This document shows positions 1 through 64,000 of a stretch of DNA of 64,000 bases, piece by piece. The notes under the pieces were generated by a model. The model saw nothing but the letters and a program-made list of their open reading frames with translations, searched no databases and was not told where the DNA came from. This DNA is from an uncultured Candidatus Rokubacteria bacterium. Lineage in GTDB: Bacteria; Methylomirabilota; Methylomirabilia; Rokubacteriales; DASRDR01. The stretch spans positions 1 to 64,000 of the forward strand of contig CAVPSB010000010.1 in NCBI GenBank assembly GCA_963708025.1. The letters are read 5' to 3'. The translations under genes and the position numbers were made by a program. The stretch's first letter is position 1. Every line of letters starts with the position of its first letter.

Positions 1-14
1 CAGAGGATCGCGCC

Positions 15-386
15 ATGGCGGCGGGCGTGGCCGGCCGCATCGTGCAGGTGACGTACGCGCGCGCGATGCTGGATCGCGTGGCGGATGCGGCCACGGTCCC
101 GAGCACGACGCTACGCGATGAGACCCTGCCGCCCGTCGTCATCGACGCGATCCAGCGGGAACGCCTGGAGGAGCTCGCCGGCGAATGGGGCGAGTCGGAC
201 GCGGGGGAGCCGATCGAGTACGAGCGGCTGCAGGTGGCCTACGAGCGCGGCGCGTTCGAGCTGACGCTCTTCAACCGGGGCATCCTGCTGATCTTCTGCG
301 ACGACGAGCGGATCCGGCGCATGCACCGGGCGCTCTGCATGGTGCACGATGCGGTGGAGCGGCTGGGTGGGAGCGAGTCCGGCTGA
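15..386 (+). CDS. hypothetical protein
   Basis: 123-aa ORF with protein-like composition; no family recognised. Confidence 0.5.
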   Translation: MAAGVAGRIVQVTYARAMLDRVADAATVPSTTLRDETLPPVVIDAIQRERLEELAGEWGESDAGEPIEYERLQVAYERGAFELTLFNRGILLIFCDDERIRRMHRALCMVHDAVERLGGSESG

Positions 387-419
387 GCTGGCGGGCACCT
401 CGATGGCGTCGCGCAGGCC

Positions 420-776
420 GTGACTCCTGCAGGCGGGGCCGGACGACGGCCGCGCTCGTCGCGGGCCCCGGCGCGCCTGCGTCGCCTCATCGAGGAGGCG
501 CTCGTGGACGCTTACGGGGAAGACGAGCAGCACGGGGCCTTCCTGGTCATGTTCGAGGAGCACGTCACGTGTCCATTCACGGCGCTGGTCGTCGGCGAGG
601 AGGTCGAGGTCCGAGGGTTCGACTGGGCCGGCGCACCTCACGAGATCGTCGCGCTGTGCCGGCGCAGGGGTCGCACCCACCGGGTCAACGTCACCGCCCT
701 GCAGTGGGCGGGCAAACGGTCGACCGGCGCGGAGTGGTTCGACGCCTACCGGGCCTGGCTCAAGGGCGCGTGGTAG
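420..776 (+). CDS. hypothetical protein, possibly CcbP-like 'calcium-binding' family
   Basis: LIEEALVDAYGEDEQ...FEEHVTCPFTALVVGEEVEV pattern resembles this family. Confidence 0.5.
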   Translation: MTPAGGAGRRPRSSRAPARLRRLIEEALVDAYGEDEQHGAFLVMFEEHVTCPFTALVVGEEVEVRGFDWAGAPHEIVALCRRRGRTHRVNVTALQWAGKRSTGAEWFDAYRAWLKGAW

Positions 777-789
777 TCGCGGCGAGGGT

Positions 790-1114
790 CTAGCCGACTC
801 GCCGAGCCACCAGTCGGGCGTGCACGCTTGTTGGATCGAAGCGGGACTCGTTCTCCGACCGAACTGAAGCCGCCTGGGTCTGCCGGTCACGAAGATAGGC
901 CGCGACGTCCTCGCGCCGTCGCAGGTAGTACCCAATGACGGAGTAGACGTCCGCGAGCTGGAGGGACGGGTACTGCTGCACGATCTCCTCGGCGGTGGCT
1001 CCCTCTTCGAATGCCGCACCAGGTATCGAGGGTGACGCGAGTTGCGCCAATGCGGGCCACGCCATCGGCATCCAGCACGAGGAGCGCCGGCTCAGGCTCG
1101 ATCGTCAAGGTCAC
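790..1114 (-). CDS. DUF433 domain protein (putative antitoxin), one frameshift near 1020
   Basis: DGVARIGATRVTLDT in one frame joins AFEEGATAEEIVQQYPSLQLADVYSVIGYYL in another. Confidence 0.8.
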
Positions 1115-1341
1115 CGCTCGCCGACGCCGCCGAGTGAAGTGCGAAGGCGGCGCTTCAGTGCCTCACCGTCGATGAGCCTCTTCCAGCTGCCAGCCGTCGT
1201 GCCGAACGGGTCTGTCGCATCCACGCTGAAGGCCGATACGGTGAGGAGCACTTCGTCTCCCTCGTGCAAGCCCACGACAGCCTTCGGTTCGAGCGGTTCG
1301 AACAGCCCCTTCGAGAAGCGAGTCCTGATCGTCCTGAGCAT
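1111..1341 (-). CDS. AF2212/DUF104-like antitoxin family protein
   Basis: MLRTIRTRFSKGLFEPLEP...LHEGDEVLLTV; overlaps the start of the DUF433 gene. Confidence 0.65.
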   Translation of the reverse strand: MLRTIRTRFSKGLFEPLEPKAVVGLHEGDEVLLTVSAFSVDATDPFGTTAGSWKRLIDGEALKRRLRTSLGGVGER

Positions 1342-1818
1342 TGCTGCGCCTCCAACCCCGACGGGTCGAAGTGGTCAGCGGCTTCAGGAGTAGCATTGCG
1401 GCTTCGGTCCATGTCCCGCCTCCGTCCGTCAACATTGGGTCATCAGACGAGCCGACCCGACCGTCAGAGGCGACTGCGGACAGCCTTCTGCTGAAGCTTC
1501 CACTGGCCGACGCCCAATCTGCGCGTTCCGTCTCCCGGAGGGGCCTGAAGGCCGACGAGACGGACGATTAGCAGCGGACCCCTGTACCGAATCAGACCGC
1601 CGACGCTCCAGACCACGCCGACCTCTCACGGCAGCGCGCGCGATCACTGAAGGCGGCCAGCCCGCGGCGAAGTGCAGCGGCACCGCTGCGAAGTGCCGCA
1701 CTCGCATCGACGTTGTCGGAGCCCCGAGCCTGGCGGGCGAGGCCGTGTTTATGAGTTGATCCCAAGAGGGTGAGAATGTTACCCTCTTGAGCACGATCGA
1801 GCAACACGCAGGACGGCC

Positions 1819-2621
1819 ATGACCGAACTTGAGGCGTTCCTCCAGACCCATCCCGTCTTCACCCTTCGGCAGTTCCGGGAACTGGTCGGGCGAACGGGCG
1901 ACGCCGGCGTCGACGCAGGCGAGGATCAAGTATCACCTCGGCCGGGGTCGCCTGAAGCTCGTGGAGAAGGGCGTCTATGCGCGTCGTTCCTCCCGGCGTC
2001 GAGGCCAAGCGCTTCACGCCCGATCGCTTCCTTGTCGCGGCGGCGCTCCGCGAGGACGCCGTGCTCGCCTACCACAGCGCCCTCGAGCTCCTCGGCCACG
2101 CGCACAGCGTCTACCGGGACACGCTGTATCTCACGGCCCGCCGCCGGAAGGACCTGCGGCTCGGGGATGGGCGAGTCCGGGCCGTCCTGCACCCGCCGCC
2201 GCTCCGATCGCGCAAGGAGGAGGGATACGGGGTCGAGACGCGGGAGCGGCTCGGCGTCAAGCTGCGGGTCACGGGGCCCGAGCGCACGCTGGTGGACTGC
2301 CTTGCGACGCCCCGTTACGCCGGCGGCCTCGAGGAGGTCTTCCAGAGCGCCGGCGGGATCCCCGCGCTCGACCTGGAGCGGCTGGCCGGATACCTCGACC
2401 GGCTCGGACAGCGTCGCCTCTACGCCGTCGTGGGCTTCTACCTCGAAGGCGAGGCGTCGCGCCTGTTCGTGCCGGCCGAGTTCCTGGACCGGCTCGCGAA
2501 GGAGCGCCCCCGCTCACGGATCTATCTCGAGCCCCGGCAGCGGGGCGGGCGGCTCCAGGCGCGATGGAATTTGATCGTGCCCGACCGGTGGGCCCGGGAG
2601 CGCCCCGCGGTTGAAGTATAG
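1819..2621 (+). CDS. abiEi: type IV TA antitoxin, AbiEi family (frameshifted near 5' end)
   Basis: HPVFTLRQF / KYHLGRGRLKLVEKGVY / AVLAYHSALELLG / VTGPERTLVDCL pieces across three frames; directly upstream of AbiEii. Confidence 0.8.
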
Positions 2622-3566
2622 CCGCGAGTATCTCGGGGAGCGGGCAGCCGGCACCGGGTTCCGACCTGACACCCTGGAGAAGGTCCTCCGCCTCTTGCGG
2701 CTGCTGGACCAGGTGACCCGGCATCCGTTCCTGGGCTCGCGGCTGCTCCTGAAGGGCGGGACGGCGCTGAACCTGTTCTACGCGGCGGCGCCCCGGCTCT
2801 CGGTGGACCTCGACTTCAACTACGTCGGAGCGGTGGACCGCGCCCAGATGCTCCAAGAGCGCCCAGAGGTCGAGCGAGCGGTCAACCAGCTGGTCATGGG
2901 CGAGGGCTACCGGGTCCAGTGGGGGCGCGACGAGCATGCCGGGCGGAAACTCTACCTGACCTATGCCAGCGGGCTCGGATCCCCGGACCGGATCGAGGTC
3001 GACCTCAACTACCTCTTCCGCGTACCCCTCGTCGAGCCCGAAACGTCTACCGGCGTGGACGCCTGATCCGGACTTCCCCTGCGAGGCGCGGATCGTCAGC
3101 CGTGAAGAGGTCATGGCCGGAAAGCTCCTGGCCTTCCTCGACCGAGTCGCCGCACGGGACCTGTACGACGTCGCGGCGTTCGCCGTCGCGCCCGCCGGCA
3201 TACGACCTGTCCGTGCTCCGACGCCTCGTCGTCGCCTTGAGCGGGGTCCTGCCGAGGGCGCTGTCGGCCTACGATGCCCGACACCTCGATCGATTCACGC
3301 AGCGGAGCATGGACGAGGACCTGGCGCCGATGCTCCGCTCGGGCGAGACCCCGAGCGTCGAGGCGCTGAGGGCGCGGGCGGAAGTCCTGCTCGGCCAGGT
3401 CCTCGGGTTGTCGGCGTCCGAAGCCGAGTATGTTGACCGCATCCAGTGGGGGGAGTTCGTGCCGGAGCTGGTCGCGGCGGATCAGCCGGAGCTTCTGGCT
3501 CGACTGCGCACCCATCCGGCGCTGCTCTGGAAGGTCGAGAATGCCCGGAGGCGGCCACGGCCGTGA
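2611..3566 (+). CDS. abiEii: AbiEii/AbiGii nucleotidyltransferase toxin (frameshifted)
   Basis: LLLKGGTALNLFY...RLSVDLDF and GKLLAFLDRVAARDLYD motifs. Confidence 0.85.
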
Positions 3567-3695
3567 TCGCGGCGGAGCGGCCCCACCGGCTCCTTCCCGT
3601 CATGGGCCCTCTGGCCGTCGAATCTGCAGAAGCGTGATCCGTCGGCAGTGCGAGCACGTAGCCCGGTGGGAGATGACGAACGAGGAGGGGACGGG

Positions 3696-3934
3696 ATGTA
3701 CGCGCGCATCGTGAGCGACCCTGCCGTGCTCGGGGGGAAGCCCGTCGTCAAGGGGACGCGAATCAGCGTCGAGTTCCTCCTGGAGCTGTTCGCATCCGGG
3801 GCGACGCGCGCGACGTCTTGAACAGCTACCCGCATCTCACGGCTGCGGACGTGGAGGAAGCCCTCCGATATGCGGCAGACGTGCTGAAGCACGATCGGGT
3901 GATTCCGCTCGCCCAGCGGCGGGCGTCGGGCTGA
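3696..3934 (+). CDS. DUF433 domain protein (one frameshift near 3810), not in ORF track
   Basis: Manual translation MYARIVSDPAVLGGKPVVKGTRISVEFLLELFASGAT../DVLNSYPHLTAADVEEALRYAA; GAGGAG upstream. Confidence 0.8.
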
Positions 3935-3999
3935 CGGGCCCGCGGTGGCTCACGGACGAGCTACGATCAGCTGGATCAGGCGCGGAAACCGCCGTCGCG

Positions 4000-4176
4000 G
4001 TGGCAAGCAGGAGTGGCAAGCGCGCCGTAAGTCCTGGCAGGAGCAGGCGTCGCCACCGCCCTCTCAAGGCTGAAACACGGGTTCGAATCCCGTTGGAGCC
4101 ACCACCGCTCCCGACGCGGGTTTCCGCCATTTTGGGGCCTCTCGGCTCCGAGGCCGTTGCCACGGGCCGTTGCCAC
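4000..4176. repeat. integrase arm-type repeats flanking the tRNA-Glu core
   Basis: GTGGCAAGC x2 (4000, 4013) and GGCCGTTGCCAC x2 (4152, 4165); both pairs have a 13-bp period and are inverted relative to each other. Confidence 0.7.
4058..4104 (+). tRNA. 3' half of tRNA-Glu(CTC), att-site duplication, not a full tRNA
   Basis: GCC-CTCTCAA-GGCTG AAAC ACGGG-TTCGAAT-CCCGT TGGAGCC-ACCA; no D-arm or 5' acceptor strand upstream. Confidence 0.85.
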
Positions 4177-4400
4177 TCCGAGGCTCTTCGGAGGACCTGG
4201 AGGGCGTTGGAACCCGCCCGGCCGAGCTGGGACCATGACGGTCGGCCTTGTGGGAGCGGGGATGCGCCTACGGCGCCTCGGGGATCTGACCTGAAGACAG
4301 CCGTCAGGCCGTTGTGAACGGACGTGGAAGACGGAACGGCCTGAGGGAGGGCTGAGCGGGTTCAGCTCTCTTCTTCGTCTGGGAGTGGAGGTAATGCGGG

Positions 4401-4577
4401 ATGGCGACACTTCAGCAGCAGATAGCCGAAAAGTTTCTGGCCAAGCTCGCGGAATCGAAGGAGGTCGACGCCGACAAGATCGAGCAGCTCAAGCAGCTGC
4501 TGGCGGACAGCAAGAAGCTGAAGGCCGATGACTTCGTGAAGGTCTTCTCGCTTCCGGCCGGCGGCGACATCAAATGA
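4401..4577 (+). CDS. 58-aa helical small protein translationally coupled to the ATPase, not in ORF track
   Basis: MATLQQQIAEKFLAKLAESKEVDADKIEQLKQLL...; GGAGG upstream; ATGA overlap at 4574-4577. Confidence 0.75.
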   Translation: MATLQQQIAEKFLAKLAESKEVDADKIEQLKQLLADSKKLKADDFVKVFSLPAGGDIK

Positions 4578-7042
4578 TCAAGCTCGAATCCGCCCATATC
4601 GAGGAAGTCAGGGGCATCCGGAAGCTCGATATCGATTTTCAGAAAGGGACGTTCGCGATCTCCGGTCCGAATGGCTCCGGCAAGAGCGGGGTGATCGACG
4701 CGATCGAATTCGGCCTGACCGGGCAGATCGGCCGGCTGACCGGGCGAGGGACCAAGGGCCTGTCCGTGGCGGAACACGGCCCGCATGTCGACAAGACGAA
4801 GTTTCCCGACGCCGCCTTTGTCGAGCTGCGGGTCTTCATTCCCGCGCTCGGGAAATCGGCCACGATCACGCGGAAGGTGTCCGACCCGAAGAAGCCCAAG
4901 ATCGTGCCGGCGGACGCTGACGTGAAGGCCGCGCCTGGCCGAGATCGCCGACCATCCCGGAGATCACGCTGTCGCGCCGCGAGATCCTGCGCTTCATCCT
5001 GTCGAGCCGACCAAGCGCTCCGAGGAAATCCAGACGCATCCTCAAGCTCGACGAGATCGGGCAGACGCGCGCCGCCCTCAACACCGCCCAGAACAAGCTG
5101 CAGACGGCGCAGAAGACGGCCGCGGCGCAGGTGCAGACCAGCCGCGATGCCCTGCTGCTGCATCTCCAGATTTCGACGCTGACGGCGGAGGATCTGCTGG
5201 AGGCCGTCAACAAGCGGCGGAAGCTGCTCGGTCTTCCCGAGATCGCGGAGCTGACGGCCGACACGAAGCTCGATGTCGGGCTGTCGGCGGCGGCCGACCG
5301 GGCCGGACTTCAACAAGCAATCGGCGCTCCGCGATCTCAACGCTCTTTCCGAGGCGGCGAAGGGTTTCCCGGATCTGGCGAAGGCTGAGGTCGCCGCCAT
5401 CGTCGCCGATCTCGCGAAACTGGAGGACTGATCCCGCCCTGCTGGCCGCCCTGCAGCGCCGCGCGTTCATCGAGAAGGGGCTGGATCTTGTCGACGGCCC
5501 GGAGTGCCCGCTCTGCGACACGCCGTGGGAGGACGAGCAGCATCTCCGCGACCACCTGAAGGCGAAGCTCGCGAAATCCGCCGAGGCGCAGAAGATCCAG
5601 GAGTCGCTGCTGAAGAAGGGCACGGCGGTCGCGCAGGCGGCGATCAAGGTGGCGGGGCTGCTGGCGCCGACGCTCAGAAGATCGCCGAAGGGCAGGGCGA
5701 GGCCGGCATTCGCCAAGCTGCTGACCACCTGGAAGGCCGACCTTGACGGGCTGAAAACGAGCTCTGACAACGCTGGACGGCGCTGACCGGGCTGAAGGAT
5801 CGGCTGACGGCCGGCTGGCTGGCGACACCGAAGACATTTCGCGAAGGAGCTGGCCGGCGCTGACCGAAAAGGTGATGGCCAAGCCGGACCAGACGGCAGC
5901 CCTCGATGCGCAGACATTCCTGACGACCGCGCAGGTCCGCCTCGGCGACTACCGGGAGGCGATGCGCAAGAACAAGGCGGCCGAGATCGCCTTGCAATGC
6001 GGCCAAGGCCGCCTACGAAACCTACTGCGCGGTGCTGGAGGAGGAGCTGAACACGCTCTATGACGAGGTGCAGAAGGACTTCAGCACGTTCTACCGGGCG
6101 ATCAACGAGGACGACGAGTCCAAGTTCACCGCGAAGCTGACGCCGAGCGAAGGCAAGCTCGATCTCGAGGTCAACTTCTACGAGCGCGGGCTGTTCCCGC
6201 CGGCCGCGTATCACAGCGAAGGCCATCAGGACGGCATGGGCGTCTGCCTCTATCTCGCGCTCATGAAGCGGCTGTTCGGCGACCGGTTCACGTTCGCGCT
6301 GCTGGACGACGTCGTGATGTCCGTCGACTCCGGGCACCGCTACCAGTTCTGCAAGCTGCTGAAGACGCAGTTTCCCGACACGCAGTTCATCATCACGACG
6401 CATGACCGGCTGTGGGCCGAGCAGATGAAATCGGCCGGCCTTGTCACGGGCAAGACATCCATCGCCTTCCATAGCTGGACGATCGACACCGGGCCGCTCG
6501 TCGAGTCGAACCAGGAAATCTGGGACGAGATCGCCGCGGCGCTCGCGAAGGGCAAGGTCGAGGTGGCCGCGGCGGCGCTGCGCCATCATCTTGAGTACGT
6601 CGTCCCGGCACCTCGCCGACCAGCTCGGCGCGGCGATCCCGTTCCGCGCCGACGGCAACTACGAGCTCGGCGAGCTGCTGCCGGCGTTCTGAGCCGCATG
6701 AAGGATCTGTACGGCAAGGCTGCCGATGCAGCCCAGTCCTGGGGGAACAAGGCCGACAGGGATGCCGTCGCGAAGCGGAAGACCGCACTGGCCACGTCGA
6801 ACGCCGCCACGAACGTCGAGCAGTGGGCCGTCAACAAGGCTGTTCACTACAACGAGTGGGCCAATTTCGGGAAGAAGGATTTCGAGCCGGTCGTCGCCGC
6901 GTTCAAGGATCTTCTCGCATGCTTCCGCTGCGACACGTGCGACTCCTGGCTCTACGTCACGCCGCGCGCGAATCCCGAGTCACTGCGCTGCGCCTGCAAC
7001 GCGATCAGCCTCAACCTGAAGCCAAAGCCCAAGCCAAAATAG
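4574..7042 (+). CDS. SMC/Rad50-like ABC ATPase with zinc hook and C-terminal HEPN-like plus Cys-rich region (multiple frameshifts)
   Basis: Walker A GPNGSGKS, coiled coil with CPLC (5505-5516), signature HSEGHQ, Walker B LLDDVVMSVD, H-loop IITTHD, C-terminal CDTC...CAC. Confidence 0.85.
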
Positions 7043-7219
7043 GTTTCCACCCGCCCGTTATCAAGACCCGGCCACTCCGCCTCTCAAGGTCACCGCCAAC
7101 GACTTTGATGTGAGCGGCCCATCTCGGGGGGGCTGGCCGGGGGATGGCGCCGAACCGCACACGGCTGGTGTTCCACTTCAAGCCCTGATCGTTACCCGCC
7201 TACGGGCCTTACGATCGCG

Positions 7220-7492
7220 ATGGACATCGAGCGAGCGATGGGCCACCTCGTTGCCGGGTTCTCGTTCTGGTCATTTGGGTGGATCATGACGATCGACGAG
7301 GTCACGGTGGACGGGGCGACGAACGTCTCGCACTGGACCCGCCTGGGTTACCATGACAAGGCGTCCGCCACGGTCGAAATCCCGTGCCAATGGGCGATCA
7401 GTGTCTATCCCGCCGACTTCCGGGGGCCGGAGGAGTTTTCCCGACGAAGCGTGCACCGCGAGACCTATTGGCTGAAGTCTTGTAGCCTCTAG
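7220..7492 (+). CDS. hypothetical protein
   Basis: 90-aa ORF, aromatic-rich, no family recognised. Confidence 0.35.
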   Translation: MDIERAMGHLVAGFSFWSFGWIMTIDEVTVDGATNVSHWTRLGYHDKASATVEIPCQWAISVYPADFRGPEEFSRRSVHRETYWLKSCSL

Positions 7493-9857
7493 GAGCTCGC
7501 TCCGCCTTTTGTCTGTCGCCGCCGAGCCATTTGCTGGGACCACCCCGGTTTGTTGCTAGAATGCAGTTTCTGGAGTATTAGAAAGAGTCGCAAGCCGAGG
7601 GGAGGGGTGTGATCACCGAAGCCGACACCTGCCGCAAGTACGTCCTGCCCGAAGCTCTACGCGGCCGGCTGGGACGGACGACCAGATCAGCGAGCAGAAG
7701 ACGCTTCACCGACGGCCGGATCGTCGTCGCCGGCGACAAGGTCCGCCGCCGGCCCCAGAAGCGGGCCGACTACCTCCTGCGCTACACGCCGCGACTTCCC
7801 CATCGCCGTCGTCGAGGCCAAGGCCGAGCTACAAGACCCCCGGCGACGGCCTGCAGCAGGCCAAGGACTACGCCGAGATCCTCGGCCTGAAGTTCGCCTA
7901 CGCCACCAACGGCCACGGCATCGTCGAGTTCGACTACCTCACCGGCCAGGAACGCGAGCTCGACGACCTTCCCCACGCCCGCCGAACTCTGGGCAGCGCC
8001 TGACAGGCCGGCCGAGCAGCATCGCCGCCGAAGCCGCCGAGCGGCTGCTCGACGCCCTGCTACCACCTCACCGGCAAGATCGCCCCGCTACTACCAGGAG
8101 ATCGCCATCAACCGCGCCGTGCAGGCCATCCTCCAGGGCAAGCGCCGCGTCCTGCTCACCATGGCCACCGGCACCGGCAAGACCGTCGTCGCCTTCCAGA
8201 TCTGCTGGAAGCTCTGGAACGCGCCGCTGGAACCGCACCGGCGAACACCGCCGGCCCCGCATCCTCTACCTGGCCGACCGCAACATCCTGGTCGACGACC
8301 CCAAGGACAAGATCTTCGCCGCCCTTCGGCGACGCCCGCTGGAAGATCGAGAACGGCGAGGTCAGTCAAGAGCCGCGAGATGTACTTCGCCATCTACCAG
8401 GCCATCGCCAAGGACGAGCGCCGGCCCGGCCTCTACCGGGAGTACCCGCCGCGACTTCTTCGACCTGATCATCGTGGACGAGTGCCACCGCGGCAGCGCC
8501 CGCGACGAGAGCAACTGGCGCGAGATCCTGGAGTACTTCGAGCCGGCCTACCAGCTCGGCATGACCGCCACGCCGCTGCGCGACGACAACCGCGACACCT
8601 ACCGCTACTTCGGCAACCCGCTCTACACCTACAGCCTGCGGCAGGGCATCGACGACGGCTTCCTCGCCCCCTACCGCGTCCACCGCGTCGTCACCGACGT
8701 GGGACGCCGCCGGCTGGCGGCCGAGCCAAGGGCGAGCTCGACCGCTACGGCCGCGAGATCCCCGACGAGGAGTACGAGCACCAAGGACTTCGAGCGGGTC
8801 GTCGCCCTGCAAGGCCCGCACCGAGGCCATCGCCCGGCACCTGACCGACTTCCTCAAGAAGACCGACCGCTTCGCCAAGACCATCGTCTTCTGCGTGGAC
8901 CAGGAACACGCCGACGAGATGCGCACGGCGCTCGAACAACCTGAACGCCGACCTCGTGCAGCAGCACCCCGACTACGTCTGCCGCGTCGTCGTCCGACGA
9001 AGGCGACATCGGCCGCGGCCACCTCGAGCCGCTTCCAGGACGTGGAGACGCGCGACGCCCGTCATCCTGACCACCTCGCAGCTGCTCACCACCGGCGTGG
9101 ACGCGCCGACCTGCAAGAACATCGTCCTCGCCCGCGTCGATCAACTCCATGACCGAGTTCAAGCAGATCATCGGCCGCGGCACCCGCGTCCGCGACGACT
9201 ACGGCAAGCTCTTCTTCAACATCCTCGACTACACCGGCAGCGCCACGCGGCTGTTCGCCGACCCCGACTTCGACGGCGACCCCGCGCTCGTCACCGAAGA
9301 GGAGATCGACGAGACAGGGCGAGACGATCCGGCGAGCCGAGAGATCGTCGAGCCGGAGGAGCCGACCGACGATGGCCGAGAGCCGAGCCCGAGACCGTCG
9401 CGACGAGCGACCGGACGAGCCGCCGCGCAAGTTCTACTTCGACGGCGGCCAGGTCGAGATCGCCGCCCACCTGGTCTACGAGCTGGACCCCGACGGCAAG
9501 CAGCTCCGCGTCGTCAAGTTCACCGACTACACGGCCGAGAAGGTCCGCACGCCTGTACCTCAGCGCGCCGACCTGCGCGGCCGGTGGGCCGACGCCGAGC
9601 AGCGCGGCCGACGATCATCGCAGCGCTGGCCGAGCGGGGCATCGACTTCGACGAGCTGGCCGAGGCGACCAACCAGCCCGACGCCGACCCGTTCGACCTG
9701 CTCTGCCACGTCGCCTTCAACGCCCCGCTGCGCACCCGCCGCGAGCGCGCCGAGCGGCTGCGCAAGGAGCAGAAGGACTTCTTCGAGCAGTACGGCCCCG
9801 AGGCGCGCGAGATCCTGCGGAACGTGTCAACGACTTTGAGACACGGACGGCTCGCAT

Positions 9858-11050
9858 TTAGTGTCGCGCCTCGGGGGTAGTGAGGGGAGCGAGGGCCGCG
9901 GAAGCGGGTTCCTGGGGGATATCGAGATAGCGCCCCCCCTCGTCAGGATCGATCCTGGAGGCTCCTCGTGGCTCGGCGAGAGTGGCCGAGGGCGGCGAAG
10001 GGAGAGCGGAGCCGTTGTCGGCCGGCTTGGGCGGGTTGATCCAGACGGCGGGCGGCAGCATCGGCGCCTGGGGCGGCCGGCGGACGAACCGCTCGGGATG
10101 CACGACGTAGGCGGCGGCCAGGACCTCGGCGCGGCGCGCGCGGACGGCCTCGGCCTGGCCGTAGTGGACCATCGCTGGCGTGAGCAGGCCGATGCCGCCA
10201 TGCCGGTGCTCGTTGTTGTACCAGGTGAAGAACGGGTGGCAGAAGGCCCGGGCCGCCTCGAAGGTGCCGAAGCGCTCGGGGAAGTCGGGCCGATACTTGA
10301 GGGTCTTGAACTGGGCCTCGGAGAACGGGTTGTCGTTGGAGACGTGGGGGCGGCTGTGGGTGCGCGTGACCCCGAGATCGGCCAGGAGCCAGGCCACGGG
10401 CTTGGAGGTCATCGAGGAGCCGCGGTCGGCGTGGATCGTGAGCTGGCCCGGCACGATCTCCTGCTTCTCGCACGTCTCGGCGATCAGCCGCTCGGCCAGG
10501 GCGGCGCTCTCCTGATGGGCGACCATCCAGCCGACCACGTAGCGGCTGAAGATGTCGAGGATCACGTAGAGGTAGAAGTAGGTCCACTTCACCGGGCCGA
10601 GCAGCTTGGTGATGTCCCAGGACCAGACCTCGTTGGGGCGGGTGGCCAGCAGCTCGGGGATGGGGGCCACATGCCGCAGCTGGTTACGCCGCTCGCGCGC
10701 CCCTCGGCGGCGCTGGCGAGCACGCGGTACATCGTCCGCAGCGAGCAGAGGTAGTGCCCCTCGTCCAGCAGGGTGGCGTAGACCTCGGCCGGGGCGAGGT
10801 CCACGAAGCGCGGAGCGTGCAGCGCCTCGAGGACGCCGTGGCGCTCGGGGACCGTGAGGGCCCGCGGCGGGCGGGGCCGGGGCGCGGACGCTGGAGGCGG
10901 CTGGCGCCGCCGATACACCGTGGCCCGGCTCACCTCGAGCGCCCGACAGGCGGCCTGCGTGCCCACCGCCGGCGCCAGCTCGGCCACGGCGCTCACGAGC
11001 TCCTGGCGGTGTCGCCCGGGGTCAGGGGGATCCCCAAGGCCTCGGAGAGT
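9858..11050 (-). CDS. IS3-family transposase OrfB (DDE integrase core)
   Basis: WSWDITKL, ILDIFSRYVVGW, IHADRGS, NDNPFSEAQFKTLK; one extra frameshift near 10700. Confidence 0.9.
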
Positions 11051-11511
11051 TTTTTTTGGACGGCGATGATCGTCTCCGCCTGCTGCAGCCGCTGGGTCAG
11101 CCGGGCGTTGTCGCGCTCTAGCTCCGCCACCCGGCGCGCCAGCGGGGAGGGCGGGACCGCGGGGCGGCCGCGCTTCTTGGGACTCAGGGCGGCCAGGCTG
11201 CCCTGCTCCCGCTGCCGCCGCCACGTCGTCAAGTGCGAGGAGTACAACCCCTCACGCCGCAGCAGCGCGCCCAGGTCGCCCGGGCTAGTACAGGCGTCGG
11301 CGTGGCGCAGGACCTGCAGCTTGTACTCGGCGGTGAACCGCCGCCGGGCCGCCCGCTCGGCCACCTCGGGGTCAGCCGGCTCCGCCGGCGGCACCACCCG
11401 CAGCGGCGCCGCGCTGCTGCTCACGCTCGTCGACCTCGGGACATCAGGCACGGCCTCCTTGCGGACAGCATGGGCCCGCCGCGGCTGCTTCGCCTTCTTC
11501 GGGGTCGCCAT
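10993..11511 (-). CDS. IS3-family transposase OrfA
   Basis: RRRFTAEYKLQVL...LLRREGLYSSHLTTWRRQ HTH; A8C slippery run near 11050. Confidence 0.9.
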   Translation of the reverse strand: MATPKKAKQPRRAHAVRKEAVPDVPRSTSVSSSAAPLRVVPPAEPADPEVAERAARRRFTAEYKLQVLRHADACTSPGDLGALLRREGLYSSHLTTWRRQREQGSLAALSPKKRGRPAVPPSPLARRVAELERDNARLTQRLQQAETIIAVQKKLSEALGIPLTPGDTARSS

Positions 11512-11781
11512 GACCGGAACACCTTCCCCCGCCCTCCTACAGTAATTCCAGGGGGGGTCAGTGTCTCACCATCATTGGCACAGAGGGCTGGGCGAGATCC
11601 TCGAGAAGTACGCTGAGCACGGGACGGCCCAGTTCAAGATCCCGGAGATCCTCAAGGTGCCCCCCATCTCCCGTCACGGCAACGTCCTCGAGATCGCGCA
11701 GAAGTTCGGCGGCCCCGACCGGCTCCGCGAGGCGCTCGCCGAGATGCAGGGCCTCCTCTACGCCGCTTGAGAGGAGCGAGT

Positions 11782-13927
11782 ATGGCCAAGCATGCGAAGA
11801 GAAGGACGGACGCCCCGAAGACCACGGCCCAGCAGCTCGGTTCGCTCCTCAAGTCCGCCCGCGACATCATGCGCAAGGACAAGGGCCTGAACGGCGACCT
11901 CGACCGGCTGCCGATGCTCACCTGGATCATGTTCCTGAAGTTCCTCGACGACATGGAGCAGATGCGGGAGGCAGGAGGCCAAGCTGGCGGGCAAGCGGTT
12001 CCGCCCCGCCATCGAGCCGCCCTACCGCTGGCGCGACTGGGCCGCCAAGCGAGGACGGCATCACCGGCGACGAGCTGATCGCCTTCATCAACCAGGACGA
12101 AGCGCGTCCGGCCCGACGGCACGCGCGGGCCGGGCCTCTTCGCCTACCTGCGCTCGCTCACAGGGCACGAACGGCGGCGACCGCCGCGACGTGATCGCCA
12201 CCGTCTTCCGGGGCACGGTCAACCGGATGCAGAGCGGCTACCTGCTGCGCGACGTCATCAACAAGGTCAACGGCATCCACTTCACCTCCAGCGACGAGAT
12301 CCACACCCTCGGCGCACCTCTACGAGTCGATGCTCCAGGAGATGCGCGACGCCGCCGGCGACTCCGGCGAGTTCTACACGCCGCGGCCCGTCGTCCAGTT
12401 CATGGTGACCGTCGTCGACCCGCGCCTGGGCGAGACCGTGCTCGACCCGGCCTGCGGCACCGGCGGCTTCCTCGTCGAGGCCTTCGAGCACCTGAAGCAG
12501 CAAGTGCAAGACGGCGAGCGACCATCGCACGCTGCAGCGAGGGACGCTCTTCGGCGGCGAGGCCAAGCCGCTGCCCTACCTGCTCTGCCAGATGAACCTG
12601 CTCCTGCACGGCCTGGAGTCTCCCGAGATCGACCCGGGCAACGCGCTGCGGCTTCCAGCTCACGCGAGATCGGCGACAAGGACCGCGTGGACGTCATCCT
12701 GACCAACCCGCCGTTCGGCGGCGAGGAGGAGCGGGGCATCCAGGGCAACTTCCCCGAGGACAAGCAGACCGCCGAGACGGCGCTGCTCTTCCTGCAGCTC
12801 ATCATGCGGAAGCTCCGCCGCGCCCATCGGCGGCCGGAAGGCCGGCCGCTGCGGCATGGTCGTGCCCGAACGGCACGCTCTTCGGCGACGGCGTCTGCGC
12901 CCGCATCAAGGAGGAGCTGCTCAAGGAGTTCAACCTGCACACCATCGTCCGCCTGCCCAACGGCGTCTTCGCGCCCTACACCAGCATCCCGACCAACCTC
13001 CTCTTCTTCGACCGCTCCGGCCCGACGAAGGAGGTCTGGTACTACGAGCAGCCGCTGCCCGAGGGCCGGAAGAACTACACCAAGACCCAGCCGCTCCAGT
13101 TCGAGGAGTTCGCCCCCTGCATCGCCTGGTGGAACAACCGCAACGAGAACGACCGCGCGTGGAAGGTGCCCGCAGCGCAGATTTTGGCCAACGGCTGCAA
13201 TCTCGACCTCAAGAACCCAAACCGCCACCAGAAGTCCATCCAATTGCCTCCAGAACAGCTCGCGGAAGTCCTAGTGAAAACAGAGAGAGAGATTCTCGAC
13301 ACCATTGCACGTGTCAAAGAGGATGTTGACACAATAAGAACTGGCCAGACTAAGGAGCTGGAATGGCCCGCGATCTCCCTTGGCGAAGTCCTAGCTGAGA
13401 TGCAAGAGTATCAAGAGGTTGACGCCAACGCCGTATATCAGAACGTTGGCATCTACAGCTTCGGGCGCGGACTGTTTGAAAAGCCTCAGATTCGCGGGAT
13501 TGCCACCAGTGCCAAAGTCCTTAAACGGATCAGAAAAGGCCAGTTCATTTACAGCCGCCTCTTCGCCTTTGAGGGCGCGTATGGAGTCGTGCCTGACGAG
13601 TTTGATGGTTACTTCGTCTCGAATGAATACCCCACTTTCCAGTGCGACGTCGATCGAATCATTCCAGAGTTTCTGTTCGTCTATTTTCAGTCTGAATCTG
13701 TCTGGGCCGAGGTGGCCGAGGGTAGTAAGGGTCTTGGGCATCGGCGGCAGCGTGTTCAGCCGGAGCAGGTGCTGGCGCACCGGCTTAGGCTGCCTCCGCT
13801 TCACTGGCAGAGGCAGGTCCTGTCAGTATACGAGAAGTTGCGTGAGGCGAGACGACTGAGAGGAGTCACGTCGCGGCACCTAGACGCCCTGCTGCCCTCG
13901 ATCCTAGCGATCGCAACGAAGAGGTAA
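11782..13927 (+). CDS. hsdM: type I N6-adenine methyltransferase HsdM, apparently fused in frame to a single HsdS target-recognition domain (frameshifts in the M part)
   Basis: GEFYTPR, VLDPACGTGGFL, NPPF; NLDLKNP M C-terminus reads without a stop into WPAISLGEVL...GQFIYSR...FVSNEY...LPPLHWQ; the TRD part is lower in GC. Confidence 0.85.
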
Positions 13928-14258
13928 TGTCGCGGGAAGCTTGTTCTCCCATTAGATGCGACCAGCGCCTAGGGATCGGCGCTAGCTCCGGCGGTCTGTG
14001 GTTGCGCTCTCACCGCCGTCTGGACTGGTGGGCGCCATCCAGGACTCGATGCGGGGTTCCGACGGGTGGGGTAGAGACAACCGCGAACCACTACGGATTC
14101 TACGGATCTGGCGGGACACCGACTATCGGAAGGACTGGTATCCTACGCGCGTATCCTACGCGCGGGCGTGCGCGGGGGGTGGCCTGGGTACGAGGCGGCT
14201 TGGGGGGTCGCGGTACCGGTGTGGCGTAACGCTGCCCACCGGGAGGGAGGCATTATTA

Positions 14259-14805
14259 GTGCCGAAAATTGAAGCTGCGATCAGAGAGGCAGTTCTCCGA
14301 GGAGCTCGACGCGAAGTTCGAACAGCGACGGGCTCGCTTCGTCGTGACATCCGGCGGCTTCGCCAGCATGTCCGGCTGCTACGGCAAACGGTCGGATCCC
14401 TCCGGGAGGTAGCCAGTCAGTGGCAGCGGGCGAGCCGAGGTCGACGGCTGGAAGCCTCAGGTATCCGAGCAAGAGTTGAAGACCTCACGACTCTCTTCTC
14501 AACTGATCCGAAAGCTCCGGACGCGCCTTGGTCTAAGCCAGGCTGATTTGGCCCGGCTCTTGAGAGTCAGCAACGTCAGCGTACTATCTTGGGAACATGG
14601 GCGTACGAAGCCGGCGGGGCAGAACCGGACGGCTCTGGTTGCGCTCCGGAAGCTGGGGCGGCGAGACGTGAAGCGGTTAGTCAGTGCGTTGCCGAAGTCA
14701 AAGTCTGCTCGCCGTGCTACCAGGCGGCGTCGAACGACCGGAAGGCGTCCCCGGGCAGCACGTCGGAGACCGAGACAGCGGGGCGGCCGACGTCGGTTGA
14801 CCTAG
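14259..14805 (+). CDS. XRE-family HTH protein with N-terminal coiled coil (frameshift near 14450)
   Basis: MPKIEAAIREAVLRGARREVR... then IRKLRTRLGLSQADLARLLRVSNVSVLSWEHGRTKP; GGAGG upstream. Confidence 0.75.
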
Positions 14806-14986
14806 CGGTAGGGTCGGGCCGTGGTGGGGAGTGGGGAGCCGTCCGGTGACGGTGGCGCCGATGATCCGCGGCCGCGGGCGCAACGCGAGGTCACTCGGCG
14901 TCGCGGCCGGCCTAGCGTGCGAGCTACGGAGTCTACGGATCCCTTTGGTGGAGCTCCCCAGACGAGATGGGCGACACGCGCGGGCG

Positions 14987-15040
14987 AGGACCGCAGCAGG
15001 GCCAGGTAGTCAGGACCGCAACGGGGCCAGGTAGTCAGGA
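14987..15040. repeat. 25-bp tandem duplication
   Basis: AGGACCGCAGCAGGGCCAGGTAGTC / AGGACCGCAACGGGGCCAGGTAGTC. Confidence 0.7.
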
Positions 15041-15131
15041 GGACAACATGACCGCCACCGCCCAGCCGCCCGCCGTGGGCACTCCGGGCGCGGAATGCCG
15101 CCACGCTACATGATTCGATCGGGGGGCAGCG

Positions 15132-15948
15132 ATGACCGTGGAGAAGACCAACCGGATGCAGGGCCGCGTAGCAATCGTGACCGGCGCAGGCTCGCGCGGC
15201 GACGGCATCGGCAACGGGCGGGCCGCGGCCGTACTGCTGGCGCGCCACGGCGCCAAGGTGGCGTTGCTCGACACGCAGAAGGATTGGGTCGAGACCACGC
15301 ATGCGATGATCAAGCAGGAAGGCAGTGAGGCCTTCGTGCGCATCGCCGACGTGACCGATCCGAAGCAGTGCGCGGCCGCGGTGGCAGAGACGGTGAAGCG
15401 CTACGGCAAGCTCGACACCCTGGTGAACAACGTCGGCATATCCGGACCGAAGGGCAACGCCGTCGACGTCGATCCCGACGACTGGGACCGCGCCATGCAG
15501 GTCAACGTCACGTCGATGATGCTGATGGCGAAGTACGCGATTCCCGAAATGCGCAAGCTGAAGAAGGGCGCGATCGTCAACATCGCCTCGGTCGCCGGCA
15601 TGGTCGGCGGCAACACCAACCTGCTGTACTCGACGTCGAAGGGCGCTGTGATCAACCTGACGCGCTCGATGGCCGCGCAGCACGGCCGCGAAGGCATCCG
15701 CGTCAACTGCATCGCGCCGGGCATGGTCTACACGCCGATGGCGATCGGCGAAGGCATGAGCCCGGAGCGTGCGCGAGGCGCGCCGCAAGCGCTCGCTGCT
15801 GCGGACCGAAGGCGACGGCTGGGACATCGGCAACGCCGTGCTCTACCTCTGCAGCGACGAGGCGAAGTGGGTCACCGGGCTCATCATGCCGGTTGACGCT
15901 GGAGCGACCGCAGGCTACGTGCCCTCGGAGGCGATCCTGTTCGACTAG
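15132..15948 (+). CDS. SDR family oxidoreductase (frameshift near 15775)
   Basis: TGAGSRGDGIG, NNVG, YSTSK, IRVNCIAPG. Confidence 0.9.
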
Positions 15949-16082
15949 CCGCTGATGCTCTGCCGTGAGGCCGCCGCTCACTGCATGCCCTTGATTAAAC
16001 AGCTGAGCCCCGTGCCGACAGGCGAGACGAGATGGGTGACACGCGCGCGCACGCGCGAGAGGGGGGCGCGTGCCGTAGACCT

Positions 16083-16553
16083 ATGAGCCAAACCGAACCT
16101 GACAGCTCAGGGGTTGCGCTTCCCCCGCCCGTTATCTACCTCGTTGGCCTGGTTGTCGGCTGGCTGCTGAACGCCTGGTACCCACTCGGCCGGATCCCGG
16201 ACACGGCTCGGTGGGTGCTCGGCGGTGCACTCGGGGTGGCCGGGTTCGGAATCGTCCTGCCGGCGCTTCAGCTGATGCGACGGGCTGGCACGGCGATCAA
16301 TCCCACCAAGCCGACCATCCGCCTGGTCTTGGAGGGGCCGTTCCGCTTCACACGGAACCCGCTGTACCTATCGCTCGTGCTGATCTACGCGGCGATCGCC
16401 GTCCTCACGAACGCCATTTGGGGACTGGTCCTGTTGCCGGCCGTCATCGTGACGGTGGAACGCGTCGTGATCTCCAAGGAAGAGGCCTATCTTGAGCGGA
16501 AGTTCGGGGACGAGTACCGAGCCTATCGGGCCAGGGTGCGCCGGTGGATTTGA
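16083..16553 (+). CDS. isoprenylcysteine carboxylmethyltransferase family membrane protein
   Basis: GPFRFTRNPLY...EEAYLERKFGDEYRAYRARVRRWI. Confidence 0.9.
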   Translation: MSQTEPDSSGVALPPPVIYLVGLVVGWLLNAWYPLGRIPDTARWVLGGALGVAGFGIVLPALQLMRRAGTAINPTKPTIRLVLEGPFRFTRNPLYLSLVLIYAAIAVLTNAIWGLVLLPAVIVTVERVVISKEEAYLERKFGDEYRAYRARVRRWI

Positions 16554-16662
16554 AGTCGGGCGAAGTCCTAAGCCTGCTGGAAAAACGAGACGGTAACCGT
16601 GGCAGAAAGGAGGATACATGAATGTTCGCAGCGGCAGTTAACAGATCCTCCTCCATGGCCTG

Positions 16663-17070
16663 ATGCTCATCCTCGTCGGCCTCGTCTGGGGTCTATTCGT
16701 GCCGGCGACGCCTTTCCCACGGCTTGCGCTCGGCGCGCACGTGCAGTTCGTGACGAACGGCATGTTGTTCACCGTGCTCGGCGCCCTGTTGCTCGCCCTG
16801 TCGCACAGCGTCGGGCGCAGGTCGATCACGGTGATGCTTCTGTCGGCGTGGCTCACGTGGGCGATGGCGCTGTCCGAGGTCGCCAACGCGTGGTGGGGCA
16901 CGCGACAGACGTTGCCGATCATGGCCGGACAGGCGGGCGCATCCGGAGGCGCGCCGTGGCAGGAGCTGATCGTCACGGCGACCCACATGGTTGCCGGGCT
17001 GGGGCTCATCGTCGCGTGGGCGTTGCTGGTGGTGGGCTTCGCGAAGCAGTCGTCGGGTGCCCATGCGTAA
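16663..17070 (+). CDS. membrane protein, StyC-like family
   Basis: Four hydrophobic segments; PRLALGAHVQFVTNG motif; true start uncertain (an upstream in-frame ATG is followed by TAA). Confidence 0.55.
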   Translation: MLILVGLVWGLFVPATPFPRLALGAHVQFVTNGMLFTVLGALLLALSHSVGRRSITVMLLSAWLTWAMALSEVANAWWGTRQTLPIMAGQAGASGGAPWQELIVTATHMVAGLGLIVAWALLVVGFAKQSSGAHA

Positions 17071-17539
17071 ACGCCGTGTCGTGGAGCGAGACCGAGTGCG
17101 TCGCCGTTCGATTATCCAGCAGCCTTGGGACTTGACCTGAATTCGTGAAGGCAGCCGGCGATGGGTGAACGCAGCCAGACGTGCCGGGCGCCAATGAACA
17201 GGCTGATCTACAGTCTAAGGCTGTGGTTTGATCCGGAGGTTCCGCGTCCGCACGCTTCGCCCACCAACTTTCTTCACTGCCGACTTGATCCCGAGCCGTG
17301 TCAGCGTCGTGCCCCAGGCCACCTCGGACGGCGCTGCGTAGCCTTTCCGCTCAGACCATTCCCGGCAGCCCGCGAAAGCAGTGCTTGAGCGGGTCCACCA
17401 GTAAGCTCCGCTCGTCCCTCGAGGGCGGCAGGGTTGCCCGCGCCTCGAGCCAGCGCTGCCGTCACCTCGCGCGCGCTCGGTGGCGGCATGGCCTTGCGGC
17501 GTTCATCGTCAAGCCATGCCGGGACCAGCGTGGTGATCT

Positions 17540-18292
17540 TCAACAAGTCAACCGTGTCGCCGGCCCGAACTTGAGCCTCCTGTAGCGCGCGGCCGACCCG
17601 GAAAGGATCGCCTCGTCCGGCCACCGGCGGGCGGCCAGAGCGGCGATGGCAGCCCGGCAAGCCTCGTCGCCCTTGGCAGAGCCCAAGCTGTTGAGCGTGC
17701 GGAACGGCTGGCCGGGGCCCTCGACGATCGCCTGAAGTTCATCCAGCGTCCACTCGGTGAGGCGAGGCAGCGCTTCGATGCCAACCTCGAGGAGGGGCTT
17801 TCCCACCCAGAAGCACGGCCGGTCTCGAAGCAACCTCGTCGGCGGGATCACGGCGTAGCGGCCGCGGCCCTCAACGGTGAGCCGGGTGGCCTCCCATTTT
17901 CCACGGGGATCGCGCCGCCGGAACCGGCGAAGTCGAAGGTCGAACGGCGCGCGGGCGAAGATCGTCAGGCGGCCAGGCATGCGGACGGCGCAGGGTGTCG
18001 TCTCCAGCGCCGCCAAGACGTCCGGAACCAGGGCGACGTCCCTCACGACGACTGCGACCAGGTAGTGCTCGCCGTGTCGCGTGCCGAGAACGAGACCGAG
18101 CTCGGTGTCCGCGAGTTCCCGCGCGTTGACCAAGGCCTGCAGGGTTTCGGACGGCAGGCCGGCGCAATAGTGCGCCCAATCGCGGAGTGCGGGCACGACA
18201 GATCCCCGCACGAGGGGAAGGGGAACGAAACCGGCGTCGTAGTATTGCTGAGCCTCCAGGACGAACGCCCTCGGGCGACGCTGCCACGCCAC
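17540..18292 (-). CDS. bifunctional DNA primase/polymerase (Prim-Pol) N-terminal domain protein, divergent
   Basis: AQQYYDAGFVPLPL...PALRDW...LGLVLG...GRGRYAVIPPT; acidic DxD motif not evident. Confidence 0.6.
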   Translation of the reverse strand: MAWQRRPRAFVLEAQQYYDAGFVPLPLVRGSVVPALRDWAHYCAGLPSETLQALVNARELADTELGLVLGTRHGEHYLVAVVVRDVALVPDVLAALETTPCAVRMPGRLTIFARAPFDLRLRRFRRRDPRGKWEATRLTVEGRGRYAVIPPTRLLRDRPCFWVGKPLLEVGIEALPRLTEWTLDELQAIVEGPGQPFRTLNSLGSAKGDEACRAAIAALAARRWPDEAILSGSAARYRRLKFGPATRLTC

Positions 18293-18294
18293 CG

Positions 18295-19379
18295 CTACCG
18301 CTTTCGGACGCGGCGCCGGCGCATCGGCGCGCCACCGCCCTGGCCGTTTCGGGCGACTGGCCCGTGCCCGTTGCCACTGACCGCCTCCGCGGCGCGCGCG
18401 CAGCGTCTCGTCGGTCACCGCCGCGTACCGCCGCATCATCCGCTCCGACTTCCAGCCGCCGAGCGCCATGACGATCGGGGCGGTGAACCCGGCGTTCAGC
18501 GCCATCGTGGCGCCGTGGTGTCGGAGGTCGTGGAAGTGGAAGTCCTGAAGCCCGGCGGCTCGTGCGGCCAGACGAAACTTGCGGCTCGCGTAGACGCGGC
18601 TCCAGGGCCTTCCCTCGGGGTTTGGAAACACCAAGGGTGAATCGTGGCGCGCTAGCTGAGCGCGAAGGAGCGCCACGGCCTCCTGGTTCAACACGACGGG
18701 CCGGGCCCCGCCCTTCGCGCGGGGAAGGAGCACGACGCCCTGCTCGAGGTGGACGTGTCTCGCGGCGGAGCAGCCGGATCTCACTCAGGCGCATGAGCGT
18801 CAGCTTGGCCGAGGGCCGGCCATCTCCCGGAACGGCGACGGCATCGCCCCCAGCACGGCCCGTTCTTCGACCGGCCGCAGCCAGCGGACCCGCGTCTCAT
18901 CCTCGGGGAAGAAGGCGCCGGCCGGGAATCGGAACTCGGGCAGCACGCGGCGAAGGATGCGCCCGCAGCGTGCGGAGGTCGCGGTTGATGGTGGCGGGCT
19001 TGATCCCGGCGGCCTCACGCGCCTTGCGGAAGGCGAAGACCTCCGCTTCGCCAAATTGGTTCACCGGCCGGTCGAGCGCCTCGGGGAGCGTCGCCTCGAC
19101 CACGCGGGCGGTCTGGGCGGCCCGGTAGACGCTCTCCGGCGGCTTCCCGCGGGCCGCCAGGCCCTCGACGTACGCCTCGAACGCCTCGCGCAGCGTCGCC
19201 GGGCGCGTGCGCTTCTCGTGCTCGGCCGCCACGGCGTCGCGGAGCGCGCCGTGCAGGTCGGCTTCGGCGGCGCGGGCTTCGGCAAAGGTCCGGCAGACTC
19301 GAGAGACGCGGCGGCCGTTTAGCTGGACGCGCGCCAGCCACACCTTCTTACCGTGAACCCGAACCTGGCGGACCGCCAC
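18295..19379 (-). CDS. int: tyrosine recombinase/integrase (several frameshifts)
   Basis: KPATINRDLRTLR, MRLSEI, FHFHDLRHHGATMALNAG...LGGWKSERMMRRY. Confidence 0.9.
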
Positions 19380-19572
19380 CCTCGCCCCTCCCCTCAGAGT
19401 CTCCGCATCTTCCAAAAAAACACGGCGAAGATCGGTCGCACAATTATCTGGGAGGCTGCCGGCGCCAACGACAATGGCAACACGTGGCCGGAGCCCGCGT
19501 CGTCGCGGATTTCACCGCAGCCCGCGAGAGGCCGTAACCTCCGCTCGGGCAGCCGGTCCGCGCGACCAGCCC

Positions 19573-19842
19573 TCACCGGAGACCCTGGTCGGCTCGCCAC
19601 CGGAGGAGGCGGCCGTGCTCGAGGGCGGGGCGGGCCAGGCCCAGCGCCCGCCGCTTCCTGAGCGTCTTCGGCGAAATTCCCAGGCGGGCTGCTAGCTCGG
19701 CGGTGGTCAAGAGCCGGTTCTGGGCCGGCGACAGGACGGGGAGGAGGGCTGCGAGGGTCCGGGCCGCCTCCAGGTAGGCAGGCCACGCCCGGCCGTCGCC
19801 CCCGTCGATGCGCACCTGGAGAACGGCGAGCCGGGCGGCCAC
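19573..19842 (-). CDS. excisionase-like winged-HTH protein (start uncertain)
   Basis: RLLTTAELAARLGISPKTLRKRR...GRLLRW, just upstream of the integrase. Confidence 0.65.
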   Translation of the reverse strand: MAARLAVLQVRIDGGDGRAWPAYLEAARTLAALLPVLSPAQNRLLTTAELAARLGISPKTLRKRRALGLARPALEHGRLLRWRADQGLR

Positions 19843-20086
19843 CCGGGTGGAGGCCCCCTCGAGCGGAGACGGGGTGACGGCCGGCCTGGAGGGGGTGGCG
19901 GGAGGGCCGGAGAGGGGTCTCCGAGCCCGCGAGGCGGGTGGGATCGCCCTGCGAGTCCTGGGCCGCCCTCGAGCACGACGGAGCGCCTCGGAGGAGCCGC
20001 CGGACCCGGGCCGCAGGGTCGTCCTGGTGGCGTCGCGACGGTCGGCGTCGCTCAATGGGTACTGGCGGGTGTCGCCCCCCGCCCCG

Positions 20087-22021
20087 TCAGAACGGGGGGT
20101 TCTCACCCCACCGCTCGCGGAGCGATCTCCTGTCATCGCCGTCATGATCGTCAGCAGGGCCCCCTGGTGCTGGGTCTGACGATGACGAGCCGGGGTCCGC
20201 CGTCCGGCCATCGTCACCGGGGTCGTCAGTCGCGGGACCGCTCTCGACGGGATCGATGACGGTGCTGACGGCGCTGACGCTCGGATCCGGGGCTCTCTCG
20301 GGCACAATAGCGAGGGTGATGAGCCGCCGCTTCGGCTCCCGGGAGAAGTCGATGGAGACCCCGACCGCCCGAAGGTTCGGCGCCAGGCGGCGCAAGGCGT
20401 TCCCGAGGGCCGACGGGCTCTTCGGCCACCGTTTCGAGCGCAACAGGTCCGGTTCAACCCGAGAGCTCAACTTTTCGAGGAGCTCTGCCGAGGTGCCCTG
20501 CCAACCCCGTTTCGCGAGATCCCGGACGAGGGTGGCGAGAGGGGAGGTCTCGAGGACGAGCTCATGTCCCACGTCCCGGTTGCTCTGGTAGGCCGCCAGG
20601 AATGCCCCGGGTGGCCAGCCGAGCGCCGGCTCAGCCGCGACGATCCACCGGGCAAAGTCCGCCATCCGGGGGTAGCTTGCCAGCTCGGTGGTGGGCCAAT
20701 GCCGAAGTGCCGCGCTGACGACGTCCAGCACGGCGCCGAGGAGCTGCGGCCAGGCGGCCTCGAAGTCCGCCCAGAAGCTTGCTGTGGGGCGCCGCGCGTC
20801 ATCGGCGATGCGGGGGAGGTACAGGATGATCGACCGGTCGAGGAGATCGCCCCGGGTCACCACCTCCTCGATGCCGTTCAGGATCACAGGGCGCTGGGCG
20901 TGAAACAGGATCTCGTCCGCATCGGTGTATAGCTCGCGTGTGGCGAACCCTCCGCCGGTCGCGAGGCGGCAGAGTGCGTCGGACAGCCACCCGGGCAGGA
21001 AGGAGAGGTTGTCGTAGGCGAGGACCCAACTGTTTGACGCCGTGATCATGAGGTCGCGCGGCTCGCGGGGCTCCCCGCGGAGCGGGGCGCTGTTGGGATC
21101 AATCAAGCGACGCTGCACCTCGGTGTCCGTGCTCTTGGCGCAGCCCTGCTCGCCGTTGAGCACCAGCACGGGATAGGGGCCGCGTGGCTGGAAGGTCGCG
21201 AGCAGCCAGGCCACGTGAAGGTACCAGTCAGCGTCCGACCCGACGTTGACAAATCGCCGGAGGTCGTCCAGGTGCCCGCCCGGTACCGGGTGCGGGAGCG
21301 GGCGCATTCCGCGGGCTCGTCGGAACTTCACCGGGGGATCGGTCACGACACGCCAGCCGTCAGCTGAGATTTCAACAGCCTCCCAGTCGGCATTGACGAG
21401 GTTGACGTAAATCTTGTCGAGATGCCCTGCGACACGGACGTGGACCGCATGGGCTGGGCTGTCGAATTGCGCCCGCGCCTCCAGGACGCCGAGCGCGTCG
21501 GAGACCGCCTGCGTCGTCGGTGGCTTTCCATTAGCGCGGTAGAAGCGACGCACCAGGTACCGACGGAAGCCGCGCGAACGAATCGGCCAGGTTTCCCGGT
21601 GGTCGTTCACTCGGACGGTCGCGTACGCACTCTCCCCATCAAGGTCACGAAAGAGCTCGATGTCCGCGGCCTCGGCGAGGAGCAGCTGAGCCTGCGTCGG
21701 TTTGGTTGGCTCGTCACCGGGCGCCGGGGCCGGTCTTGGTCGGTCCTCCAGGCGCATAGCGTTGGCGACCACCGCCTGAACCTCCTCGTCCTCGAGAGGC
21801 GGCCGGCAGTGGGAGCGATTGGTTGCGCGGACCGCCTCGAGCACGGCCGCCTCGCTGACCCCCTTAGCCTTCAGACTGCGAGCTAGGCGGAAGAGGACAT
21901 CATTGCGCGTCCCTTCGACGACGTCGGCCGGGACATGGAACTCGCCCGGCTGATCCGGAGAACTCGCCTCCGGTAAGGAGCGTTCGAGGTCGAGGAGCTC
22001 GTAGCGCAGCGGCTCAGGCAT
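20087..22021 (-). CDS. PriCT-1 plus P-loop ATPase/helicase replication protein
   Basis: EGTRNDVLFRLARSL...CRPPLEDEEV (PriCT-1); GEQGCAKST; LAYDNLS; GGGFATRELY. Confidence 0.85.
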   Translation of the reverse strand: MPEPLRYELLDLERSLPEASSPDQPGEFHVPADVVEGTRNDVLFRLARSLKAKGVSEAAVLEAVRATNRSHCRPPLEDEEVQAVVANAMRLEDRPRPAPAPGDEPTKPTQAQLLLAEAADIELFRDLDGESAYATVRVNDHRETWPIRSRGFRRYLVRRFYRANGKPPTTQAVSDALGVLEARAQFDSPAHAVHVRVAGHLDKIYVNLVNADWEAVEISADGWRVVTDPPVKFRRARGMRPLPHPVPGGHLDDLRRFVNVGSDADWYLHVAWLLATFQPRGPYPVLVLNGEQGCAKSTDTEVQRRLIDPNSAPLRGEPREPRDLMITASNSWVLAYDNLSFLPGWLSDALCRLATGGGFATRELYTDADEILFHAQRPVILNGIEEVVTRGDLLDRSIILYLPRIADDARRPTASFWADFEAAWPQLLGAVLDVVSAALRHWPTTELASYPRMADFARWIVAAEPALGWPPGAFLAAYQSNRDVGHELVLETSPLATLVRDLAKRGWQGTSAELLEKLSSRVEPDLLRSKRWPKSPSALGNALRRLAPNLRAVGVSIDFSREPKRRLITLAIVPERAPDPSVSAVSTVIDPVESGPATDDPGDDGRTADPGSSSSDPAPGGPADDHDGDDRRSLRERWGENPPF

Positions 22022-22571
22022 GGTGCAGCTCCACCCGGCGTGGCGGGGTGTACTTGAAGTTGTACGTGTCAGGCACGCGCAGCACGCGCGCTGGTTCCGC
22101 CGCGCTGAGGTCGGCGTCCAGGTGCAAGGCCAGGCGCCTGAGGAGATTCCGGGCACGGGCCGCACCGATCTGAAGGTCAACTGGCTCTCGGAGTAGCCAG
22201 TACGCATGGAGCCCGCCCCCGCTCGAGACGACGAAACTCGGCGTTAGGGGATAGGCCTGAAGGCGTGCTCGGGCCTCTGGCTCGGACGACTGCTTGAAGT
22301 CGAGATCGACGAAGAGTGCGGGGAGGGCACCGCAGTTCTTGAGCGAGCCGCCGGTCGCATTGATGCGGGTCGCCACGCCGAAGTAGACGTTCTCCGCGTG
22401 GTGGACAGCCAGGAAGCGGGCGATCGGGACCTCGTCGCCGATTCGGCAGAAGACTCGTGCTTTGCTCGGAAGCGCGCGGAATTCGATCAGCCCCTGATTC
22501 CCCGCGAAGAGTGCGGGGAAGAACTCGCGTTGCGCTGCCGTAAGACCCTGGCCGTCCCGCTGAGCCGCCAT
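22014..22571 (-). CDS. RepB-like AEP DNA primase domain (may be one gene with the downstream PriCT/helicase)
   Basis: NVYFGV, LFVDLDFK, SSGGGLHAYWLL, RVLRVPDTYNFK. Confidence 0.85.
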   Translation of the reverse strand: MAAQRDGQGLTAAQREFFPALFAGNQGLIEFRALPSKARVFCRIGDEVPIARFLAVHHAENVYFGVATRINATGGSLKNCGALPALFVDLDFKQSSEPEARARLQAYPLTPSFVVSSGGGLHAYWLLREPVDLQIGAARARNLLRRLALHLDADLSAAEPARVLRVPDTYNFKYTPPRRVELHHA

Positions 22572-22795
22572 CAGCGTGTCGTCCGCTGTCGGGCTCGGGT
22601 AGCGGACACGATCCGCCGGCGGCGCCGAGCCAGGTAGACGTAGCGGCTTGCGGTTCGAGGGGTGATTCCGAACAGCTTGGCAATGCCAGCTCTGGAGAAA
22701 CCCGCCTCGTCGAGCGCCAGAGCCGTCTCACGCTTGGACACCGCGCCCATGCTATAGAGCAGAGTCGAACCCACTGCGCGCTTCAGCTTCATCAC
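22571..22795 (-). CDS. small HTH protein
   Basis: GFSRAGIAKLFGITPRTASRY; coupled to the primase start. Confidence 0.55.
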   Translation of the reverse strand: MMKLKRAVGSTLLYSMGAVSKRETALALDEAGFSRAGIAKLFGITPRTASRYVYLARRRRRIVSATRARQRTTR

Positions 22796-22993
22796 TCATT
22801 CCCTCCGGAGTTACAGCGCCGATCGTTCCTAAGACGGGATTGTCGCAGGCGACGGTGACTGCGAACGCGTAACGGGGAGCCTGGAGACCGCTCTGAATGC
22901 GGCTGGAAGAAAGTGCTTGAGAACCGCTCGTGCGTAACGCCCACCGTGACGGGCGTCGGGGGTCAGTAGCTAACGAATGCTAAGGATCCATTC

Positions 22994-23713
22994 TTAGGGG
23001 ATACGCCTACTCGGTCTGCGGTTCGTGGCTACACGGTGTTTAGCGCTACAAAAGGCACCGTGAGCTGCGGGAGCCTTGTCAATGAAATAGGGATGGGTGC
23101 ATGGCGCGTATTCACATCGACGAAGCTGGCGTAGCCAACTTGGAGGAGCTTCATGGAGACTGAGGAGTAAGTCAGCATCGCGCGCTGTGGCTGTCTTCAG
23201 CGCGCCTGTCAACTCCGCCCGTGCCTTCGAACTCCAAACCGGCCGAGTGGGTTTCCTGTGACGAAGCGTCTTCGCGCGACGCGAACGTGTCCTGAGTCTG
23301 CGAAATATCGGTCTACGCGTCTTCTTATCCCAGATAACATTCTTGGCCTTTCGGTCCTGATCTCGTATGAACCCTTGCCAATCGAAGCGCTCTTCAAATC
23401 GCTCGTCGGCAGCTTCGGCAATAACCTCATCAACTATTGCTCGGAGTGGTGATGACGCGTCAGTATTGAGTGCGGCGAGTAGGAGCCTGAAAAGGGCGGT
23501 CCCGCTTTCTCTCGAGACGCTTGGTTGTCGCCCTCCCACCTTTACTACCAAGGCGCTTGAAATGCTCCGACCGATCCTCTTTCTCCACGGCATCCTCCCG
23601 AACGAGGGTGGGGACGGACGACCTCTTTTGGCAAGGGGGAGTCTTACCTCGGACCCGAGTTCCTTCAGAGGCTCAGAAAATCGTTGGATGTGTATGAACC
23701 AGTCGGAATGCAA
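22994..23713 (-). CDS. hypothetical protein with C-terminal CGNR-like zinc finger
   Basis: LRRCEYAPC..YFID....AFCSAKHR; lower GC than flanks. Confidence 0.55.
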   Translation of the reverse strand: MHSDWFIHIQRFSEPLKELGSEVRLPLAKRGRPSPPSFGRMPWRKRIGRSISSALVVKVGGRQPSVSRESGTALFRLLLAALNTDASSPLRAIVDEVIAEAADERFEERFDWQGFIRDQDRKAKNVIWDKKTRRPIFRRLRTRSRRAKTLRHRKPTRPVWSSKARAELTGALKTATARDADLLLSLHEAPPSWLRQLRRCEYAPCTHPYFIDKAPAAHGAFCSAKHRVATNRRPSRRIP

Positions 23714-24177
23714 ATGACAAGAGAGCCGACATACTCATGCGAAACGTGGGCCAGTTGGTTGGGCTCCGCCTGGTTGAGTCGTTCGTCGAGGCGGTCCGGG
23801 TGTTCGGGGACAGCCGAGGCCACGACGAGTTGCTTGGGTGTCCCAGGACGTCGTCGCCGTCACGGTCGTCATTCTTGGGGCGCGTACTGTCGTCTCCTCT
23901 CAGCCACTCGCGGCCGTCGGCGACGCGGCGGGGTCGCCTGACGGCATTCTCAGGGGGGTGACGGTGCGCGAGGGTTGAGTGACGATGTCCAGTGGGTGGG
24001 TCGTCACCCTAACGCCCGTCGGACGGCGGGGGGTGACGATGTTGGCTGAGGTGACGACGCTGCCCCGGCCCTCTCTGTGATTGACCGAGAAGGGCACTGA
24101 CGGAAGGACGGCGGCTTCGGGTTCCGGGGAAGAGTAGACGATACGGGGCATGACCGAGTGCTGACGGTCGCGAGGGC

Positions 24178-24423
24178 TTAGCGCGCTCTCCGAGCTGTCG
24201 TCCTGGCTTGCAGCCGACCTGGCTGGAACAGGTCCCCCGGTTCGCACTGCAGTGCCCGGCATAGCCGATCAAGCGTACGCAATGTGGCATTGTGCCGGGC
24301 ATTTTCGATCCGGTTCAGAGTCGGCTGCTTGATGCCGAGCCGGCGCGCGAGTTCCGTCTGCGTGAGCCCCTCATCTCGGCGGAAGCGTCGAAGCGTGTCG
24401 GCTAACCGGTGGGCCAGATCCAC
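24178..24423 (-). CDS. XRE-family transcriptional regulator
   Basis: LRRFRRDEGLTQTELARRLGIKQPTLNRIENARHNATL. Confidence 0.85.
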   Translation of the reverse strand: MDLAHRLADTLRRFRRDEGLTQTELARRLGIKQPTLNRIENARHNATLRTLDRLCRALQCEPGDLFQPGRLQARTTARRAR

Positions 24424-24498
24424 GAGGTGGACTTTGGCTCATGGAGCTATACAAGTTTGTTATAGAAACGATCCCGGCCACCGTAGACTGACGCCGAC

Positions 24499-25233
24499 GT
24501 GGTCACCTTGGGCGTCGATCTCGCGTCCCTACCGCGCCGGACGGCGGCCTGCCGGATTCGCTGGGCCAGCGACCGAGCTGATGTAGACGTCCCGGAAGCC
24601 AACATCGAAGACGCCTGGCTGCTCAAGCACGCCGCGGAGGCGGACCGCGTGGGAGTCGACGTTCCCTTCGGCTGGCCAGACGCGTTCATCCACGCCATCT
24701 CCGCGCATCACGCGGGCGCGCCCTGGCCGACGCTTCCGATCACGACGTTGCGCTTCCGGGAGACCGATCGGTTCGTGCGCGACCAGGTCGGATGGTGGCC
24801 GCTCAGTGTCTCGTCGGAGAAGATCGGCGTGACGGCCATGCGCGCGGCGGGCTTGCTCTCCAAGTTGGCCGCCCGCGGCGAGCCCGTGGATCGGACGGGT
24901 AAGGGGAGGTGGGTCGAGGTCTATCCCGCCGCTGCCCTTCGGCGCTGGGGGCTCTCCTCACACGGCTACAAGGGGCCGGGCGGTCGGGACCGGCGCCGTG
25001 ATCTGCTTCACCAGCTGGAAAGCCTGGCGGACGGCTGGCTTCGGCTTCGCGGGGAGGCGCGTGGAGCCTGTGAAGCTAGTGACCACTGTTTTGACGCCAT
25101 GATTGCCGCGCTGGTGGCCCGCGCGGTTGCGCTAGGGCTGTGCGAGCCGATCCCGGTGGAAAGTGCGGCGCTCGCGGACAAGGAAGGGTGGATCGCGCTG
25201 CCGAAGGCCGGCAGCCTTCAGGTACTCGCGTGA
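24499..25233 (+). CDS. DUF429 domain protein (predicted RNase H-fold nuclease)
   Basis: TLGVDLAS, VGVDVPFGWP, FRETD, VEVYPAAAL, DHCFDA. Confidence 0.85.
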   Translation: MVTLGVDLASLPRRTAACRIRWASDRADVDVPEANIEDAWLLKHAAEADRVGVDVPFGWPDAFIHAISAHHAGAPWPTLPITTLRFRETDRFVRDQVGWWPLSVSSEKIGVTAMRAAGLLSKLAARGEPVDRTGKGRWVEVYPAAALRRWGLSSHGYKGPGGRDRRRDLLHQLESLADGWLRLRGEARGACEASDHCFDAMIAALVARAVALGLCEPIPVESAALADKEGWIALPKAGSLQVLA

Positions 25234-25273
25234 CTTTTCCCTAAGGTTCCGAAACGATCATTAGCTGGGGCTC

Positions 25274-25384
25274 GATGACAACGCCGATGGCAACGCGATT
25301 TGGAGGCAGCGTCGGGACGGCCCAAGACGACGAGAGCGTCGGCCCTGGCAAAGGCTGTAACATGACTCGTCACCTGGCGGGTGA
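25274..25384. repeat. att-like composite repeat, copy 1
   Basis: GATGACAACGCCGATGGCAAC (25274) and GTAACATGACTCGTCACCTGGCGGGTGA (25357). Confidence 0.75.
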
Positions 25385-25806
25385 ACCGCCATTCGTCGGC
25401 CCCGGCCTTTCGTCGTTGACCTGACGGTCGCCGGGCGTACGGTCGGCCCAGGGCGGCCTGCGGCCTTTGATGACCGGCTCGGTGGTGAGCCGCCTCCGTG
25501 TGGATGACAAGACAGGACACTCCCGATGACGAGAGACGTCAATGAGCACCGCGCCCCTGGACCGCATGTGTTTCGCCCTCGCACCATCAATCAGTCTTCC
25601 GGTGTTGCTTCGGAGATTCAGATGACGCGAGGACTGGTCAGAGCAAGACCGTTCTGACCTGATCTCGTCGGTTCGCGGCTGACCGTTCCGACCTCTTCAG
25701 AACCCTGAAGAACCCCTTCCAAGACGTTCCCTTCAGCTGGTAAACCGCTTGCAGTTTTAGCGGGTTATCGGAGGTTGACTTGTCCATCAGAAGGGAGGGG
25801 CTCGAC

Positions 25807-26294
25807 ATGGCAAAGCGGACTACCAAGGTCCTTGAGGTGTTTCTCTTCGGGCACTACGACTCCCGCGGCGGGACGACGGCCGTGGTCGCCCGGACCAAGA
25901 CTCAGGCCATCAAGAAGTACTTCGAGTCCGGATGGTTCGATGAGTTGACCAAACGGGAGCGCCGCCAGGTCGTGAAGGAGGACGATCGCGGGGGCCGTTC
26001 CACCTCGAGTCCGAGGGTGAACTGCCGGAGGGGGGATTGGACGCGTCGTTTGGCGGCCCCGGGTGGGTCCTGATCAACGAGGAGGCCGTGCAGCGGCCCG
26101 CCCCGAACACGCCCCCCGAGATGCGTGACTGGGAGCAGCGCCCCGGCTGGAAGCGCCTTACGCGGATACGGTATGCGCCAGCGACGGCCTACCCGCGCGA
26201 TCCCGAGACGGAGAAGTGGCTGAAGCCGCTGCCCGAGGGGTGGGCGCATCCTCGGTGGGACGATGACGAGTACGCGTTCATCTTACTGCGCTAG
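25807..26294 (+). CDS. hypothetical protein (probable frameshift near 25990)
   Basis: MAKRTTKVLEVFLFGHYDSRGG... and ...WVLINEE...HPRWDDDEYAFILLR in adjacent frames. Confidence 0.45.
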
Positions 26295-26587
26295 TCGCTC
26301 GGGCGTGATTGACCCGCCACAACACCGCCACGGACGGAGGAAGTGACCGTGAGGATGCCAAAGTCCTTCCCAGTCCTTTCGGTCAAGAGTCTTCCGGCCT
26401 GCCAGAAGTGCGGCCGGGATTGGGCTCGATCGGTGGGACCACGCCGGGGACGCGGGCCCTGGTCTTTCAGGCGTGTCCAGGCTGTGCGGCGGCGGGCATG
26501 GACCTGGCTCGGGCTTGCGTGTTTGCGGTCGAGCGAGAGCCTGGCGTGTTTATCAGGCTGATGGGAGCCCGCCGATGAGCGCGACCA

Positions 26588-26736
26588 TGATTGAGCGTCG
26601 GCAGCCCCGCCTGCTGGTGATTGACGACGACCCGGCCGTGCAGTCGGTCCTGTGCGACCTGTTGAGCGCGCTCGGCTACGCGGTGGACGAGGCGTCCGGC
26701 GGGGACGAGGGGCTCGCGCTGTTCCGGCCAAGATGA
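26588..26736 (+). pseudogene. truncated response-regulator receiver domain
   Basis: RLLVIDDDPAVQSVLCDLLSALGYAVDEASGGDEGLALF then a stop before the phospho-Asp. Confidence 0.7.
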
Positions 26737-27016
26737 CCCAGCGTGTCGCCTTGCTGATTCAAGGGACGCTCTACCTGGAAATCGACGCGGACCCTACCGA
26801 CGACGAAGCCGCGCACTGAAGCCCTCGCGACAGAGTGGGACCGAGTGTGTCGAGAGGCGCCGGCCGACGTGATCGAGACGTTGGAATTGACTGAGCACCG
26901 ATTGGTGGACGAGGACGGGAAGGTGATCGAGTCGGAAGAGCCGACCGAGGAGCCCGAGTAGGTCTCCTGAGCCTGACGCGCTCGGGGGTCACGGGCCGAT
27001 CCATCCCGATCGGCAT

Positions 27017-27760
27017 TCAGAACGCGCTGTCGGTTCGCTCGCGCATGTCCGTCGCTGGAATGATCGCTGTATCGCCTTGCCGCAGGATCTTCAAGGTTCC
27101 CACAGACGCTTGGTAGTAGTTGATGCGCACGCGTCCAAAGAGGATGGCTCCCTGGCCGACCTTCTTCGGGTCTGCAAACCCAGCCTGGCTCATCAGCGTG
27201 AGCATCCGGTTCTCGGAGTTGTCTCGCAGCTGATGAGTCGAGTGAAGCCAGCGGGCCAGGAAGCCACCCGCCCTGGCCTCCGGGCCAGCGAAGTCAAGCA
27301 GGTGAAGGAAGCCGGCGGGTTTGAGCACGCGCCGGACCTCACGAAGCGTCTTCTCCTTCTCATGTCCCTGGAGGTGGTGGAACATGAAGGACGAGAACAC
27401 CCGGTCGAAGGACGTCTCGGGGTAGGGCATCTCATCCGAAAAGCCCTGATCGAACTGGATAGAGACGGCCGCTCGCTCGGCCTTTCGCCTCGCTCGCGCG
27501 AGCGCCTTCGGATCGGGATCCAGGCCTACGACATCGACGTCGGGATGAAGACGCTTGATCACCACGGCTAGAGTGCCCGTGCCACAGCCGATCTCAAGCA
27601 CGCGGTGACCGGGCCGAATGGCGGCTTGATCGACCAGGGCCCTCCGGGTCCGATCGCCGCCGAGCAACTTCACAAGTGGGTCGTAGAGCGGCAGGGTCCA
27701 GTCGTGTCCCGCGGCGGGAATGTAGGTCCTGCGAGGTCCGACGATCGTGTTCAATCCCAT
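27017..27760 (-). CDS. class I SAM-dependent methyltransferase
   Basis: VLEIGCGTG, VVGLDPD, SFDRVFSSFMFHHL, RRVLKP. Confidence 0.9.
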   Translation of the reverse strand: MGLNTIVGPRRTYIPAAGHDWTLPLYDPLVKLLGGDRTRRALVDQAAIRPGHRVLEIGCGTGTLAVVIKRLHPDVDVVGLDPDPKALARARRKAERAAVSIQFDQGFSDEMPYPETSFDRVFSSFMFHHLQGHEKEKTLREVRRVLKPAGFLHLLDFAGPEARAGGFLARWLHSTHQLRDNSENRMLTLMSQAGFADPKKVGQGAILFGRVRINYYQASVGTLKILRQGDTAIIPATDMRERTDSAF

Positions 27761-27828
27761 TGATGCGTCTCCTTCGGTGGTTGAGTGTTCACCCGGACCG
27801 ACCTGTACGGTGATCGCTCGCGGCCTGC

Positions 27829-28426
27829 CTAGCGTGTAGTGGGAGGTGACTCGTGCCCGGGAAAGCCAGGCCACTCCATCACTCGCTTGGCCTGGACGAA
27901 GTGGTTCTGCTCGTGCACCACGATGATGCGGTAGGCATCCATCAGGCTGTAGGTGACCAAGCGGGACACGGGCGACGTGATCCTGATGCGGTCGAGGTCG
28001 AGTCGCGACGGGTCGCCTCCATCAGGGCCAGCAGGCGGTCCTGCTGCTCAGGAAGCTCGCGACGATCCCCGGCGCGATGTGACTGCGTGAGGGGTAGAAG
28101 GCCGGCCGCGCCTTGGCCTTCCGCCCGGAGTCGGGGCGGAGCGTCTTGATAAGGAGCCGCCCGAAGAACCTCGGAAGCAGCGGCATGCGCTCCCAGGCAC
28201 TCTGGCGCCTACGGCCGTCGAGAACCTGCTCGATGATCGGGAAGAACGCCTGATTGGAGAGGATCAGGTGGTCGAAGCACTGGCCGATGCTCCACTCCCC
28301 CTCGCTCGGCTTCCAGTTGACCTGCTGAGGGGAGAGCTGGCCGAATGCGCGCGTCGCCTCATCGGCGAGCCGGCGCCCCTCCGCGAGCACGGTGGAGAGG
28401 TCGCTATCCTTCAAGTCAGAGTTCAT
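27829..28426 (-). CDS. DinB family protein (frameshifted)
   Basis: VNWKPSEGEWSIGQCFDHL ... VVHEQNHFVQA. Confidence 0.8.
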
Positions 28427-28818
28427 TCGCCTCTCGCGTGGCGTCCGAGCCGCCTGACATGATCTGCCGTCCCTGCGCCTGTACCGGCTGTCCAAGCCGA
28501 CGTTTCTCCGCTCATCATAGCTTCTCCCTGCCGGGCGGGCGATACGACCGGCGGTCAGCTCCTGAGGGGCTGGGTCGTCGTCACCGTCATTTCGTCACGG
28601 CGCCTCTCTTGTCGGTCCCCCCGTCCCATCCCGTCGGGGGTGGGTGAGAGGTCGGGTGACGGCCGTGTGACAACGGTCACCGAGGGACCGTCACTCTGCC
28701 GGCCGCGTCGGACGCGCCGGGTGACGACGATGACGAGGATGACGCTCCTTCGCGTGCCGCCTCTACGAGGCGGCCGCGGTACCGGCTCGGGTGATCCGAA
28801 CCCCGATCAGACCCCCTA

Positions 28819-28919
28819 GATGACAACGCCCGTGGCAACATACCTCTGGGTGTCGTGTCACAGTGGGTGGGGGCGCAGCCCTGCCGGCGCCGTAACATGA
28901 CTCGCCACCTGGCGGGTGA
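28819..28919. repeat. att-like composite repeat, copy 2
   Basis: GATGACAACGCCCGTGGCAAC (28819) and GTAACATGACTCGCCACCTGGCGGGTGA (28892). Confidence 0.75.
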
Positions 28920-29137
28920 CTGACTCTAAAACTAGCCAGTTACGTGAGGTGGGATGGCGGGAGGCGTCTACAGAAGGTGTCTACAGAGCGATACAGAGCG
29001 TGACTCCGGGACTCTAGTGTTGACACTAGAGTGTTGACACTGATGGTTGCCGAGCGCTAGGGTTTGGCCGACTCAGGTCGGTCGCGACCTGAACTTGCTG
29101 GGCGACCCAGGACTCCGAGCCGAGGGACACTCCCGAT

Positions 29138-29587
29138 ATGGCAACCGAAGCGGAATGGCAAGAAGCTTACGAGTACCTCTTGGCTCACTTGCGCGAGTTG
29201 GGTGCCGCAGATGCAATTCGCGAGATTGAAGAGGGAGCATCACTCCCTGTAAGGCGGGCGCCGTTGACAGGAGAACTCTTACTCTTGTCCAAGCTGGTGA
29301 GACGTGAGTTGAGCGAGAGTCAACTGGAGGCACCGACCTGGCGGGATTCTTTCCACGTGGCGCTGCTCGTTCTGGAGGCACGCCTAGTTCACTTGCCCGC
29401 CGTAATACAGGCACTCTTCCAGCGTTTCGAACAGAGCGAGATTGCTTTCCGCTCTGAATATAGGGCGGACCGCCAGGTTGAGGAGAGAGAAAACAACATA
29501 ATAAGCGGGTTACCTGATCCGAGTTCCAGTGTGGATCTGAGACAGGCCGCCGAGTCTCTCAGGTTACTGTTGGAGCAGGACCGCTAG
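29138..29587 (+). CDS. hypothetical helical protein
   Basis: 149-aa lower-GC ORF ending 2 nt before the nuclease gene. Confidence 0.6.
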   Translation: MATEAEWQEAYEYLLAHLRELGAADAIREIEEGASLPVRRAPLTGELLLLSKLVRRELSESQLEAPTWRDSFHVALLVLEARLVHLPAVIQALFQRFEQSEIAFRSEYRADRQVEERENNIISGLPDPSSSVDLRQAAESLRLLLEQDR

Positions 29588-29589
29588 GT

Positions 29590-30279
29590 ATGGCCACACT
29601 TCAGGAACTGAAGGCAGCGATAGACGAGGTGCTTGGTATCAACATCTCCGGATCGCTGTTGATTCTACGTTCGGATACGTGCGAACGCGCGTACGAGGCG
29701 TATGTCTTCGCATTATGCGTCGAAGCTGTGCGTCGTGCTGGCGGCACGGCCACTATTACCGGCATCATCAGCGGACCGAATCCGCCAGCCCTGGTCTTTC
29801 GGGGTGGCCCGGGATCGTTGGGTTCGCCGTCGCCGTCACAGGACTACTGTTATGCCGACTGTGATTTGAATGGGAAGCAGTTCGAGGTGCATGTTGACGT
29901 CATTTTCGAGGGACAGTCCGGAGCGAGTCATGAGATCGATGTATCAATCATCGACAAGGGACACGCGGATGACGTACGTCGCTTGAATCGACTACCCCGG
30001 ACTAACAAGAATCTGATCGTGGCATTTGAGTGCAAATTCTACGAGTCGAGGCCGAAGGTCGCGCTCGCGAGAACGTTTGTTGGACTCGTGCGTGACTGTT
30101 CGGCAAACCGATTTGATGGATTTGTCGCCAACCGAACGACTGACGAGTTAGAGGCGTATCTGAGCACCAGTTGGTCCCCGCAACCGTTTGCCGATCTCAT
30201 TCCGATCAATCGAGGTGCCGAGGACAGGTTTGTGCGGTCGCTCGAGCAGGCGCTTAGGAAGTGGTCGGGTGGCCGGTGA
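29590..30279 (+). CDS. PD-(D/E)XK restriction endonuclease-like protein
   Basis: YE ... GQSGASHEIDVSI ... AFECKFY. Confidence 0.75.
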   Translation: MATLQELKAAIDEVLGINISGSLLILRSDTCERAYEAYVFALCVEAVRRAGGTATITGIISGPNPPALVFRGGPGSLGSPSPSQDYCYADCDLNGKQFEVHVDVIFEGQSGASHEIDVSIIDKGHADDVRRLNRLPRTNKNLIVAFECKFYESRPKVALARTFVGLVRDCSANRFDGFVANRTTDELEAYLSTSWSPQPFADLIPINRGAEDRFVRSLEQALRKWSGGR

Positions 30280-31067
30280 GGCTGGCGTCGGCTTTGTCGC
30301 CTGAGGGCGTCCCGATCCCGAGTTACGCGACCTACGAATACCCTCGTCTGGTTGCGGTGGGTCAAAGGGTGACCGGACCTAACGACAGTGTTGACACCAG
30401 TAGAGTCAAAAGGTTGATCCGGCTGACTGTCGGTGGCCCGACGCGGTCGGGACGAAGTGTGGTGTCGCAGTCCGAAGTGACGCTGCAGAAGGGGACTGAA
30501 AAGGGGGGCGTACCACGCCCAGCGTCGCTCGGCAGCGATCAGAAGCCGACGCGCGCTCGCCAGTGCGCTGTTGTCTCGGTTGCAGGCCGGTCGGGTCCCA
30601 GCTCGTGTAGGAAGGGGCTGGCGATCAGAGTGGCATTTGCGCCGTATTCCGGACGCACTTGGAGACGCATCTGCATCGCGTCCGCGTAGGGCATCTGGGC
30701 TGCTCCGCTGATGACGAGAGTCTCGACCGTTCGAGTGAGCGCGACATAGAACAACCGCCGCTGCTCCTGGAGCTGCCTAAGTCGCTCATCATACGGCGCA
30801 GACTGGTCTATGGTCGGCAATGCACCAGCTACGCATCCAGCGATGACAACGACGCGCGCGGTGAGCCCCTTGGATTTGTGAAGGCTCATGACGCGGATAA
30901 TCTGACCTTGTTCACCCGGTATCTCAGGCTGAGTCACGACTGTCCGCAACTCCTGAAGAAGAGCTGCGGGTGGAGGATTCTGTGCCGCTGCGCCAGAGGC
31001 GATGCCTCTGATTGGACTTGCCCCGGTTTCGTGGACACCTATCCTCTGAGGGAGGAAGGAGGCCACG

Positions 31068-31382
31068 ATGCCTAGGACCCGACCCCCATATCCACCGGAG
31101 TTGCGGCGCCGGCTCGTCGAGCTGGTGCGCGCGGGCCAGACGCCCGAGGAGCTGGCGCGGAAGTTCGAACCCTCGGCCGGCGCGATCCGCAACTGGGTCG
31201 TGCAGGCCGCCCGCGACGCCGGGCACCGGACAGACGGCCTGACGACCGAGGACAAGGAGGAGCTCCGGCGGTTGCGCCGGGAGAACCGCGTGCTGCGCGA
31301 GGAGCGGGAGATCCTGAGAAAAGCCGCGGCCTGGTTCGCCAAGGAGACCACGTCGATCCCCTCACGGGATTCGAGTTCGTGA
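31068..31382 (+). CDS. IS3 transposase OrfA
   Basis: YPPELRRRLVELV...ELRRLRRENRVLREEREILRKAAAWF. Confidence 0.9.
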   Translation: MPRTRPPYPPELRRRLVELVRAGQTPEELARKFEPSAGAIRNWVVQAARDAGHRTDGLTTEDKEELRRLRRENRVLREEREILRKAAAWFAKETTSIPSRDSSS

Positions 31383-32359
31383 AGGCGTACCCGGCCGTCC
31401 ACCGCATCGCCACCATGTGCCGCGTGCTGGGGGTCTCCACCAGCGGGTACTATGCGTGGCAGCACCGCGCCCCGTCGGCGCGCGCCCAGCACGACGCCGA
31501 GCTGACGATGAAGATCCACACCATCCATCTCGAGTCGCGCGGCACCTACGGCGCGCCGCGGGTGCACGCCGAACTGGCCGCCCAGGGGATCGCCCTGGGT
31601 CGCAAGCGGGTGGCGCGGCTCATGCGCCGCGCCCAGCTGCGGGGCGTCAGCCGCCGCAAGTGGGTGCACACTACGACGCGGAACCCGGATGCCGAGCCGG
31701 CGCCCGACCTCGTGCAGCGGCAGTTCACGGCGACCGGCCGTGACCAGCTCTGGGTCGCGGACATCACGTACGTGCCGACCGGGGCCGGCTTCCTCTACCT
31801 CGCGGTGGTGCTCGATGCGTGGAGCCGCCGCGTGATCGGCTGGGCGATGGAGACCCATCTGCGCACGGAACTCGTCCTGGCCGCGTTGGACATGGCCCTC
31901 CATCAGCGGCGCCCCTCCACCGTCATCCACCACTCCGACCACGGCTGCCAGTACACGTCGATCGCCTTCGGCCAGCGGTGCGACGAGGCCGGCGTCCGCC
32001 CCTCGATGGGCTCGGTCGGCGACGCCTACGACAACGCCCTGTGCGAGAGCTTCTTCGCCACGCTCGAATGTGAGCTGCTCGATCGCACCCGGTTCACCAC
32101 ATCGGGCGAGGCCCGCGCCGCGCTCTTCGACTTCATCGAGGGCTGGTACAATCCTCGCCGGCGGCATTCCGCCCTGGGTTACGAGTCGCCGATCCGTTAT
32201 GAGCGGCTCCACACGCTTCCGAACTCGATGCGGCCGGTCCCGACCGGAAGCGCGACCGCCGTATTGCCTCTACAAGGCCCCTTGGACGAGGGGGGCGCTA
32301 TCTCCCTATCCCCCCACACTGCCCTTTCCACCCCTTCCACCGGGCGAGGGCGCCCATGA
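31379..32359 (+). CDS. IS3 transposase OrfB
   Basis: WVADITYV, IHHSDHGCQY, DNALCESFF. Confidence 0.95.
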   Translation: MKAYPAVHRIATMCRVLGVSTSGYYAWQHRAPSARAQHDAELTMKIHTIHLESRGTYGAPRVHAELAAQGIALGRKRVARLMRRAQLRGVSRRKWVHTTTRNPDAEPAPDLVQRQFTATGRDQLWVADITYVPTGAGFLYLAVVLDAWSRRVIGWAMETHLRTELVLAALDMALHQRRPSTVIHHSDHGCQYTSIAFGQRCDEAGVRPSMGSVGDAYDNALCESFFATLECELLDRTRFTTSGEARAALFDFIEGWYNPRRRHSALGYESPIRYERLHTLPNSMRPVPTGSATAVLPLQGPLDEGGAISLSPHTALSTPSTGRGRP

Positions 32360-32886
32360 GTCAGCGCTGCGAACCTCAGCCGTTCACCGTCCACGAAACC
32401 GGGTCAACTCCAGATGTCCTCAACCGCCGCTAGGCCCGGCGGGAAGAGGGCGTTCGAACGAGATCCTGACCAGTCAACCCGGCGAGTTGTCCTAGACGTG
32501 CAGCGAGCGCGTGAAACCGGTCAACCGCGTCCCGCGTATGTGGGAGAGTTAGGTTGCCTGTAGTCAGCGCGTCGAGCACCTGACGTGGTGACTGGCCCGC
32601 GTTTGTGGCGTGGTCTCTAACACGCCTCCAACTACCCGTCCTCGCAGATGGGCTGCCAAGACCAATCCAGGTCCGTCCTTCGCCCAAAGCGTTTCCGACT
32701 CACGCGGCGTCCCACCGTGCTCTTGCGATAAGCCGGCAGGTCCGACGCGGGGCAGCCGGGAGCCTCAGGCCGTCGGCTCCGCCACCCGAGATGGTGGATG
32801 TCAGCGTGAGACGGATTGGCGCCGGAAGGAAGGATCGTGTGGGGCGTTGCGCCTGGGTAGCGGGAGGACGGCCGGGCGATGTTGGA

Positions 32887-33050
32887 CTATGCGGCCCGCC
32901 GGACGTAGCGACGAAGCTTGGGCCGGGTCACCATTCGCTTGTACACGGCGAGCTGGTGGCGCCGGGCGAGGTTCTCGAGGGCGAGCTGCCGGTGGCCGCC
33001 GCAGAGCAACGGGAAGAGCCAAAGCAGGTGGAGCAGCGTGCTGATCATGG
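32887..33050 (-). pseudogene. N-terminal remnant of an integrase-core transposase
   Basis: HRQLALENLARRHQLAVYKR...RPKLR; remainder missing. Confidence 0.55.
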
Positions 33051-33088
33051 AGAGAGATTGTCTCCGGATCAGAATAATCCAGGCTAAC

Positions 33089-33133
33089 CTTGCTGGATAA
33101 GCAGGGAGTCGCTGGTTCGAACCCAGGAGGCCA
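33089..33133 (+). tRNA. degenerate tRNA 3' fragment (anticodon arm plus T arm); identity uncertain
   Basis: CTTGC-TGGATAA-GCAGG GAGTC GCTGG-TTCGAAC-CCAGG; no CCA or D-arm. Confidence 0.55.
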
Positions 33134-33197
33134 AGGAGAAGGTGGCGACGAAGAGACCTCCCCGAGGGAAGAAGGTGACAAGTAGGGAGCAAGGGAC

Positions 33198-33554
33198 GTG
33201 TCCAGAGAGAAGCCGATGGACGACCTGGAGTCCGAGTGGCAGCGCAAGGGCGCGACGCTCAGCGACAAGACGGCGCGGAAGGAGTTCGGGCTGACGCAGG
33301 AGGAGATCGTCCGGGCAATCCGAGCCGGCAAGCTCCGCTACCGGCGTAACGCGGTCTTCGGGAACCCCTTCCTGCGGCTTCTCCGACGAGAGGTCGAAGC
33401 GCTGGTTGAGAAGAAGCACGGATACGACTACCTGAAGGGGCGGCAGGCGACGACGGAGTTGGCCCGTATCAACCGCGAGGTGAAGCGGCTGAAGACCCAG
33501 ATCGCCGCGCTGGAAGAGCGGAAGTCAGAGCTGATCGCCGACCTCGGGAGGTGA
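33198..33554 (+). CDS. hypothetical protein (HTH-like with coiled-coil C-terminus)
   Basis: ARKEFGLTQEEIVRAIRAGKLRYR...; clean ORF. Confidence 0.65.
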   Translation: MSREKPMDDLESEWQRKGATLSDKTARKEFGLTQEEIVRAIRAGKLRYRRNAVFGNPFLRLLRREVEALVEKKHGYDYLKGRQATTELARINREVKRLKTQIAALEERKSELIADLGR

Positions 33555-33591
33555 CAGCGTCACCCTGGTATCGAACAAGGAGCGAGAACAA

Positions 33592-34893
33592 TTGAAGGGG
33601 TACTTTGCGCAGGTCCGTCGCGCCGGCTTCGATATCGGTCTCTCGGCCGGAAAGCTCACCAAGGCGATGGTCGAGGTGCTCTCACAGTTGCCGCCTGAGG
33701 CGACGCCCTCGAAGGAGGTCGTCGTGCAGCACCTCGGCCTCCTCGGGCAGATGTCCAAGACCCGCGACATCAACGCCGCCTGGAACAGCGCCAAGCGCCA
33801 AGTCGTGCGAGAGCACCCCGACAGGTTCTGTCTCGACGGCAAGGTCCTGCGTTGGGCATCAGCGATGGAGGATCGCCCCCGAGAGAAGCTCTCGACCGCC
33901 GGCCATCGCAAGCTCGCCGCTCTGGCCGCAAAGGAAGGGATGACGCCGGATGAGCTTCTCGAGTCGCCTGATCTCCTCCTGGCGCAGCGGAGGGAGATGA
34001 CGGCGCGCGACCGACTCCAAGTGCGCGTCAACGACGAGCTCGTACTCGACGCGGGGACGTGCGAGGGGGTCTCGGGTCCGCAGGGTCCCGAGACGCTCAT
34101 TCGCCCGCCCGAGACCACGCTCTTCCACCAGGTGCTCGCCTACCTCAAGGCGAAACCAGATCCGCCCAAGCGCCCGTCTGGCTCGATGGTCGGCCGCGAG
34201 GGCGTAGCCGCCACGGCGCTGACCGTGCGCTGGGGCTCCTACCTCGCCGTGCTCGCCGACCACGACAAGCCCGTCTGGCCGGCGGTGAGCTCAATGGAGA
34301 CGAGCCGCATCAGTGACGAGGAGATGGCACGCATCAACATCGAGGCGTCCGCAGCGCTCGCGGACTGGATCGACCTCTACCGCGCGGACTCCGGGGGACG
34401 CCTCTACACGCAGCTTGTCCACCGGGCTGTCGCCTACCTGCCGATGCCGAAGGGGACGTCGAAGCTCAAGGCCGGCACGTTCGCGACCCTTGCGGACTCC
34501 AACGTGGCATCCCGCGTGGTGCACGCCACAGACACTGAGCGACTCGCGCGTGTGCGAGCGGACGCGGAGCGGTACCCGAGCAGGCTTTTCGCCAACGCGC
34601 TGGTGAACGTGGCGTGGCGCAACGGACCCGTGGAGGACATCCACGCGGGATACTTCCGAGGGTACCCGCTCGCACAGCGGCGGGTGACGCGGGCGGAAGC
34701 GCGGGAGCTGATGCATGTCGCGAGCGAAGGGATGGCGCTCGGGATGACGGTGTGCCTGCAGTTCGCCATGGAGCAACCCAAGCGGTCATGGCCCGAACAG
34801 GTGCTGCCCTACGGTCTGGCCTCGATGATGTTGGTCACGCCGTCGGGCTGGACCCTGACGGAGGCCTCCCGTGAGGTCCGCCTGCCAGCGTAG
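33592..34893 (+). CDS. hypothetical protein (possibly two genes; internal RBS+ATG near 33997)
   Basis: Long ORF with GC-type codon bias; GGAGGGAG-ATG precedes MTARDRLQVRVNDEL. Confidence 0.6.
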   Translation: MKGYFAQVRRAGFDIGLSAGKLTKAMVEVLSQLPPEATPSKEVVVQHLGLLGQMSKTRDINAAWNSAKRQVVREHPDRFCLDGKVLRWASAMEDRPREKLSTAGHRKLAALAAKEGMTPDELLESPDLLLAQRREMTARDRLQVRVNDELVLDAGTCEGVSGPQGPETLIRPPETTLFHQVLAYLKAKPDPPKRPSGSMVGREGVAATALTVRWGSYLAVLADHDKPVWPAVSSMETSRISDEEMARINIEASAALADWIDLYRADSGGRLYTQLVHRAVAYLPMPKGTSKLKAGTFATLADSNVASRVVHATDTERLARVRADAERYPSRLFANALVNVAWRNGPVEDIHAGYFRGYPLAQRRVTRAEARELMHVASEGMALGMTVCLQFAMEQPKRSWPEQVLPYGLASMMLVTPSGWTLTEASREVRLPA

Positions 34894-35213
34894 AGCCCGC
34901 TGTCCGCGATTGGCGGGCCGCGAGGAGCGCCGTCGTTATCGCGACCATCCAACACACCGATTCGGGCAGTGAAATCCAAGGCACCGAGGCCTGCTATGAC
35001 AAAGGCGGTGTCCCGGTCAGAAACATCATCGGCCCGCCCTTCTCGATTCTCCGACGCGCGGTGAGGGGGCATGGGCGTGCGCCGGCGCCTGCGGCGAGGC
35101 TGCCGGTCTCGCGAGTGATCTGGACGAAGTCGCCCGGGAAGACCTCGGCGGCGCAGATGGCGCGCCACTCGCCCGCTCGGTGCCTGATATCCAGACGACC
35201 GGCCGCTCGGCCA

Positions 35214-36402
35214 TCACCGTTCCCGGCGTGGTGGTCTCCGGAATGCTTCGAGGTGGGGCATCAGGTCGCGGAGCAGGATGCGCGTGTTGAAGGGGAGGAC
35301 CGCCTGGGGCAGGGCGCCGGCCTGGACGGCCAGGGACCGTCGCACCGCGACCAGGAGGTTGGGCGCGCGGACCCGCCCCAGCTTGCGGAGCTTGCTCGCG
35401 AGGTACTCCGGGGTCCAGTAGCCGACGATCTCGAGCGCGACCTCGGTGCCGTCGGCGTGGGTGAACACGAAGTCGGGGATGAGGAGCTCGCCGCCCGTCT
35501 CGAGGATCATCGCCTCCCGTCGGAGGCGCCAGCCGTCCCGCTCGCGGCCGAACTTTTCGGCCAGCGCCGCCTCGATCGCCGAGTCGAAGAGCCTCGGCGC
35601 CGGGACGCGGGATCGAAGGCCGTCGGCGGAGGACAGCGTGAAGGTCAGCGGACGCCAGCCCTTCCGCAGGACGATCTCGGCGGTGAGTCGCCAGTCCCGA
35701 GCCTGCACGAGGGCGGCCAGGAACCGGGCGAAGTCGACCCCATAGGCGTGGGTGTGACGGAGGATCGAGTTGGGGCCGTCGAAGACGAACCGGTAGCCGC
35801 CACCAGCCGGCTCGATCCGATGCAGGAGGCGAGCGAGGCGTGCGTACTGGACGACATGCCGGAAGTCACGGGCAGTCTCCAGCGCTGACGCGGACCGCGG
35901 AGTAGAGCAGGGCCTGGGCCTGGCCGAGGTCGTAGTCGGCCCGGAGATCCTCCGGGGTGTAGTCGCCGGGGAACGAGCGGAGGCGGTGAAACTCGGGGTA
36001 GTCGGCGTACAGGAGCGCGACCAGTCCGTCCGGCTGGTCCGGCGCCTCGCCGAATACCTGGGCGACGACAGCACCCGCATCGGCGCGGTCGAGCACGGGA
36101 TGGCGGCCGCCGGCCAGCTCGAAGACTCGTACTCGACGCTCTGGCGCCTGCGGGCCGCGAGGCCACTCGTAGGTCGCGGTGTCATCGAGGAGCTGCACGA
36201 TCGCCTCGACACGATCCGGGCGCACGTTCTCGAGGGCTGCCCGGGCGGCATCCCGCACGCGCCCGAGCCGTGTGCCCGCACTGGCCCGGTAGACGGCGAG
36301 CGCCCGCTCCAGGTGCGCGACGTCCGCCTCGGGCAGGCGGTCAGAAGAGATGGAGCTGTCGCGCCTGTTCCAGTGATAGACGCGCTGCGGCTTTGTAAGC
36401 AC
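35214..36402 (-). CDS. DUF790 (Bax1-like) nuclease, frameshift near 35880
   Basis: LYADYPE, YDLGQAQALLY, FDSAIEAALA, IPDFVF...LEIVGYWTPEYL. Confidence 0.85.
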
Positions 36403-37810
36403 CCGTTCGACCGCGCCGCCGCGAGGTCTCGACCTCCGGCGTTTCCTGGAGCACCACCTCGTAGAGCCGCGCCGCGCGGTCTCCGGAGCGCCGCAGCAGG
36501 CGACCGATGCGCTGCACGGCCTCCTTGACGCCCTTCTCGCCGCCCAGCACCACCCCCACCTTGAGGGCGGGGGCATCCCAGCCCTCGTTGAGCACCTCGC
36601 AGGCCGCGATGGCCCGGATCGTCCCGCGAGCGAAGGCGTCCAGCACGGCGTTGCGCTCGCGCTTGTCCGAGTGGGCGGTGAGCGCGGGAACCAGGAAGCG
36701 CGCCGAGACCTCCAGCGCCATCCGGTTCGAGGCGGTGAAGATCACGCACGGCTCGTCGGGGTGCAGCCGCAGGATGTCTTCCACCACCCGGAGTTTCTCC
36801 GCCGACCGGTGGATGAGGGCGAGCTTTCGGCGGTAGGCGCGGAGGACCTCGCGGGCCTCGGCGTCGGTCCGCGACCGACGCGTGAGGTCGGTCCACTCGA
36901 AATCCGGCTCCTCGCGGCGGCGCTCGGCGACGTACGCGCGGACCCGGCGGGAGAGCCGGTCGAACTCGTCCTGCTCCTCGGTGCCGAGGTAGATCGGCAC
37001 CCGGACGAGGCAGTAGTCGGCGAGCGTCCGGCCCTTGGCCTCCGCGATCTCCTCGCGGAAGACGAGGGGGCCGATCAGCTCATCCAGCAGTCGCTCCCGC
37101 TGATCGGCCCGCTCCGGGGTCGCCGTGAGGCCGAGTCGCAGCGGCGCCAGGGAGTCGAGGGCGCTCTCGTGCAGGGTCGGGCCCGGCAGGTGATGGGCCT
37201 CGTCGAAGACGACGAGGCGGAAGCGGTTGCCGATCTCCTTCATGTGGATGTAGGCGCTGTCGTACGTCGTGACCGTGATCGGCCATACCTCGCGCCGCCC
37301 GTCCCCGAGCACGCCGGCGTCGAACCCCAGGCCCTGCCGGATCCGCCGCTGCCACTGGTACATGAGGTCGCGGAGCGGGGCGACGACGAGGGTCGAGACG
37401 CGGTGGCGGGCGACGATGGAGAGCGCGACCTCCGTCTTGCCGGTGCCCGTCGGCTTCACGATCACGCCGCGCCCGCCCGCCCGCTCCCAGGCCGTGATGG
37501 CCGCCTCCTGGTCGGGCCTCAGCGGGGGCAGCGACGGCCGGAGCGGTGGGCACTCGAAGAAGCGCGCGGCCGTGTCCTCGAACGAGAGCGAGTAGGCGGC
37601 CGCGTCCTCGGACAGGCGCAGATGGTTGATCGCCTCGGTCCGCCAGGCCCCGACCCGCGGGTCCCAGGTGAGGTACGGCGGGACCGGTGTGCTCCGCGGA
37701 GTCTCGAGCCGGAGCGATCCCCGGTCGAAGGCGAGCCGAGCGCCGGGCAAGGGCGCGGGGAGGCGTCCGGACGGTCGTCGGGGGCGTCGAAGGTCAGGTC
37801 GGGCTGCCAC
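36341..37810 (-). CDS. XPB/Rad25-like SF2 helicase
   Basis: WDPRVGAWR, LRPDQ, PTGTGKT, DEAHH, LTATPER, NEGWDAP, QRIGR. Confidence 0.9.
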   Translation of the reverse strand: MAARPDLRRPRRPSGRLPAPLPGARLAFDRGSLRLETPRSTPVPPYLTWDPRVGAWRTEAINHLRLSEDAAAYSLSFEDTAARFFECPPLRPSLPPLRPDQEAAITAWERAGGRGVIVKPTGTGKTEVALSIVARHRVSTLVVAPLRDLMYQWQRRIRQGLGFDAGVLGDGRREVWPITVTTYDSAYIHMKEIGNRFRLVVFDEAHHLPGPTLHESALDSLAPLRLGLTATPERADQRERLLDELIGPLVFREEIAEAKGRTLADYCLVRVPIYLGTEEQDEFDRLSRRVRAYVAERRREEPDFEWTDLTRRSRTDAEAREVLRAYRRKLALIHRSAEKLRVVEDILRLHPDEPCVIFTASNRMALEVSARFLVPALTAHSDKRERNAVLDAFARGTIRAIAACEVLNEGWDAPALKVGVVLGGEKGVKEAVQRIGRLLRRSGDRAARLYEVVLQETPEVETSRRRGRTGAYKAAARLSLEQARQLHLF

Positions 37811-38154
37811 GACGTGATCCTATCAGAAGGTGGGAGGGCCGCTCGACCCGCTCAGCCTCGCCCAGCCCGGAGCCTCCTGATCCTTTCCAACTGTCGCTGG
37901 AGCGCACGCCCGGGGTCAGGCAGCCCGCGCGTCGTGGTGATGGAGGCCGATCGACCGCCGCCCTCGGCGCTCCGGGCGTTCCTCGGGAGCTTCCGGGCGT
38001 GACGCCCGCCTTGGCCACTGGACGCGGATCCGCGGGGGACCCGGCTGTCGGTGAGATACGTTCAGTCGAGACGCGCCATCCGTCAATTCTGACCGGCCCA
38101 GTGACCCAGGTCTCACTTTACGTTATACTGCCTTCGTAAAGGAGGACGCTGACG

Positions 38155-38382
38155 GTGCCGACGAAGGAAGTGACGCTCAGTTCCAAGCATCAAATCGTCA
38201 TCCCTCGGGAGTCGCGCAAGGTCCTCGGTCTCAAGCCGGGTGACAAGCTGTTGATCGTGACGCTCGGGGAACAGGTCATCGTGCTTCGCAAGCCGGGGCG
38301 TCATGCTGACGCGACCCGGGGGCTCGCTCGGGGCCTGTACCCGAAGGGATACCTCAAGGCCGAACGCGCCGCGTGGGAATGA
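38155..38382 (+). CDS. vapB: AbrB/MazE-family antitoxin
   Basis: LSSKHQIVIPRESRKVLGLKPGDKL. Confidence 0.85.
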   Translation: MPTKEVTLSSKHQIVIPRESRKVLGLKPGDKLLIVTLGEQVIVLRKPGRHADATRGLARGLYPKGYLKAERAAWE

Positions 38383-38828
38383 GCCCGCCCCTGGACTGGC
38401 GGCTCGCCCGAACGCTGGCGCTCGACACGGCCGCCTTCATCTATCACCTGGAAGCCCATCCGGTGTACGCGCCACGCCTCCTGCCCATCTTCCGGCAGAT
38501 CGAGCAAGGTCGATGTCAGGCCGTGACCTCGACCCTGACGTTCCTCGAGGTGCTGGTGCAACCCTACCGGACGGGTGACGACGAGAAGCGGGCGGCGCTC
38601 TCCGCGCTGCTGGCGTCGTTTCCCGGGGTGACCTGGATCGCCCTGGACTTACCCGTCGCCGATCGGGCCGCCGCTCTCCGGGCGCGGTACCGGCTGCACA
38701 CCCCCGATGCGATCCAGCTGGCGACGGCGCTTCAGGCGAGGGCGGACGTCTTCTTGACCAATGACCGCGATCTTCGGCGGGTCGAGGAAGTGCCGGTGCT
38801 GCTCATCGAAGAGTGCGTCGACCGATAG
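38379..38828 (+). CDS. vapC: PIN-domain toxin
   Basis: ALDTAAFIY, TFLEVL, TPDAIQLATA, FLTND. Confidence 0.9.
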   Translation: MSPPLDWRLARTLALDTAAFIYHLEAHPVYAPRLLPIFRQIEQGRCQAVTSTLTFLEVLVQPYRTGDDEKRAALSALLASFPGVTWIALDLPVADRAAALRARYRLHTPDAIQLATALQARADVFLTNDRDLRRVEEVPVLLIEECVDR

Positions 38829-38955
38829 ACTCCCTGGGGGGCAGTCGGGAACGGGATGGGGTGTCGATGGCGTCGGCCAGGCTGTGAGACGCCGTGGTGA
38901 ACACTCGAGAGGTGCGTGTCTTCCGCGATCGGCCGACATGACGGCGATACCCTGA

Positions 38956-39324
38956 ATGTTGTCGATCAACGCGATCACCCTGGCGACGCACGACATGGCC
39001 CGGGCCGTCCGCTTCTACCGCGCCCTCGGATTCCAGGTCGAGTACGGAGACGAGCGGGCCGCGTTCACGTCGTTTGCGGTAGGGCAGGGACACCTGAACC
39101 TGACGGTGGAGCCGCCGGAGCGACGCTGGTCGTGGTGGGGCCGGGTGATCGTCTATGTCGAGGACGTCGACGCCGTCTACACCCGCGCCCGGACCCAGGG
39201 CCTCGAGCCCAGCTCAGTGCCGCGGGATGCCCCGTGGGGCGAGCGGTTCTTCCACATCACGGACCCCGACGGCCATGAGCTGAGTTTCGCCCAGCCGCTC
39301 GGCGATCGGAGTGGACGTCGATGA
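38956..39324 (+). CDS. VOC/glyoxalase family protein
   Basis: ITLATHDMARAVRFY...PWGERFFHITDPDGHELSF. Confidence 0.9.
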   Translation: MLSINAITLATHDMARAVRFYRALGFQVEYGDERAAFTSFAVGQGHLNLTVEPPERRWSWWGRVIVYVEDVDAVYTRARTQGLEPSSVPRDAPWGERFFHITDPDGHELSFAQPLGDRSGRR

Positions 39325-39329
39325 CGGCG

Positions 39330-39676
39330 TCGCCGTTTGCGCTTCTCAACGGGGGCGGCATCCCCGATCTCGTGGCGGTGCAGGCCCCGGCGGCGGACTC
39401 CACGTCCGCGCGTTCGACGGAAGAACCGGGGTGCCACTCCCAGGTGCGATTGGGGCCTTCTTCGCCGATGACCCGTCTTGTGCGGGTGGGGTGTTCGTCG
39501 GCCGTGCCGATGTCAACGCGGAGACAGCGTGCCCGACATCAACACCGGAGCCGGTGCCGGGGGGGAGGGCGCCTGTGGAGGTGTTCAGCGGCGTGGACGG
39601 CTCCCCGCCGCCCCCCAATGGCTCGTTCTTCGCCTCACGCCGGCGTTCACCGGGGGGTGTCTCCGTCGATCCGTGA
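39330..39676 (+). pseudogene. remnant of an FG-GAP-like repeat protein
   Basis: GAGPGGGLHVRAFDG...GGVFVG..DVN and PDINTGAGAGG..VEVFSG...FTGG across frames. Confidence 0.5.
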
Positions 39677-39773
39677 CAACCTCTTGACATCCCACGGGCG
39701 GGCCGGCCGTACACTCGATGCGGAGACAGGACGGGGTGTCCGTGCAGTGCGGGATGAGAGAGGACGGTGAGAC

Positions 39774-40283
39774 ATGACGACGAGACGGAAGCTCCTCGGG
39801 TACGGCGTGACTCTCGGGTGGATGGGCGGATGGGTGGGAGCCTTTGGCGGCGTTGCGGCCTCGCTGGCCCGGGCCCAGGGCAAGACGGCCAGCGCCTTCG
39901 AGGTCGCCCGGTCCGACGCCGAGTGGCGGAAGCGCCTCACGCCGCAGCAGTTCCACGTGCTCCGGCAGCACGGCACCGAGCGGGCGGGGAGCAGTCCCCT
40001 CGACAAGGAGTACGCCAAGGGGGTCTACCACTGCGCGGGGTGCGACCTCCCGCTCTTCTCGTCGGAGACGAAGTTCGACAGCGGCACCGGCTGGCCGAGC
40101 TTCTGGGCGCCCATCGAGAACGCCATCGGGACCACCGCGGACCGGAGTCTCTTCATGGTCCGGACGGAGGTCCACTGCCGGCGGTGTGGCGGGCACCTCG
40201 GGCACGTGTTCGAGGACGGGCCCAAGCCGACCGGACTCCGCTACTGCATGAACGGCCTCGCGCTCGCTTTCAGGAGGGCCTGA
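39774..40283 (+). CDS. msrB: peptide-methionine (R)-S-oxide reductase, exported (twin-arginine-like leader)
   Basis: [37 protein letters not shown]-terminus. Confidence 0.95.
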
Positions 40284-40286
40284 TCC

Positions 40287-40902
40287 ATGCGATCCGTGGT
40301 GTTGCTCCGGCTCGCGGTGGTGGCGAGCCTGGTCGCCTTCACGGCGGTCGCCGCCGACGCGCAAGAGCTGGCCAAGGCCACGTTCGCCGGCGGCTGCTTC
40401 TGGTGCATGGAGCCCCCGTTCGACAAGCTCGACGGGCGTCGTCTCGACCACCTCGGGGTACACGGGCGGCCAGAAGGCGAACCCGACCTACGAGCAGGTG
40501 TCGGCCGGCACCACCGGCCATGCCGAGGCGGTGGAGATCGTCTACGATCCGCGCAAGGTCACCTACGCCCAGCTCCTGGAAGTCTTCTGGCACAACATCG
40601 ACCCGACCACGCCGGACCGGCAGTTCTGCGACATCGGCAGCCAGTACCGCGCCGCGATCTTCTTCCACGACGAGACCCAGCGCCGGCTCGCCGAGGAGTC
40701 GAAGGGGGCGGTGGCCCAGCGCCTCCGGCAGCCGGTCGTGACCCAGGTCGTGCTGGCCGCCACGTTCTACGTCGCGGAGGAATACCACCAGGACTTCTAC
40801 AAGAAGAACCCGATCCGCTACCAGGTCTACCGGACGGGCTGCGGCCGCGACCGGCGCCTGGAGGCGCTCTGGGGGAAGGCGACCTCGGCCGCGCCGCGCT
40901 GA
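40287..40902 (+). CDS. msrA: peptide-methionine (S)-S-oxide reductase with signal peptide (frameshift near 40437)
   Basis: FAGGCFWCME, GHAEAV, GSQYR, AEEYHQDFY. Confidence 0.95.
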
Positions 40903-41163
40903 GCCGGCCGGCCTCCCGCTTCGCCATCGCGGGGCCCTGACCCCGCGGCTCGACCGGGCCGCGCCGGTGGCCGGAACTGAGCAATTGTCACCGTCCCGGA
41001 GGAGGTTTTGGGGCCGAGGAAGCGGAGGGTGACTTTGCCCGTACTTTGCCCGAACTATCGAGCGCGACCGTAGATCATCGACGGGAAGGGGAAGCTGAAG
41101 GAGCGGCTAAGCGGCTGGAATACTTACGAAAGCCACCGATGGTGTCGGATGGCGTTACGGTAG

Positions 41164-41194
41164 GGACGCGGGTTCGACTCCCGCCACCAGCACC
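41164..41194 (+). other. 3' end fragment of tmRNA or a tRNA (att site)
   Basis: GGAC GCGGG-TTCGACT-CCCGC CACCAGC ACCA; no 5' half; ACTTTGCCCG x2 at 41032 and 41043. Confidence 0.75.
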
Positions 41195-41299
41195 AGTTTA
41201 GTGCGCTCAGCCTCTCGCTTCTGGGCTCGCTCCGCCTGGCCGGGATAGCTCGGGACAGTTCCGCGTGAGGCGGGCCCTGGCTGGGGCGACTTCCGAGGG

Positions 41300-41671
41300 C
41301 TAGGAGCGCGTGCGAGGCTCCCGGCTGTGGGCTACGCGGAGCCGCTCCTCTTCCCAATCCGGCTCCACGTTGCCAGGCACGGCGATTCCCAGCGAGGCGT
41401 AGTCGGTGACACCCGGCGGGAGGTTGCCCATGGTCGTCGGCTCGGTCGTCATCAAGCCAGAGACCCGGACAGTCCCGGGAATCGCCGGGAGAACTCCGAC
41501 GACGCGGTCGCCCGGGGTGAGGTCGATGCAGGCGTCGTCGAAGATCGGCCGGACGGTGAGCTGGCCCTGACCATCGGGCCGGCGCGTTTCGAGCACGACC
41601 CATCCCATCACGACCTCGAGAGCGAACCAGCGACTGTCCAGTACATGCGCCTTCAGCTCCACCAGCGCCAC
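41300..41671 (-). CDS. hypothetical protein
   Basis: 123-aa ORF with AGGAG upstream of GTG. Confidence 0.55.
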   Translation of the reverse strand: MALVELKAHVLDSRWFALEVVMGWVVLETRRPDGQGQLTVRPIFDDACIDLTPGDRVVGVLPAIPGTVRVSGLMTTEPTTMGNLPPGVTDYASLGIAVPGNVEPDWEEERLRVAHSREPRTRS

Positions 41672-41841
41672 CTCCTATGGCCGCCGCTTCTCCCACCGCG
41701 CCCGGGTGGCTTTCCGGGCATGGGCCAACGGGGCGAATTCTACCACCGGGCGGCCGCCTTCCGCCGGGCTCGGAGCGCGTGATAGCTCGAGGGCCTCGAG
41801 CGGTGGGACGCGCGCCTGGTGGGAGGTGCTGAAGGCCGAGG

Positions 41842-42324
41842 CTACGCCGGCGGCCGCCGCGCCAGCGCCGCCCGGACGGCGTTCACCACGGCCGTGAGCG
41901 ACTGCGGCTTCGGCAGGCGGCCGACGATGTTGAGCCCGTGGTCAGCCACGGGCTCCTCGTCGAGAAAGCCCGAGATGATCAGCACGGGGATCCGCGCGAG
42001 GGCCGGGCGCTGGCGCACCCGCTGCAGCACCGCGTCACCGCTGAGCTCGGGCATGCGGAGGTCGAGGATCATCAGGTCCGGGAGCAGCATCCGCAGGCGC
42101 TCGAGGGCCTCACCGCCGTCGCGGGCGTACGCCGTCCGGAACCCCGCCCTGCGCAACGCGGTCGTCCACACGTCGCAGATGACCGGATCGTCGTCGGCGA
42201 TCAGGATCCAGGGGGGTGGCAGCTTGACGGGGGCCGGTCTCGCGCTCGCCGGCGTTGGTGGGTCCTCGAACGGGCGGTGGCCGGGCTCGCGATCGGCGGG
42301 GAAGGCGGAGCCGGCGGCCATCAT
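41842..42324 (-). CDS. single-domain response regulator
   Basis: ILIADDD, LMILDLRMP, IISG, LPKP. Confidence 0.85.
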   Translation of the reverse strand: MMAAGSAFPADREPGHRPFEDPPTPASARPAPVKLPPPWILIADDDPVICDVWTTALRRAGFRTAYARDGGEALERLRMLLPDLMILDLRMPELSGDAVLQRVRQRPALARIPVLIISGFLDEEPVADHGLNIVGRLPKPQSLTAVVNAVRAALARRPPA

Positions 42325-42697
42325 GGTACGTGTGGCTCAGGGTATCGGATTTCAGCGCGGCCGACAAGCTGGGGCTTGCCCCGATGGTATCTGTTTGGGA
42401 TACGGCGGTCGGCTCGCCCTGCTCCCGCGGAGACTCGGAGGCCAATGATGAGAGCGCTCCTGATCGGACCTCGTCTGCATGCCGGCGATCGCCTGGACGG
42501 ACGTCCTCGAGCTGACCAGCGGCGAGGACGGCTCGGGCGTCCGGGTCAGCCTGGATCACGTCACCATCCAGGCGGGCGACCGGCCGCTCATCCTCGAGCG
42601 AGAGAAGGGCCGGGCGGTGTTCTTTGGCGCCGCCCTGCGGGCCCGCTGTGCCGAAGCAGTACGCCGGCGCCGCCCGGCGCCGCGTCCGGAGATCCGG

Positions 42698-43080
42698 TCA
42701 GGGGATGCAGGGCAGGACCAGGATCACGCCGGAGACCAGCCCGCCGACGACCGCGATGACCACCACGTTCGCGGTGAGCAGCTCCCAGGTGGTGCCGACG
42801 AGCGAGGGCGCGGGCTCGACCTCGACCGGCAGCCCATACCACTCCGCGCTGTGCCACTCGGCGCTGAGGTTCGCCAACAAGTCGAGCACCGCCACCACCA
42901 GGGCCGTCAGCACCACGGTGACCGAGAAGGCCAGAATCGAGCCCGAGCTGGTGCCGACGAACCCGGCCCCGAGGCCGGCGGCGATGGCGAAGGCGAAGGG
43001 ACCGAGCGGCTGGCGAAGGAGGGTGATCAAGCCCGCGCTCCGGCTGGCGACGATCCGGCTGGGTCGAGGCTGGCCACCAT
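42698..43080 (-). CDS. hypothetical membrane protein (start uncertain)
   Basis: Three hydrophobic segments in the C-terminal part of ORF 42698..43294. Confidence 0.35.
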
Positions 43081-43473
43081 GGTGTTGAAGTATGCACCAG
43101 ATCTGGCCGGATCGTACCCGGCCTGACCCTTGCGGAGCTTCCGGGCCCCCCCGGGGCGCCCATGACCAGGACTGCGATGCATCCAGGCTCCCCCCACGGC
43201 TAACCCAAGGCCGAACGAATCGAATCGGGGCTCGCGCGCCGCCCTGCCTGGCCCCGTGACCCGGGGGCCAGGCAATACTCGGGTTCCCACCCACCTCCCC
43301 GGGCCTTCACTTCCGGGGACGGACATCAGCAGTTATCGGGCCAACGCGCGGGCCACTCCGAAGCGGACGCTCCCCGCAGTGTGCGGGCAACGACACTCCT
43401 GACATCTCCGCGTAGCCCGGCCGGACAGACCGGATCGACGTAAGGGCCGGAACGCTGGCCGCCGGCGGCAAAA

Positions 43474-44022
43474 TTGCTGGTACGTGGTTTGCTTAGGACC
43501 ACTGGCGAGGTGTCGCCCATGCCGTTGCCGGCGATTCGTCCATTGGTCTCCGGTCCGGGCCTTCTGATCGTGGACGGCGACCCGGCGACCCGCCACGCGC
43601 TCCGCGAGTTCTTGGCCGGCGCCGGATTCGCCAGCGAGGAGGCGGCCGACGTGGACGCCGCGCTGGCGCGGGCTGGTGGGACGCGGCCGGCCGCCATCGT
43701 GCTCCACGATCACCTGGCCGGGGCCCAGGGGCTGGAGATCCTGGAGGTCCTGCGCGCCCAGCAGCCGGACGTGCCGGTCGTCTTCATCGCCCACGACGGA
43801 GGGCCCGAGGTGCGGGCCGCCGCGGCGCGCTGCTCGGTGAGCGCCTACCTCGACAAGCCGTTCCACCTGTCCGACCTGCTGGCCAGCATCGACCGGGCGG
43901 TGCATGGCCCCAAGAGTCCGTCCCGAGGCGAGCGGGGCTCCCACCGTGCCGCGTCGAGCCGGGGACGCTCCGGGTCGGGGCGCGCCGGGAGGAAGGGGCT
44001 CCCGCGTGAGCGGTTCGCCTGA
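43474..44022 (+). CDS. response regulator (atypical receiver)
   Basis: LLIVDGD, IVLHDHL, YLDKPF. Confidence 0.75.
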   Translation: MLVRGLLRTTGEVSPMPLPAIRPLVSGPGLLIVDGDPATRHALREFLAGAGFASEEAADVDAALARAGGTRPAAIVLHDHLAGAQGLEILEVLRAQQPDVPVVFIAHDGGPEVRAAAARCSVSAYLDKPFHLSDLLASIDRAVHGPKSPSRGERGSHRAASSRGRSGSGRAGRKGLPRERFA

Positions 44023-44101
44023 CCCCCCTTCGGGGCGCGGCACCCTCGGCCGACGACGCCACGCCTGAGATGGGCCGCGTGGGCCGGGCCGGGTTCGTCT
44101 G

Positions 44102-45700
44102 TTGACGGAGTTCGTCGCCTCCGGGCGGGGGGGCGCCCCCGGCCCGCGTGTCCCGGCGGCCACGCTGCTGATCGCCGGGGCTCCCGATCCGATCTTCGTC
44201 ACGGATGCGGAAGGCCGGATCCTGCTGATCAACCCGACGGCCACCGCGCTCCTCGGGATCCGCGCGGGCGAGCGGCTCGACCCGGTCGGGGAGCGCTTCG
44301 TCTCGGCGGACGATGGCCGGGAGTTCGTCGCCGGGGTGCGCTCCGTCCTCGAGCGGGGTGCGCCGTACCGGGCGAGCTTCCGCGTCCGCGGGGCCTCGGG
44401 CGAGCCGGTCCTCACCATGGTGAGCGCCGCCCCCCTTTGCGACGGTGACCGCCGGATCATCGGGGTGATCGGCGTCCTGCGCGACATGCGGGAGATTCAG
44501 GCGGAGCGGGCCAACCTCGAGCAGCGCGCCATGACGCTGGAGCAGATCGTCGACGAGCGGACCCGCGACCTGCGCCTGGCCAGCCAGGCCAAGGACGAGT
44601 TCCTGGCCGTCCTTTCCCACGAGCTGCGCACGCCGCTCACGCCCATCCTCACCTGGGCGCAGATCCTCAAGCGGGAGCCGGATCCCGCGCGGAGTCGGCA
44701 GGCGGCCGAGGTGATCGAGCGCAACGTGCGCCTCCAGATCGCCCTGGTGGACGATCTGCTCGACCTCACCCGCCTCACCCAGGGGACCTTGAGAGTGGAC
44801 CGCCGGCGCCACGATCTCCGGATCATCGTGGGGACGGCGCTCGGGAATCTCACCGAGGTGGCCGGAGAGAAGACGATCGTGGTGGAGTGGCAGCCGCCGG
44901 TGGAGCCGGTGCCGGTCGAGGCCGACGCGGGCCGCCTTGGCCAGGCCTTCAAGCACATTTTCTCGAACGCCATCAAGTTCAGTGCGGAGGGCGGCCGGAT
45001 CCAGGTCGCGCTCGGGCGGGATGCGGAGACGGCCGTGGTGCGGATTCGGGACCACGGCGCCGGGATCCATCCCGAGTTCCTGCCGTTCATCTTCCAGATG
45101 TTCCGGCAGCAGGAGCAAGGGGCCCGGCGGCAGTACGGCGGGCTGGGGGTGGGCCTGGCCCTCGCCAAGCAACTCGTCGACCTTCACGGCGGCGGCATCG
45201 AGGTGACGAGCGACGGGGTGGGGCGAGGGACCGAGGTGACGGTTCGATTGCCGATCTGGAGCGAGGGCGGTCACGACCGGGAGCGAGTGCCGGCCACCGC
45301 CCGACTCGATGGCATCCGGATCCTCCTGGTGGAGGACAATGCGGATACGGGGGATGCCACCCGGGTCCTGCTGGAGGGCCTCGGCGCCCGCGTCACCCTG
45401 GCGAAGAACGGCCTGGACGCACTCGAACGGGTCGACGCCGAGGAGCCGGACGTCATCTTGTGCGACCTGCGGATGCCGCGACTCGACGGCTTCGAGTTCC
45501 TGCGCCGGCTCCGCACCGACCCCCGCCGGCTGCCGATTCCCGTGATCGCCGTCTCGGGGTTCGCGCGGTCCGTGGACTACCAGCGGACCCGGGAGGCCGG
45601 CTTCGACGGCCACGTGTCGAAGCCGTTCGATCTCGCGACCCTCCTCACCTCGCTGCGCTATGCGCTCGGCCAGGAGCGCCGGGGGAAGCCCGCAGCCTAG
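44102..45700 (+). CDS. PAS hybrid sensor histidine kinase/response regulator
   Basis: PAS, SHELRTPL, NAIKF, DHGAGI, GGLGVGL, receiver CDLRMP...SKPF. Confidence 0.95.
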   Translation: MTEFVASGRGGAPGPRVPAATLLIAGAPDPIFVTDAEGRILLINPTATALLGIRAGERLDPVGERFVSADDGREFVAGVRSVLERGAPYRASFRVRGASGEPVLTMVSAAPLCDGDRRIIGVIGVLRDMREIQAERANLEQRAMTLEQIVDERTRDLRLASQAKDEFLAVLSHELRTPLTPILTWAQILKREPDPARSRQAAEVIERNVRLQIALVDDLLDLTRLTQGTLRVDRRRHDLRIIVGTALGNLTEVAGEKTIVVEWQPPVEPVPVEADAGRLGQAFKHIFSNAIKFSAEGGRIQVALGRDAETAVVRIRDHGAGIHPEFLPFIFQMFRQQEQGARRQYGGLGVGLALAKQLVDLHGGGIEVTSDGVGRGTEVTVRLPIWSEGGHDRERVPATARLDGIRILLVEDNADTGDATRVLLEGLGARVTLAKNGLDALERVDAEEPDVILCDLRMPRLDGFEFLRRLRTDPRRLPIPVIAVSGFARSVDYQRTREAGFDGHVSKPFDLATLLTSLRYALGQERRGKPAA

Positions 45701-45829
45701 GACTATATCGGGAATATCGCGGGGTCCGCCGCCGGCCGTCCTCGGCAGAGGACCAGCGTCCGAGCGCCGGCTTTGCCGGCGCAATCCCGAGGGGGTATCG
45801 GGGGGGGCTTCCGAGACCCCCCGAAGAAA

Positions 45830-46273
45830 CTAGCGCTCCAGGGGATAGCCGCGGCTGGCCCAGCCGGGGAAGCCGTCCTCCAGGCCCTGGATCTCCTCCA
45901 TGCCGAGGCCGGCCAGGTAGCGATAGGCCGCTTCCAGCTCGTCCTTGGGGCAGGCGCAGTAGAGGATGATGCGGCCGGGGGGCAGATACCCCGCGCGCCG
46001 GCGGAGCTCGCGGATCGGGATCGAGCGGGCACCCGGCAAGCGCCCCTGGCGGAAGTCGTCGGCGGGGCGGAGATCGATCAGCATTGGCCGGGCGCCGCGG
46101 TCGAGGAGCGCCTTGAGATCCGGCGCCGAGATGACCGGCATGGGCCCCGCCGGGGACCCGTGGCCGGCCGCCGCCGGCCCGGCCAGGGCGGCCACCAGGG
46201 AAGCCAGCATCCAGCAGATCCGAAGCCGGCCGGCGCGGGGCCGCGGGCAACGCTCGGAGATCGAAGCGGCCAT
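45830..46273 (-). CDS. exported rhodanese-like protein (Cys form, LYCACP)
   Basis: Signal-like N-terminus; LIDLRP..F..GRLPGARSIP; IILYCACP; LEDGFPGW. Confidence 0.85.
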   Translation of the reverse strand: MAASISERCPRPRAGRLRICWMLASLVAALAGPAAAGHGSPAGPMPVISAPDLKALLDRGARPMLIDLRPADDFRQGRLPGARSIPIRELRRRAGYLPPGRIILYCACPKDELEAAYRYLAGLGMEEIQGLEDGFPGWASRGYPLER

Positions 46274-46526
46274 CTCCTCGAAGGATAGCAGGAGCCGCGC
46301 GGAGGTGTCAGCCAGTCGGCTTCTCGCGACCGGCTGGCTCTGGCCACGCGGCCGGCCCCCCACCCCGGAGATCTTCAGCGCGGGTCGAAGCGGAGCAGGC
46401 GGCTGCTGTTCACGATCACGACGACGGTGCCGACGTTGCCCCACCGGAGCACGGCGCCGGTGAGCGCCAGCACGCCGGCCGCGCTGCCGGGGAAGACGGT
46501 CCGCCACGCCCGGGCGGGGCCGGTCG

Positions 46527-47363
46527 TCACGACGTCGCTCCCGCGCGGCGGAGCCGGCGGGCCGCGCCTCCCCAGGCCAGCACGGTCACGCCGAACGCGC
46601 AGGCGACCGTGGCGCCGGTCGGGAGGTCGAGGGCGGCCGAGGCCACGATGCCGATGAGGCTGACCAGCGTGCCGAAGGCCCAGCCGACCCAGAGGCGGGT
46701 GCCGATCGGTCCTCCGAACGCGATCCCGGCCAGGGCCGGGACGATGAGGTACGAGAAGACGAGGAGCACGCCGGCGATGCGGACGGAACTGGTCACGACG
46801 AGGCCGAACGAGGCGTAGAAGAGGAAGTCCCAGAGGCGGACGCGCCAGCCATCACGATAGGCAGTGTCCGGATCGGTCGAGATGAGGAAGAACGGCTTCC
46901 GGCAGAGCCAGTGGAAGAGTCCGACGACCGCGTAGAGCGTCGCGACCCGCCCCACCTCGGGACCGCTGACCGCCAGCAGGCTGCCGACCAGCATCCCGCG
47001 GAGATGCTCGGCGCCATGCGGCGTCCGGTCGGCGACGAGAACGGCGGCTGCCGCCGACACCGCATAGACCACGCCGATCATCGCTTCCTGGGACACGCGA
47101 CGCTCCCGGCTGCGCGTCAGGGCGAGGACCAGCGCTCCGAGCACCGTGGCACCGAGGCCGAAGAGGTAGGACACGCCGGACTCCAGCTCGAAGCCGGCCA
47201 GGAGGGCGGCAGCCCCGCCGAGGGCGGCGATCTGAGCCAGCGCGATGTCCACGAACACGACCTCCCGGGCGATGACGTGGATGCCCAGGTAGGCGTGGAT
47301 CCCGGTGAGCACCAGGCACATGAGGAACGGCGCCCACAGGAGGGCGGTCAGCTCGCCGACCAT
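46527..47363 (-). CDS. Zn/Mn-type metal ABC transporter permease
   Basis: HAYLGIHVIAREVVFVDIALAQIAALG; GVLLVFSYLIVPA; LDLPTGA. Confidence 0.9.
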   Translation of the reverse strand: MVGELTALLWAPFLMCLVLTGIHAYLGIHVIAREVVFVDIALAQIAALGGAAALLAGFELESGVSYLFGLGATVLGALVLALTRSRERRVSQEAMIGVVYAVSAAAAVLVADRTPHGAEHLRGMLVGSLLAVSGPEVGRVATLYAVVGLFHWLCRKPFFLISTDPDTAYRDGWRVRLWDFLFYASFGLVVTSSVRIAGVLLVFSYLIVPALAGIAFGGPIGTRLWVGWAFGTLVSLIGIVASAALDLPTGATVACAFGVTVLAWGGAARRLRRAGATS

Positions 47364-47565
47364 GCCGCCAGCTACCGCCAAGCCGGGGCCAGCGTCGTCA
47401 CGCTGGAGCCGATCCACGCCCGGTCGGTGTCGGTGCCCCTCGGGGCGCCGGGGCGGTCGTGCCGGGGCGAGAGGAATCCACGCATGCAGAGCCCTCCGCA
47501 AGGGGCGGGTGAGGGGCCGTCCGGAACCGGCGGTCCCGGGCGGTGGACGTCAGCGGATCAGGGGT

Positions 47566-47856
47566 TCAGGCGGTGGGAGGGGCGCGGGAGCCGGACGGGA
47601 GCGCCGGACGGGTGGCCCGGGCAGGATTGCCGGGGGCCAGCGAGATCGGCCGCGCGTGGAGCGATACGCCTGCGTCCGGGGCGTCGATGATGATCGCCCC
47701 TGCGGGGGCCATCACCATGCGCTCGAGCGAGCACTGCTCGTTGTAGATACCGGCCGCCGCGCCCCCGTGCTCGTGGACGACGGGAAGCTCGGCCCCGACC
47801 CGCACCAGGGCCAGGACGACGACCAGCCACGGAACTACGCGAGAAGTGGATCGCAT
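47566..47856 (-). CDS. DUF2946-like leader peptide with RAPP motif
   Basis: Hydrophobic N-terminus, HEH..C, Pro/Ala spacer, C-terminal SRAPPTA. Confidence 0.75.
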   Translation of the reverse strand: MRSTSRVVPWLVVVLALVRVGAELPVVHEHGGAAAGIYNEQCSLERMVMAPAGAIIIDAPDAGVSLHARPISLAPGNPARATRPALPSGSRAPPTA

Positions 47857-47870
47857 GCGAAACGATTTGA

Positions 47871-47900
47871 AATCTACGCGCCTGCCGGGGTCGAAGTCAA
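47871..47900 (-). promoter_or_regulatory. sigma70-like promoter for leader 47856
   Basis: TTGACT-N18-TAGATT, 14 nt before the ATG. Confidence 0.55.
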
Positions 47901-47911
47901 ACAGTTTCGCG

Positions 47912-48403
47912 TTACACGAGATCCTTGCCGGTCGTCGCCATGGTGAGCCGGCCGTGCTTCACCCCGCGCGTCGCGATGAGGCGATCGGCGAGGTCGTGGA
48001 TCGTCTGGGCCCGGCCCCGGACGACCAGCACTTCCAGGCAGTGGTCATGGTCCAGGTGCACGTGGAGCGACGAGACGATCTCACTGTAGTGGTCGTGCTG
48101 GGCGGCCGTGAGCCGGCCGGGCAGAAGCCGGGCGTGGTGATCGTAGACGAGCGTGATCGTGGCGACCGTCTCGGCGTTCCCGGCCTTCCATTCGGCCTCC
48201 ACGAGCCCCTGACGCACGAGGTCGCGAATCGCCTCCGAGCGGTTCGGGTAGGCCCGGCGTGTCACCCACGCGTCCAGGCGGCCGAGGAGTCGCCGGTCCA
48301 TCGCGACGCCGAACCGACGGAGCCCGGCCCCCCCATCGTCGCGCGGCGGCGAGCGCCTCCTGGCGGGTCCGGGCCCGGCGTCGGGCGAGCGCCGGCTCTT
48401 CAC
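47912..48403 (-). CDS. nikR: nickel-responsive regulator NikR
   Basis: RFGVAM, NRSEAIRDL, YDHH, QHD, HVHLDHDHCLE. Confidence 0.95.
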   Translation of the reverse strand: MKSRRSPDAGPGPARRRSPPRDDGGAGLRRFGVAMDRRLLGRLDAWVTRRAYPNRSEAIRDLVRQGLVEAEWKAGNAETVATITLVYDHHARLLPGRLTAAQHDHYSEIVSSLHVHLDHDHCLEVLVVRGRAQTIHDLADRLIATRGVKHGRLTMATTGKDLV

Positions 48404-48434
48404 CGCGCGCGCCTTCTATCCCGGCTCCCGGGGG

Positions 48435-48899
48435 TCATGGCCGGGCGGCCTCACGGCCCAGGAAGGCGGCGTAGTCGCGCTCGTGGTTCGGCACGTAGCC
48501 CGACACCGCCCCCTCCGTGGGATGGCCCTGCTCGATCCAGCCGGGGATTCCCTCGTCCAGGATCCGGAGGTTCCGGTACCCCTTCGCGTAGAGCGCCTCG
48601 TAGGCCAGACTGGCCAACCGGTGGGGGCACGCTCAGTAGAGGACGACCGGGACGTTGCGCGGCAGGATCACGTCGCGCTCCCTGATCGTGGAGAGCGGGA
48701 ACGACTCCGCCCCCTTGATGTGCCGCGCCCGGTACTCCTCGCGCGTTCGCACGTCGACGAGCACGACCGGCGCTCCCCGGGCCTGGAGGCGGATCACCTC
48801 GGCTACCTTGATGAAGGTGCGGGTGTCCGACTGGCCCTGCGCCGTTCCGGCCGCGAGCCCCAGCGTGGCGACCAGGAGCGGGATCAGCCTCGTGCGCAT
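48435..48899 (-). CDS. exported rhodanese-like selenoprotein (Sec at codon 89, UGA 48633-48635)
   Basis: Signal peptide, VDVRTREEY..HIKGA, VVLY-UGA-ACP, continues in frame to LDEGIPGW; SECIS-like hairpin follows the UGA. Confidence 0.85.
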
Positions 48900-49027
48900 C
48901 GAGTTCCTCCTCGTTTCAGTTGGTAACCTCCCGCCCCCCCCCAGCCCCCCTCCCCCACCCGTTGGACGGCCTTCGGCCTGTGGCGGGGGGAGGGGGGAGC
49001 CGGAGGACCCCATTCCTTCACACGCTC

Positions 49028-49984
49028 TCAGTGGCGGTGGCTGGTGGGCGCACCGCCCCACTCGAAGGACGCCTGCCGGGACCGGGCGAATCGCCCCGCC
49101 ACCGCCGGCATGAGGCGCATCGTGGGCGTCCCGATGGTGACCGTGACCCGCTCCGTGCCGTCGGGCAGGGTCACGTCCGCCCCGTAGTGAAAGCCCTGGT
49201 GGCCCAGCATCGGGACGAGCCGCGTCCGCTTCGGGGCCTGCTTCCCGGCGTGGATGGTGGCGGCGACCGGCAGGTAGGGGATGGGCTCGCCCGACTGGAC
49301 ATCGGCGATGAACACCATGAGGTGTCCTGGCCGCCGGGCCCCGGCGCTCTGGCCGGCGGCCCTGGGTGCGTTCGGGTGGCCGGTCGCGTCGTCGTACTCC
49401 ACCCGCACCCGGACGTCGCCGAGGACCTGCTCGCGAACCGGCGGCCCCGCGTGGTCGTGCCCCTGGCCGTCTCCCGCGCCGAGGCTCTTGAGGAACGCCA
49501 CCAGGTCGATCAGCTCGCTGACCGTCAGGCTCTCCCGGTAGTCGGGCATGATCGAGAGCCCGTCGGGCCCGGCATACCCGGGGCCTTCGAGGATGACGGC
49601 GTTGGGGTTGAGGATCGACTCCGCGAAGTATTCGGCGGGGTGATGGCCGCCCATCGCGGTCAGCTCGGGGCCCACCTCGTCCGACGGCGTCGGCGCCTCC
49701 GGGAAGCCCGCCCCCTTGACGGGGTGGCACTTGTAGCACTCGAGGTTCGCGAACACGTCACGCCCCGCCTTCGCGTCGCCCGGGGGGAACGCGAAGCGCC
49801 AGCCCGGCGGCACTCCGCCGTGGCGGTGCAGCACATCCATCCCGATCCGGGCGGGAGCCGTGGGGTGCTCGTGAGGCGGGATCCCCGGCGGGTGAGCGTG
49901 GCCCTCCGGCTGCGCGGCGGACCACCGCAGGGTGGCCACCACTACCAGCGCCAGTCCCGTGGCGGTGAGGTGCCGTGCCGTCAT
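49028..49984 (-). CDS. exported cytochrome c fused to a P19/Fe2+-transport-like domain
   Basis: His-rich N-terminus, CYKCH, SIMPDY; C-terminal HLMVFI..EPIPY...LVPMLGHQGFHYGADV. Confidence 0.75.
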   Translation of the reverse strand: MTARHLTATGLALVVVATLRWSAAQPEGHAHPPGIPPHEHPTAPARIGMDVLHRHGGVPPGWRFAFPPGDAKAGRDVFANLECYKCHPVKGAGFPEAPTPSDEVGPELTAMGGHHPAEYFAESILNPNAVILEGPGYAGPDGLSIMPDYRESLTVSELIDLVAFLKSLGAGDGQGHDHAGPPVREQVLGDVRVRVEYDDATGHPNAPRAAGQSAGARRPGHLMVFIADVQSGEPIPYLPVAATIHAGKQAPKRTRLVPMLGHQGFHYGADVTLPDGTERVTVTIGTPTMRLMPAVAGRFARSRQASFEWGGAPTSHRH

Positions 49985-50625
49985 GACGCCGTCCTCCCTG
50001 CCCGATCGGTCGTGAGTCGCGCGTTCCGCGATCGGGTGCGCCACAACAGCCACGCGGCCGCCGAGCCCAGGAGCGCCGCGCCGGCCCCCACCATCGCCGC
50101 GCCCACGCCCCAGGACGCCGCCGCCTCCACCTCCAGCGGGAAGTCGGCGCTCCCGGAGCCCTCCGGGCCCGAGACGTGGACGGTCACCGTCCAGCGCCCC
50201 GGACTCGGCAGCCTGAGATCGGCCACGTGGCTGATCCCGCCGGGATCCCGGCCCCGATCCGCCGTGACCGAGACCGGGGCGTCCGCGGCGCCGGCTCGCC
50301 CGGCGCTGACGCGCACGACCGCGTCGGGGACCGGGCGAAAGTTGCCCGGCCGCATCACGGTGACCGTGAGCTGACACGCGTCGGTCCGCGGCCGCTTGGG
50401 CTGGGTCCACGCCATGAGGACGTAGGGCCCGGCCCGGTCGTTGAGCTGGAGGACCCCGCTGTGGTCTGCCGAGGCCGGGCCGGAAGCGCCCACCAGGGCC
50501 CCGGCTGCCAGCGCGACCAGCAGGACGCCGCGTGCCAGCGCCGGGAAAGAAGTGCGGGCGCCTCCCCTTCCCATCGCGCGGCCTCCGCGGGTCGGGGGGG
50601 CTCGCGCCAGCGGGCCCGCCTTCAT
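49981..50625 (-). CDS. YtkA/FixH-like exported protein with C-terminal membrane anchor
   Basis: Signal peptide, HVADLRLPSPGRWTVTVHVSGPEG, terminal TM helix. Confidence 0.65.
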   Translation of the reverse strand: MKAGPLARAPPTRGGRAMGRGGARTSFPALARGVLLVALAAGALVGASGPASADHSGVLQLNDRAGPYVLMAWTQPKRPRTDACQLTVTVMRPGNFRPVPDAVVRVSAGRAGAADAPVSVTADRGRDPGGISHVADLRLPSPGRWTVTVHVSGPEGSGSADFPLEVEAAASWGVGAAMVGAGAALLGSAAAWLLWRTRSRNARLTTDRAGRTAS

Positions 50626-51014
50626 GACGCCGGTCGGAGCCGGAAGCCGAAGTCGCTCTCGACGACGTGGCCGTCAACGGAGAGGACGCGGAACTTGACC
50701 GTGTAAGCGCCGGGCGCCAGCGGCCGCAAGCCGACGGAGAGCCGCTTGGGATCGTCCGGCCCCACCGCGGCGTTCCCGGCGTCAACCCGCGCGCCGCCGG
50801 CGTCCCACACCGAGATGGTGGCGAACTGCGGCTCCAGCCGCTCGCTGAACCAGAGCTGGACCCGGTCGGGGGCCTTGACGAGCACCGCCCGCCGGGCGGG
50901 GATCGACTTGACGAGCATCGCGTGGGTCCAGCCCGAGACCGGAACGAGCGCCAGCGCCAGCCAGACCAGGAACCTCACCGCGACGACGAGGCGGGCAGGG
51001 AACATCCTGCTCAT
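50622..51014 (-). CDS. copC: copper resistance protein CopC
   Basis: HAMLVKSIP, LWFSERLE, FRVLSVDGH. Confidence 0.9.
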   Translation of the reverse strand: MSRMFPARLVVAVRFLVWLALALVPVSGWTHAMLVKSIPARRAVLVKAPDRVQLWFSERLEPQFATISVWDAGGARVDAGNAAVGPDDPKRLSVGLRPLAPGAYTVKFRVLSVDGHVVESDFGFRLRPAS

Positions 51015-51048
51015 CGTACGCCCATCAGCGGCCCCCGGGGGGGCCGGG

Positions 51049-52038
51049 TCACGGGCGGAGGGCCATCCCGTGCGGCGCCTTGCCGACGGCGATGCTCTTC
51101 ACCTGCTTGTGGGTGCCGAGATCGATGACGGTGACGGCGTCGGCCCACCGGTTGGTGACGAAGGCGTAGCGCCCGCTCGGCTCCATCGTCACCAGGTCGG
51201 GGTATGCCGGCTGGGGGATGCTCGCCACGACCCGGTCGTCGGCGGTGGACACCACGACGATCTTGTTGGCCCGCCGGAGCGTGGCGTAGAGGAAGCGGCC
51301 GTCCAGGGTGAGGACCGCGTCGTGGACGATCCCCGGCAGCGGGATGGTCTTCACCGCCGCGTTCGTCGTCGTGTCCACCTTGACCAGCTTCTTCTCCTCG
51401 CCGGCGGCCGCGTAGAGCCAGCGCTCGTCGGGGGTGAGGGCCAGCCCCATCGCGTCGCCCCCGGTCCAGACCGTGTGGGTGATCCGGCGCGTCGCCGTGT
51501 CGATCGCGGCGAGGTTGCCGGCCGTCTCGCCGGAGACGTAGAAGGTCCGGCCGTTCCGGGTGAAGATTCCGTGGGCCGGCCACGTGGAGACCTCGATCCG
51601 CGCGTCCACGCGCGCGGCCGCGAGGTCGTAGACGATCACCTCGTCGTTGCTGGTCTCGCTGCTCCAGTCCAGGACGTACAGGTACCGGCCGTCCGGTGAG
51701 AACGCGAGGTTGTACGGGTTGCCGCCGATCTTGACCCGCCGCGAGAGCTTCCCGGTCTCCGCGTCGACGACGCCGAGGTCGTGGCTCTTGTCGTAGACGA
51801 CCCAGGCGGTCTTGCCGTCCGGGTGGAACGCGACGCGGTTGGGCTTGCCCGGGCCGAGCGGGATCGTGTGGACCACCTCGAAGGTGGTGGTGTCGATGAC
51901 CGAGATCGACCCGGACTTGGTGTTCGTGACGTAGAGCGTGGCCGCCGGCGCCGGCCGGGGGTCGGCCAGGGCGGCCAGGCCGAGCAGCAGGGCGAGGCCT
52001 AGCCGGCCGGGGCCTCGCCAGGGACGGTGTGCATTCAT
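51049..52038 (-). CDS. YncE/YVTN beta-propeller protein
   Basis: LYVTNTKSGSISVID and repeated FSPDG..LYV blades. Confidence 0.9.
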   Translation of the reverse strand: MNAHRPWRGPGRLGLALLLGLAALADPRPAPAATLYVTNTKSGSISVIDTTTFEVVHTIPLGPGKPNRVAFHPDGKTAWVVYDKSHDLGVVDAETGKLSRRVKIGGNPYNLAFSPDGRYLYVLDWSSETSNDEVIVYDLAAARVDARIEVSTWPAHGIFTRNGRTFYVSGETAGNLAAIDTATRRITHTVWTGGDAMGLALTPDERWLYAAAGEEKKLVKVDTTTNAAVKTIPLPGIVHDAVLTLDGRFLYATLRRANKIVVVSTADDRVVASIPQPAYPDLVTMEPSGRYAFVTNRWADAVTVIDLGTHKQVKSIAVGKAPHGMALRP

Positions 52039-52047
52039 GACCCTATC

Positions 52048-52623
52048 CTACCGCCGAGCGGGCGGAAACTCCGCCTCGCTTCGTGACTCGGGGCAGCCGA
52101 AGCTCCCGACCAGGCCCTTCCGGGTGACGGCGCCGGCGAGCTTCACCGGGCTGCGGTCCTCGGCGCCCGCGACGTGCCCGGCCGGGTTGCAGCTGAAGGT
52201 CAGGTCGACCGGCACGGTGTTGACCGTGCCGTGGATGCGGAAGCTGTAGGTGGTGGCGACCGTCGGGAAGAAGAACGCCTCGTAGTGCCCCGGGGATCGG
52301 AAGGCCGGATAGAAGTCGAAGGTCCGGGCGGCCGGGCCGGCCTTGACCTCGACCTTCAGGCTCTTCTCGAGCCCCTCCACCGGCTTGATGTTCGGCGCCC
52401 GCGAGTCCATGGGGTTGGCCGGGTCGGGGACCCAGACGAAGAGGTCCACGCCGCTCTTGTCCCCGGTGAAGACCGGCTCGTTCAGGAATCCGACCACGAA
52501 GAGGTAGTCGGCCGTCCCGATCTGGAAGAGCTGGCGCTGGTGAGCGCCGGCGATCGGCGAGACGCAGAGCGACAGCACGGCGGTGAGGGTGACGAGAGCC
52601 AGCAGTCGGCGGAGAGACATCAT
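52048..52623 (-). CDS. exported hypothetical protein (N-terminal His after signal peptide)
   Basis: AGA-HQRQ, VVGFLNEP, GHYEAFFFPT. Confidence 0.7.
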   Translation of the reverse strand: MMSLRRLLALVTLTAVLSLCVSPIAGAHQRQLFQIGTADYLFVVGFLNEPVFTGDKSGVDLFVWVPDPANPMDSRAPNIKPVEGLEKSLKVEVKAGPAARTFDFYPAFRSPGHYEAFFFPTVATTYSFRIHGTVNTVPVDLTFSCNPAGHVAGAEDRSPVKLAGAVTRKGLVGSFGCPESRSEAEFPPARR

Positions 52624-54504
52624 GAGACCTCCTGTCCGGCGTTCCGGCCGGAGCCCGGGTCGAGGGGTTCGAGGACGACCGGCGCGCCGGACAGGGCGCG
52701 CCGGCTGCGGCGGAGCAGGCCCGCGGTGAGCGTGACGATGGCCACCGCGGCGATCGCCATCGGCAGGTCCAGCGGCGCCGGTGGGCCGGCCGCCAGGCTG
52801 CGGTGGTGCCCGGCCGGGACGGCGCCCGCCAGGCGAAGCGTGAAGCGGTCGTTGAGGTCATAGGCCCCGTCCCGCTGGACGACCACGCGGCCGCTCCAGG
52901 TGCCCTCCATGCCGAGGAGCGCCTCCATGGTGACGAACGAGCCGGCCGAGGCGCGGCTCAGGGTCAGGACGAGGGGGCCGCCGTGGGCGTGCGGCGGCGT
53001 GAGCTGGACCAGCGCGGCGGTGGCGTCGGCGAGCGGCCGCCCCGCGCGGTCGGTCACGGCGACCCGGATGGTGTTGCGGCCGGGACTCAGGGAGGCGACC
53101 TCCACGGAGACGCGCGCATCGTCGACCTCCCGCTCGTGACGGAAGGCGGCGACCGGCGCCGGGCCGTGGGACGGCGAGGTGGTTCCCAGGAGGGCCGCCA
53201 GCAGCAACGCCAGGACGCCCAGCCCCGCTTCCAGCCGGAGCGTCCGGCGGAACCGTCGGGCGACCCGCTCGCCGCGCGCGCTCGCGCGGCCGGCGGCCTC
53301 GACGGCGCGGGGGTGCACCCGGAACTGGTGGTAGCCACCCAGGCCCAGCATGGCGGCCATGACCAGGAGCTTCGCGAGGAGCCAGCGACCGTATGCCGTC
53401 CCGATCAGGTCACCGGCCGACGCCAGGTGGAGCCGGGCGAGATAGAGACCGCTCAGGCCGAGACTGCCGACGGCGACGGTGGCCAGGACGGAAAAGGCGG
53501 GGATCGCCTGCACCAGCGCCGCCGCCGGGGCCACAGGGCGGAAGGAGCGCCAGAACAGCGAGGCGAAGTAGGCGAGGCCGGCAACCCACAGCGCCACCCC
53601 GAGCCGGTGGAGGAGCTCGGCGCCCAGGGCCAGGCCGCGCCAGCTCGTGGCCGCCGCGCCGTGACTGAGGAGTCCACCCGCCAGGATGGCGAGCAGGACG
53701 CACCCGATGCCGACATACCGGGGCCAGCGCCGGTGCCGGGCGCCGCGGGCCTGGAAGGCGACCACCGCGGCCAGCAGGGCGGCCAAGAGGAGCTCGAGCG
53801 TGGCCAGCCGGCCCACCGCGGTGGGCAGGAGGGCGATCGCGCCGGCGAGCCAGCCGGAACCGGCGCCAACCTGACCGGCCCGGGCGCCGAACGCCGCCGC
53901 CTCGCCGGCCGCCATCGCGCCGATCGATGCCGACAGGAGCCCGGATGGGGCTTCCGCCGCCGCCGGACCGAAGACCAGGGGGCCGATGAGCGCGCCGAGC
54001 AGGGCGAGCGCCCCGAGCATGGCGACCCAGCGCCCGATGGCGACGAGGGGCGGGGTGGCCGCGGCCAGATCCCGGCCCGGTGGCGGGGCGGGAGCCACCG
54101 TGCCGACGGCGAAGCCGTGCGCTCCCTCGGTCACGTGCCCGTCGTCGGCGGACAGGACCCGCCAGGCGACGGTGTAGGGGCCGGGCTCGAGCTCCGGGAC
54201 GGCCAGGCGGTAGAGCCACGGATCAGCCGGGTCGACGCGCGGAGGACCGGTGTCGACCGGCCGCCCGCGCGTGTTGAACGACCTGCAGCGAGCTGGCGCG
54301 CGGCTCCACGCGCTCGCTGAAGCGGATGGTGATCTCCCGTGGACTCTCGCCGACGACGGCGTTGGCCTCCGGCACCATGGCGACCGGCACGGCGTGAGCA
54401 AAGGCCAGGCGGGGCGCGGCCAGGAGGAGCGCCACCGCCAGGGCTGACGTGCTCGCGCGCACGCCGGACGTGAACCGGCGACCACGAGCCACTCTGCCGC
54501 GCAC
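52620..54504 (-). CDS. CopC-CopD-YtkA fusion (YcnJ-like copper uptake protein), frameshift near 54280
   Basis: AFA-HAVPV, WRVLSADDGH, LSHGAA, LHRLGVALWVAGL, TAYGRWLLAKL; GGAGG 6 nt before GTG. Confidence 0.85.
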
Positions 54505-54629
54505 TCGACGCCTCCTTTTTCGGCCGGGGGGAGCCCGCCGAAGAGGGATCTCCGGCCATCCCGGGATCGATGACGACCCGCACCCGTCCCGGGGGAAGCC
54601 GCGGGACGACGAGCAGGCGCCGGAAGGGG

Positions 54630-55196
54630 CTAGACGGAGCGGGCGGGAGGCGCGCGTCCCTGGTCGGGACGGAGCGCCGGAGCGGCCAGGAGGGGGTCGG
54701 CGAGCATGACGAGCAACGGACCCACGTCAGCGGGCGCGTCGGCGGTGATCTCGGCGGCCGGGGCGTCGCCGTGGACGTGCTGCGCCACGGACAGCACCTG
54801 GCACTGCGCCGCGCCTCGCGGATCGTCGATGTGGTGGACGGAGTGGATCGTGCTCTCGGCGACGAACACGGTCAGCATGGGGATCAGGGCCAGCGTCACG
54901 ACCCGGGGCCACCGGCGGGCGATGGCGCCGGCGAGGGCGAGTCCGGCCACGATCGCCAGCCAGGGTGCGAGCGACGTGGAGGGGCCGGCGATCAGGACCG
55001 GTGGCTCGGATGGGCCCGAGACGATCGCCGGCGCCGGCCCCGGCTCGGGGTCGTTCACCTCGAGGGCCGGCGGCGACACCGGGGAGAGCGCGGCCCGGCG
55101 GGAATGGCCCTCCGCCGGCTGGAAGCCCACCAGCAGCACCGCCATCCCGCCGAGCAGGACGAGCCCGGTCAGACGCGAAGCGCGGAGGCCCTTCAT
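54630..55196 (-). CDS. extended DUF2946-like leader protein with RAPP motif
   Basis: Signal plus two TM segments, ESTIHSVHH...CQV...QH, C-terminal GRAPPARSV. Confidence 0.75.
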   Translation of the reverse strand: MKGLRASRLTGLVLLGGMAVLLVGFQPAEGHSRRAALSPVSPPALEVNDPEPGPAPAIVSGPSEPPVLIAGPSTSLAPWLAIVAGLALAGAIARRWPRVVTLALIPMLTVFVAESTIHSVHHIDDPRGAAQCQVLSVAQHVHGDAPAAEITADAPADVGPLLVMLADPLLAAPALRPDQGRAPPARSV

Positions 55197-55203
55197 GGCG
55201 CAG

Positions 55204-55232
55204 AGCCTAACGGTGTGGCGCCGCCTTGTCAA
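55204..55232 (-). promoter_or_regulatory. sigma70 promoter giving a probably leaderless mRNA
   Basis: TTGACA-N17-TAGGCT, 7 nt before ATG 55196; no SD. Confidence 0.7.
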
Positions 55233-55235
55233 ACT

Positions 55236-55595
55236 CTAGTCGCACTTCTTGAAGAGGACGACCCACAGCTTGACCGGCCGGTCGCCCTCGTTGCGCGCGT
55301 CGTGCGGCGTGAGGGGAGGAAGGAGCCGGGCGGCCCCGGGCCGCAGCACCTCCCGGCCGGCGTCCGTCACCAGGGTCAGCTCGCCTTCCACCACGATGCC
55401 CAGCTCGGGATCGAGTCCGGTGTGGCGGCCGGACGCCGAGCCCGGGGGGAAGGTGAAGACCGAGACCCGCACCGAGTCGTTGTCCAGGGCGAGTCGCTCC
55501 TCGATCACACCCTGGGAGTCCTGCGCTCTCGCGCCGGAAGCCAGCGTGATCAGCCCGATCAGCGCGCCGAGCACGGCGGCCCACCGGATCGTCAT
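55236..55595 (-). CDS. exported cupin domain protein
   Basis: FPPGSASGRH...ELGIVVEGEL...PHDARN. Confidence 0.85.
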   Translation of the reverse strand: MTIRWAAVLGALIGLITLASGARAQDSQGVIEERLALDNDSVRVSVFTFPPGSASGRHTGLDPELGIVVEGELTLVTDAGREVLRPGAARLLPPLTPHDARNEGDRPVKLWVVLFKKCD

Positions 55596-55975
55596 GGTGA
55601 CCTGTCCTTCCTGATGGCCGTGACGAGGAGGCGACCGTCCTGCGCCTTCAGCGTGAACCGGACGGGATCGCCGGGGGAGAGCCCTTCCAGGAGCTTCTCG
55701 CTGGCGGCGTGGAACGGCATGGTCATGCCCTCCATCAGGTCGGGGATGTCCTCGTGGGTGAGCCAGACGACGCCGGAATCGCGCTGGACGAGGCGGACGA
55801 TGCCGCGAGCCGTCCAGGCGCCGTCAGCGACGCGCGGCTGGGCGGCCTCTCGCACCGTCGCGAGCTCCTGGCGGAGCTGGCGGACCTCGCGGGCCCACCA
55901 GAGATAGCCGCCGCCCAGCCCGAGCACCAGCGCGACATCGACCAGGAGCACCACCTTCCAGAGGCGCATCGTCAT
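55592..55975 (-). CDS. CusF-like copper-binding protein, membrane anchored
   Basis: LTHEDIPDLMEGMTMPF...GDPVRFTL. Confidence 0.85.
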   Translation of the reverse strand: MTMRLWKVVLLVDVALVLGLGGGYLWWAREVRQLRQELATVREAAQPRVADGAWTARGIVRLVQRDSGVVWLTHEDIPDLMEGMTMPFHAASEKLLEGLSPGDPVRFTLKAQDGRLLVTAIRKDRSP

Positions 55976-56123
55976 TCGGGCCGGGGGGGAGCTCCGCGCT
56001 CCATCCGGATCGCCGCGGCGCCTCGGGCCTGCAGCCCTCGGGACCCCACGTCCTTCCGGTGGCCCGGACCCCCCCTCCGGGTCTTTCGTCGCTGACGCTT
56101 CCGCGGCAATGGCTTCGAGCGTC

Positions 56124-58158
56124 TCAGTGGACGTGCTCGGCGGGGGCGGGGACCCGCTCCGGCTCGCTGGCGAGCCGCTGGACCTGGGCCACGAGGCGCG
56201 CGGGATCGCTCCAGCCGTCGCCCTGGGCCGGGCTCCAGCGAGCCCGGACGTAGCCCTGGCGGTCGATCAGGAACTCCAGGTGATCCGGGGGCGCCTCTTC
56301 CGGCTCGGGACGCAGGCGCCGATAGGCCTCGGCGGCCTCGGCGGCGCCGTCCACCGCGATCGGGAAGGCAACCAGTCGATCGTCGAGCTCGCGATAGACG
56401 TTGCGCCCGGGCCGGACCGGGACGCCGAGGACCTCCGCGCCGGCGCGGAGGATCGGGCCGTAGGCCGTGTTGAGCTGGGACAGACGGGGTCCCGACCCGG
56501 GGAGCGTGAAGATCACGAGGACGACCATCCGCCGGCCGCGGTAGTCCTTCAGGTTGCGGGCCTCCCCGACTCCCCGCGTGAAGGTGAAGTCGGGACCGAC
56601 GAGCCAGGGAATGGGCGCGGTCTCCGGGCCCATCGGGCGGGCCTGCTCGGCGGCGGCGAGGATGCGGATGAGGTTGATCGCGTCCCATCGCTGATCGACG
56701 CTCAGCCGATCGGCAAATCCCCGCATGGCGGAGCCCGGGATCCCGTTCGTGAGCCACCAGAACATGTCGCCGGCGGTGTGATCGGCGGCGTGCCGGGCGG
56801 TGAGGTCGGCCGGGCGCGGGCGGAGCCCGGATGCGGCCGGGCCGTCGCCGTAGCCGTGCTCGCCGTGACACACCGCGCACTGGGCCCGGTAGACATCGCC
56901 GCCGTCGGCGATCGACCCGGCGGTGTAGGTCACGCTCGGGCGCAAGTACGTCGTGGGGTAGGCGTTCGACGGCGAGCGGCGGCAGCGCCACCATGACCCC
57001 CGCCGCGGCCACCGCCGCCCCGGCGCCGAGAACCACGGGCCACCGGCGCAACCTCAAGACGGCGGCGAGCAGCGCGGCGACGAGCCCGAGCAGCGCCACC
57101 TGGCTGCCGATCGCCACCCGGGTCTGGACTCCGGGCAGGCTGCGGGTGGCGTCCCAGGACAGCCGATAGGCGAATGGCCAGGTGATCTGATCGTGCCGGG
57201 CGGGCGTCGTCAGCCCGAGCACGGCCACGACCCCGAGGATCGCCACGCCCAGCCCCAGCTCGGCGACGACCTGGCGACGGAGCCGACCGACCACGCGAGC
57301 GGCCCGCCGACCGCCCGCGACGGCCGCCAGGAGCCGGGGCTTCAGGACGAGGTGATTGAGCGCCGCGATCGCGATCAGTGGCAGCAGCAACCCGACCTTG
57401 AGGAGCAGCCACCGGCCGTAGGCGGTGCCGACCAGGGCCGGGAGTGAGTTGACGTGCTCCCAGCTGTTGAAGAGCCCGGTGGCGACGAGCGCGAGGACGC
57501 TGGCCAGGCCGAGGCGCGAGAAGCGCCGGGTGGCGCCCGCCGCCAGGACCGTCCCCGTCGGCTCCGGCAGGCCCCGGGACCGGTGGAGCAGGACGGCCAG
57601 CGGGCCCAGCGCCCCGAGCCACACGCCGGTGGCCAGGAGGTGCACGGCGTCGACCGCGATCGCGGCACCGGGAAGCTCCTGGGCCGACGCGGCGTGGCCG
57701 GCGGCCCCGATGATCGCCAGACTGAGCGCGCTCAGCCCGCCGGCCTGGAGGCGAAGGGCGAGCCAGTCCCGCACGTCGCGCTGCTCGTCGGCCAGGAAGA
57801 GCAGCCCGCCGGCGAGGACGAGCAGGGCCTGGCGGGCCAGCCACACGGCGCCGTACTGCGTCGTCAGCAGGACCGCCCCCAGGGCCGCCGTCGTGAGGCT
57901 CGCCCTCAGGCCCGCCCCGGTGGCCACCGCGGTCTGGCGCCAGAGATCGAGCAGCGAGCAGGCGATCGTGACCGCCAGAGTCCACCGACCGAGGGCGAGG
58001 AGGCGGCGGTCCAGCCGTTCGAGCAGCGCGATCGCGTCGGCGCCGGCGGCCTTCGCCGCCGGCCGGGCCACGAGCACGAGGAACGCGAACACGCCGACGA
58101 GAAGGCTGGCGCCGAGGAACTGGGCCCAGCGAACGGCGACGGCGAACGCTTCCATCAT
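56124..58158 (-). CDS. copD: CopD - cytochrome c - redoxin-fold fusion (frameshift near 56965)
   Basis: GHAAS, VHLLATGVWLG, TAYGRWLLLK; CAVCH..GYGDGP; GPDFTF..LKDYRG...FLIDRQGYVRARW. Confidence 0.85.
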
Positions 58159-58182
58159 CTTGGCATCTGGGGCAATCTCGAG

Positions 58183-58554
58183 CTATTCGGGCGGCTTCAG
58201 CGTGAACCGGTAGTCACCCTGCGTGCGGTGACCGTCCACGGCGAGCACGCTCCAGGTGACCGTGTAGACGCCAGCGGTGAGGGGCGGCAGCCCGACCTGC
58301 AGTAGCCGCCGGTTCCGGGGGTCCACGTGCGAGTCGCCGCGGTCGATCCGCCGGCCGGCGCCGTCGGTCACCGTCACGGCGCTGAAGGTCGGCTCGAGAT
58401 CCCCATCGAACCAGATGCGGACCTCGGTCGGCGCCGTCCGCACGACGGCGCCGACGCGGGGATCCGAACGCTCCGGAAAGGCATGCGCCCCGACTCCGGT
58501 CACGGTGATCATCAGCAACAGCTCGATGATACTCGTGGCGGTGACGAGGCGCAT
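58183..58554 (-). CDS. copC: copper resistance protein CopC
   Basis: GA-HAFPERSDP, IWFDGDLEP, WSVLAVDGH. Confidence 0.9.
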   Translation of the reverse strand: MRLVTATSIIELLLMITVTGVGAHAFPERSDPRVGAVVRTAPTEVRIWFDGDLEPTFSAVTVTDGAGRRIDRGDSHVDPRNRRLLQVGLPPLTAGVYTVTWSVLAVDGHRTQGDYRFTLKPPE

Positions 58555-58563
58555 CCGGAGCTC

Positions 58564-59439
58564 CTACCGGAAGATCGGCCGGAAGACCGTCGGGAACAGG
58601 TCGTCGAGGAAGACGTGGAACAGGGCTCGGACGCCGACGTTCTTGCCGGTCTCACTGTTGATCGGGATCACGGCCTCGATTCCTACCTCGATGTACTTGC
58701 CGGCCCAGATGAGTCCCGGGTTCACGGTCCCGGTCGTCTTGCCGCCGTCGAGCGGGGTGGAGAAGAGCAGCTCGACGATCGGGAAGATCCGGCCCACGGC
58801 GGGCGGGATGCCGACGTCCTTCACGAACTGCTGGAGATACGGGAGGCTGTACTCGATCGCCACGCCGTAGGTGAGCGAGTTGCCCTCCGCGCTCGTGAGC
58901 GGGATCTCGGCGCCGAACACCCCGGTGATGGCCAGCGGCCGGAGGTAGGCCAGGGCGTCGGGCAGGTCGCCCAGGCCCTTGCCGAAGAAGAGGGCGGGCG
59001 AGATGGTGGAGAAGGACTCCGCCCCGCCCGACTTCTGGCCGGCGCCGCCGATCTCCCACGAGAAGCCGAGCGACAGGATGGTCTCGTGAGCGTCGCTCTT
59101 GAAGAAGACGTACTTCGCCGACAGCTCGGGGTTGCCGAACCCGTCGCTGCTCCGCTCCTCCGGATCGCTCGGGTCGAGGAAGCTGTACTCGGCCTCGATC
59201 GACAGCCCGAAGCTCGGGGTGATCGACTTGGAGAACTCGGCGCCGAGGGTCGTCTGCTTGCCCTCCGGACCCTTGATGTGCAGAACGGATGGCAGCGACA
59301 GCTCGTCGGCGACGAACGGATCGTCGATGGTGAGGGTGGCGGGGAAGAAGCGCTGCCCCGCGACGCCGTGGGCCCACGCCGGCCCCGCCGGCGCGGCGAT
59401 GAGCAGAATGGTCCCCAGGACGCACCAGACCCTTCGCAT
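58564..59439 (-). CDS. putative outer-membrane beta-barrel associated with cop genes
   Basis: AWA-HGVAGQRFFPATLTIDDP; alternating beta-strand pattern; precedes copC-copD. Confidence 0.65.
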   Translation of the reverse strand: MRRVWCVLGTILLIAAPAGPAWAHGVAGQRFFPATLTIDDPFVADELSLPSVLHIKGPEGKQTTLGAEFSKSITPSFGLSIEAEYSFLDPSDPEERSSDGFGNPELSAKYVFFKSDAHETILSLGFSWEIGGAGQKSGGAESFSTISPALFFGKGLGDLPDALAYLRPLAITGVFGAEIPLTSAEGNSLTYGVAIEYSLPYLQQFVKDVGIPPAVGRIFPIVELLFSTPLDGGKTTGTVNPGLIWAGKYIEVGIEAVIPINSETGKNVGVRALFHVFLDDLFPTVFRPIFR

Positions 59440-59514
59440 GCGTCACCTCGCTGAGCCGGCGCGCTCCGTCGCGCGGACGGACGCCGGCCGCCCGGACGTT
59501 GCCCGTCTCGAACC

Positions 59515-59826
59515 CTAGAGCCAGGCGAGGGACGCCGTCGGTGGGCCGCGGCTGGCCGGGCGCCGGGCAGGCGCGAGCGCGGGACGCGAGGCGGGAGCCG
59601 GGTCCGTCCGGCCGGACGTGGACAGCGCGACCACGAAGAGCGCGAGCGGGGCGGTCGCCGCCGGTGTGTGGTCGGCGATGACCAGGACCTCGCACTCCGG
59701 CTCCTGGTCGGTCTCGAAGAGGTGATGGACGAGGTGCGGGGTCGTCTCGGCGATCAGGAACAGGAGCGCGCCGCAGAGGAGCAGGCTCAGCCTGGGGCGA
59801 CATCGGTGAAGCGGCGGTGGTGGCAT
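59515..59826 (-). CDS. DUF2946-like leader peptide with RGPP motif
   Basis: Hydrophobic segment, ETTPHLVHH...CEV...DH, C-terminal SRGPPTASLAWL. Confidence 0.75.
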   Translation of the reverse strand: MPPPPLHRCRPRLSLLLCGALLFLIAETTPHLVHHLFETDQEPECEVLVIADHTPAATAPLALFVVALSTSGRTDPAPASRPALAPARRPASRGPPTASLAWL

Positions 59827-60099
59827 GGACCCATCCAGGGCGGCTCCATTCTGCCACAGCGGGTCCGGGGGGGCCGGCCTTTCCTCAGGCTCGACGGTTC
59901 CGGAGCGTCGTCCTCGTCCGCCGGCTCGTCGTCGGCCGGGGCAAAGAACGCCCGGCCGGCCATGGCCACGAGCACGAGGACGACGAGCCCGAAGAGCCAC
60001 CACGCGAGGCCGAGTCCCTCCGTCGCCGCCCGCGTGGTGCGCGCGGGCGGGCGTGGCCACGGCCAGGAGGAGGAGCAGGATGGGAACGGTGAGGCTCAT
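59787..60099 (-). CDS. small exported/membrane protein (frameshift near 60012)
   Basis: MSLTVPILLLLLAVATPARA-HHAGG then WWLFGLVVLVLVAMAG. Confidence 0.45.
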
Positions 60100-61117
60100 G
60101 CGAGCGACAGGACGTCGGCCGGCCGCACGGCGCGTCGTGGTGCGGCGGGACTCCATCAGCGCGAGCAGCAGGGCGAAGCTCTGGAGGTTGTCGCCCAGGT
60201 GCGTCTCCGGGACCCGGCCGTTCCGGATGGCCTCGACGAACTGGGCCAGGCCGTGCCCCAGCTCGCCCTCGGGGGCCGGCTCGCCGGGGACCGGCCGCGG
60301 GTCCCCGGCGCCCAGGAGCGAGACCCGCGAGCTTCCGTCCAGGTGGAGGGAGCCCTGCTCGCCGACGAGCGTGATGAGCCCCTCCTGCGGCGTCTCGCGC
60401 CCCCTGGGCGACCATCGTGGCGTCGTAGCCCACCACGAGGCCGCTCTCCATCGTCAGGATGGCGCAGGCCGCCGAGTCGCCGGTGAACCAGCTCCACGCC
60501 GGGCGGAAGCTGACGCCGATCACCTCCCGGGCCTCCTCGCCGGTGAGGTAGCGGATCAGGTCGAGGTGGTGGATCGCGACGTCGAGCAGGAAGGGATCGG
60601 CCATCCGCTCGCGCCACCCCTCGACGGTGGTCCGGCGGATCTGCTGGCGGCACTCGAGCATGAGGTGGCCGACCCGGCCGATCGCCCCGTCGCGGACCGC
60701 GGCGCGGAGCGCCCGCGTGTGGGGCCGCCACCGGAAGTTTTGGCTGACCATCACGACCCGGTCGGGGCGGGCCCGGGCGGCGGCGTGGATGGCCCGGGCC
60801 TCCTCGGCCGCCGTCGCCAGCGGCTTCTCGGTGAGGACGTGGAGGCCGGCGCCGAGGGCGGCGACGATGGCCTCCCGGTGGAGCATCTCCGGCAGCGCGA
60901 CGATGACGGCCTCGGCATTGCTCGCGGCCACGGCCTCCTCCAGGGTCCGGAAGCCGGGAACCCCGGGCAGATCCAGCTCGCGCCGGAGCGGCGGCAGCCC
61001 CTCGGGCGACCGCGAGACGATGCCGGCCACCCGGCAGTCCTGTCGCCCCTTCAGGGTTTCGAGCCACTTCCGGCCGAAGAACCCGGAGCCCCAGACGAGG
61101 ATCGAGAGCGGCACCAT
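60096..61117 (-). CDS. Gfo/Idh/MocA oxidoreductase (frameshifts near 3' end)
   Basis: GSGFFG, HVLTEKP, VSQNFRW, DVAIHHLD. Confidence 0.9.
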
Positions 61118-61325
61118 CCTGACCTCCCGGTGTCGTTTCGATCCACTATACGGCCACTTCCGCGAGGCCCGCGCGGCAGCCGTCGGTCACATCTGGGAGG
61201 CTCGGAACCTTGACTTCGCGGGAGCCGATTAGGGACAATAGGACATTTCGCCCGGCTGGTCCGCGGACGGCGTCGATCGCCGCGCGGACGCCGGCTGGTG
61301 GCGCACGGTCGGTGAGGGAGGGTGT

Positions 61326-62477
61326 ATGGAGCTGGCCCAGGTTCTCCGCGAGGGCATGAACCGCGGCGCGTCGGATTTTCATCTCAAGCCCAAGCAGCAC
61401 GCGGTGCTTCGCATCCAGGGGAAGCTTCTCGCGATCGATTCCTGGCCGCCGATCGAGATGAAGGACCTCGACCAGATGGCCCAGGCGATGATGACGCCGG
61501 CCCAGCGGGACCGGTACGAGCGCGAAGGTGGCGTGGATGTCCAGTACAGCGTGGCCGGGGTCGGGCGCTTCCGGGCCAGCATCTGCAAGGCCCGCGGGAG
61601 CACCTCGATCGCCCTCCGCACGGTGCCGTACGAGCTGCCGAGCTTCGACGACCTGAACCTGCCCCCGGTGACGGCGAAGCTCTCCATGGAGCCCCGTGGC
61701 CTCGTCCTGGTGACCGGTCCGGCCGGCAGCGGCAAGACCACCACGCTGGCGGCGATGATCCACCACATGAACCAGCACCGCAACGACCACATCGTCACGA
61801 TCGAGGACCCGATCGAGTACCTGCACCAGGACAAGAACTGCATCATCACCCAGCGCGAGGTGGGGACCGACACCCCGACGTTCGCCGACGCGCTCCGGAT
61901 CTGTCTCCGGCAGGACCCCGACGTGATCATGGTGGGCGAGATGCGCGACGTCGAGACGATCCGGACCGTCCTCACGCTTGCCGAGACCGGGCACCTGGTG
62001 CTGTCCACCCTCCACACGATCACCGCGGCCGAGACGGTCAACCGCATCATCGCCGAGTTCCCGGGCGCCGCCGAGCGGCAGATCCGCGGCCAGCTCTCGC
62101 AGGTGCTGAAGGGCATCGTCTCCCAGCGCCTGATCGAGCGCGCCGACGGCTCGGGCCTCCTGCCGGCGGTCGAGGTGCTCGTCAGCACCACCACGATCCA
62201 GCGCTGCATCGAGGACCCGGTCCGCACGGCGCAGATCCCGCAGGCGATCGCCGAGGGCAAGGACATGTACGGGATGCAGACCTTCGACCAGTGCGTCCTC
62301 CAGCACTACCAGAAGGGGACGATCACCTACGAGGAGGCCCTCCGCGCGTCCAGCTCCCCGGCCGACTTCGAGGTCGAGGTCCAGCGGCTCTCCATGGGCT
62401 CGGTGGCGGAGGCCAAGCCGGCTGCCGCGGCGGCCCCCGCCGTCGGACGGGTGGGCGGTCGGCCTCCCGGCCGTTAG
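61326..62477 (+). CDS. pilT: type IV pilus retraction ATPase PilT/PilU family
   Basis: ASDFHL, GPAGSGKTTT, TIEDPIE, LRQDPDVIMVGEMRD, TGHLVLSTLH, GMQTFDQ. Confidence 0.95.
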   Translation: MELAQVLREGMNRGASDFHLKPKQHAVLRIQGKLLAIDSWPPIEMKDLDQMAQAMMTPAQRDRYEREGGVDVQYSVAGVGRFRASICKARGSTSIALRTVPYELPSFDDLNLPPVTAKLSMEPRGLVLVTGPAGSGKTTTLAAMIHHMNQHRNDHIVTIEDPIEYLHQDKNCIITQREVGTDTPTFADALRICLRQDPDVIMVGEMRDVETIRTVLTLAETGHLVLSTLHTITAAETVNRIIAEFPGAAERQIRGQLSQVLKGIVSQRLIERADGSGLLPAVEVLVSTTTIQRCIEDPVRTAQIPQAIAEGKDMYGMQTFDQCVLQHYQKGTITYEEALRASSSPADFEVEVQRLSMGSVAEAKPAAAAAPAVGRVGGRPPGR

Positions 62478-62931
62478 ACTTCCGAGATCCCCCCGATGCG
62501 TCCCCGGTCGCGGCAACGGCGAAGCCGCCGCTGACGCGCTTCCCGGCCCGCGTCGCACCGAGCGCGACTCCGCATCCTCCGACAAACCGGTCGCATTCCG
62601 GGCCGAGCCGTCTACAATTCCTGATAGAGTCCTTTGAAGTGCCATTGCGACGGCAGACGAGTCAGGGGCGGGGCCGAGGAGTGAGCAGCGCCCACAGGGA
62701 GGCGTAATGGACGCAGGGAGTCGCCGACCGCAGGCGTACTCCGAGTACGCCGAGGATCGGCGACGACCGAGGACGACCAGAGGTGGGGACGGACGCCCCC
62801 AGGCCCAAGGCCGTCCGATCGACGCAGGCCGAGCGCGTCCCGACCGAGATGGACGTTGCGACGCTCATCGGCCCCGCCCAGTAGAGCCACCGGCCGGGCC
62901 GAGGAATAGCCCGGCCCGGCCGTCAGCCGCC

Positions 62932-64000
62932 ATGTCCATGCCGATCGAGCGCATCTCGCCCTGGTCGTGGCGCATCCCGCCCGATGCCCGGCCCGGAATG
63001 CGGGTACCGGGCATCGTGTATGCCGACGACGAGCTGATGGCGCTGATCCGCCGCGACGCGTCCCTCGAGCAGGTGGCCAACGGCGCCACCCTCCCCGGCA
63101 TCGTGAAGGCGTCGATGGCGATGCCCGACATCCACCAGGGCTATGGCCTGCCGGTCGGGGGCGTCGTGGCGACCGACGCCCGCCACGGGGTGATCAGCCC
63201 CGGGGGCGTCGGCTACGACATCAACTGCGGGGTCCGTCTCCTGCGCACGCGGCTCGGCCGGGAGGACGTCGCCCCGCGGCTGGCCGGCCTCATGGACGCG
63301 CTGGCCGCCGCCGTCCCCTCGGGCGTCGGCTCGCGCGGGCGACTCCGGCTCTCCCCGCACGACGAGCGGCGCGGCGCCGTCCTGAAGGGCGCCCGCTGGG
63401 CGGTGGAGCAGGGATTCGGCGAGGCGGACGATCTCGCCCACATCGAATCTCACGGGACGATTCCGGGCGCGGATCCGGACGCGGTCTCGAGCAAGGCCTA
63501 CGAGCGGGGGCGGAGTCAGCTCGGCACGCTCGGCTCGGGCAACCACTTCCTCGAGGTGCAGGTCGTCGACGAGATCCGCGCGCCCGAAGTGGCGGGCGCG
63601 CTCGGGCTCGAGCTGGGCGTGGTCACGATCATGATCCACACGGGCTCCCGGGGCCTGGGCCACCAGGTCTGCACCGAGGCGCTGGTCAGCATGCAGCCGG
63701 CGATGCGCCGGTACGGCATCAGCCTGCCCGACCGGCAGCTCGCCTGCGCCCCGGTGGACTCGCCCGAGGCCCGGGCGTATCTCGGCGCCATGCGGGCGGC
63801 CGCCAACTTCGCCTTTGCCAACCGGCAGGTGCTGGCCCACTTCGCGCGCGAGGCCTTCGAGCAGGCGCTCGGCCTTCCGCCCCGCGACGTCGGGATGGCG
63901 CTCGTCTACGACGTGGCCCACAACATCGCCAAGGAGGAGGAGCACGAGCTGGACGGCCGGCGGCTCAAGGTGCTGGTGCACCGCAAGGGAGCGACCCGGG
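62932..64000 (+). CDS. rtcB: RtcB RNA ligase, runs off the window end, not in ORF track
   Basis: Manual translation MPDIHQGYGLPVGG, GGVGYDINCGVR, LGTLGSGNHFLE, IHTGSRGLGH, YDVAHNIAK, VHRKGAT. Confidence 0.95.
   Translation, partial: MSMPIERISPWSWRIPPDARPGMRVPGIVYADDELMALIRRDASLEQVANGATLPGIVKASMAMPDIHQGYGLPVGGVVATDARHGVISPGGVGYDINCGVRLLRTRLGREDVAPRLAGLMDALAAAVPSGVGSRGRLRLSPHDERRGAVLKGARWAVEQGFGEADDLAHIESHGTIPGADPDAVSSKAYERGRSQLGTLGSGNHFLEVQVVDEIRAPEVAGALGLELGVVTIMIHTGSRGLGHQVCTEALVSMQPAMRRYGISLPDRQLACAPVDSPEARAYLGAMRAAANFAFANRQVLAHFAREAFEQALGLPPRDVGMALVYDVAHNIAKEEEHELDGRRLKVLVHRKGATR

Follow-up and report, generated by a model that had tools for sequence, protein, structure and literature searches.

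Three small open reading frames (ORF1 to ORF3) lie on the minus strand of the window, a stretch of 64,000 nucleotides from contig CAVPSB010000010.1 of an uncultured Candidatus Rokubacteria bacterium. The initial annotation had assigned them a common layout, with a hydrophobic export segment, His/Cys motifs, a spacer and a terminal RGPP or RAPP, and this layout was confirmed together with its coordinates. ORF1 (59515–59826, 103 aa), a short form of what we call family A, carries a single hydrophobic helix at about residues 11–29, followed by the motif, with HxxHH at 31–35 (H31, H34 and H35), C45 and H53, and by the spacer; its RGPP (residues 93–96, codons 59550–59539) lies 48 residues beyond the Cys and is followed by a 7-residue tail. 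ORF2 (54630–55196, 188 aa) is a long form of the same family. It begins with a signal peptide, H31 immediately past the predicted cleavage site and a Pro-rich linker, and a predicted two-helix membrane hairpin (residues 77–93 and 97–121) stands ahead of the Cys and the spacer. Its ligands are HxxHH at 118–122 (H118, H121 and H122), C132 and H140, and RAPP is found at 181–184 (codons 54656–54645) with a Cys-to-Arg distance of 49 and a 4-residue tail. ORF3 (47566–47856, 96 aa), a leader of family B, consists of a hydrophobic helix, HxH at 28–30 (H28 and H30), Y38, C42, L44, a spacer, RAPP at 91–94 (codons 47586–47575) and two final residues.

In all three ORFs the GC content of third codon positions is 0.85–0.92 against 0.55–0.59 at second positions (window, 69% GC), the pattern expected of coding sequence. 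The ORF1 frame is open back to 60156, and the start at 59826 is matched by 7/9 close homologs, the other two being a few residues longer. AlphaFold gave a low-confidence model for ORF1 from 12 sequences (pLDDT 58) and, for ORF2, a model usable for secondary structure only (pLDDT 73, pTM 0.42). All three ORFs have hydrophobic segments and the models show helices, as would suit an export signal, either cleaved or retained as an anchor. Stop-to-stop ORFs of 60 aa or more number 68,805 in the source genome. In 481 of them R[AG]PP lies no further than 12 residues from the stop, and 10 of the 481 also have a hydrophobic 12-mer 45–120 residues upstream. ORF1, ORF2 and ORF3 are three of those ten and sit inside 12 kb, in an assembly of 8.2 Mb. 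Another copy of family A, the fourth, lies outside the window (G000:C13:273926-274231), and no recognised copper gene was found after this leader.

The metal genes downstream of the leaders, all on the minus strand, are those named in the initial annotation, as judged by Pfam and NCBIfam matches. A candidate extended −10 promoter element, picked by eye and missed by the promoter scanner, is located about 20 nt before ORF1 (59848–59857). Behind ORF1, a 75-nt intergenic region holds the RBS (59440–59451) of a gene for an exported 291-aa protein (58564–59439), a probable outer-membrane beta-barrel; it has no Pfam match, and its nearest named Atlas cluster, with PF13557 in 39% of members, is a lead only. 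Then come copC (58183–58554; PF04234, E 1e-22), a fusion of copD, cytochrome c and an AhpC-like domain (56124–58158), a gene for a cusF-like copper-binding protein (55592–55975; PF11604, E 5e-17) and one for an exported cupin (55236–55595; PF07883, E 4e-13). The copD-cytochrome c fusion is interrupted by a frameshift near 56940–56966; its counterpart in relatives is a single intact gene of 683–684 aa, and the break is either real or an assembly error.

A probable sigma70-type promoter of ORF2 (55204–55232) has a perfect −35, a 17-nt spacer and a weak −10, and scores under the scanner threshold. It ends 7 nt before the ATG, which implies a leaderless mRNA; a −10-like hexamer 5–9 nt ahead of an in-frame start is present in 29/46 family A leaders. 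After a 125-nt intergenic region ORF2 is followed by a copC-copD-YtkA-like fusion (52620–54504), frameshifted near 54190–54296; here too the counterpart in relatives is a single gene (609–668 aa), and the break may be real or due to assembly. The block continues with an exported protein of about 189 aa (52051–52620), found after copC-copD in relatives too and without Pfam match, a YncE/YVTN-like beta-propeller identified by Pfam/NCBIfam (51049–52038), a second copC (50622–51014; PF04234, E 7e-23) and, by Pfam, a weakly YtkA-like protein and then a cytochrome c / iron-transport-like protein (49028–50625). It is closed by nikR (47912–48403, probable start near 48325; NF003381, E 1e-57), upstream of ORF3 and the last gene before the ORF3 promoter. 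As a hint at metal tuning, which the initial annotation had seen in it, nikR is weak: among all fetched loci it was matched only in the two cut from the window itself, and it was rejected as a conserved leader partner. A Fur-family gene was matched in 13 locus records, several of which are overlapping copies of one place.

The region 47857–47910 contains the predicted ORF3 promoter (−35/−10 at 47900–47871), with the arms of a 14-bp imperfect inverted repeat (47910–47897 and 47870–47857) on either side; the repeat is possibly a repressor site. As an operator common to the family the repeat was rejected: its perfect-palindrome version gave 0 genome matches at ≤1 mismatch and, at ≤2 mismatches in 76 leader upstream regions, matched the window's own site alone. 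ORF3 had been placed directly before the ABC permease. An ABC-3 permease of the Zn/Mn/Fe type does lie downstream (46527–47363; PF00950, E 8e-29), but a 37-codon ORF with an RBS (47372–47485) intervenes, 80 nt after ORF3, at the point where a barrel gene starts in relatives. Most family B leaders have barrel and znuA genes behind them; a search of the source genome found neither. The ORF3 operon seems to have lost them there, by a real gap or an assembly error, and the 37-codon ORF is possibly a remnant of the lost barrel-znuA block.

ORF1 and ORF2 belong to one family (A, HxxHH-x9-C) and ORF3 to a second one (B, HxH-x7-Y-x3-C/H). Family A, with 1,153 clusters, is present in 149/251 genomes of the phylum searched and family B in 64/121. 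Homolog alignments showed that large families keep the spacing along with the His/Cys motifs and the terminal R[AGS]PP, and the leaders remain first in metal-handling operons. All of the best 150 homologs of family A (150/150) have R[AGS]PP at a Cys-to-Arg distance of 47–50 (mode 49), and 103 have a His at Cys+8; the spacer is fixed at 47–50 residues in length, and its sequence is unconserved. An N-terminal His is conserved in the long form of the family, which also has a membrane hairpin. Across 29 rows of family B the R and PP are invariant, and 6 of the rows have His in place of the Cys. The His ligands are invariant in the leader alignments. The claim that these are leaders without CxxC was upheld, since CxxC and CxxxC are absent from the three ORFs, CxxC is found in 1/150 of the best family A homologs and family B has one Cys or His.

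Neither Pfam nor NCBIfam has a name for the three ORFs. They fall outside Pfam DUF2946, the family against which they were to be compared: its profile (PF11162, cut-off 23.7 bits) matched none of them at E 1 and nothing in the source genome at E 10, and 5/28 family A rows gave weak matches (best E 0.011). Profile comparison of family A with 13 CxxC leaders returned a probability of 6% (E 0.006), its Cys lining up with the first of the two in CxxC; family B against CxxC leaders returned 2%, and family A against family B 89% (E 2.6e-6). An Atlas search with the C-terminal half of ORF2 placed unnamed clusters first and the named ones below 0.9, DUF2607 being among the nearest two at 0.87. DUF2607 proteins are His-rich and have a RAPP-type end. 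This nearness to ORF2 is a lead only; the DUF2607 profile (PF10795, cut-off 24 bits) had no match in the source genome at E 10.

Motif type and downstream cargo go together. CopC/CopD/SCO genes follow 14/21 family A and 0/30 family B leaders, and ZnuA/ABC-3/NicO/DUF1007/Fur genes follow 0/21 and 22/30, respectively; as A and B are two clades, this split counts as one or few evolutionary events. The seven family A leaders without CopC/CopD/SCO within 4.5 kb are followed by TonB plus a receptor (2) or by a BBP2 porin (5); one of these five loci also has a TupA-like binding protein, and three have less than 2 kb of downstream sequence. Of the tuning to different metals proposed for the three leaders, a two-way split therefore stands (A with copper genes, B with ZnuA/ABC-3/NicO), but not a three-way one. 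When loci were picked by the barrel gene, regardless of leaders, an R[AGS]PP ORF was present upstream in 37/77. For Methylomirabilota, 15/15 scored loci have an upstream leader, always of the HxxHH-Cys type; for Alphaproteobacteria 10/12 have one, mostly with CxxC. The barrel gene type behind ORF1 is thus headed in Proteobacteria by DUF2946-like CxxC leaders: 15/16 proteobacterial leaders match DUF2946, 6/16 above its cut-off, and in 14/15 the first Cys of CxxC lies 47–51 residues from the RAPP Arg.

Leader-to-gene distances in family A are short (mostly <130 nt), and the arrest site is predicted to pair with the next RBS. The best RBS-pairing window starts between R−3 and R+21 in 22/36 family A loci, against 3.8 expected by length and 3–11 of 33–36 with swapped RBS. 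For the arrest window, pairing with the own RBS is stronger than with swapped ones (−19.6 vs −17.2 kcal/mol, p 0.008; control window p 0.56), p-values being inflated throughout by related genomes. The rare codon CCT is used at the first arrest Pro in 18/46 family A leaders, compared with 26/406 other Pro codons. In ORF1 the predicted anti-RBS arm lies in the tail codons (59525–59535), 15–25 nt past the first base of the Arg codon, and would pair with 59451–59440 at −23 kcal/mol, the top of all windows scanned (pairing probability 0.99). In ORF2 a 7-nt stretch within the Ala-Pro-Pro arrest codons (54646–54652) is complementary to the copC RBS at 54517–54509; this duplex reaches −18.8 kcal/mol, and a window at R−120 is better (−19.7). 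When stalling was modelled, RBS accessibility rose by more than 0.2 in 13/38 family A loci and fell in 1. The anti-RBS arm of ORF1 reaches beyond the assumed ribosome footprint, so that its RBS was not freed (unpaired 0.20 to 0.22); the value for ORF2 rose only from 0.19 to 0.37. Family B gave no anti-RBS signal at the arrest site (4/24 with 2.4 expected; own vs swapped p 0.94).

The most likely role of such leaders is to make the ribosome responsive to metal beyond the cell membrane, as the known copper-sensing leader peptides do. More precisely, we propose, with about an even chance of being right, that the three ORFs encode arrest peptides acting in cis, which tie expression of the next gene to the extracytoplasmic metal supply, metal releasing the stall and shutting off uptake. 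The ribosome would stall at R[AG]PP, as on CruR and other RAPP/RGPP peptides, and the N-terminal helix or helices would place the His/Cys site in the periplasm, about 48–49 residues from the stall, a distance that just clears the ribosome tunnel and translocon. A ribosome stalled on a family A leader would cover or melt the anti-RBS, so that barrel, copC and copD are translated while metal is scarce; copper bound to HxxHH, to the Cys and to the His that follows it, and in long forms to His1 as well, would fold the nascent chain and pull it free, whereupon the hairpin would close and uptake would cease. For family B, ORF3 included, the same scheme may apply to a Zn/Ni/Mn-type cation. We infer stalling, the sensed metal and polarity in both families, the last from cargo type alone: CopC/CopD homologs are reported as copper uptake or delivery proteins (PMC8689200, PMC11923076, PMC8424229), and uptake should be on at low metal, which gives the CruR polarity. 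The copC/copD, cusF and P-type ATPase genes could also serve resistance. A broader reading, which we advance tentatively, is that Methylomirabilota have nascent-chain metal sensors that form a modular set, built on a single RAPP chassis of fixed length, in which a swap of the ligand motif alone (HxxHH-Cys with or without the extra N-terminal His, HxH-Tyr-Cys or HxH-Tyr-His) would set the releasing metal, copper and zinc/nickel channels would run in parallel in one cell, and the family A arrest codons would themselves be the RBS-masking strand.

The polarity could be the opposite, as in CutF: translocation would normally relieve the arrest, and metal bound near the translocon exit would prolong it, open the RBS and induce resistance or cuproprotein-assembly genes. 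The RBS-masking hairpin over the family A stall site is closer to CutF and SecM than to CruR, CutF pairs this kind of output with copper-induced stalling, the intergenic regions are short, and among the downstream genes are cusF, SCO and those of heavy-metal P-type ATPases. We nevertheless hold this polarity to be rather unlikely, given that the leaders here have the full R[AG]PP, reported to be robust and refractory to EF-P, with CruR arrest in vitro depending on R139 (PMC12992588), that the CutF tail by itself gave no stall in a LepB fusion (PMC9973294) and that much of the cargo is for import (TonB receptors, porins, ZnuA/ABC-3, NicO). An action on transcription, by Rho-dependent termination or RNA stability in place of translation initiation, would be most plausible for family B, which lacks the RBS-pairing signal; CruR works so, and the 202-nt region after ORF3 is C-rich (86 C, 68 G), that of ORF2 less so (49 C, 43 G). 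The locus-specific anti-RBS pairing and the codon bias at the stall site of family A, together with a G-rich ORF1 intergenic region (26 C, 33 G), make it improbable as the general explanation. Transcriptional and translational outputs could coexist.

It is likewise improbable that the leaders monitor secretion, membrane insertion or redox state in the manner of SecM or ApdA, their His and Cys serving folding or thiol chemistry. RAPP peptides do precede sec and thioredoxin/DsbA genes (PMC12992588), nearly all downstream products are exported and the lone Cys might react with oxidants or partner thiols, but the His residues are invariant, His takes the place of Cys in 6/29 family B rows, motif type follows metal cargo and the same barrel is headed elsewhere by DUF2946-like leaders. 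Lastly, the ORFs might be stable small metal-binding membrane proteins or chaperones, for which the conserved N-terminal His and hairpin of the long form would be suited, or chance ORFs, as Pro/Ala/Arg-rich ends are common at high GC (the 481 ORFs above), with no cis-regulatory role in either case. A fixed but unconserved spacer of 47–50 residues before an invariant R.PP points to a co-translational role, and this, with the family A anti-RBS signal and the reported proteome-wide avoidance of RAPP/RGPP (PMC12992588), makes such an origin very improbable.

Metal sensing by ribosome stalling has been worked out for copper only, in CruR and CutF, which respond oppositely (PMC9426467; PMC9973294). 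Families A and B retain the arrest motif and the ruler length and change the ligands, whose type follows the cargo, and so make two questions testable: whether an arrest peptide can respond to zinc or nickel, and on what the polarity depends. If the modular reading is true, a Zn- or Ni-sensing arrest peptide, the first of its kind, would be among them, and they would offer a natural series on how metal-driven folding pulls a nascent chain. As they are widespread in an uncultured lineage and have no Pfam or NCBIfam name, they could further be used in annotation, to mark the metal class of unnamed barrels encoded downstream. The principle of nascent-chain metal sensing and His-only cousins are already published; families A and B themselves are unnamed, and the available text of the literature and supplements searched holds no description of either.

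SecM, ApdA and ApdP share with the leaders described here an R-A/G-x-P-type arrest near the C-terminus, are released by pulling force and, when stalled, expose the next RBS. They differ in that they monitor Sec/YidC and precede sec genes, and no metal-ligand cluster at fixed distance is described for them in the texts available. A survey of RAPP/RGPP uORFs found them over-represented upstream of genes for CopC, PCu(A)C, YcnI and TonB receptors, and its tested arrest peptides include SLIV_16130 and SLIV_18480 of Streptomyces lividans, with His/Cys-rich predicted metal sites (PMC12992588). Its source data list at least one member of family A, MBI1893022.1; in the available part of this catalogue neither family is described, nor a division of cargo by motif, nor an anti-RBS that overlaps with the arrest codons. 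CruR (Bp2923) of Bordetella pertussis, a DUF2946 (PF11162) protein, is like both families a small exported ORF that heads a metal operon, for import in its case, and ends in RAPP. Its C90-to-R139 distance of 49, conserved and probed by mutation (PMC9426467), compares with 47–50 in family A. CruR has CxxC where they have a His cluster with one Cys or His, and, unlike CruR, the three ORFs have no Pfam match. It acts by Rho termination over 162 nt, whereas family A has an apparent RBS hairpin and short intergenic regions, and its function is independent of its own signal peptide (PMC9426467).

CutF of Rhodobacter capsulatus is a Sec-targeted nascent sensor; its metal site is separated from the stall motif by about 45 residues, and a stem-loop masks the next RBS as predicted for family A (PMC9973294; bioRxiv 10.1101/2025.02.05.636593). 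His-only CutF-like clusters 14 and 17 adjoin HupE/UreJ Ni/Co genes (PMC9973294), so that sensing without CxxC is less new than the initial annotation implied. The survey that defined these clusters was limited to proteins of <150 aa with a predicted signal peptide (PMC9973294), limits that would drop most family A long forms, and families A and B may overlap its CutF-like clusters. CutF differs from the leaders of the window in its CxxxC, its Pro-rich tail and its copper-induced stalling, and in cargo: CutO or HupE for the CutF type, barrel/CopC/CopD or ZnuA/ABC-3 here.

The initial annotation had described three small leader ORFs of one layout, with a hydrophobic export segment, a metal motif and a terminal RAPP or RGPP. 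Translation of the minus strand agrees with this description for ORF1 (59515-59826), ORF2 (54630-55196) and ORF3 (47566-47856), and all three show codon bias of the coding type. In the source assembly as a whole (8.2 Mb), a terminal R[AG]PP is present in 481 of 68,805 stop-to-stop ORFs. Ten of these 481 combine the terminal motif with an upstream hydrophobic segment, and ORF1, ORF2 and ORF3 are three of the ten. ORF1 precedes genes for a probable outer-membrane barrel, CopC, a CopD-cytochrome c-AhpC fusion, CusF and a cupin. ORF2 is followed by a copC-copD fusion, an unnamed exported protein, a beta-propeller, copC, a cytochrome c protein, a rhodanese and nikR, and ORF3 by a 37-codon ORF, an ABC-3 permease and a rhodanese. 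Among named matches to the neighbouring barrel gene, the nearest (79% and 71% identity) are records of Methylomirabilota/Rokubacteria, which makes an origin of the window in this phylum most likely.

Two copD-containing genes of the window carry one apparent frameshift each (54190-54296 and 56940-56966), their relatives being intact. Apparent frameshifts in otherwise conserved sequence were also seen in another region of the assembly (L009:4337-5400), and indel errors in the assembly are possible. This region holds a fourth leader of the ORF1/ORF2 type (L009:3939-4232, plus strand; contig position C13:273926-274231), which departs from the copper context: behind it come a gene with several apparent frameshifts and a radical-SAM-like Cys triad read by eye, and then ABC transporter genes.

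ORF1 and ORF2 have in common the motif HxxHH-x9-C-x2-[ALF]-x4-H, which we call family A. A search with a 28-row profile retrieved 1,153 clusters at E <= 0.001, and the family is present in 149 of 251 genomes of the phylum. All of the best 150 of these clusters have R[AGS]PP (140 RAPP, 6 RGPP and 4 RSPP), with 47-50 residues between the Cys and the Arg in every case and CxxC in a single one, although profile-based picking of homologs favours the motifs themselves. The spacer sequence is not conserved. Long forms like ORF2 account for 89 of the same best 150 clusters; a His stands directly after a signal-peptidase-like site in 79 of the 89, and H31 is at least 90% conserved in 75 aligned long forms (ORF2 and 74 of the 89). 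In the model of ORF2, a signal helix and a linker lead to a two-helix hairpin whose loop is basic; HxxHH ends helix 2, and an extended spacer follows. By the positive-inside rule a basic loop lies on the cytoplasmic side, so the His cluster is predicted to face outside.

ORF3 represents a second family, B, with the motif HxH-x7-Y-x3-C/H-x-L. HxH and R.PP are invariant over 29 rows, and His replaces Cys in six of them. Among 121 genomes of 90% completeness or higher, 64 encode family B leaders, and a single genome can have as many as five. Both families co-occur in many genomes.

Cargo was tallied over 4.5 kb downstream in 40 regions around leaders, five rows below 40 bits being omitted. CopC, CopD or SCO was found downstream of 14/21 family A leaders versus 0/30 of family B, while ZnuA or ABC-3 (19), NicO/DUF1007 (2) or Fur alone (1) was found behind 22/30 family B leaders versus 0/21 of family A. 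Of the remaining seven family A leaders, five precede a BBP2 porin and two precede TonB with a receptor, and SPFH proteins with a P-type ATPase lie behind four family B leaders. At six family A loci outside these 40 regions (L016, L031, L034, L039, L041 and L042), the leaders precede a barrel, copC-copD or a porin. Because A and B are two clades, the split amounts to few independent events.

Some of these loci deserve separate description. The SPFH/Band 7 subgroup of family B (L125, L127, L129 and L144; e.g. L171:4957-10662) stands at the head of operons that encode two or three SPFH/Band 7 proteins and a P-type ATPase. In another family B subgroup (L143, L147, L148, L149 and L153; e.g. L182:1044-3724), a lipoprotein-like gene with no Pfam match comes first, and DUF1007 and NicO come next in some. 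At L161:1864-6958 a family A leader is followed by a BBP2 porin, a PBP_like_2 (tungstate/molybdate-type) binding protein and a permease, an unexpected cargo behind a His/Cys leader.

In profile comparisons families A and B align mutually (probability 89%, E 2.6e-6) and barely align with the CxxC leaders. We also consider a survey anchored on the barrel gene, in which the leader profile was not used: the best 80 barrel loci were taken and three with too little upstream sequence dropped. An R[AGS]PP ORF lies upstream in 37 of the 77, including 15/15 Methylomirabilota loci (all HxxHH-Cys), 10/12 from Alphaproteobacteria, seven from Betaproteobacteria and one from Nitrospirota; none was found in most Nitrospirota and all Myxococcota loci of the survey. 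Also among the 37 are three loci with family-A-like leaders, whose labels are Binatia, Proteobacteria and Deltaproteobacteria, and one unclassified locus with a leader that has HxxxH and CxxC. DUF2946 matches 15 of 16 proteobacterial leaders scanned, six of them above the cut-off. In 14 of 15 proteobacterial leaders the first Cys of a CxxC stands 47-51 residues before the arrest motif (49 in CruR). The barrel gene and the ruler length are the same, so the CxxC-less leader stands in place of a DUF2946-type leader.

In Verrucomicrobia, the barrel gene is preceded in 11 of 14 scored loci (L049, L050, L051, L053, L060, L061, L062, L064, L065, L092 and L120) by a CxxC leader whose Pro-rich end differs: these ORFs show a conserved HPCxLC and end in a Pro-rich PPR-type sequence. 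The four scanned gave no Pfam match, and the group is probably a further leader family, also unnamed, whose tail is CutF-like.

Other RAPP-type leaders were also observed. A third class combines the hydrophobic segment and RAPP with an acidic Y-D-G-x-D-D motif instead of His/Cys. It is found on contigs C16, C23 and C29 of the assembly (L010:2821-3105, L011 about 2470-2784 and L012:2295-2669, all plus strand), before genes for a DUF1003 protein, a PAP2 protein and a PfkB-HAD fusion; similar ORFs occur in region L184. These leaders have no Pfam match; they may use the same chassis to sense cations, of Mg/Ca type or other. A hydrophobic-segment ORF ending in RGPP lies upstream of a UPF0047 gene (L013 about 2990-3292, plus strand; C16:138735-140291), and in L172 (about 16800-17705, plus strand) zrgA is directly preceded by an RGPP leader whose motif is His-rich with a single Cys and resembles family A weakly (19 bits).

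Each leader ORF of the window has a promoter-like site of its own, called by the scanner for ORF3 and by eye for ORF1 and ORF2, that of ORF2 lying 7 nt before the ATG. In 29/46 family A and 6/30 family B leaders, a -10-like hexamer lies 5-9 nt ahead of an in-frame start (background 4.7% per start codon, several starts being tried per leader). Leaderless mRNAs thus look common in family A, as candidates. In six family A promoters (L028, L095, L097, L100, L101 and L106), GAAC immediately precedes a TTGA-type -35 and a GTTG-like element stands ahead of the -10, which suggests an alternative sigma factor or an operator.

A TGCAA-N5-TTGCA-like palindrome (at most two mismatches) is located upstream of 14/30 family B and 4/44 family A leaders; the expectation is 0.017 per region on one strand of the assembly, for a pattern picked after inspecting family B upstream regions. 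It agrees with the Streptomyces Nur box described in PMC2691836, and a Fur-family gene is often near these loci. This post hoc pattern is a hint of Ni or Zn. In the window, a 14-bp imperfect inverted repeat flanks the ORF3 promoter, immediately behind the stop codon of nikR (47857-47910), and is a possible NikR or Fur-family site; it was not common to the relatives examined.

The first arrest Pro is encoded by CCT in 18/46 family A leaders versus 26/406 other Pro codons, and in 8/30 family B leaders versus 28/359. An RBS, chosen by pattern and probably wrong in some cases, was recognisable within 200 nt for 36/46 A and 24/30 B leaders. The best-pairing 18-nt window starts between R-3 and R+21 in 22/36 family A leaders (3.8 expected; 3-11 with swapped RBS) and in 4/24 of family B (2.4 expected). 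Pairing with own and swapped RBS differs at the family A arrest window (p 0.008); no difference was detected at the family A control window or in family B. The tail codons of ORF1 are predicted to pair as an 11-nt arm with the RBS of the barrel gene, and the Ala-Pro-Pro codons of ORF2 are complementary to the copC RBS over 7 nt. Against this pairing stands the stalling model, in which the RBS downstream of ORF1 was not opened and that downstream of ORF2 only partly.

The analysis shows conservation, the ruler, position, the cargo split and, for family A, the RNA complementarity. These ORFs are very probably cis-acting arrest leaders. That they sense metal is likely, with somewhat less assurance. 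A stall at the leader would switch the next gene on, and metal would release it. In the literature, RAPP/RGPP cause robust arrest and CruR stalls in vitro (PMC12992588), CruR stalling is relieved by copper, perhaps via folding force (PMC9426467), and in CutF copper lengthens the stall, with opening of an RBS hairpin (PMC9973294; bioRxiv 10.1101/2025.02.05.636593). Since the cargo is mostly import machinery, we moderately favour release of the stall by metal over the opposite polarity; for the full mechanistic model the case is evenly balanced.

Neither the two families nor the cargo split, the N-terminal-His long form and the anti-RBS signal were found in the literature and supplements searched, a coverage that excludes the CutF cluster logos and part of one supplement. 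Already published are His-only CutF-like clusters beside Ni/Co genes (PMC9973294), the enrichment of RAPP uORFs before copC, His/Cys-rich Streptomyces arrest peptides and a single family A sequence, listed among the data with no annotation (PMC12992588). We assign to families A and B the same mode of working as CruR and CutF, but they are members of DUF2946 neither by score nor by CxxC.

Follow-up and report, generated by a model that had tools for sequence, protein, structure and literature searches.

An in-frame TGA codon, almost certainly encoding selenocysteine, in a widespread UxC form of rhodanese usually found beside copper-handling or redox genes

Background

Rhodanese selenoproteins are known from computational prediction only, and no function has been established for any of them. 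Deng et al. (Cell Rep, 2026) reportedly describe 63 predicted selenoproteins in a Methylomirabilota MAG. Among rhodaneses of the ordinary kind, PspE of E. coli can support disulfide formation. A 2026 review (PMC13188914) lists five forms of rhodanese selenoprotein, none of them with a UxC motif: forms 1, 2 and 4 (UxxS, UxxG and UxxG; PMC13188914, PMC1088965), from the line of predictions of Zhang and Gladyshev, form 3 (CxU, NF041203, rhodanese_LYCAU), and form 5 (UxxxxU, NF045694), the rhodanese/DsbD fusion-like protein TsoB. The UxC rhodanese is also absent from PMC1088965, and may be included in the lists of Deng et al. 2026 and of Haft and Tolstoy 2025; the deep-Sep paper makes no mention of rhodanese, and the paper on the Geobacter ExtH rhodanese has no bearing on the family described here. 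In the published model of the bacterial SECIS element (bSECIS), a stem of 4-16 bp carries a loop of 3-9 nt with G in the first two loop positions, the distance from the UGA to the loop is 16-37 nt, and the minimum free energy (MFE) does not exceed -7.5 kcal/mol.

The rhodanese gene reported here is located in the window, which is the whole stretch of 64,000 nt analysed from an uncultured Candidatus Rokubacteria bacterium of soil. It represents a widespread, uncatalogued variety of a selenoprotein type that is already known, almost certainly Sec-encoding and usually situated beside genes of copper handling or redox chemistry.

Results and discussion

The gene encodes one protein interrupted by an in-frame TGA

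With translation table 11 the gene is listed as two open reading frames, one ending in ...VVLY and the other of 60 aa (48435-48617), but the gene encodes one protein and not two fragments (Table 1). The original prediction that the rhodanese fold continues in frame past the TGA is borne out by the read-through translation, which matches the Pfam Rhodanese domain (PF00581) in a single stretch from residue 33 to residue 123 that spans the TGA (E = 3.8e-17, 63 bits against a cut-off of 22.2) and covers profile positions 3-101 of 102, the whole of the domain. In every aligned ortholog the half downstream of the TGA keeps an open, conserved reading frame, and G117, G120 and W121 are invariant. Codon 89 falls in the column of the catalytic nucleophile, Cys, both in the alignment with a Cys-containing paralog nearby (35% identity over 100 residues; VVLY-U-ACP versus IILY-C-ACP, the pairing originally proposed) and in a profile alignment with domain 2 of 1yt8, of which the loop is CAGRTR. 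The active-site loop of the window protein has six residues, U-A-C-P-H-R, the length found in sulfurtransferases. Among 35 aligned sequences, residues 89 and 91 are always Cys or Sec, Cys-91 and Pro-92 do not vary, and His-93 scarcely does. A profile search of the PDB returned generic rhodaneses only, with no structure of the CxCPH type and no precedent for a metal-binding rhodanese; a single-sequence AlphaFold2 model (mean pLDDT 55.7) was not usable.

The protein is probably exported, as 31 of the 35 aligned family members pass a crude signal-peptide rule (basic residues, a hydrophobic core and a small-x-small site); no twin-arginine motif is evident in the N-terminus.

Table 1. Features of the Sec rhodanese gene and its surroundings in the window.
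Feature	Coordinates	Strand	Remarks and basis
Sec-containing rhodanese CDS (predicted)	48435..48899	-	154 residues plus terminal TGA (48437-48435); read-through translation, orthologs aligned full-length
Start codon ATG	48899-48897	-	Read from sequence
UGA codon 89, very probably selenocysteine	48633..48635	-	Position of the canonical catalytic Cys, motif LY-U-A-C-P-H; TGA conservation across loci
Shine-Dalgarno-like GGAGGA	48905..48910	-	ATG 5 nt downstream; read from sequence
Signal-peptide-like N-terminus, residues 1-22 (MRTRLIPLLVATLGLAAGTAQG)	48834..48899	-	Sequence and crude rule
Putative SECIS hairpin core GGCCA-GUC-UGGCC	48603..48615	-	nt 21-33 from the U of UGA; folding, pair counts on 76 distinct sequences
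Apical loop GUC of the hairpin	48610-48608	-	nt 26-28; folding
Cys paralog, exported-looking rhodanese	45830..46273	-	Motif LY-C-A-C-P-K; start uncertain, ORF up to 46507
nikR	47912..48403	-	31 nt downstream of the Sec rhodanese gene; Pfam NikR_C and RHH_1; NCBIfam NF003381, 194 bits against a cut-off of 105
Upstream same-strand genes	49028..51014	-	Pfam scan
Cytochrome c fused to P19-like Fe2+/Cu-transport domain	within 49028..51014	-	Pfam scan
Unknown 214-aa ORF	49981-50625	-	Upstream of the Sec rhodanese gene
CopC	50622-51014	-	Pfam scan
CopC-CopD fusion	52620-54485	-	Copper island; Pfam scan, tblastn
CusF	55592-55975	-	Copper island; Pfam scan, tblastn
CopD	55972-58158	-	Copper island; Pfam scan, tblastn
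CopC	58183-58554	-	Copper island; Pfam scan, tblastn

Distribution of the family

A genome scan found 122 related loci, mostly in Rokubacteria/Methylomirabilota, with others on contigs labelled Binatia, Acidiferrales, Entotheonellaceae and Thermodesulfobacteriota. The genome from which the window derives also has two copies of the mirror form (CxU type, LY-C-x-U), of which the LYCSU copy aligns in register with the UxC form, and the sister genus has a second rhodanese with no active-site Cys. A few relatives look damaged: one (L179) has an in-frame TAG 16 codons past the TGA, and another (G001) is missing its 5' half.

Conservation of the TGA codon and presence of the selenocysteine machinery

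At codon 89, 77 of the 80 related loci compared in public genomes carry TGA, two TGC and one AGA, and none TAA or TAG; a set of orthologs from relatives gave TGA in 40 of 42 and TGC in two of 42, and the metagenome loci that hold the motif gave TGA in 12 of 13 and TGC in one. By comparison, true terminators vary, TAG being used in six of 27 orthologs of a second family, and the ORFs of the window end in TGA (nine), TAG (eight) or TAA (two). Cys occupies the position of codon 89 in L045, L048, L192, P0004, P0005, P0026 and P0061, as well as in the paralog (P0003), and the Cys forms of the Sec rhodanese are found in three places on the tree. Contigs from four public runs, belonging to four studies, cover the TGA codon and the hairpin with no difference, and neither TGC nor TGT appears in them; some of these runs are without cover over parts of the stretch. 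One of the runs is from a metatranscriptomic library, and a single contig of this kind over the TGA does not prove transcription.

In the same genome, selA (598 bits), selB (372) and tRNA-Sec (76) form a cluster on contig C32, the tRNA being called by ARAGORN as tRNA-SeC with anticodon TCA, and selD has an in-frame TGA of its own. The sequence features by which bacterial selenoproteins are recognized (a conserved in-frame UGA, Cys homologs, a hairpin within the bSECIS constraints, and selA, selB, selC and selD) are all present, and the in-frame TGA very probably marks a real Sec-decoded selenoprotein, judging from these sequence comparisons.

Public protein sets contain five forms that stop after ...VVLY, one in which W occupies the site, and two full-length Cys forms; the best 150 matches to the profile among 1.84 billion representatives were mostly multi-domain rhodaneses with summed scores, and few were single-domain Cys forms. 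Because the UxC rhodanese appears in public protein sets cut at the UGA, it is missed by inventories of pathways in these soil bacteria.

A conserved hairpin downstream of the TGA

The hairpin proposed originally, GGCCA-GUC-UGGCC in the mRNA, is present as quoted, and its 3-nt loop, 5-bp stem, spacing of 22 nt and MFE of -8.8 kcal/mol all lie within the published bSECIS ranges. Across 76 distinct sequences, G is the first loop base in every one, the loop has 3 nt and is 22 nt from the UGA, the stem has at least 4-5 bp, and the MFE is -7.5 kcal/mol or lower in 70. The proposed pairs form in 85.2% of cases, versus 27.8-55.3% with a slid partner. Changes on both sides were seen at three of the seven pairs, namely 24-30 (CG 73, UA 2, UG 1), 25-29 (CG 51, AU 21) and 19-35, in counts that come from related sequences and represent few independent events; pair 22-32 is unpaired in 21 of the 76, which constitute a GUCC variant. 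Third codon positions within the stem are invariant among 41 sequences while flanking ones vary, and two codons that are rare in use, AGT (3.7% of Ser) and TTG (3.9% of Leu), are retained. The hairpin has decayed in each of the three Cys forms observed (L045, L048 and L192), with pairs lost through synonymous changes. In orthologs of the second family the hairpin loops are GGG or GUG.

The hairpin is small. The fold of a 71-nt segment does not differ from shuffled sequences (z = -0.04), a comparison that is uninformative in G+C-rich DNA, and a scan of 48400-48950 against Rfam (E up to 10) gave three chance-level matches and no SECIS family. The hairpin is placed above chance by conservation (of the TGA, of the pairing, and through covariation) and not by stability.

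The likeness to the SECIS of E. coli fdhF, which the original prediction described as close in spacing and apical GU, holds in part. Both hairpins lie inside the coding region soon after the UGA, have G-U in the apical loop, and have the string CAG(G)UCUG in common, but the resemblance is approximate: the fdhF loop is GGUC at nt 22-25 (four bases), whereas that of the window has three bases and lies about one codon (3-4 nt) farther from the UGA, on a stem that is shorter and G+C-rich compared with that of fdhF.

Two alternative readings of the TGA can be weighed on this evidence. A genuine stop, leaving a pseudogene or an 88-residue fragment with a relic frame downstream, would agree with the way in which gene callers split the gene, with the five database proteins that end at VVLY, with the use of TGA as a terminator in this genome, and with the damaged appearance of a few relatives; it is made very improbable by the conserved downstream half with its invariant Gly and Trp residues, by a codon that is nearly always TGA where true terminators vary, by the three forms with Cys at codon 89, and by the fact that an 88-residue product would be without half of the rhodanese fold. 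More improbable still is insertion of a standard residue such as Trp or Cys at the UGA through near-cognate reading or reassignment, to which the database protein with W at the site might seem to testify, although it probably reflects a gene caller set to another code: TGA ends many genes, including the rhodanese gene itself and its orthologs, the Sec machinery is complete, a hairpin stands at SECIS distance, and this hairpin is lost once the codon is TGC. Decoding as Sec is the reading preferred here.

Genomic neighbourhood

By its predicted products, the cluster in the window is clearly a copper island, with three CopC domains, two CopD, a CusF and a bona fide NikR. The arrangement emphasized by the original prediction, in which a Sec/Cys pair of rhodaneses flanks nikR, is present but is particular to this genome: in 23 ortholog loci, tblastn (E 1e-5) found no match to NikR, the ABC-3 permease, orf96, the cytochrome c/P19 fusion, orf214 or CopC, the only matches to neighbours from the window being YncE (one locus) and generic kinase/receiver genes. 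The metal or redox role suggested at the same time has gained support from other, independent gene arrangements. In the sister genus, genes for a HAMP-cyclase and a DUF2282 (bufferin) precursor are on one side of the rhodanese gene and a Fur-family gene is on the other in 10 of 10 loci, with MbnB and DUF2063 genes and CusF in nine of them (the tenth contig ends there); the start of the Fur gene overlaps the stop of the rhodanese gene in all 11 loci examined. Metagenome contigs have the gene orders CusF-rhodanese-CopC and rhodanese-CopC, the three Binatia loci of the same hairpin type all have a VKOR fused to a WCPHC thioredoxin-like domain directly upstream, and other loci have SCO1/SenC or DUF1775. 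Copper or redox neighbours of the Sec rhodanese recur in at least six different arrangements, among them a bufferin cluster with Fur. In the second family, the rhodanese is located between two TldD/PmbA-like genes, the latter without a signal peptide, and has no copper neighbours. The genome of the window (completeness 99.67%) gave no match to DUF2282 (bufferin precursor), and its one copy of VKOR is on another contig, away from the Sec rhodanese gene.

Proposed mechanism and function

During translation, SelB with Sec-tRNA(Sec) would recognize the hairpin, which starts 17 nt past UGA-89 (stem GGCCA/UGGCC, loop GUC), and Sec would be inserted. The preprotein would then be exported by means of its N-terminal Sec-type signal peptide, giving a mature single-domain rhodanese with Sec in the position of the catalytic Cys of sulfurtransferases. 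Sec-89 and Cys-91 may work together as a selenol/thiol redox pair, passing through a selenenylsulfide in each cycle, and the protein may serve in copper handling as a periplasmic oxidoreductase or a carrier of sulfane sulfur. As a whole, this explanation is considered likely. The specific proposal that Sec-89 and Cys-91 work as a redox pair in copper handling, which draws on motif conservation and gene neighbourhoods, is put at slightly less than an even chance. A more detailed version is speculative and rather less likely: the protein might be a redox enzyme that depends on selenium, works outside the cytoplasm and is devoted to copper handling. It might exchange electrons with membrane thiol-redox modules such as VKOR-thioredoxin and act on copper or on copper-binding partners (CopC, CusF or peptides of the bufferin type), for example in reduction of Cu(II) or repair of copper-damaged periplasmic thiols, and might form one expression unit with Fur or NikR.

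Two other functions are compatible with a real selenoprotein. The protein may be an ordinary PspE-like sulfurtransferase of the thiosulfate:cyanide or thiol type, in which Sec simply serves as a better nucleophile, Cys-91 has no catalytic part, and nothing links the protein specifically to copper. The rhodanese fold, Sec at the catalytic position and a loop of the same length as in sulfurtransferases (1yt8 domain 2) are in keeping with such an activity, as are weak NCBIfam matches to the rhodanese domains of PspE, GlpE and MoeB/MoeZ and the lack of copper neighbours in the second family; yet a one-Cys mechanism does not require the conserved Cys-91, Pro-92 and His-93 of the 35 sequences, the mirror CxU form exists in the same genome, and copper or redox neighbours recur in many arrangements; this function is regarded as unlikely. 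A little less likely again is that the Sec-x-Cys-Pro-His loop is a site for a soft metal (Cu(I), Ni or Hg) in a putative periplasmic metallochaperone or sensor that catalyses nothing. Sec, Cys and His, all conserved, are classical ligands of soft metals, the neighbours include CusF, CopC, CopD, DUF1775, SCO1/SenC and the bufferin cluster, a metalloregulator gene is directly downstream (NikR here, Fur in the sister genus), and the selenoproteins of the 2026 review (PMC13188914) include a Cu/Zn efflux transporter with a UxC motif; against it, the PDB profile search offered no metal-binding rhodanese as a precedent, and the VKOR-thioredoxin neighbour suggests thiol redox chemistry.

If the redox pair does act in copper handling, selenium use would be tied to copper homeostasis in abundant soil bacteria. 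The recurrent neighbours (periplasmic copper proteins, a copper-binding peptide cluster, metalloregulators and the disulfide-forming VKOR-thioredoxin) offer a testable setting for a non-cytoplasmic selenoprotein.

Comparison with known rhodaneses

PspE of E. coli, a periplasmic rhodanese, resembles the window protein, which is probably exported too, in being small and of one domain, and the two are connected by weak NCBIfam and PDB matches, but PspE contains a single Cys and neither Sec nor a CxC motif, and the scores of the window protein against its families (NF007627, 30.4 bits; TIGR02981, 25.9 bits) fall below the cut-offs of 102 and 126. Forms 1, 2 and 4 of the rhodanese-like selenoproteins, like the window form, combine PF00581 with Sec and were predicted from a UGA/Cys pair and a SECIS; their motifs are without a second Cys, and it is by motifs alone that they are set apart from the window form. 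TsoB brings together a Sec rhodanese domain and a thiol-redox membrane module, a pairing to which the location of some relatives of the window gene beside VKOR-thioredoxin is comparable; however, TsoB has two Sec residues in a fusion of 572 positions, whereas the window protein, of one domain and with one Sec, matches its rhodanese part weakly, at 28.2 bits against the NF045694 cut-off of 805.

NF041203, the best NCBIfam match of the window protein, has in common with it a single rhodanese domain, a [C/U]-x-[C/U]-P loop right after L-Y, and the status of a predicted selenoprotein. The scores of the window protein (44.1 bits) and of two orthologs (L037, 50.2; L051, 43.8) lie well below the cut-off of 115. 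Where NF041203 has Sec at the third loop position (L-Y-C-x-U), the window protein has L-Y-U-A-C in register, followed by P-H, and its hairpin is unlike in sequence those of the CxU copies in the same genome. The UxC form stands out as widespread and exported-looking, with Sec at the catalytic position and a vicinal Cys, in mirror image of the CxU form; side by side, the two forms make it possible to ask, as in a natural experiment, which of the two residues in such a redox motif benefits from selenium.

Gene structure and read-through product

The observation behind the original prediction was confirmed by sequence, fold and codon evidence: a single gene keeps its UGA across relatives, a SECIS-like hairpin follows the codon, the genome encodes Sec machinery, and copper and redox genes recur as neighbours. 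Its interpretation as a selenoprotein is supported by the conserved TGA, the hairpin and the machinery. As predicted, the ORF is broken at the TGA and the fold continues in frame: a table 11 ORF listing splits the gene into two pieces, and in the 154-aa read-through product one Pfam Rhodanese match spans residues 33-123 uninterrupted through the TGA (63 bits; cut-off 22.2). The TGA (VVLY-U-ACPHR) also falls, as proposed, in the same alignment column as a Cys of the Cys paralog (P0003; IILY-C-ACPKD), which is 35% identical to the Sec rhodanese.

Coordinates of features in the window
Feature	Position	Strand	Remark
Sec rhodanese start ATG	48899	-	from sequence; downstream of GGAGGA (48910-48905)
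In-frame TGA, codon 89	48635-48633	-	from sequence
SECIS-like hairpin	48615-48603	-	stem GGCCA/UGGCC, loop GUC
Terminal TGA of Sec rhodanese	48437-48435	-	from sequence
Cys paralog	45830-46273	-	
96-aa ORF	47566-47856	-	
214-aa ORF	49981-50625	-	
Inverted repeat	48925-48995	-	long C-run/G-run around GGCCGAAGGCC
msrB (SelR)	39774-40283	+	
msrA	40287...	+	region to 40902; PMSR part 40498-40902

Residues 1-22 (MRTRLIPLLVATLGLAAGTAQG) resemble a Sec-type signal peptide, and 31 of 35 aligned family members pass a crude heuristic, not a trained predictor, that looks for a hydrophobic core, basic residues and a small-x-small site; the other four have short or fragmentary N-termini. The Sec rhodanese is probably exported, judging from this N-terminal sequence. 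The non-Rokubacteria forms L115, L120, L124, L126, L130, L131 and L163 have in common a conserved segment, YPQ[FY]AQQ, located after the signal peptide and ahead of the rhodanese domain; it is absent from the window protein.

Codon 89 in relatives

Matches to the Sec rhodanese at E 1e-20 or better occur in 43 of 60 relative genomes (41 of 58 without two unpublished genomes), and 42 orthologs from these relatives, a set that excludes L050 from the unpublished genome G038, have TGA (40) or TGC (2) at exactly codon 89. Scanning genome contigs with an alignment of the family yielded 122 relatives, which overlap this set; homologs with TGA or Cys at this codon, which the original prediction had asked for, make up all but one of the best 80 (TGA 77, TGC 2, AGA 1). 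The best 13 of 27 metagenome loci all carry the motif, with TGA in 12 and TGC in 1. Neither TAA nor TAG occurs at codon 89 in the relatives, genome-contig loci or metagenome loci examined, and the gene's real terminator varies, being TAG in 6 of 27 orthologs of a second family set between TldD/PmbA-like genes; it is very unlikely that the TGA is a true stop. Also very unlikely is a reading of the TGA as a standard residue; the 19 confident ORFs of the window terminate in TGA (9), TAG (8) or TAA (2). Contigs from four public runs, of four studies, keep the TGA, with codon 89 and the hairpin identical, and one run's contig has five differences elsewhere over 48487-48901. One of the four is derived from a metatranscriptomic library and so hints only weakly at transcription.

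In a 35-sequence maximum-likelihood tree, Cys forms occupy three places: the Cys paralog is set apart from the others, P0004 and P0005 adjoin the window protein (support 86/76), and L045 and L048 (support 100/99) are nested within Sec forms of the sister genus. In public protein collections, five forms end at ...VVLY, one has W in the Sec position and two are Cys forms of full length; seven of these eight bear the JGI name 'rhodanese-related sulfurtransferase'. The Trp of P0010 (VVLY-W-ACPHE) probably reflects a gene caller reading TGA as Trp on that contig. Locus L183, from a Thermodesulfobacteriota-labelled contig, carries AGA (Arg) in place of the Sec codon (locus position 1708) and a complete hairpin; its close relative L163 has TGA, and the AGA reflects a recent mutation or else an error in the consensus. 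Locus L179 has an in-frame TAG 16 codons past the TGA, where others have AAG or CAG, and is affected by either pseudogene formation or sequencing error.

The SECIS-like hairpin

The predicted GGCCA-GUC-UGGCC hairpin was located after the UGA, nt 21-25 pairing with nt 29-33 as counted from the U of UGA, and conforms to published constraints. The consensus bacterial SECIS combines a 3-9-nt loop, with G in its first two positions, with a 4-16-bp stem, a UGA-to-loop distance of 16-37 nt and MFE <= -7.5 kcal/mol (PMC13188914); the window hairpin fits all four constraints, with a 3-nt loop, a 5-bp stem, G then U, and a spacing of 22 nt, at -8.8 kcal/mol (nt 16-39). Among 76 distinct Sec-form sequences, the first loop base is always G (GGG 42, GUU 13, GUG 13, GUC 8) and 70 reach the MFE threshold. 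Paired cells amount to 85.2%, versus 27.8-55.3% when the partner is slid by 1-3 columns, and none of 500 shuffles attains the observed pairing. Three of seven stem pairs vary on both sides; counts for pairs 19-35 (CG 43, UA 4, UG 3, other 26), 24-30 (CG 73, UA 2, UG 1) and 25-29 (CG 51, AU 21, other 4) reflect few independent events, because the 76 sequences are related. Pair 22-32 is broken in 21 sequences, which read GUCC; in our reading, a shifted register with one bulged base would pair them.

Across 41 sequences, third codon positions within the stem are invariant at columns 21, 24 and 30 and nearly so at column 33, flanking third positions have entropies of 0.17-1.7 bits, and the preferred Leu codon CTC (52%) is absent from the stem in every sequence. 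Two rare codons, AGT (3.7% of Ser codons) and TTG (3.9% of Leu codons), are kept at the hairpin. Some pairs are lost in all three Cys forms seen, mainly by synonymous changes, with amino acids unchanged in L045 and L192 and an additional Ala-to-Ser at a stem codon in L048. The retention of stem third positions and rare codons, together with the loss of pairs in Cys forms, thus points to constraint on the RNA. Fold stability by itself is uninformative (z = -0.04), and no Rfam family matches at the hairpin. The proposed likeness to the E. coli fdhF SECIS holds approximately: the two have a common string, CAG(G)UCUG, and GU in the apical loop, the loop being at nt 22-25 in fdhF and at nt 26-28, one codon further from the UGA, in the window. 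In selD and two CxU rhodaneses of this genome, the candidate SECIS elements have loops at about nt 21-29.

Selenocysteine machinery

The window belongs to contig C10 of an 8.17-Mb assembly (completeness 99.67%, contamination 8.18%), in which profile matches and ARAGORN recovered all of selA, selB, selC and selD, as the original prediction required. Contig C32 groups selA (598 bits), selB (372 bits) and tRNA-Sec (76 bits), and ARAGORN reports a tRNA-SeC with anticodon TCA. The selD gene (398 bits; L011, G000:C7:91381-92304) also contains a single in-frame TGA (...HGAG-U-ACKLG...), which makes selenophosphate synthetase another selenoprotein of this genome.

Genomic neighbourhoods

The Sec rhodanese belongs to a run of minus-strand genes, in transcription order CopC, CopD, CusF, a CopC-CopD fusion, an unknown ORF, a YncE-like propeller, CopC, the unknown 214-aa ORF, cytochrome c fused to a P19-like domain, the Sec rhodanese, NikR (NF003381, 194 bits; cut-off 105), the unknown 96-aa ORF, an ABC-3 permease and the Cys paralog. 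The Sec/Cys pair flanking nikR is present as described but is a local arrangement: the window's gene order is not conserved, and neither NikR nor the other immediate neighbours had a tblastn match in 23 ortholog loci. The 96- and 214-aa ORFs of this operon-like run have hydrophobic N-termini and matched no Pfam or NCBIfam family. The inverted repeat between the cytochrome c and rhodanese genes folds at -67.6 kcal/mol over 131 nt (z only -1.5), has no T-tract after it, and is where contigs from public runs seem to break. Elsewhere in the window, msrB is followed by msrA with a signal-peptide-like start; near 40440 the frame shifts between the GCFWC part and the remaining PMSR domain, through either a frameshift or an assembly error.

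In the sister genus, HAMP-adenylate/guanylate-cyclase and DUF2282 precursor genes are divergent on one side in all 10 loci, with MbnB/DUF692 and DUF2063 genes next in nine, the tenth contig ending there; the DUF2282, MbnB/DUF692 and DUF2063 set comprises genes of bufferin copper-binding peptides (PMC12452194). Directly downstream of the Sec rhodanese is a Fur-family gene, whose start overlaps the rhodanese stop (ATGA or GTGA) in each of the 11 loci examined, a count that leaves out two more sister-genus loci. CusF and a second exported rhodanese-like gene adjoin the cluster in 9 of 10 loci; this second rhodanese corresponds to the window's Cys paralog, lacks the active-site Cys (loop YAGT, YGAT or HAGT in L067-L074) and is presumably catalytically inactive. 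In the second family, two TldD/PmbA-like genes flank the rhodanese gene in eight of nine relatives' loci and on further contigs. The start of the downstream gene falls between 1 nt before and 10 nt after the rhodanese stop in 17 of 19 loci, and 19 and at least 22 nt past it in the other two; these peptidase-like TldD/PmbA-like proteins show no signal peptide.

Metagenome contigs nearer the window protein carry rhodanese-CopC, rhodanese-CopC-Fur, or CopD/cytochrome c-CusF-rhodanese-CopC. A VKOR fused to a WCPHC thioredoxin-like domain is directly upstream in all three Binatia-labelled loci with the window-type hairpin, one of which also has SCO1/SenC, and DUF1775 is present at an Entotheonellaceae-labelled locus. 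CopC, CopD, CusF, YcnI and SCO1 are copper-binding or copper-moving proteins, VKOR-thioredoxin fusions combine the actions of DsbB and DsbA, and the need for periplasmic disulfide repair rises under copper stress. The association of the UxC form with copper and thiol-redox genes is a more general and more interesting pattern than the nikR pair. Contig C19 of genome G001 (L084, L136 and L195) carries a window-like Sec rhodanese reduced to its 3' half, from LY-U-ACPHR onward (75% identity to the window protein), directly after a Cys-type rhodanese (LYCACSP) and between CusF and a PCYCGC-motif protein; this looks like a deletion between tandem paralogs.

Possible function

Invariant in the 35-sequence alignment are D49, R51, A64, Y88, residue 89 (Sec or Cys), C91, P92, A99, G107, L114, G117, G120 and W121, with H60 and H93 nearly so. 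Sec-89 and Cys-91 may form a redox pair that would cycle via a selenenylsulfide and serve copper handling, an assignment put forward tentatively from the motif and the gene neighbourhoods. The active-site loop has the length of that of sulfurtransferases (alignment to 1yt8 domain 2), and the protein could instead be an ordinary sulfurtransferase with a single nucleophile, which appears unlikely beside the invariant C91. Slightly less likely still is a putative metal-binding site made of Sec, Cys and His, for which H93 would be a candidate ligand.

Place among rhodanese selenoproteins

The available text of a 2026 review (PMC13188914) gives five rhodanese selenoprotein forms (UxxS, UxxG, CxU, UxxG and UxxxxU) and uses 'UxC' only for a thioredoxin-like protein and a Cu/Zn efflux transporter; the available parts of a 2022 review and of the 2005 Sargasso paper contain no UxC rhodanese, and no description of one was found in full-text literature on selenoproteins, rhodaneses and Methylomirabilota/Rokubacteria. 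The closest NCBIfam family is NF041203 (rhodanese_LYCAU; cut-off 115), to which the window protein scores 44.1 bits and two orthologs 50.2 and 43.8. Two further rhodanese genes of the genome, L034 (G000:C2:375322-375636; hydrophobic N-terminal extension) and L035 (G000:C16:195574-195735), have an in-frame TGA within LY-C-S/T-U-P-N-E and, after it, a hairpin whose loop CGGGU occupies nt 25-29; they score 81.7 and 58.4 bits, also below the cut-off. The UxC rhodanese is an uncatalogued form and a variant of already known rhodanese selenoproteins: Sec is the third loop residue in NF041203 but the first in the window protein (LYUAC), and since the two CxU copies of the same genome (LYCSU and LYCTU) align in register with LYUAC, the positions of Sec and Cys are swapped between the two forms.
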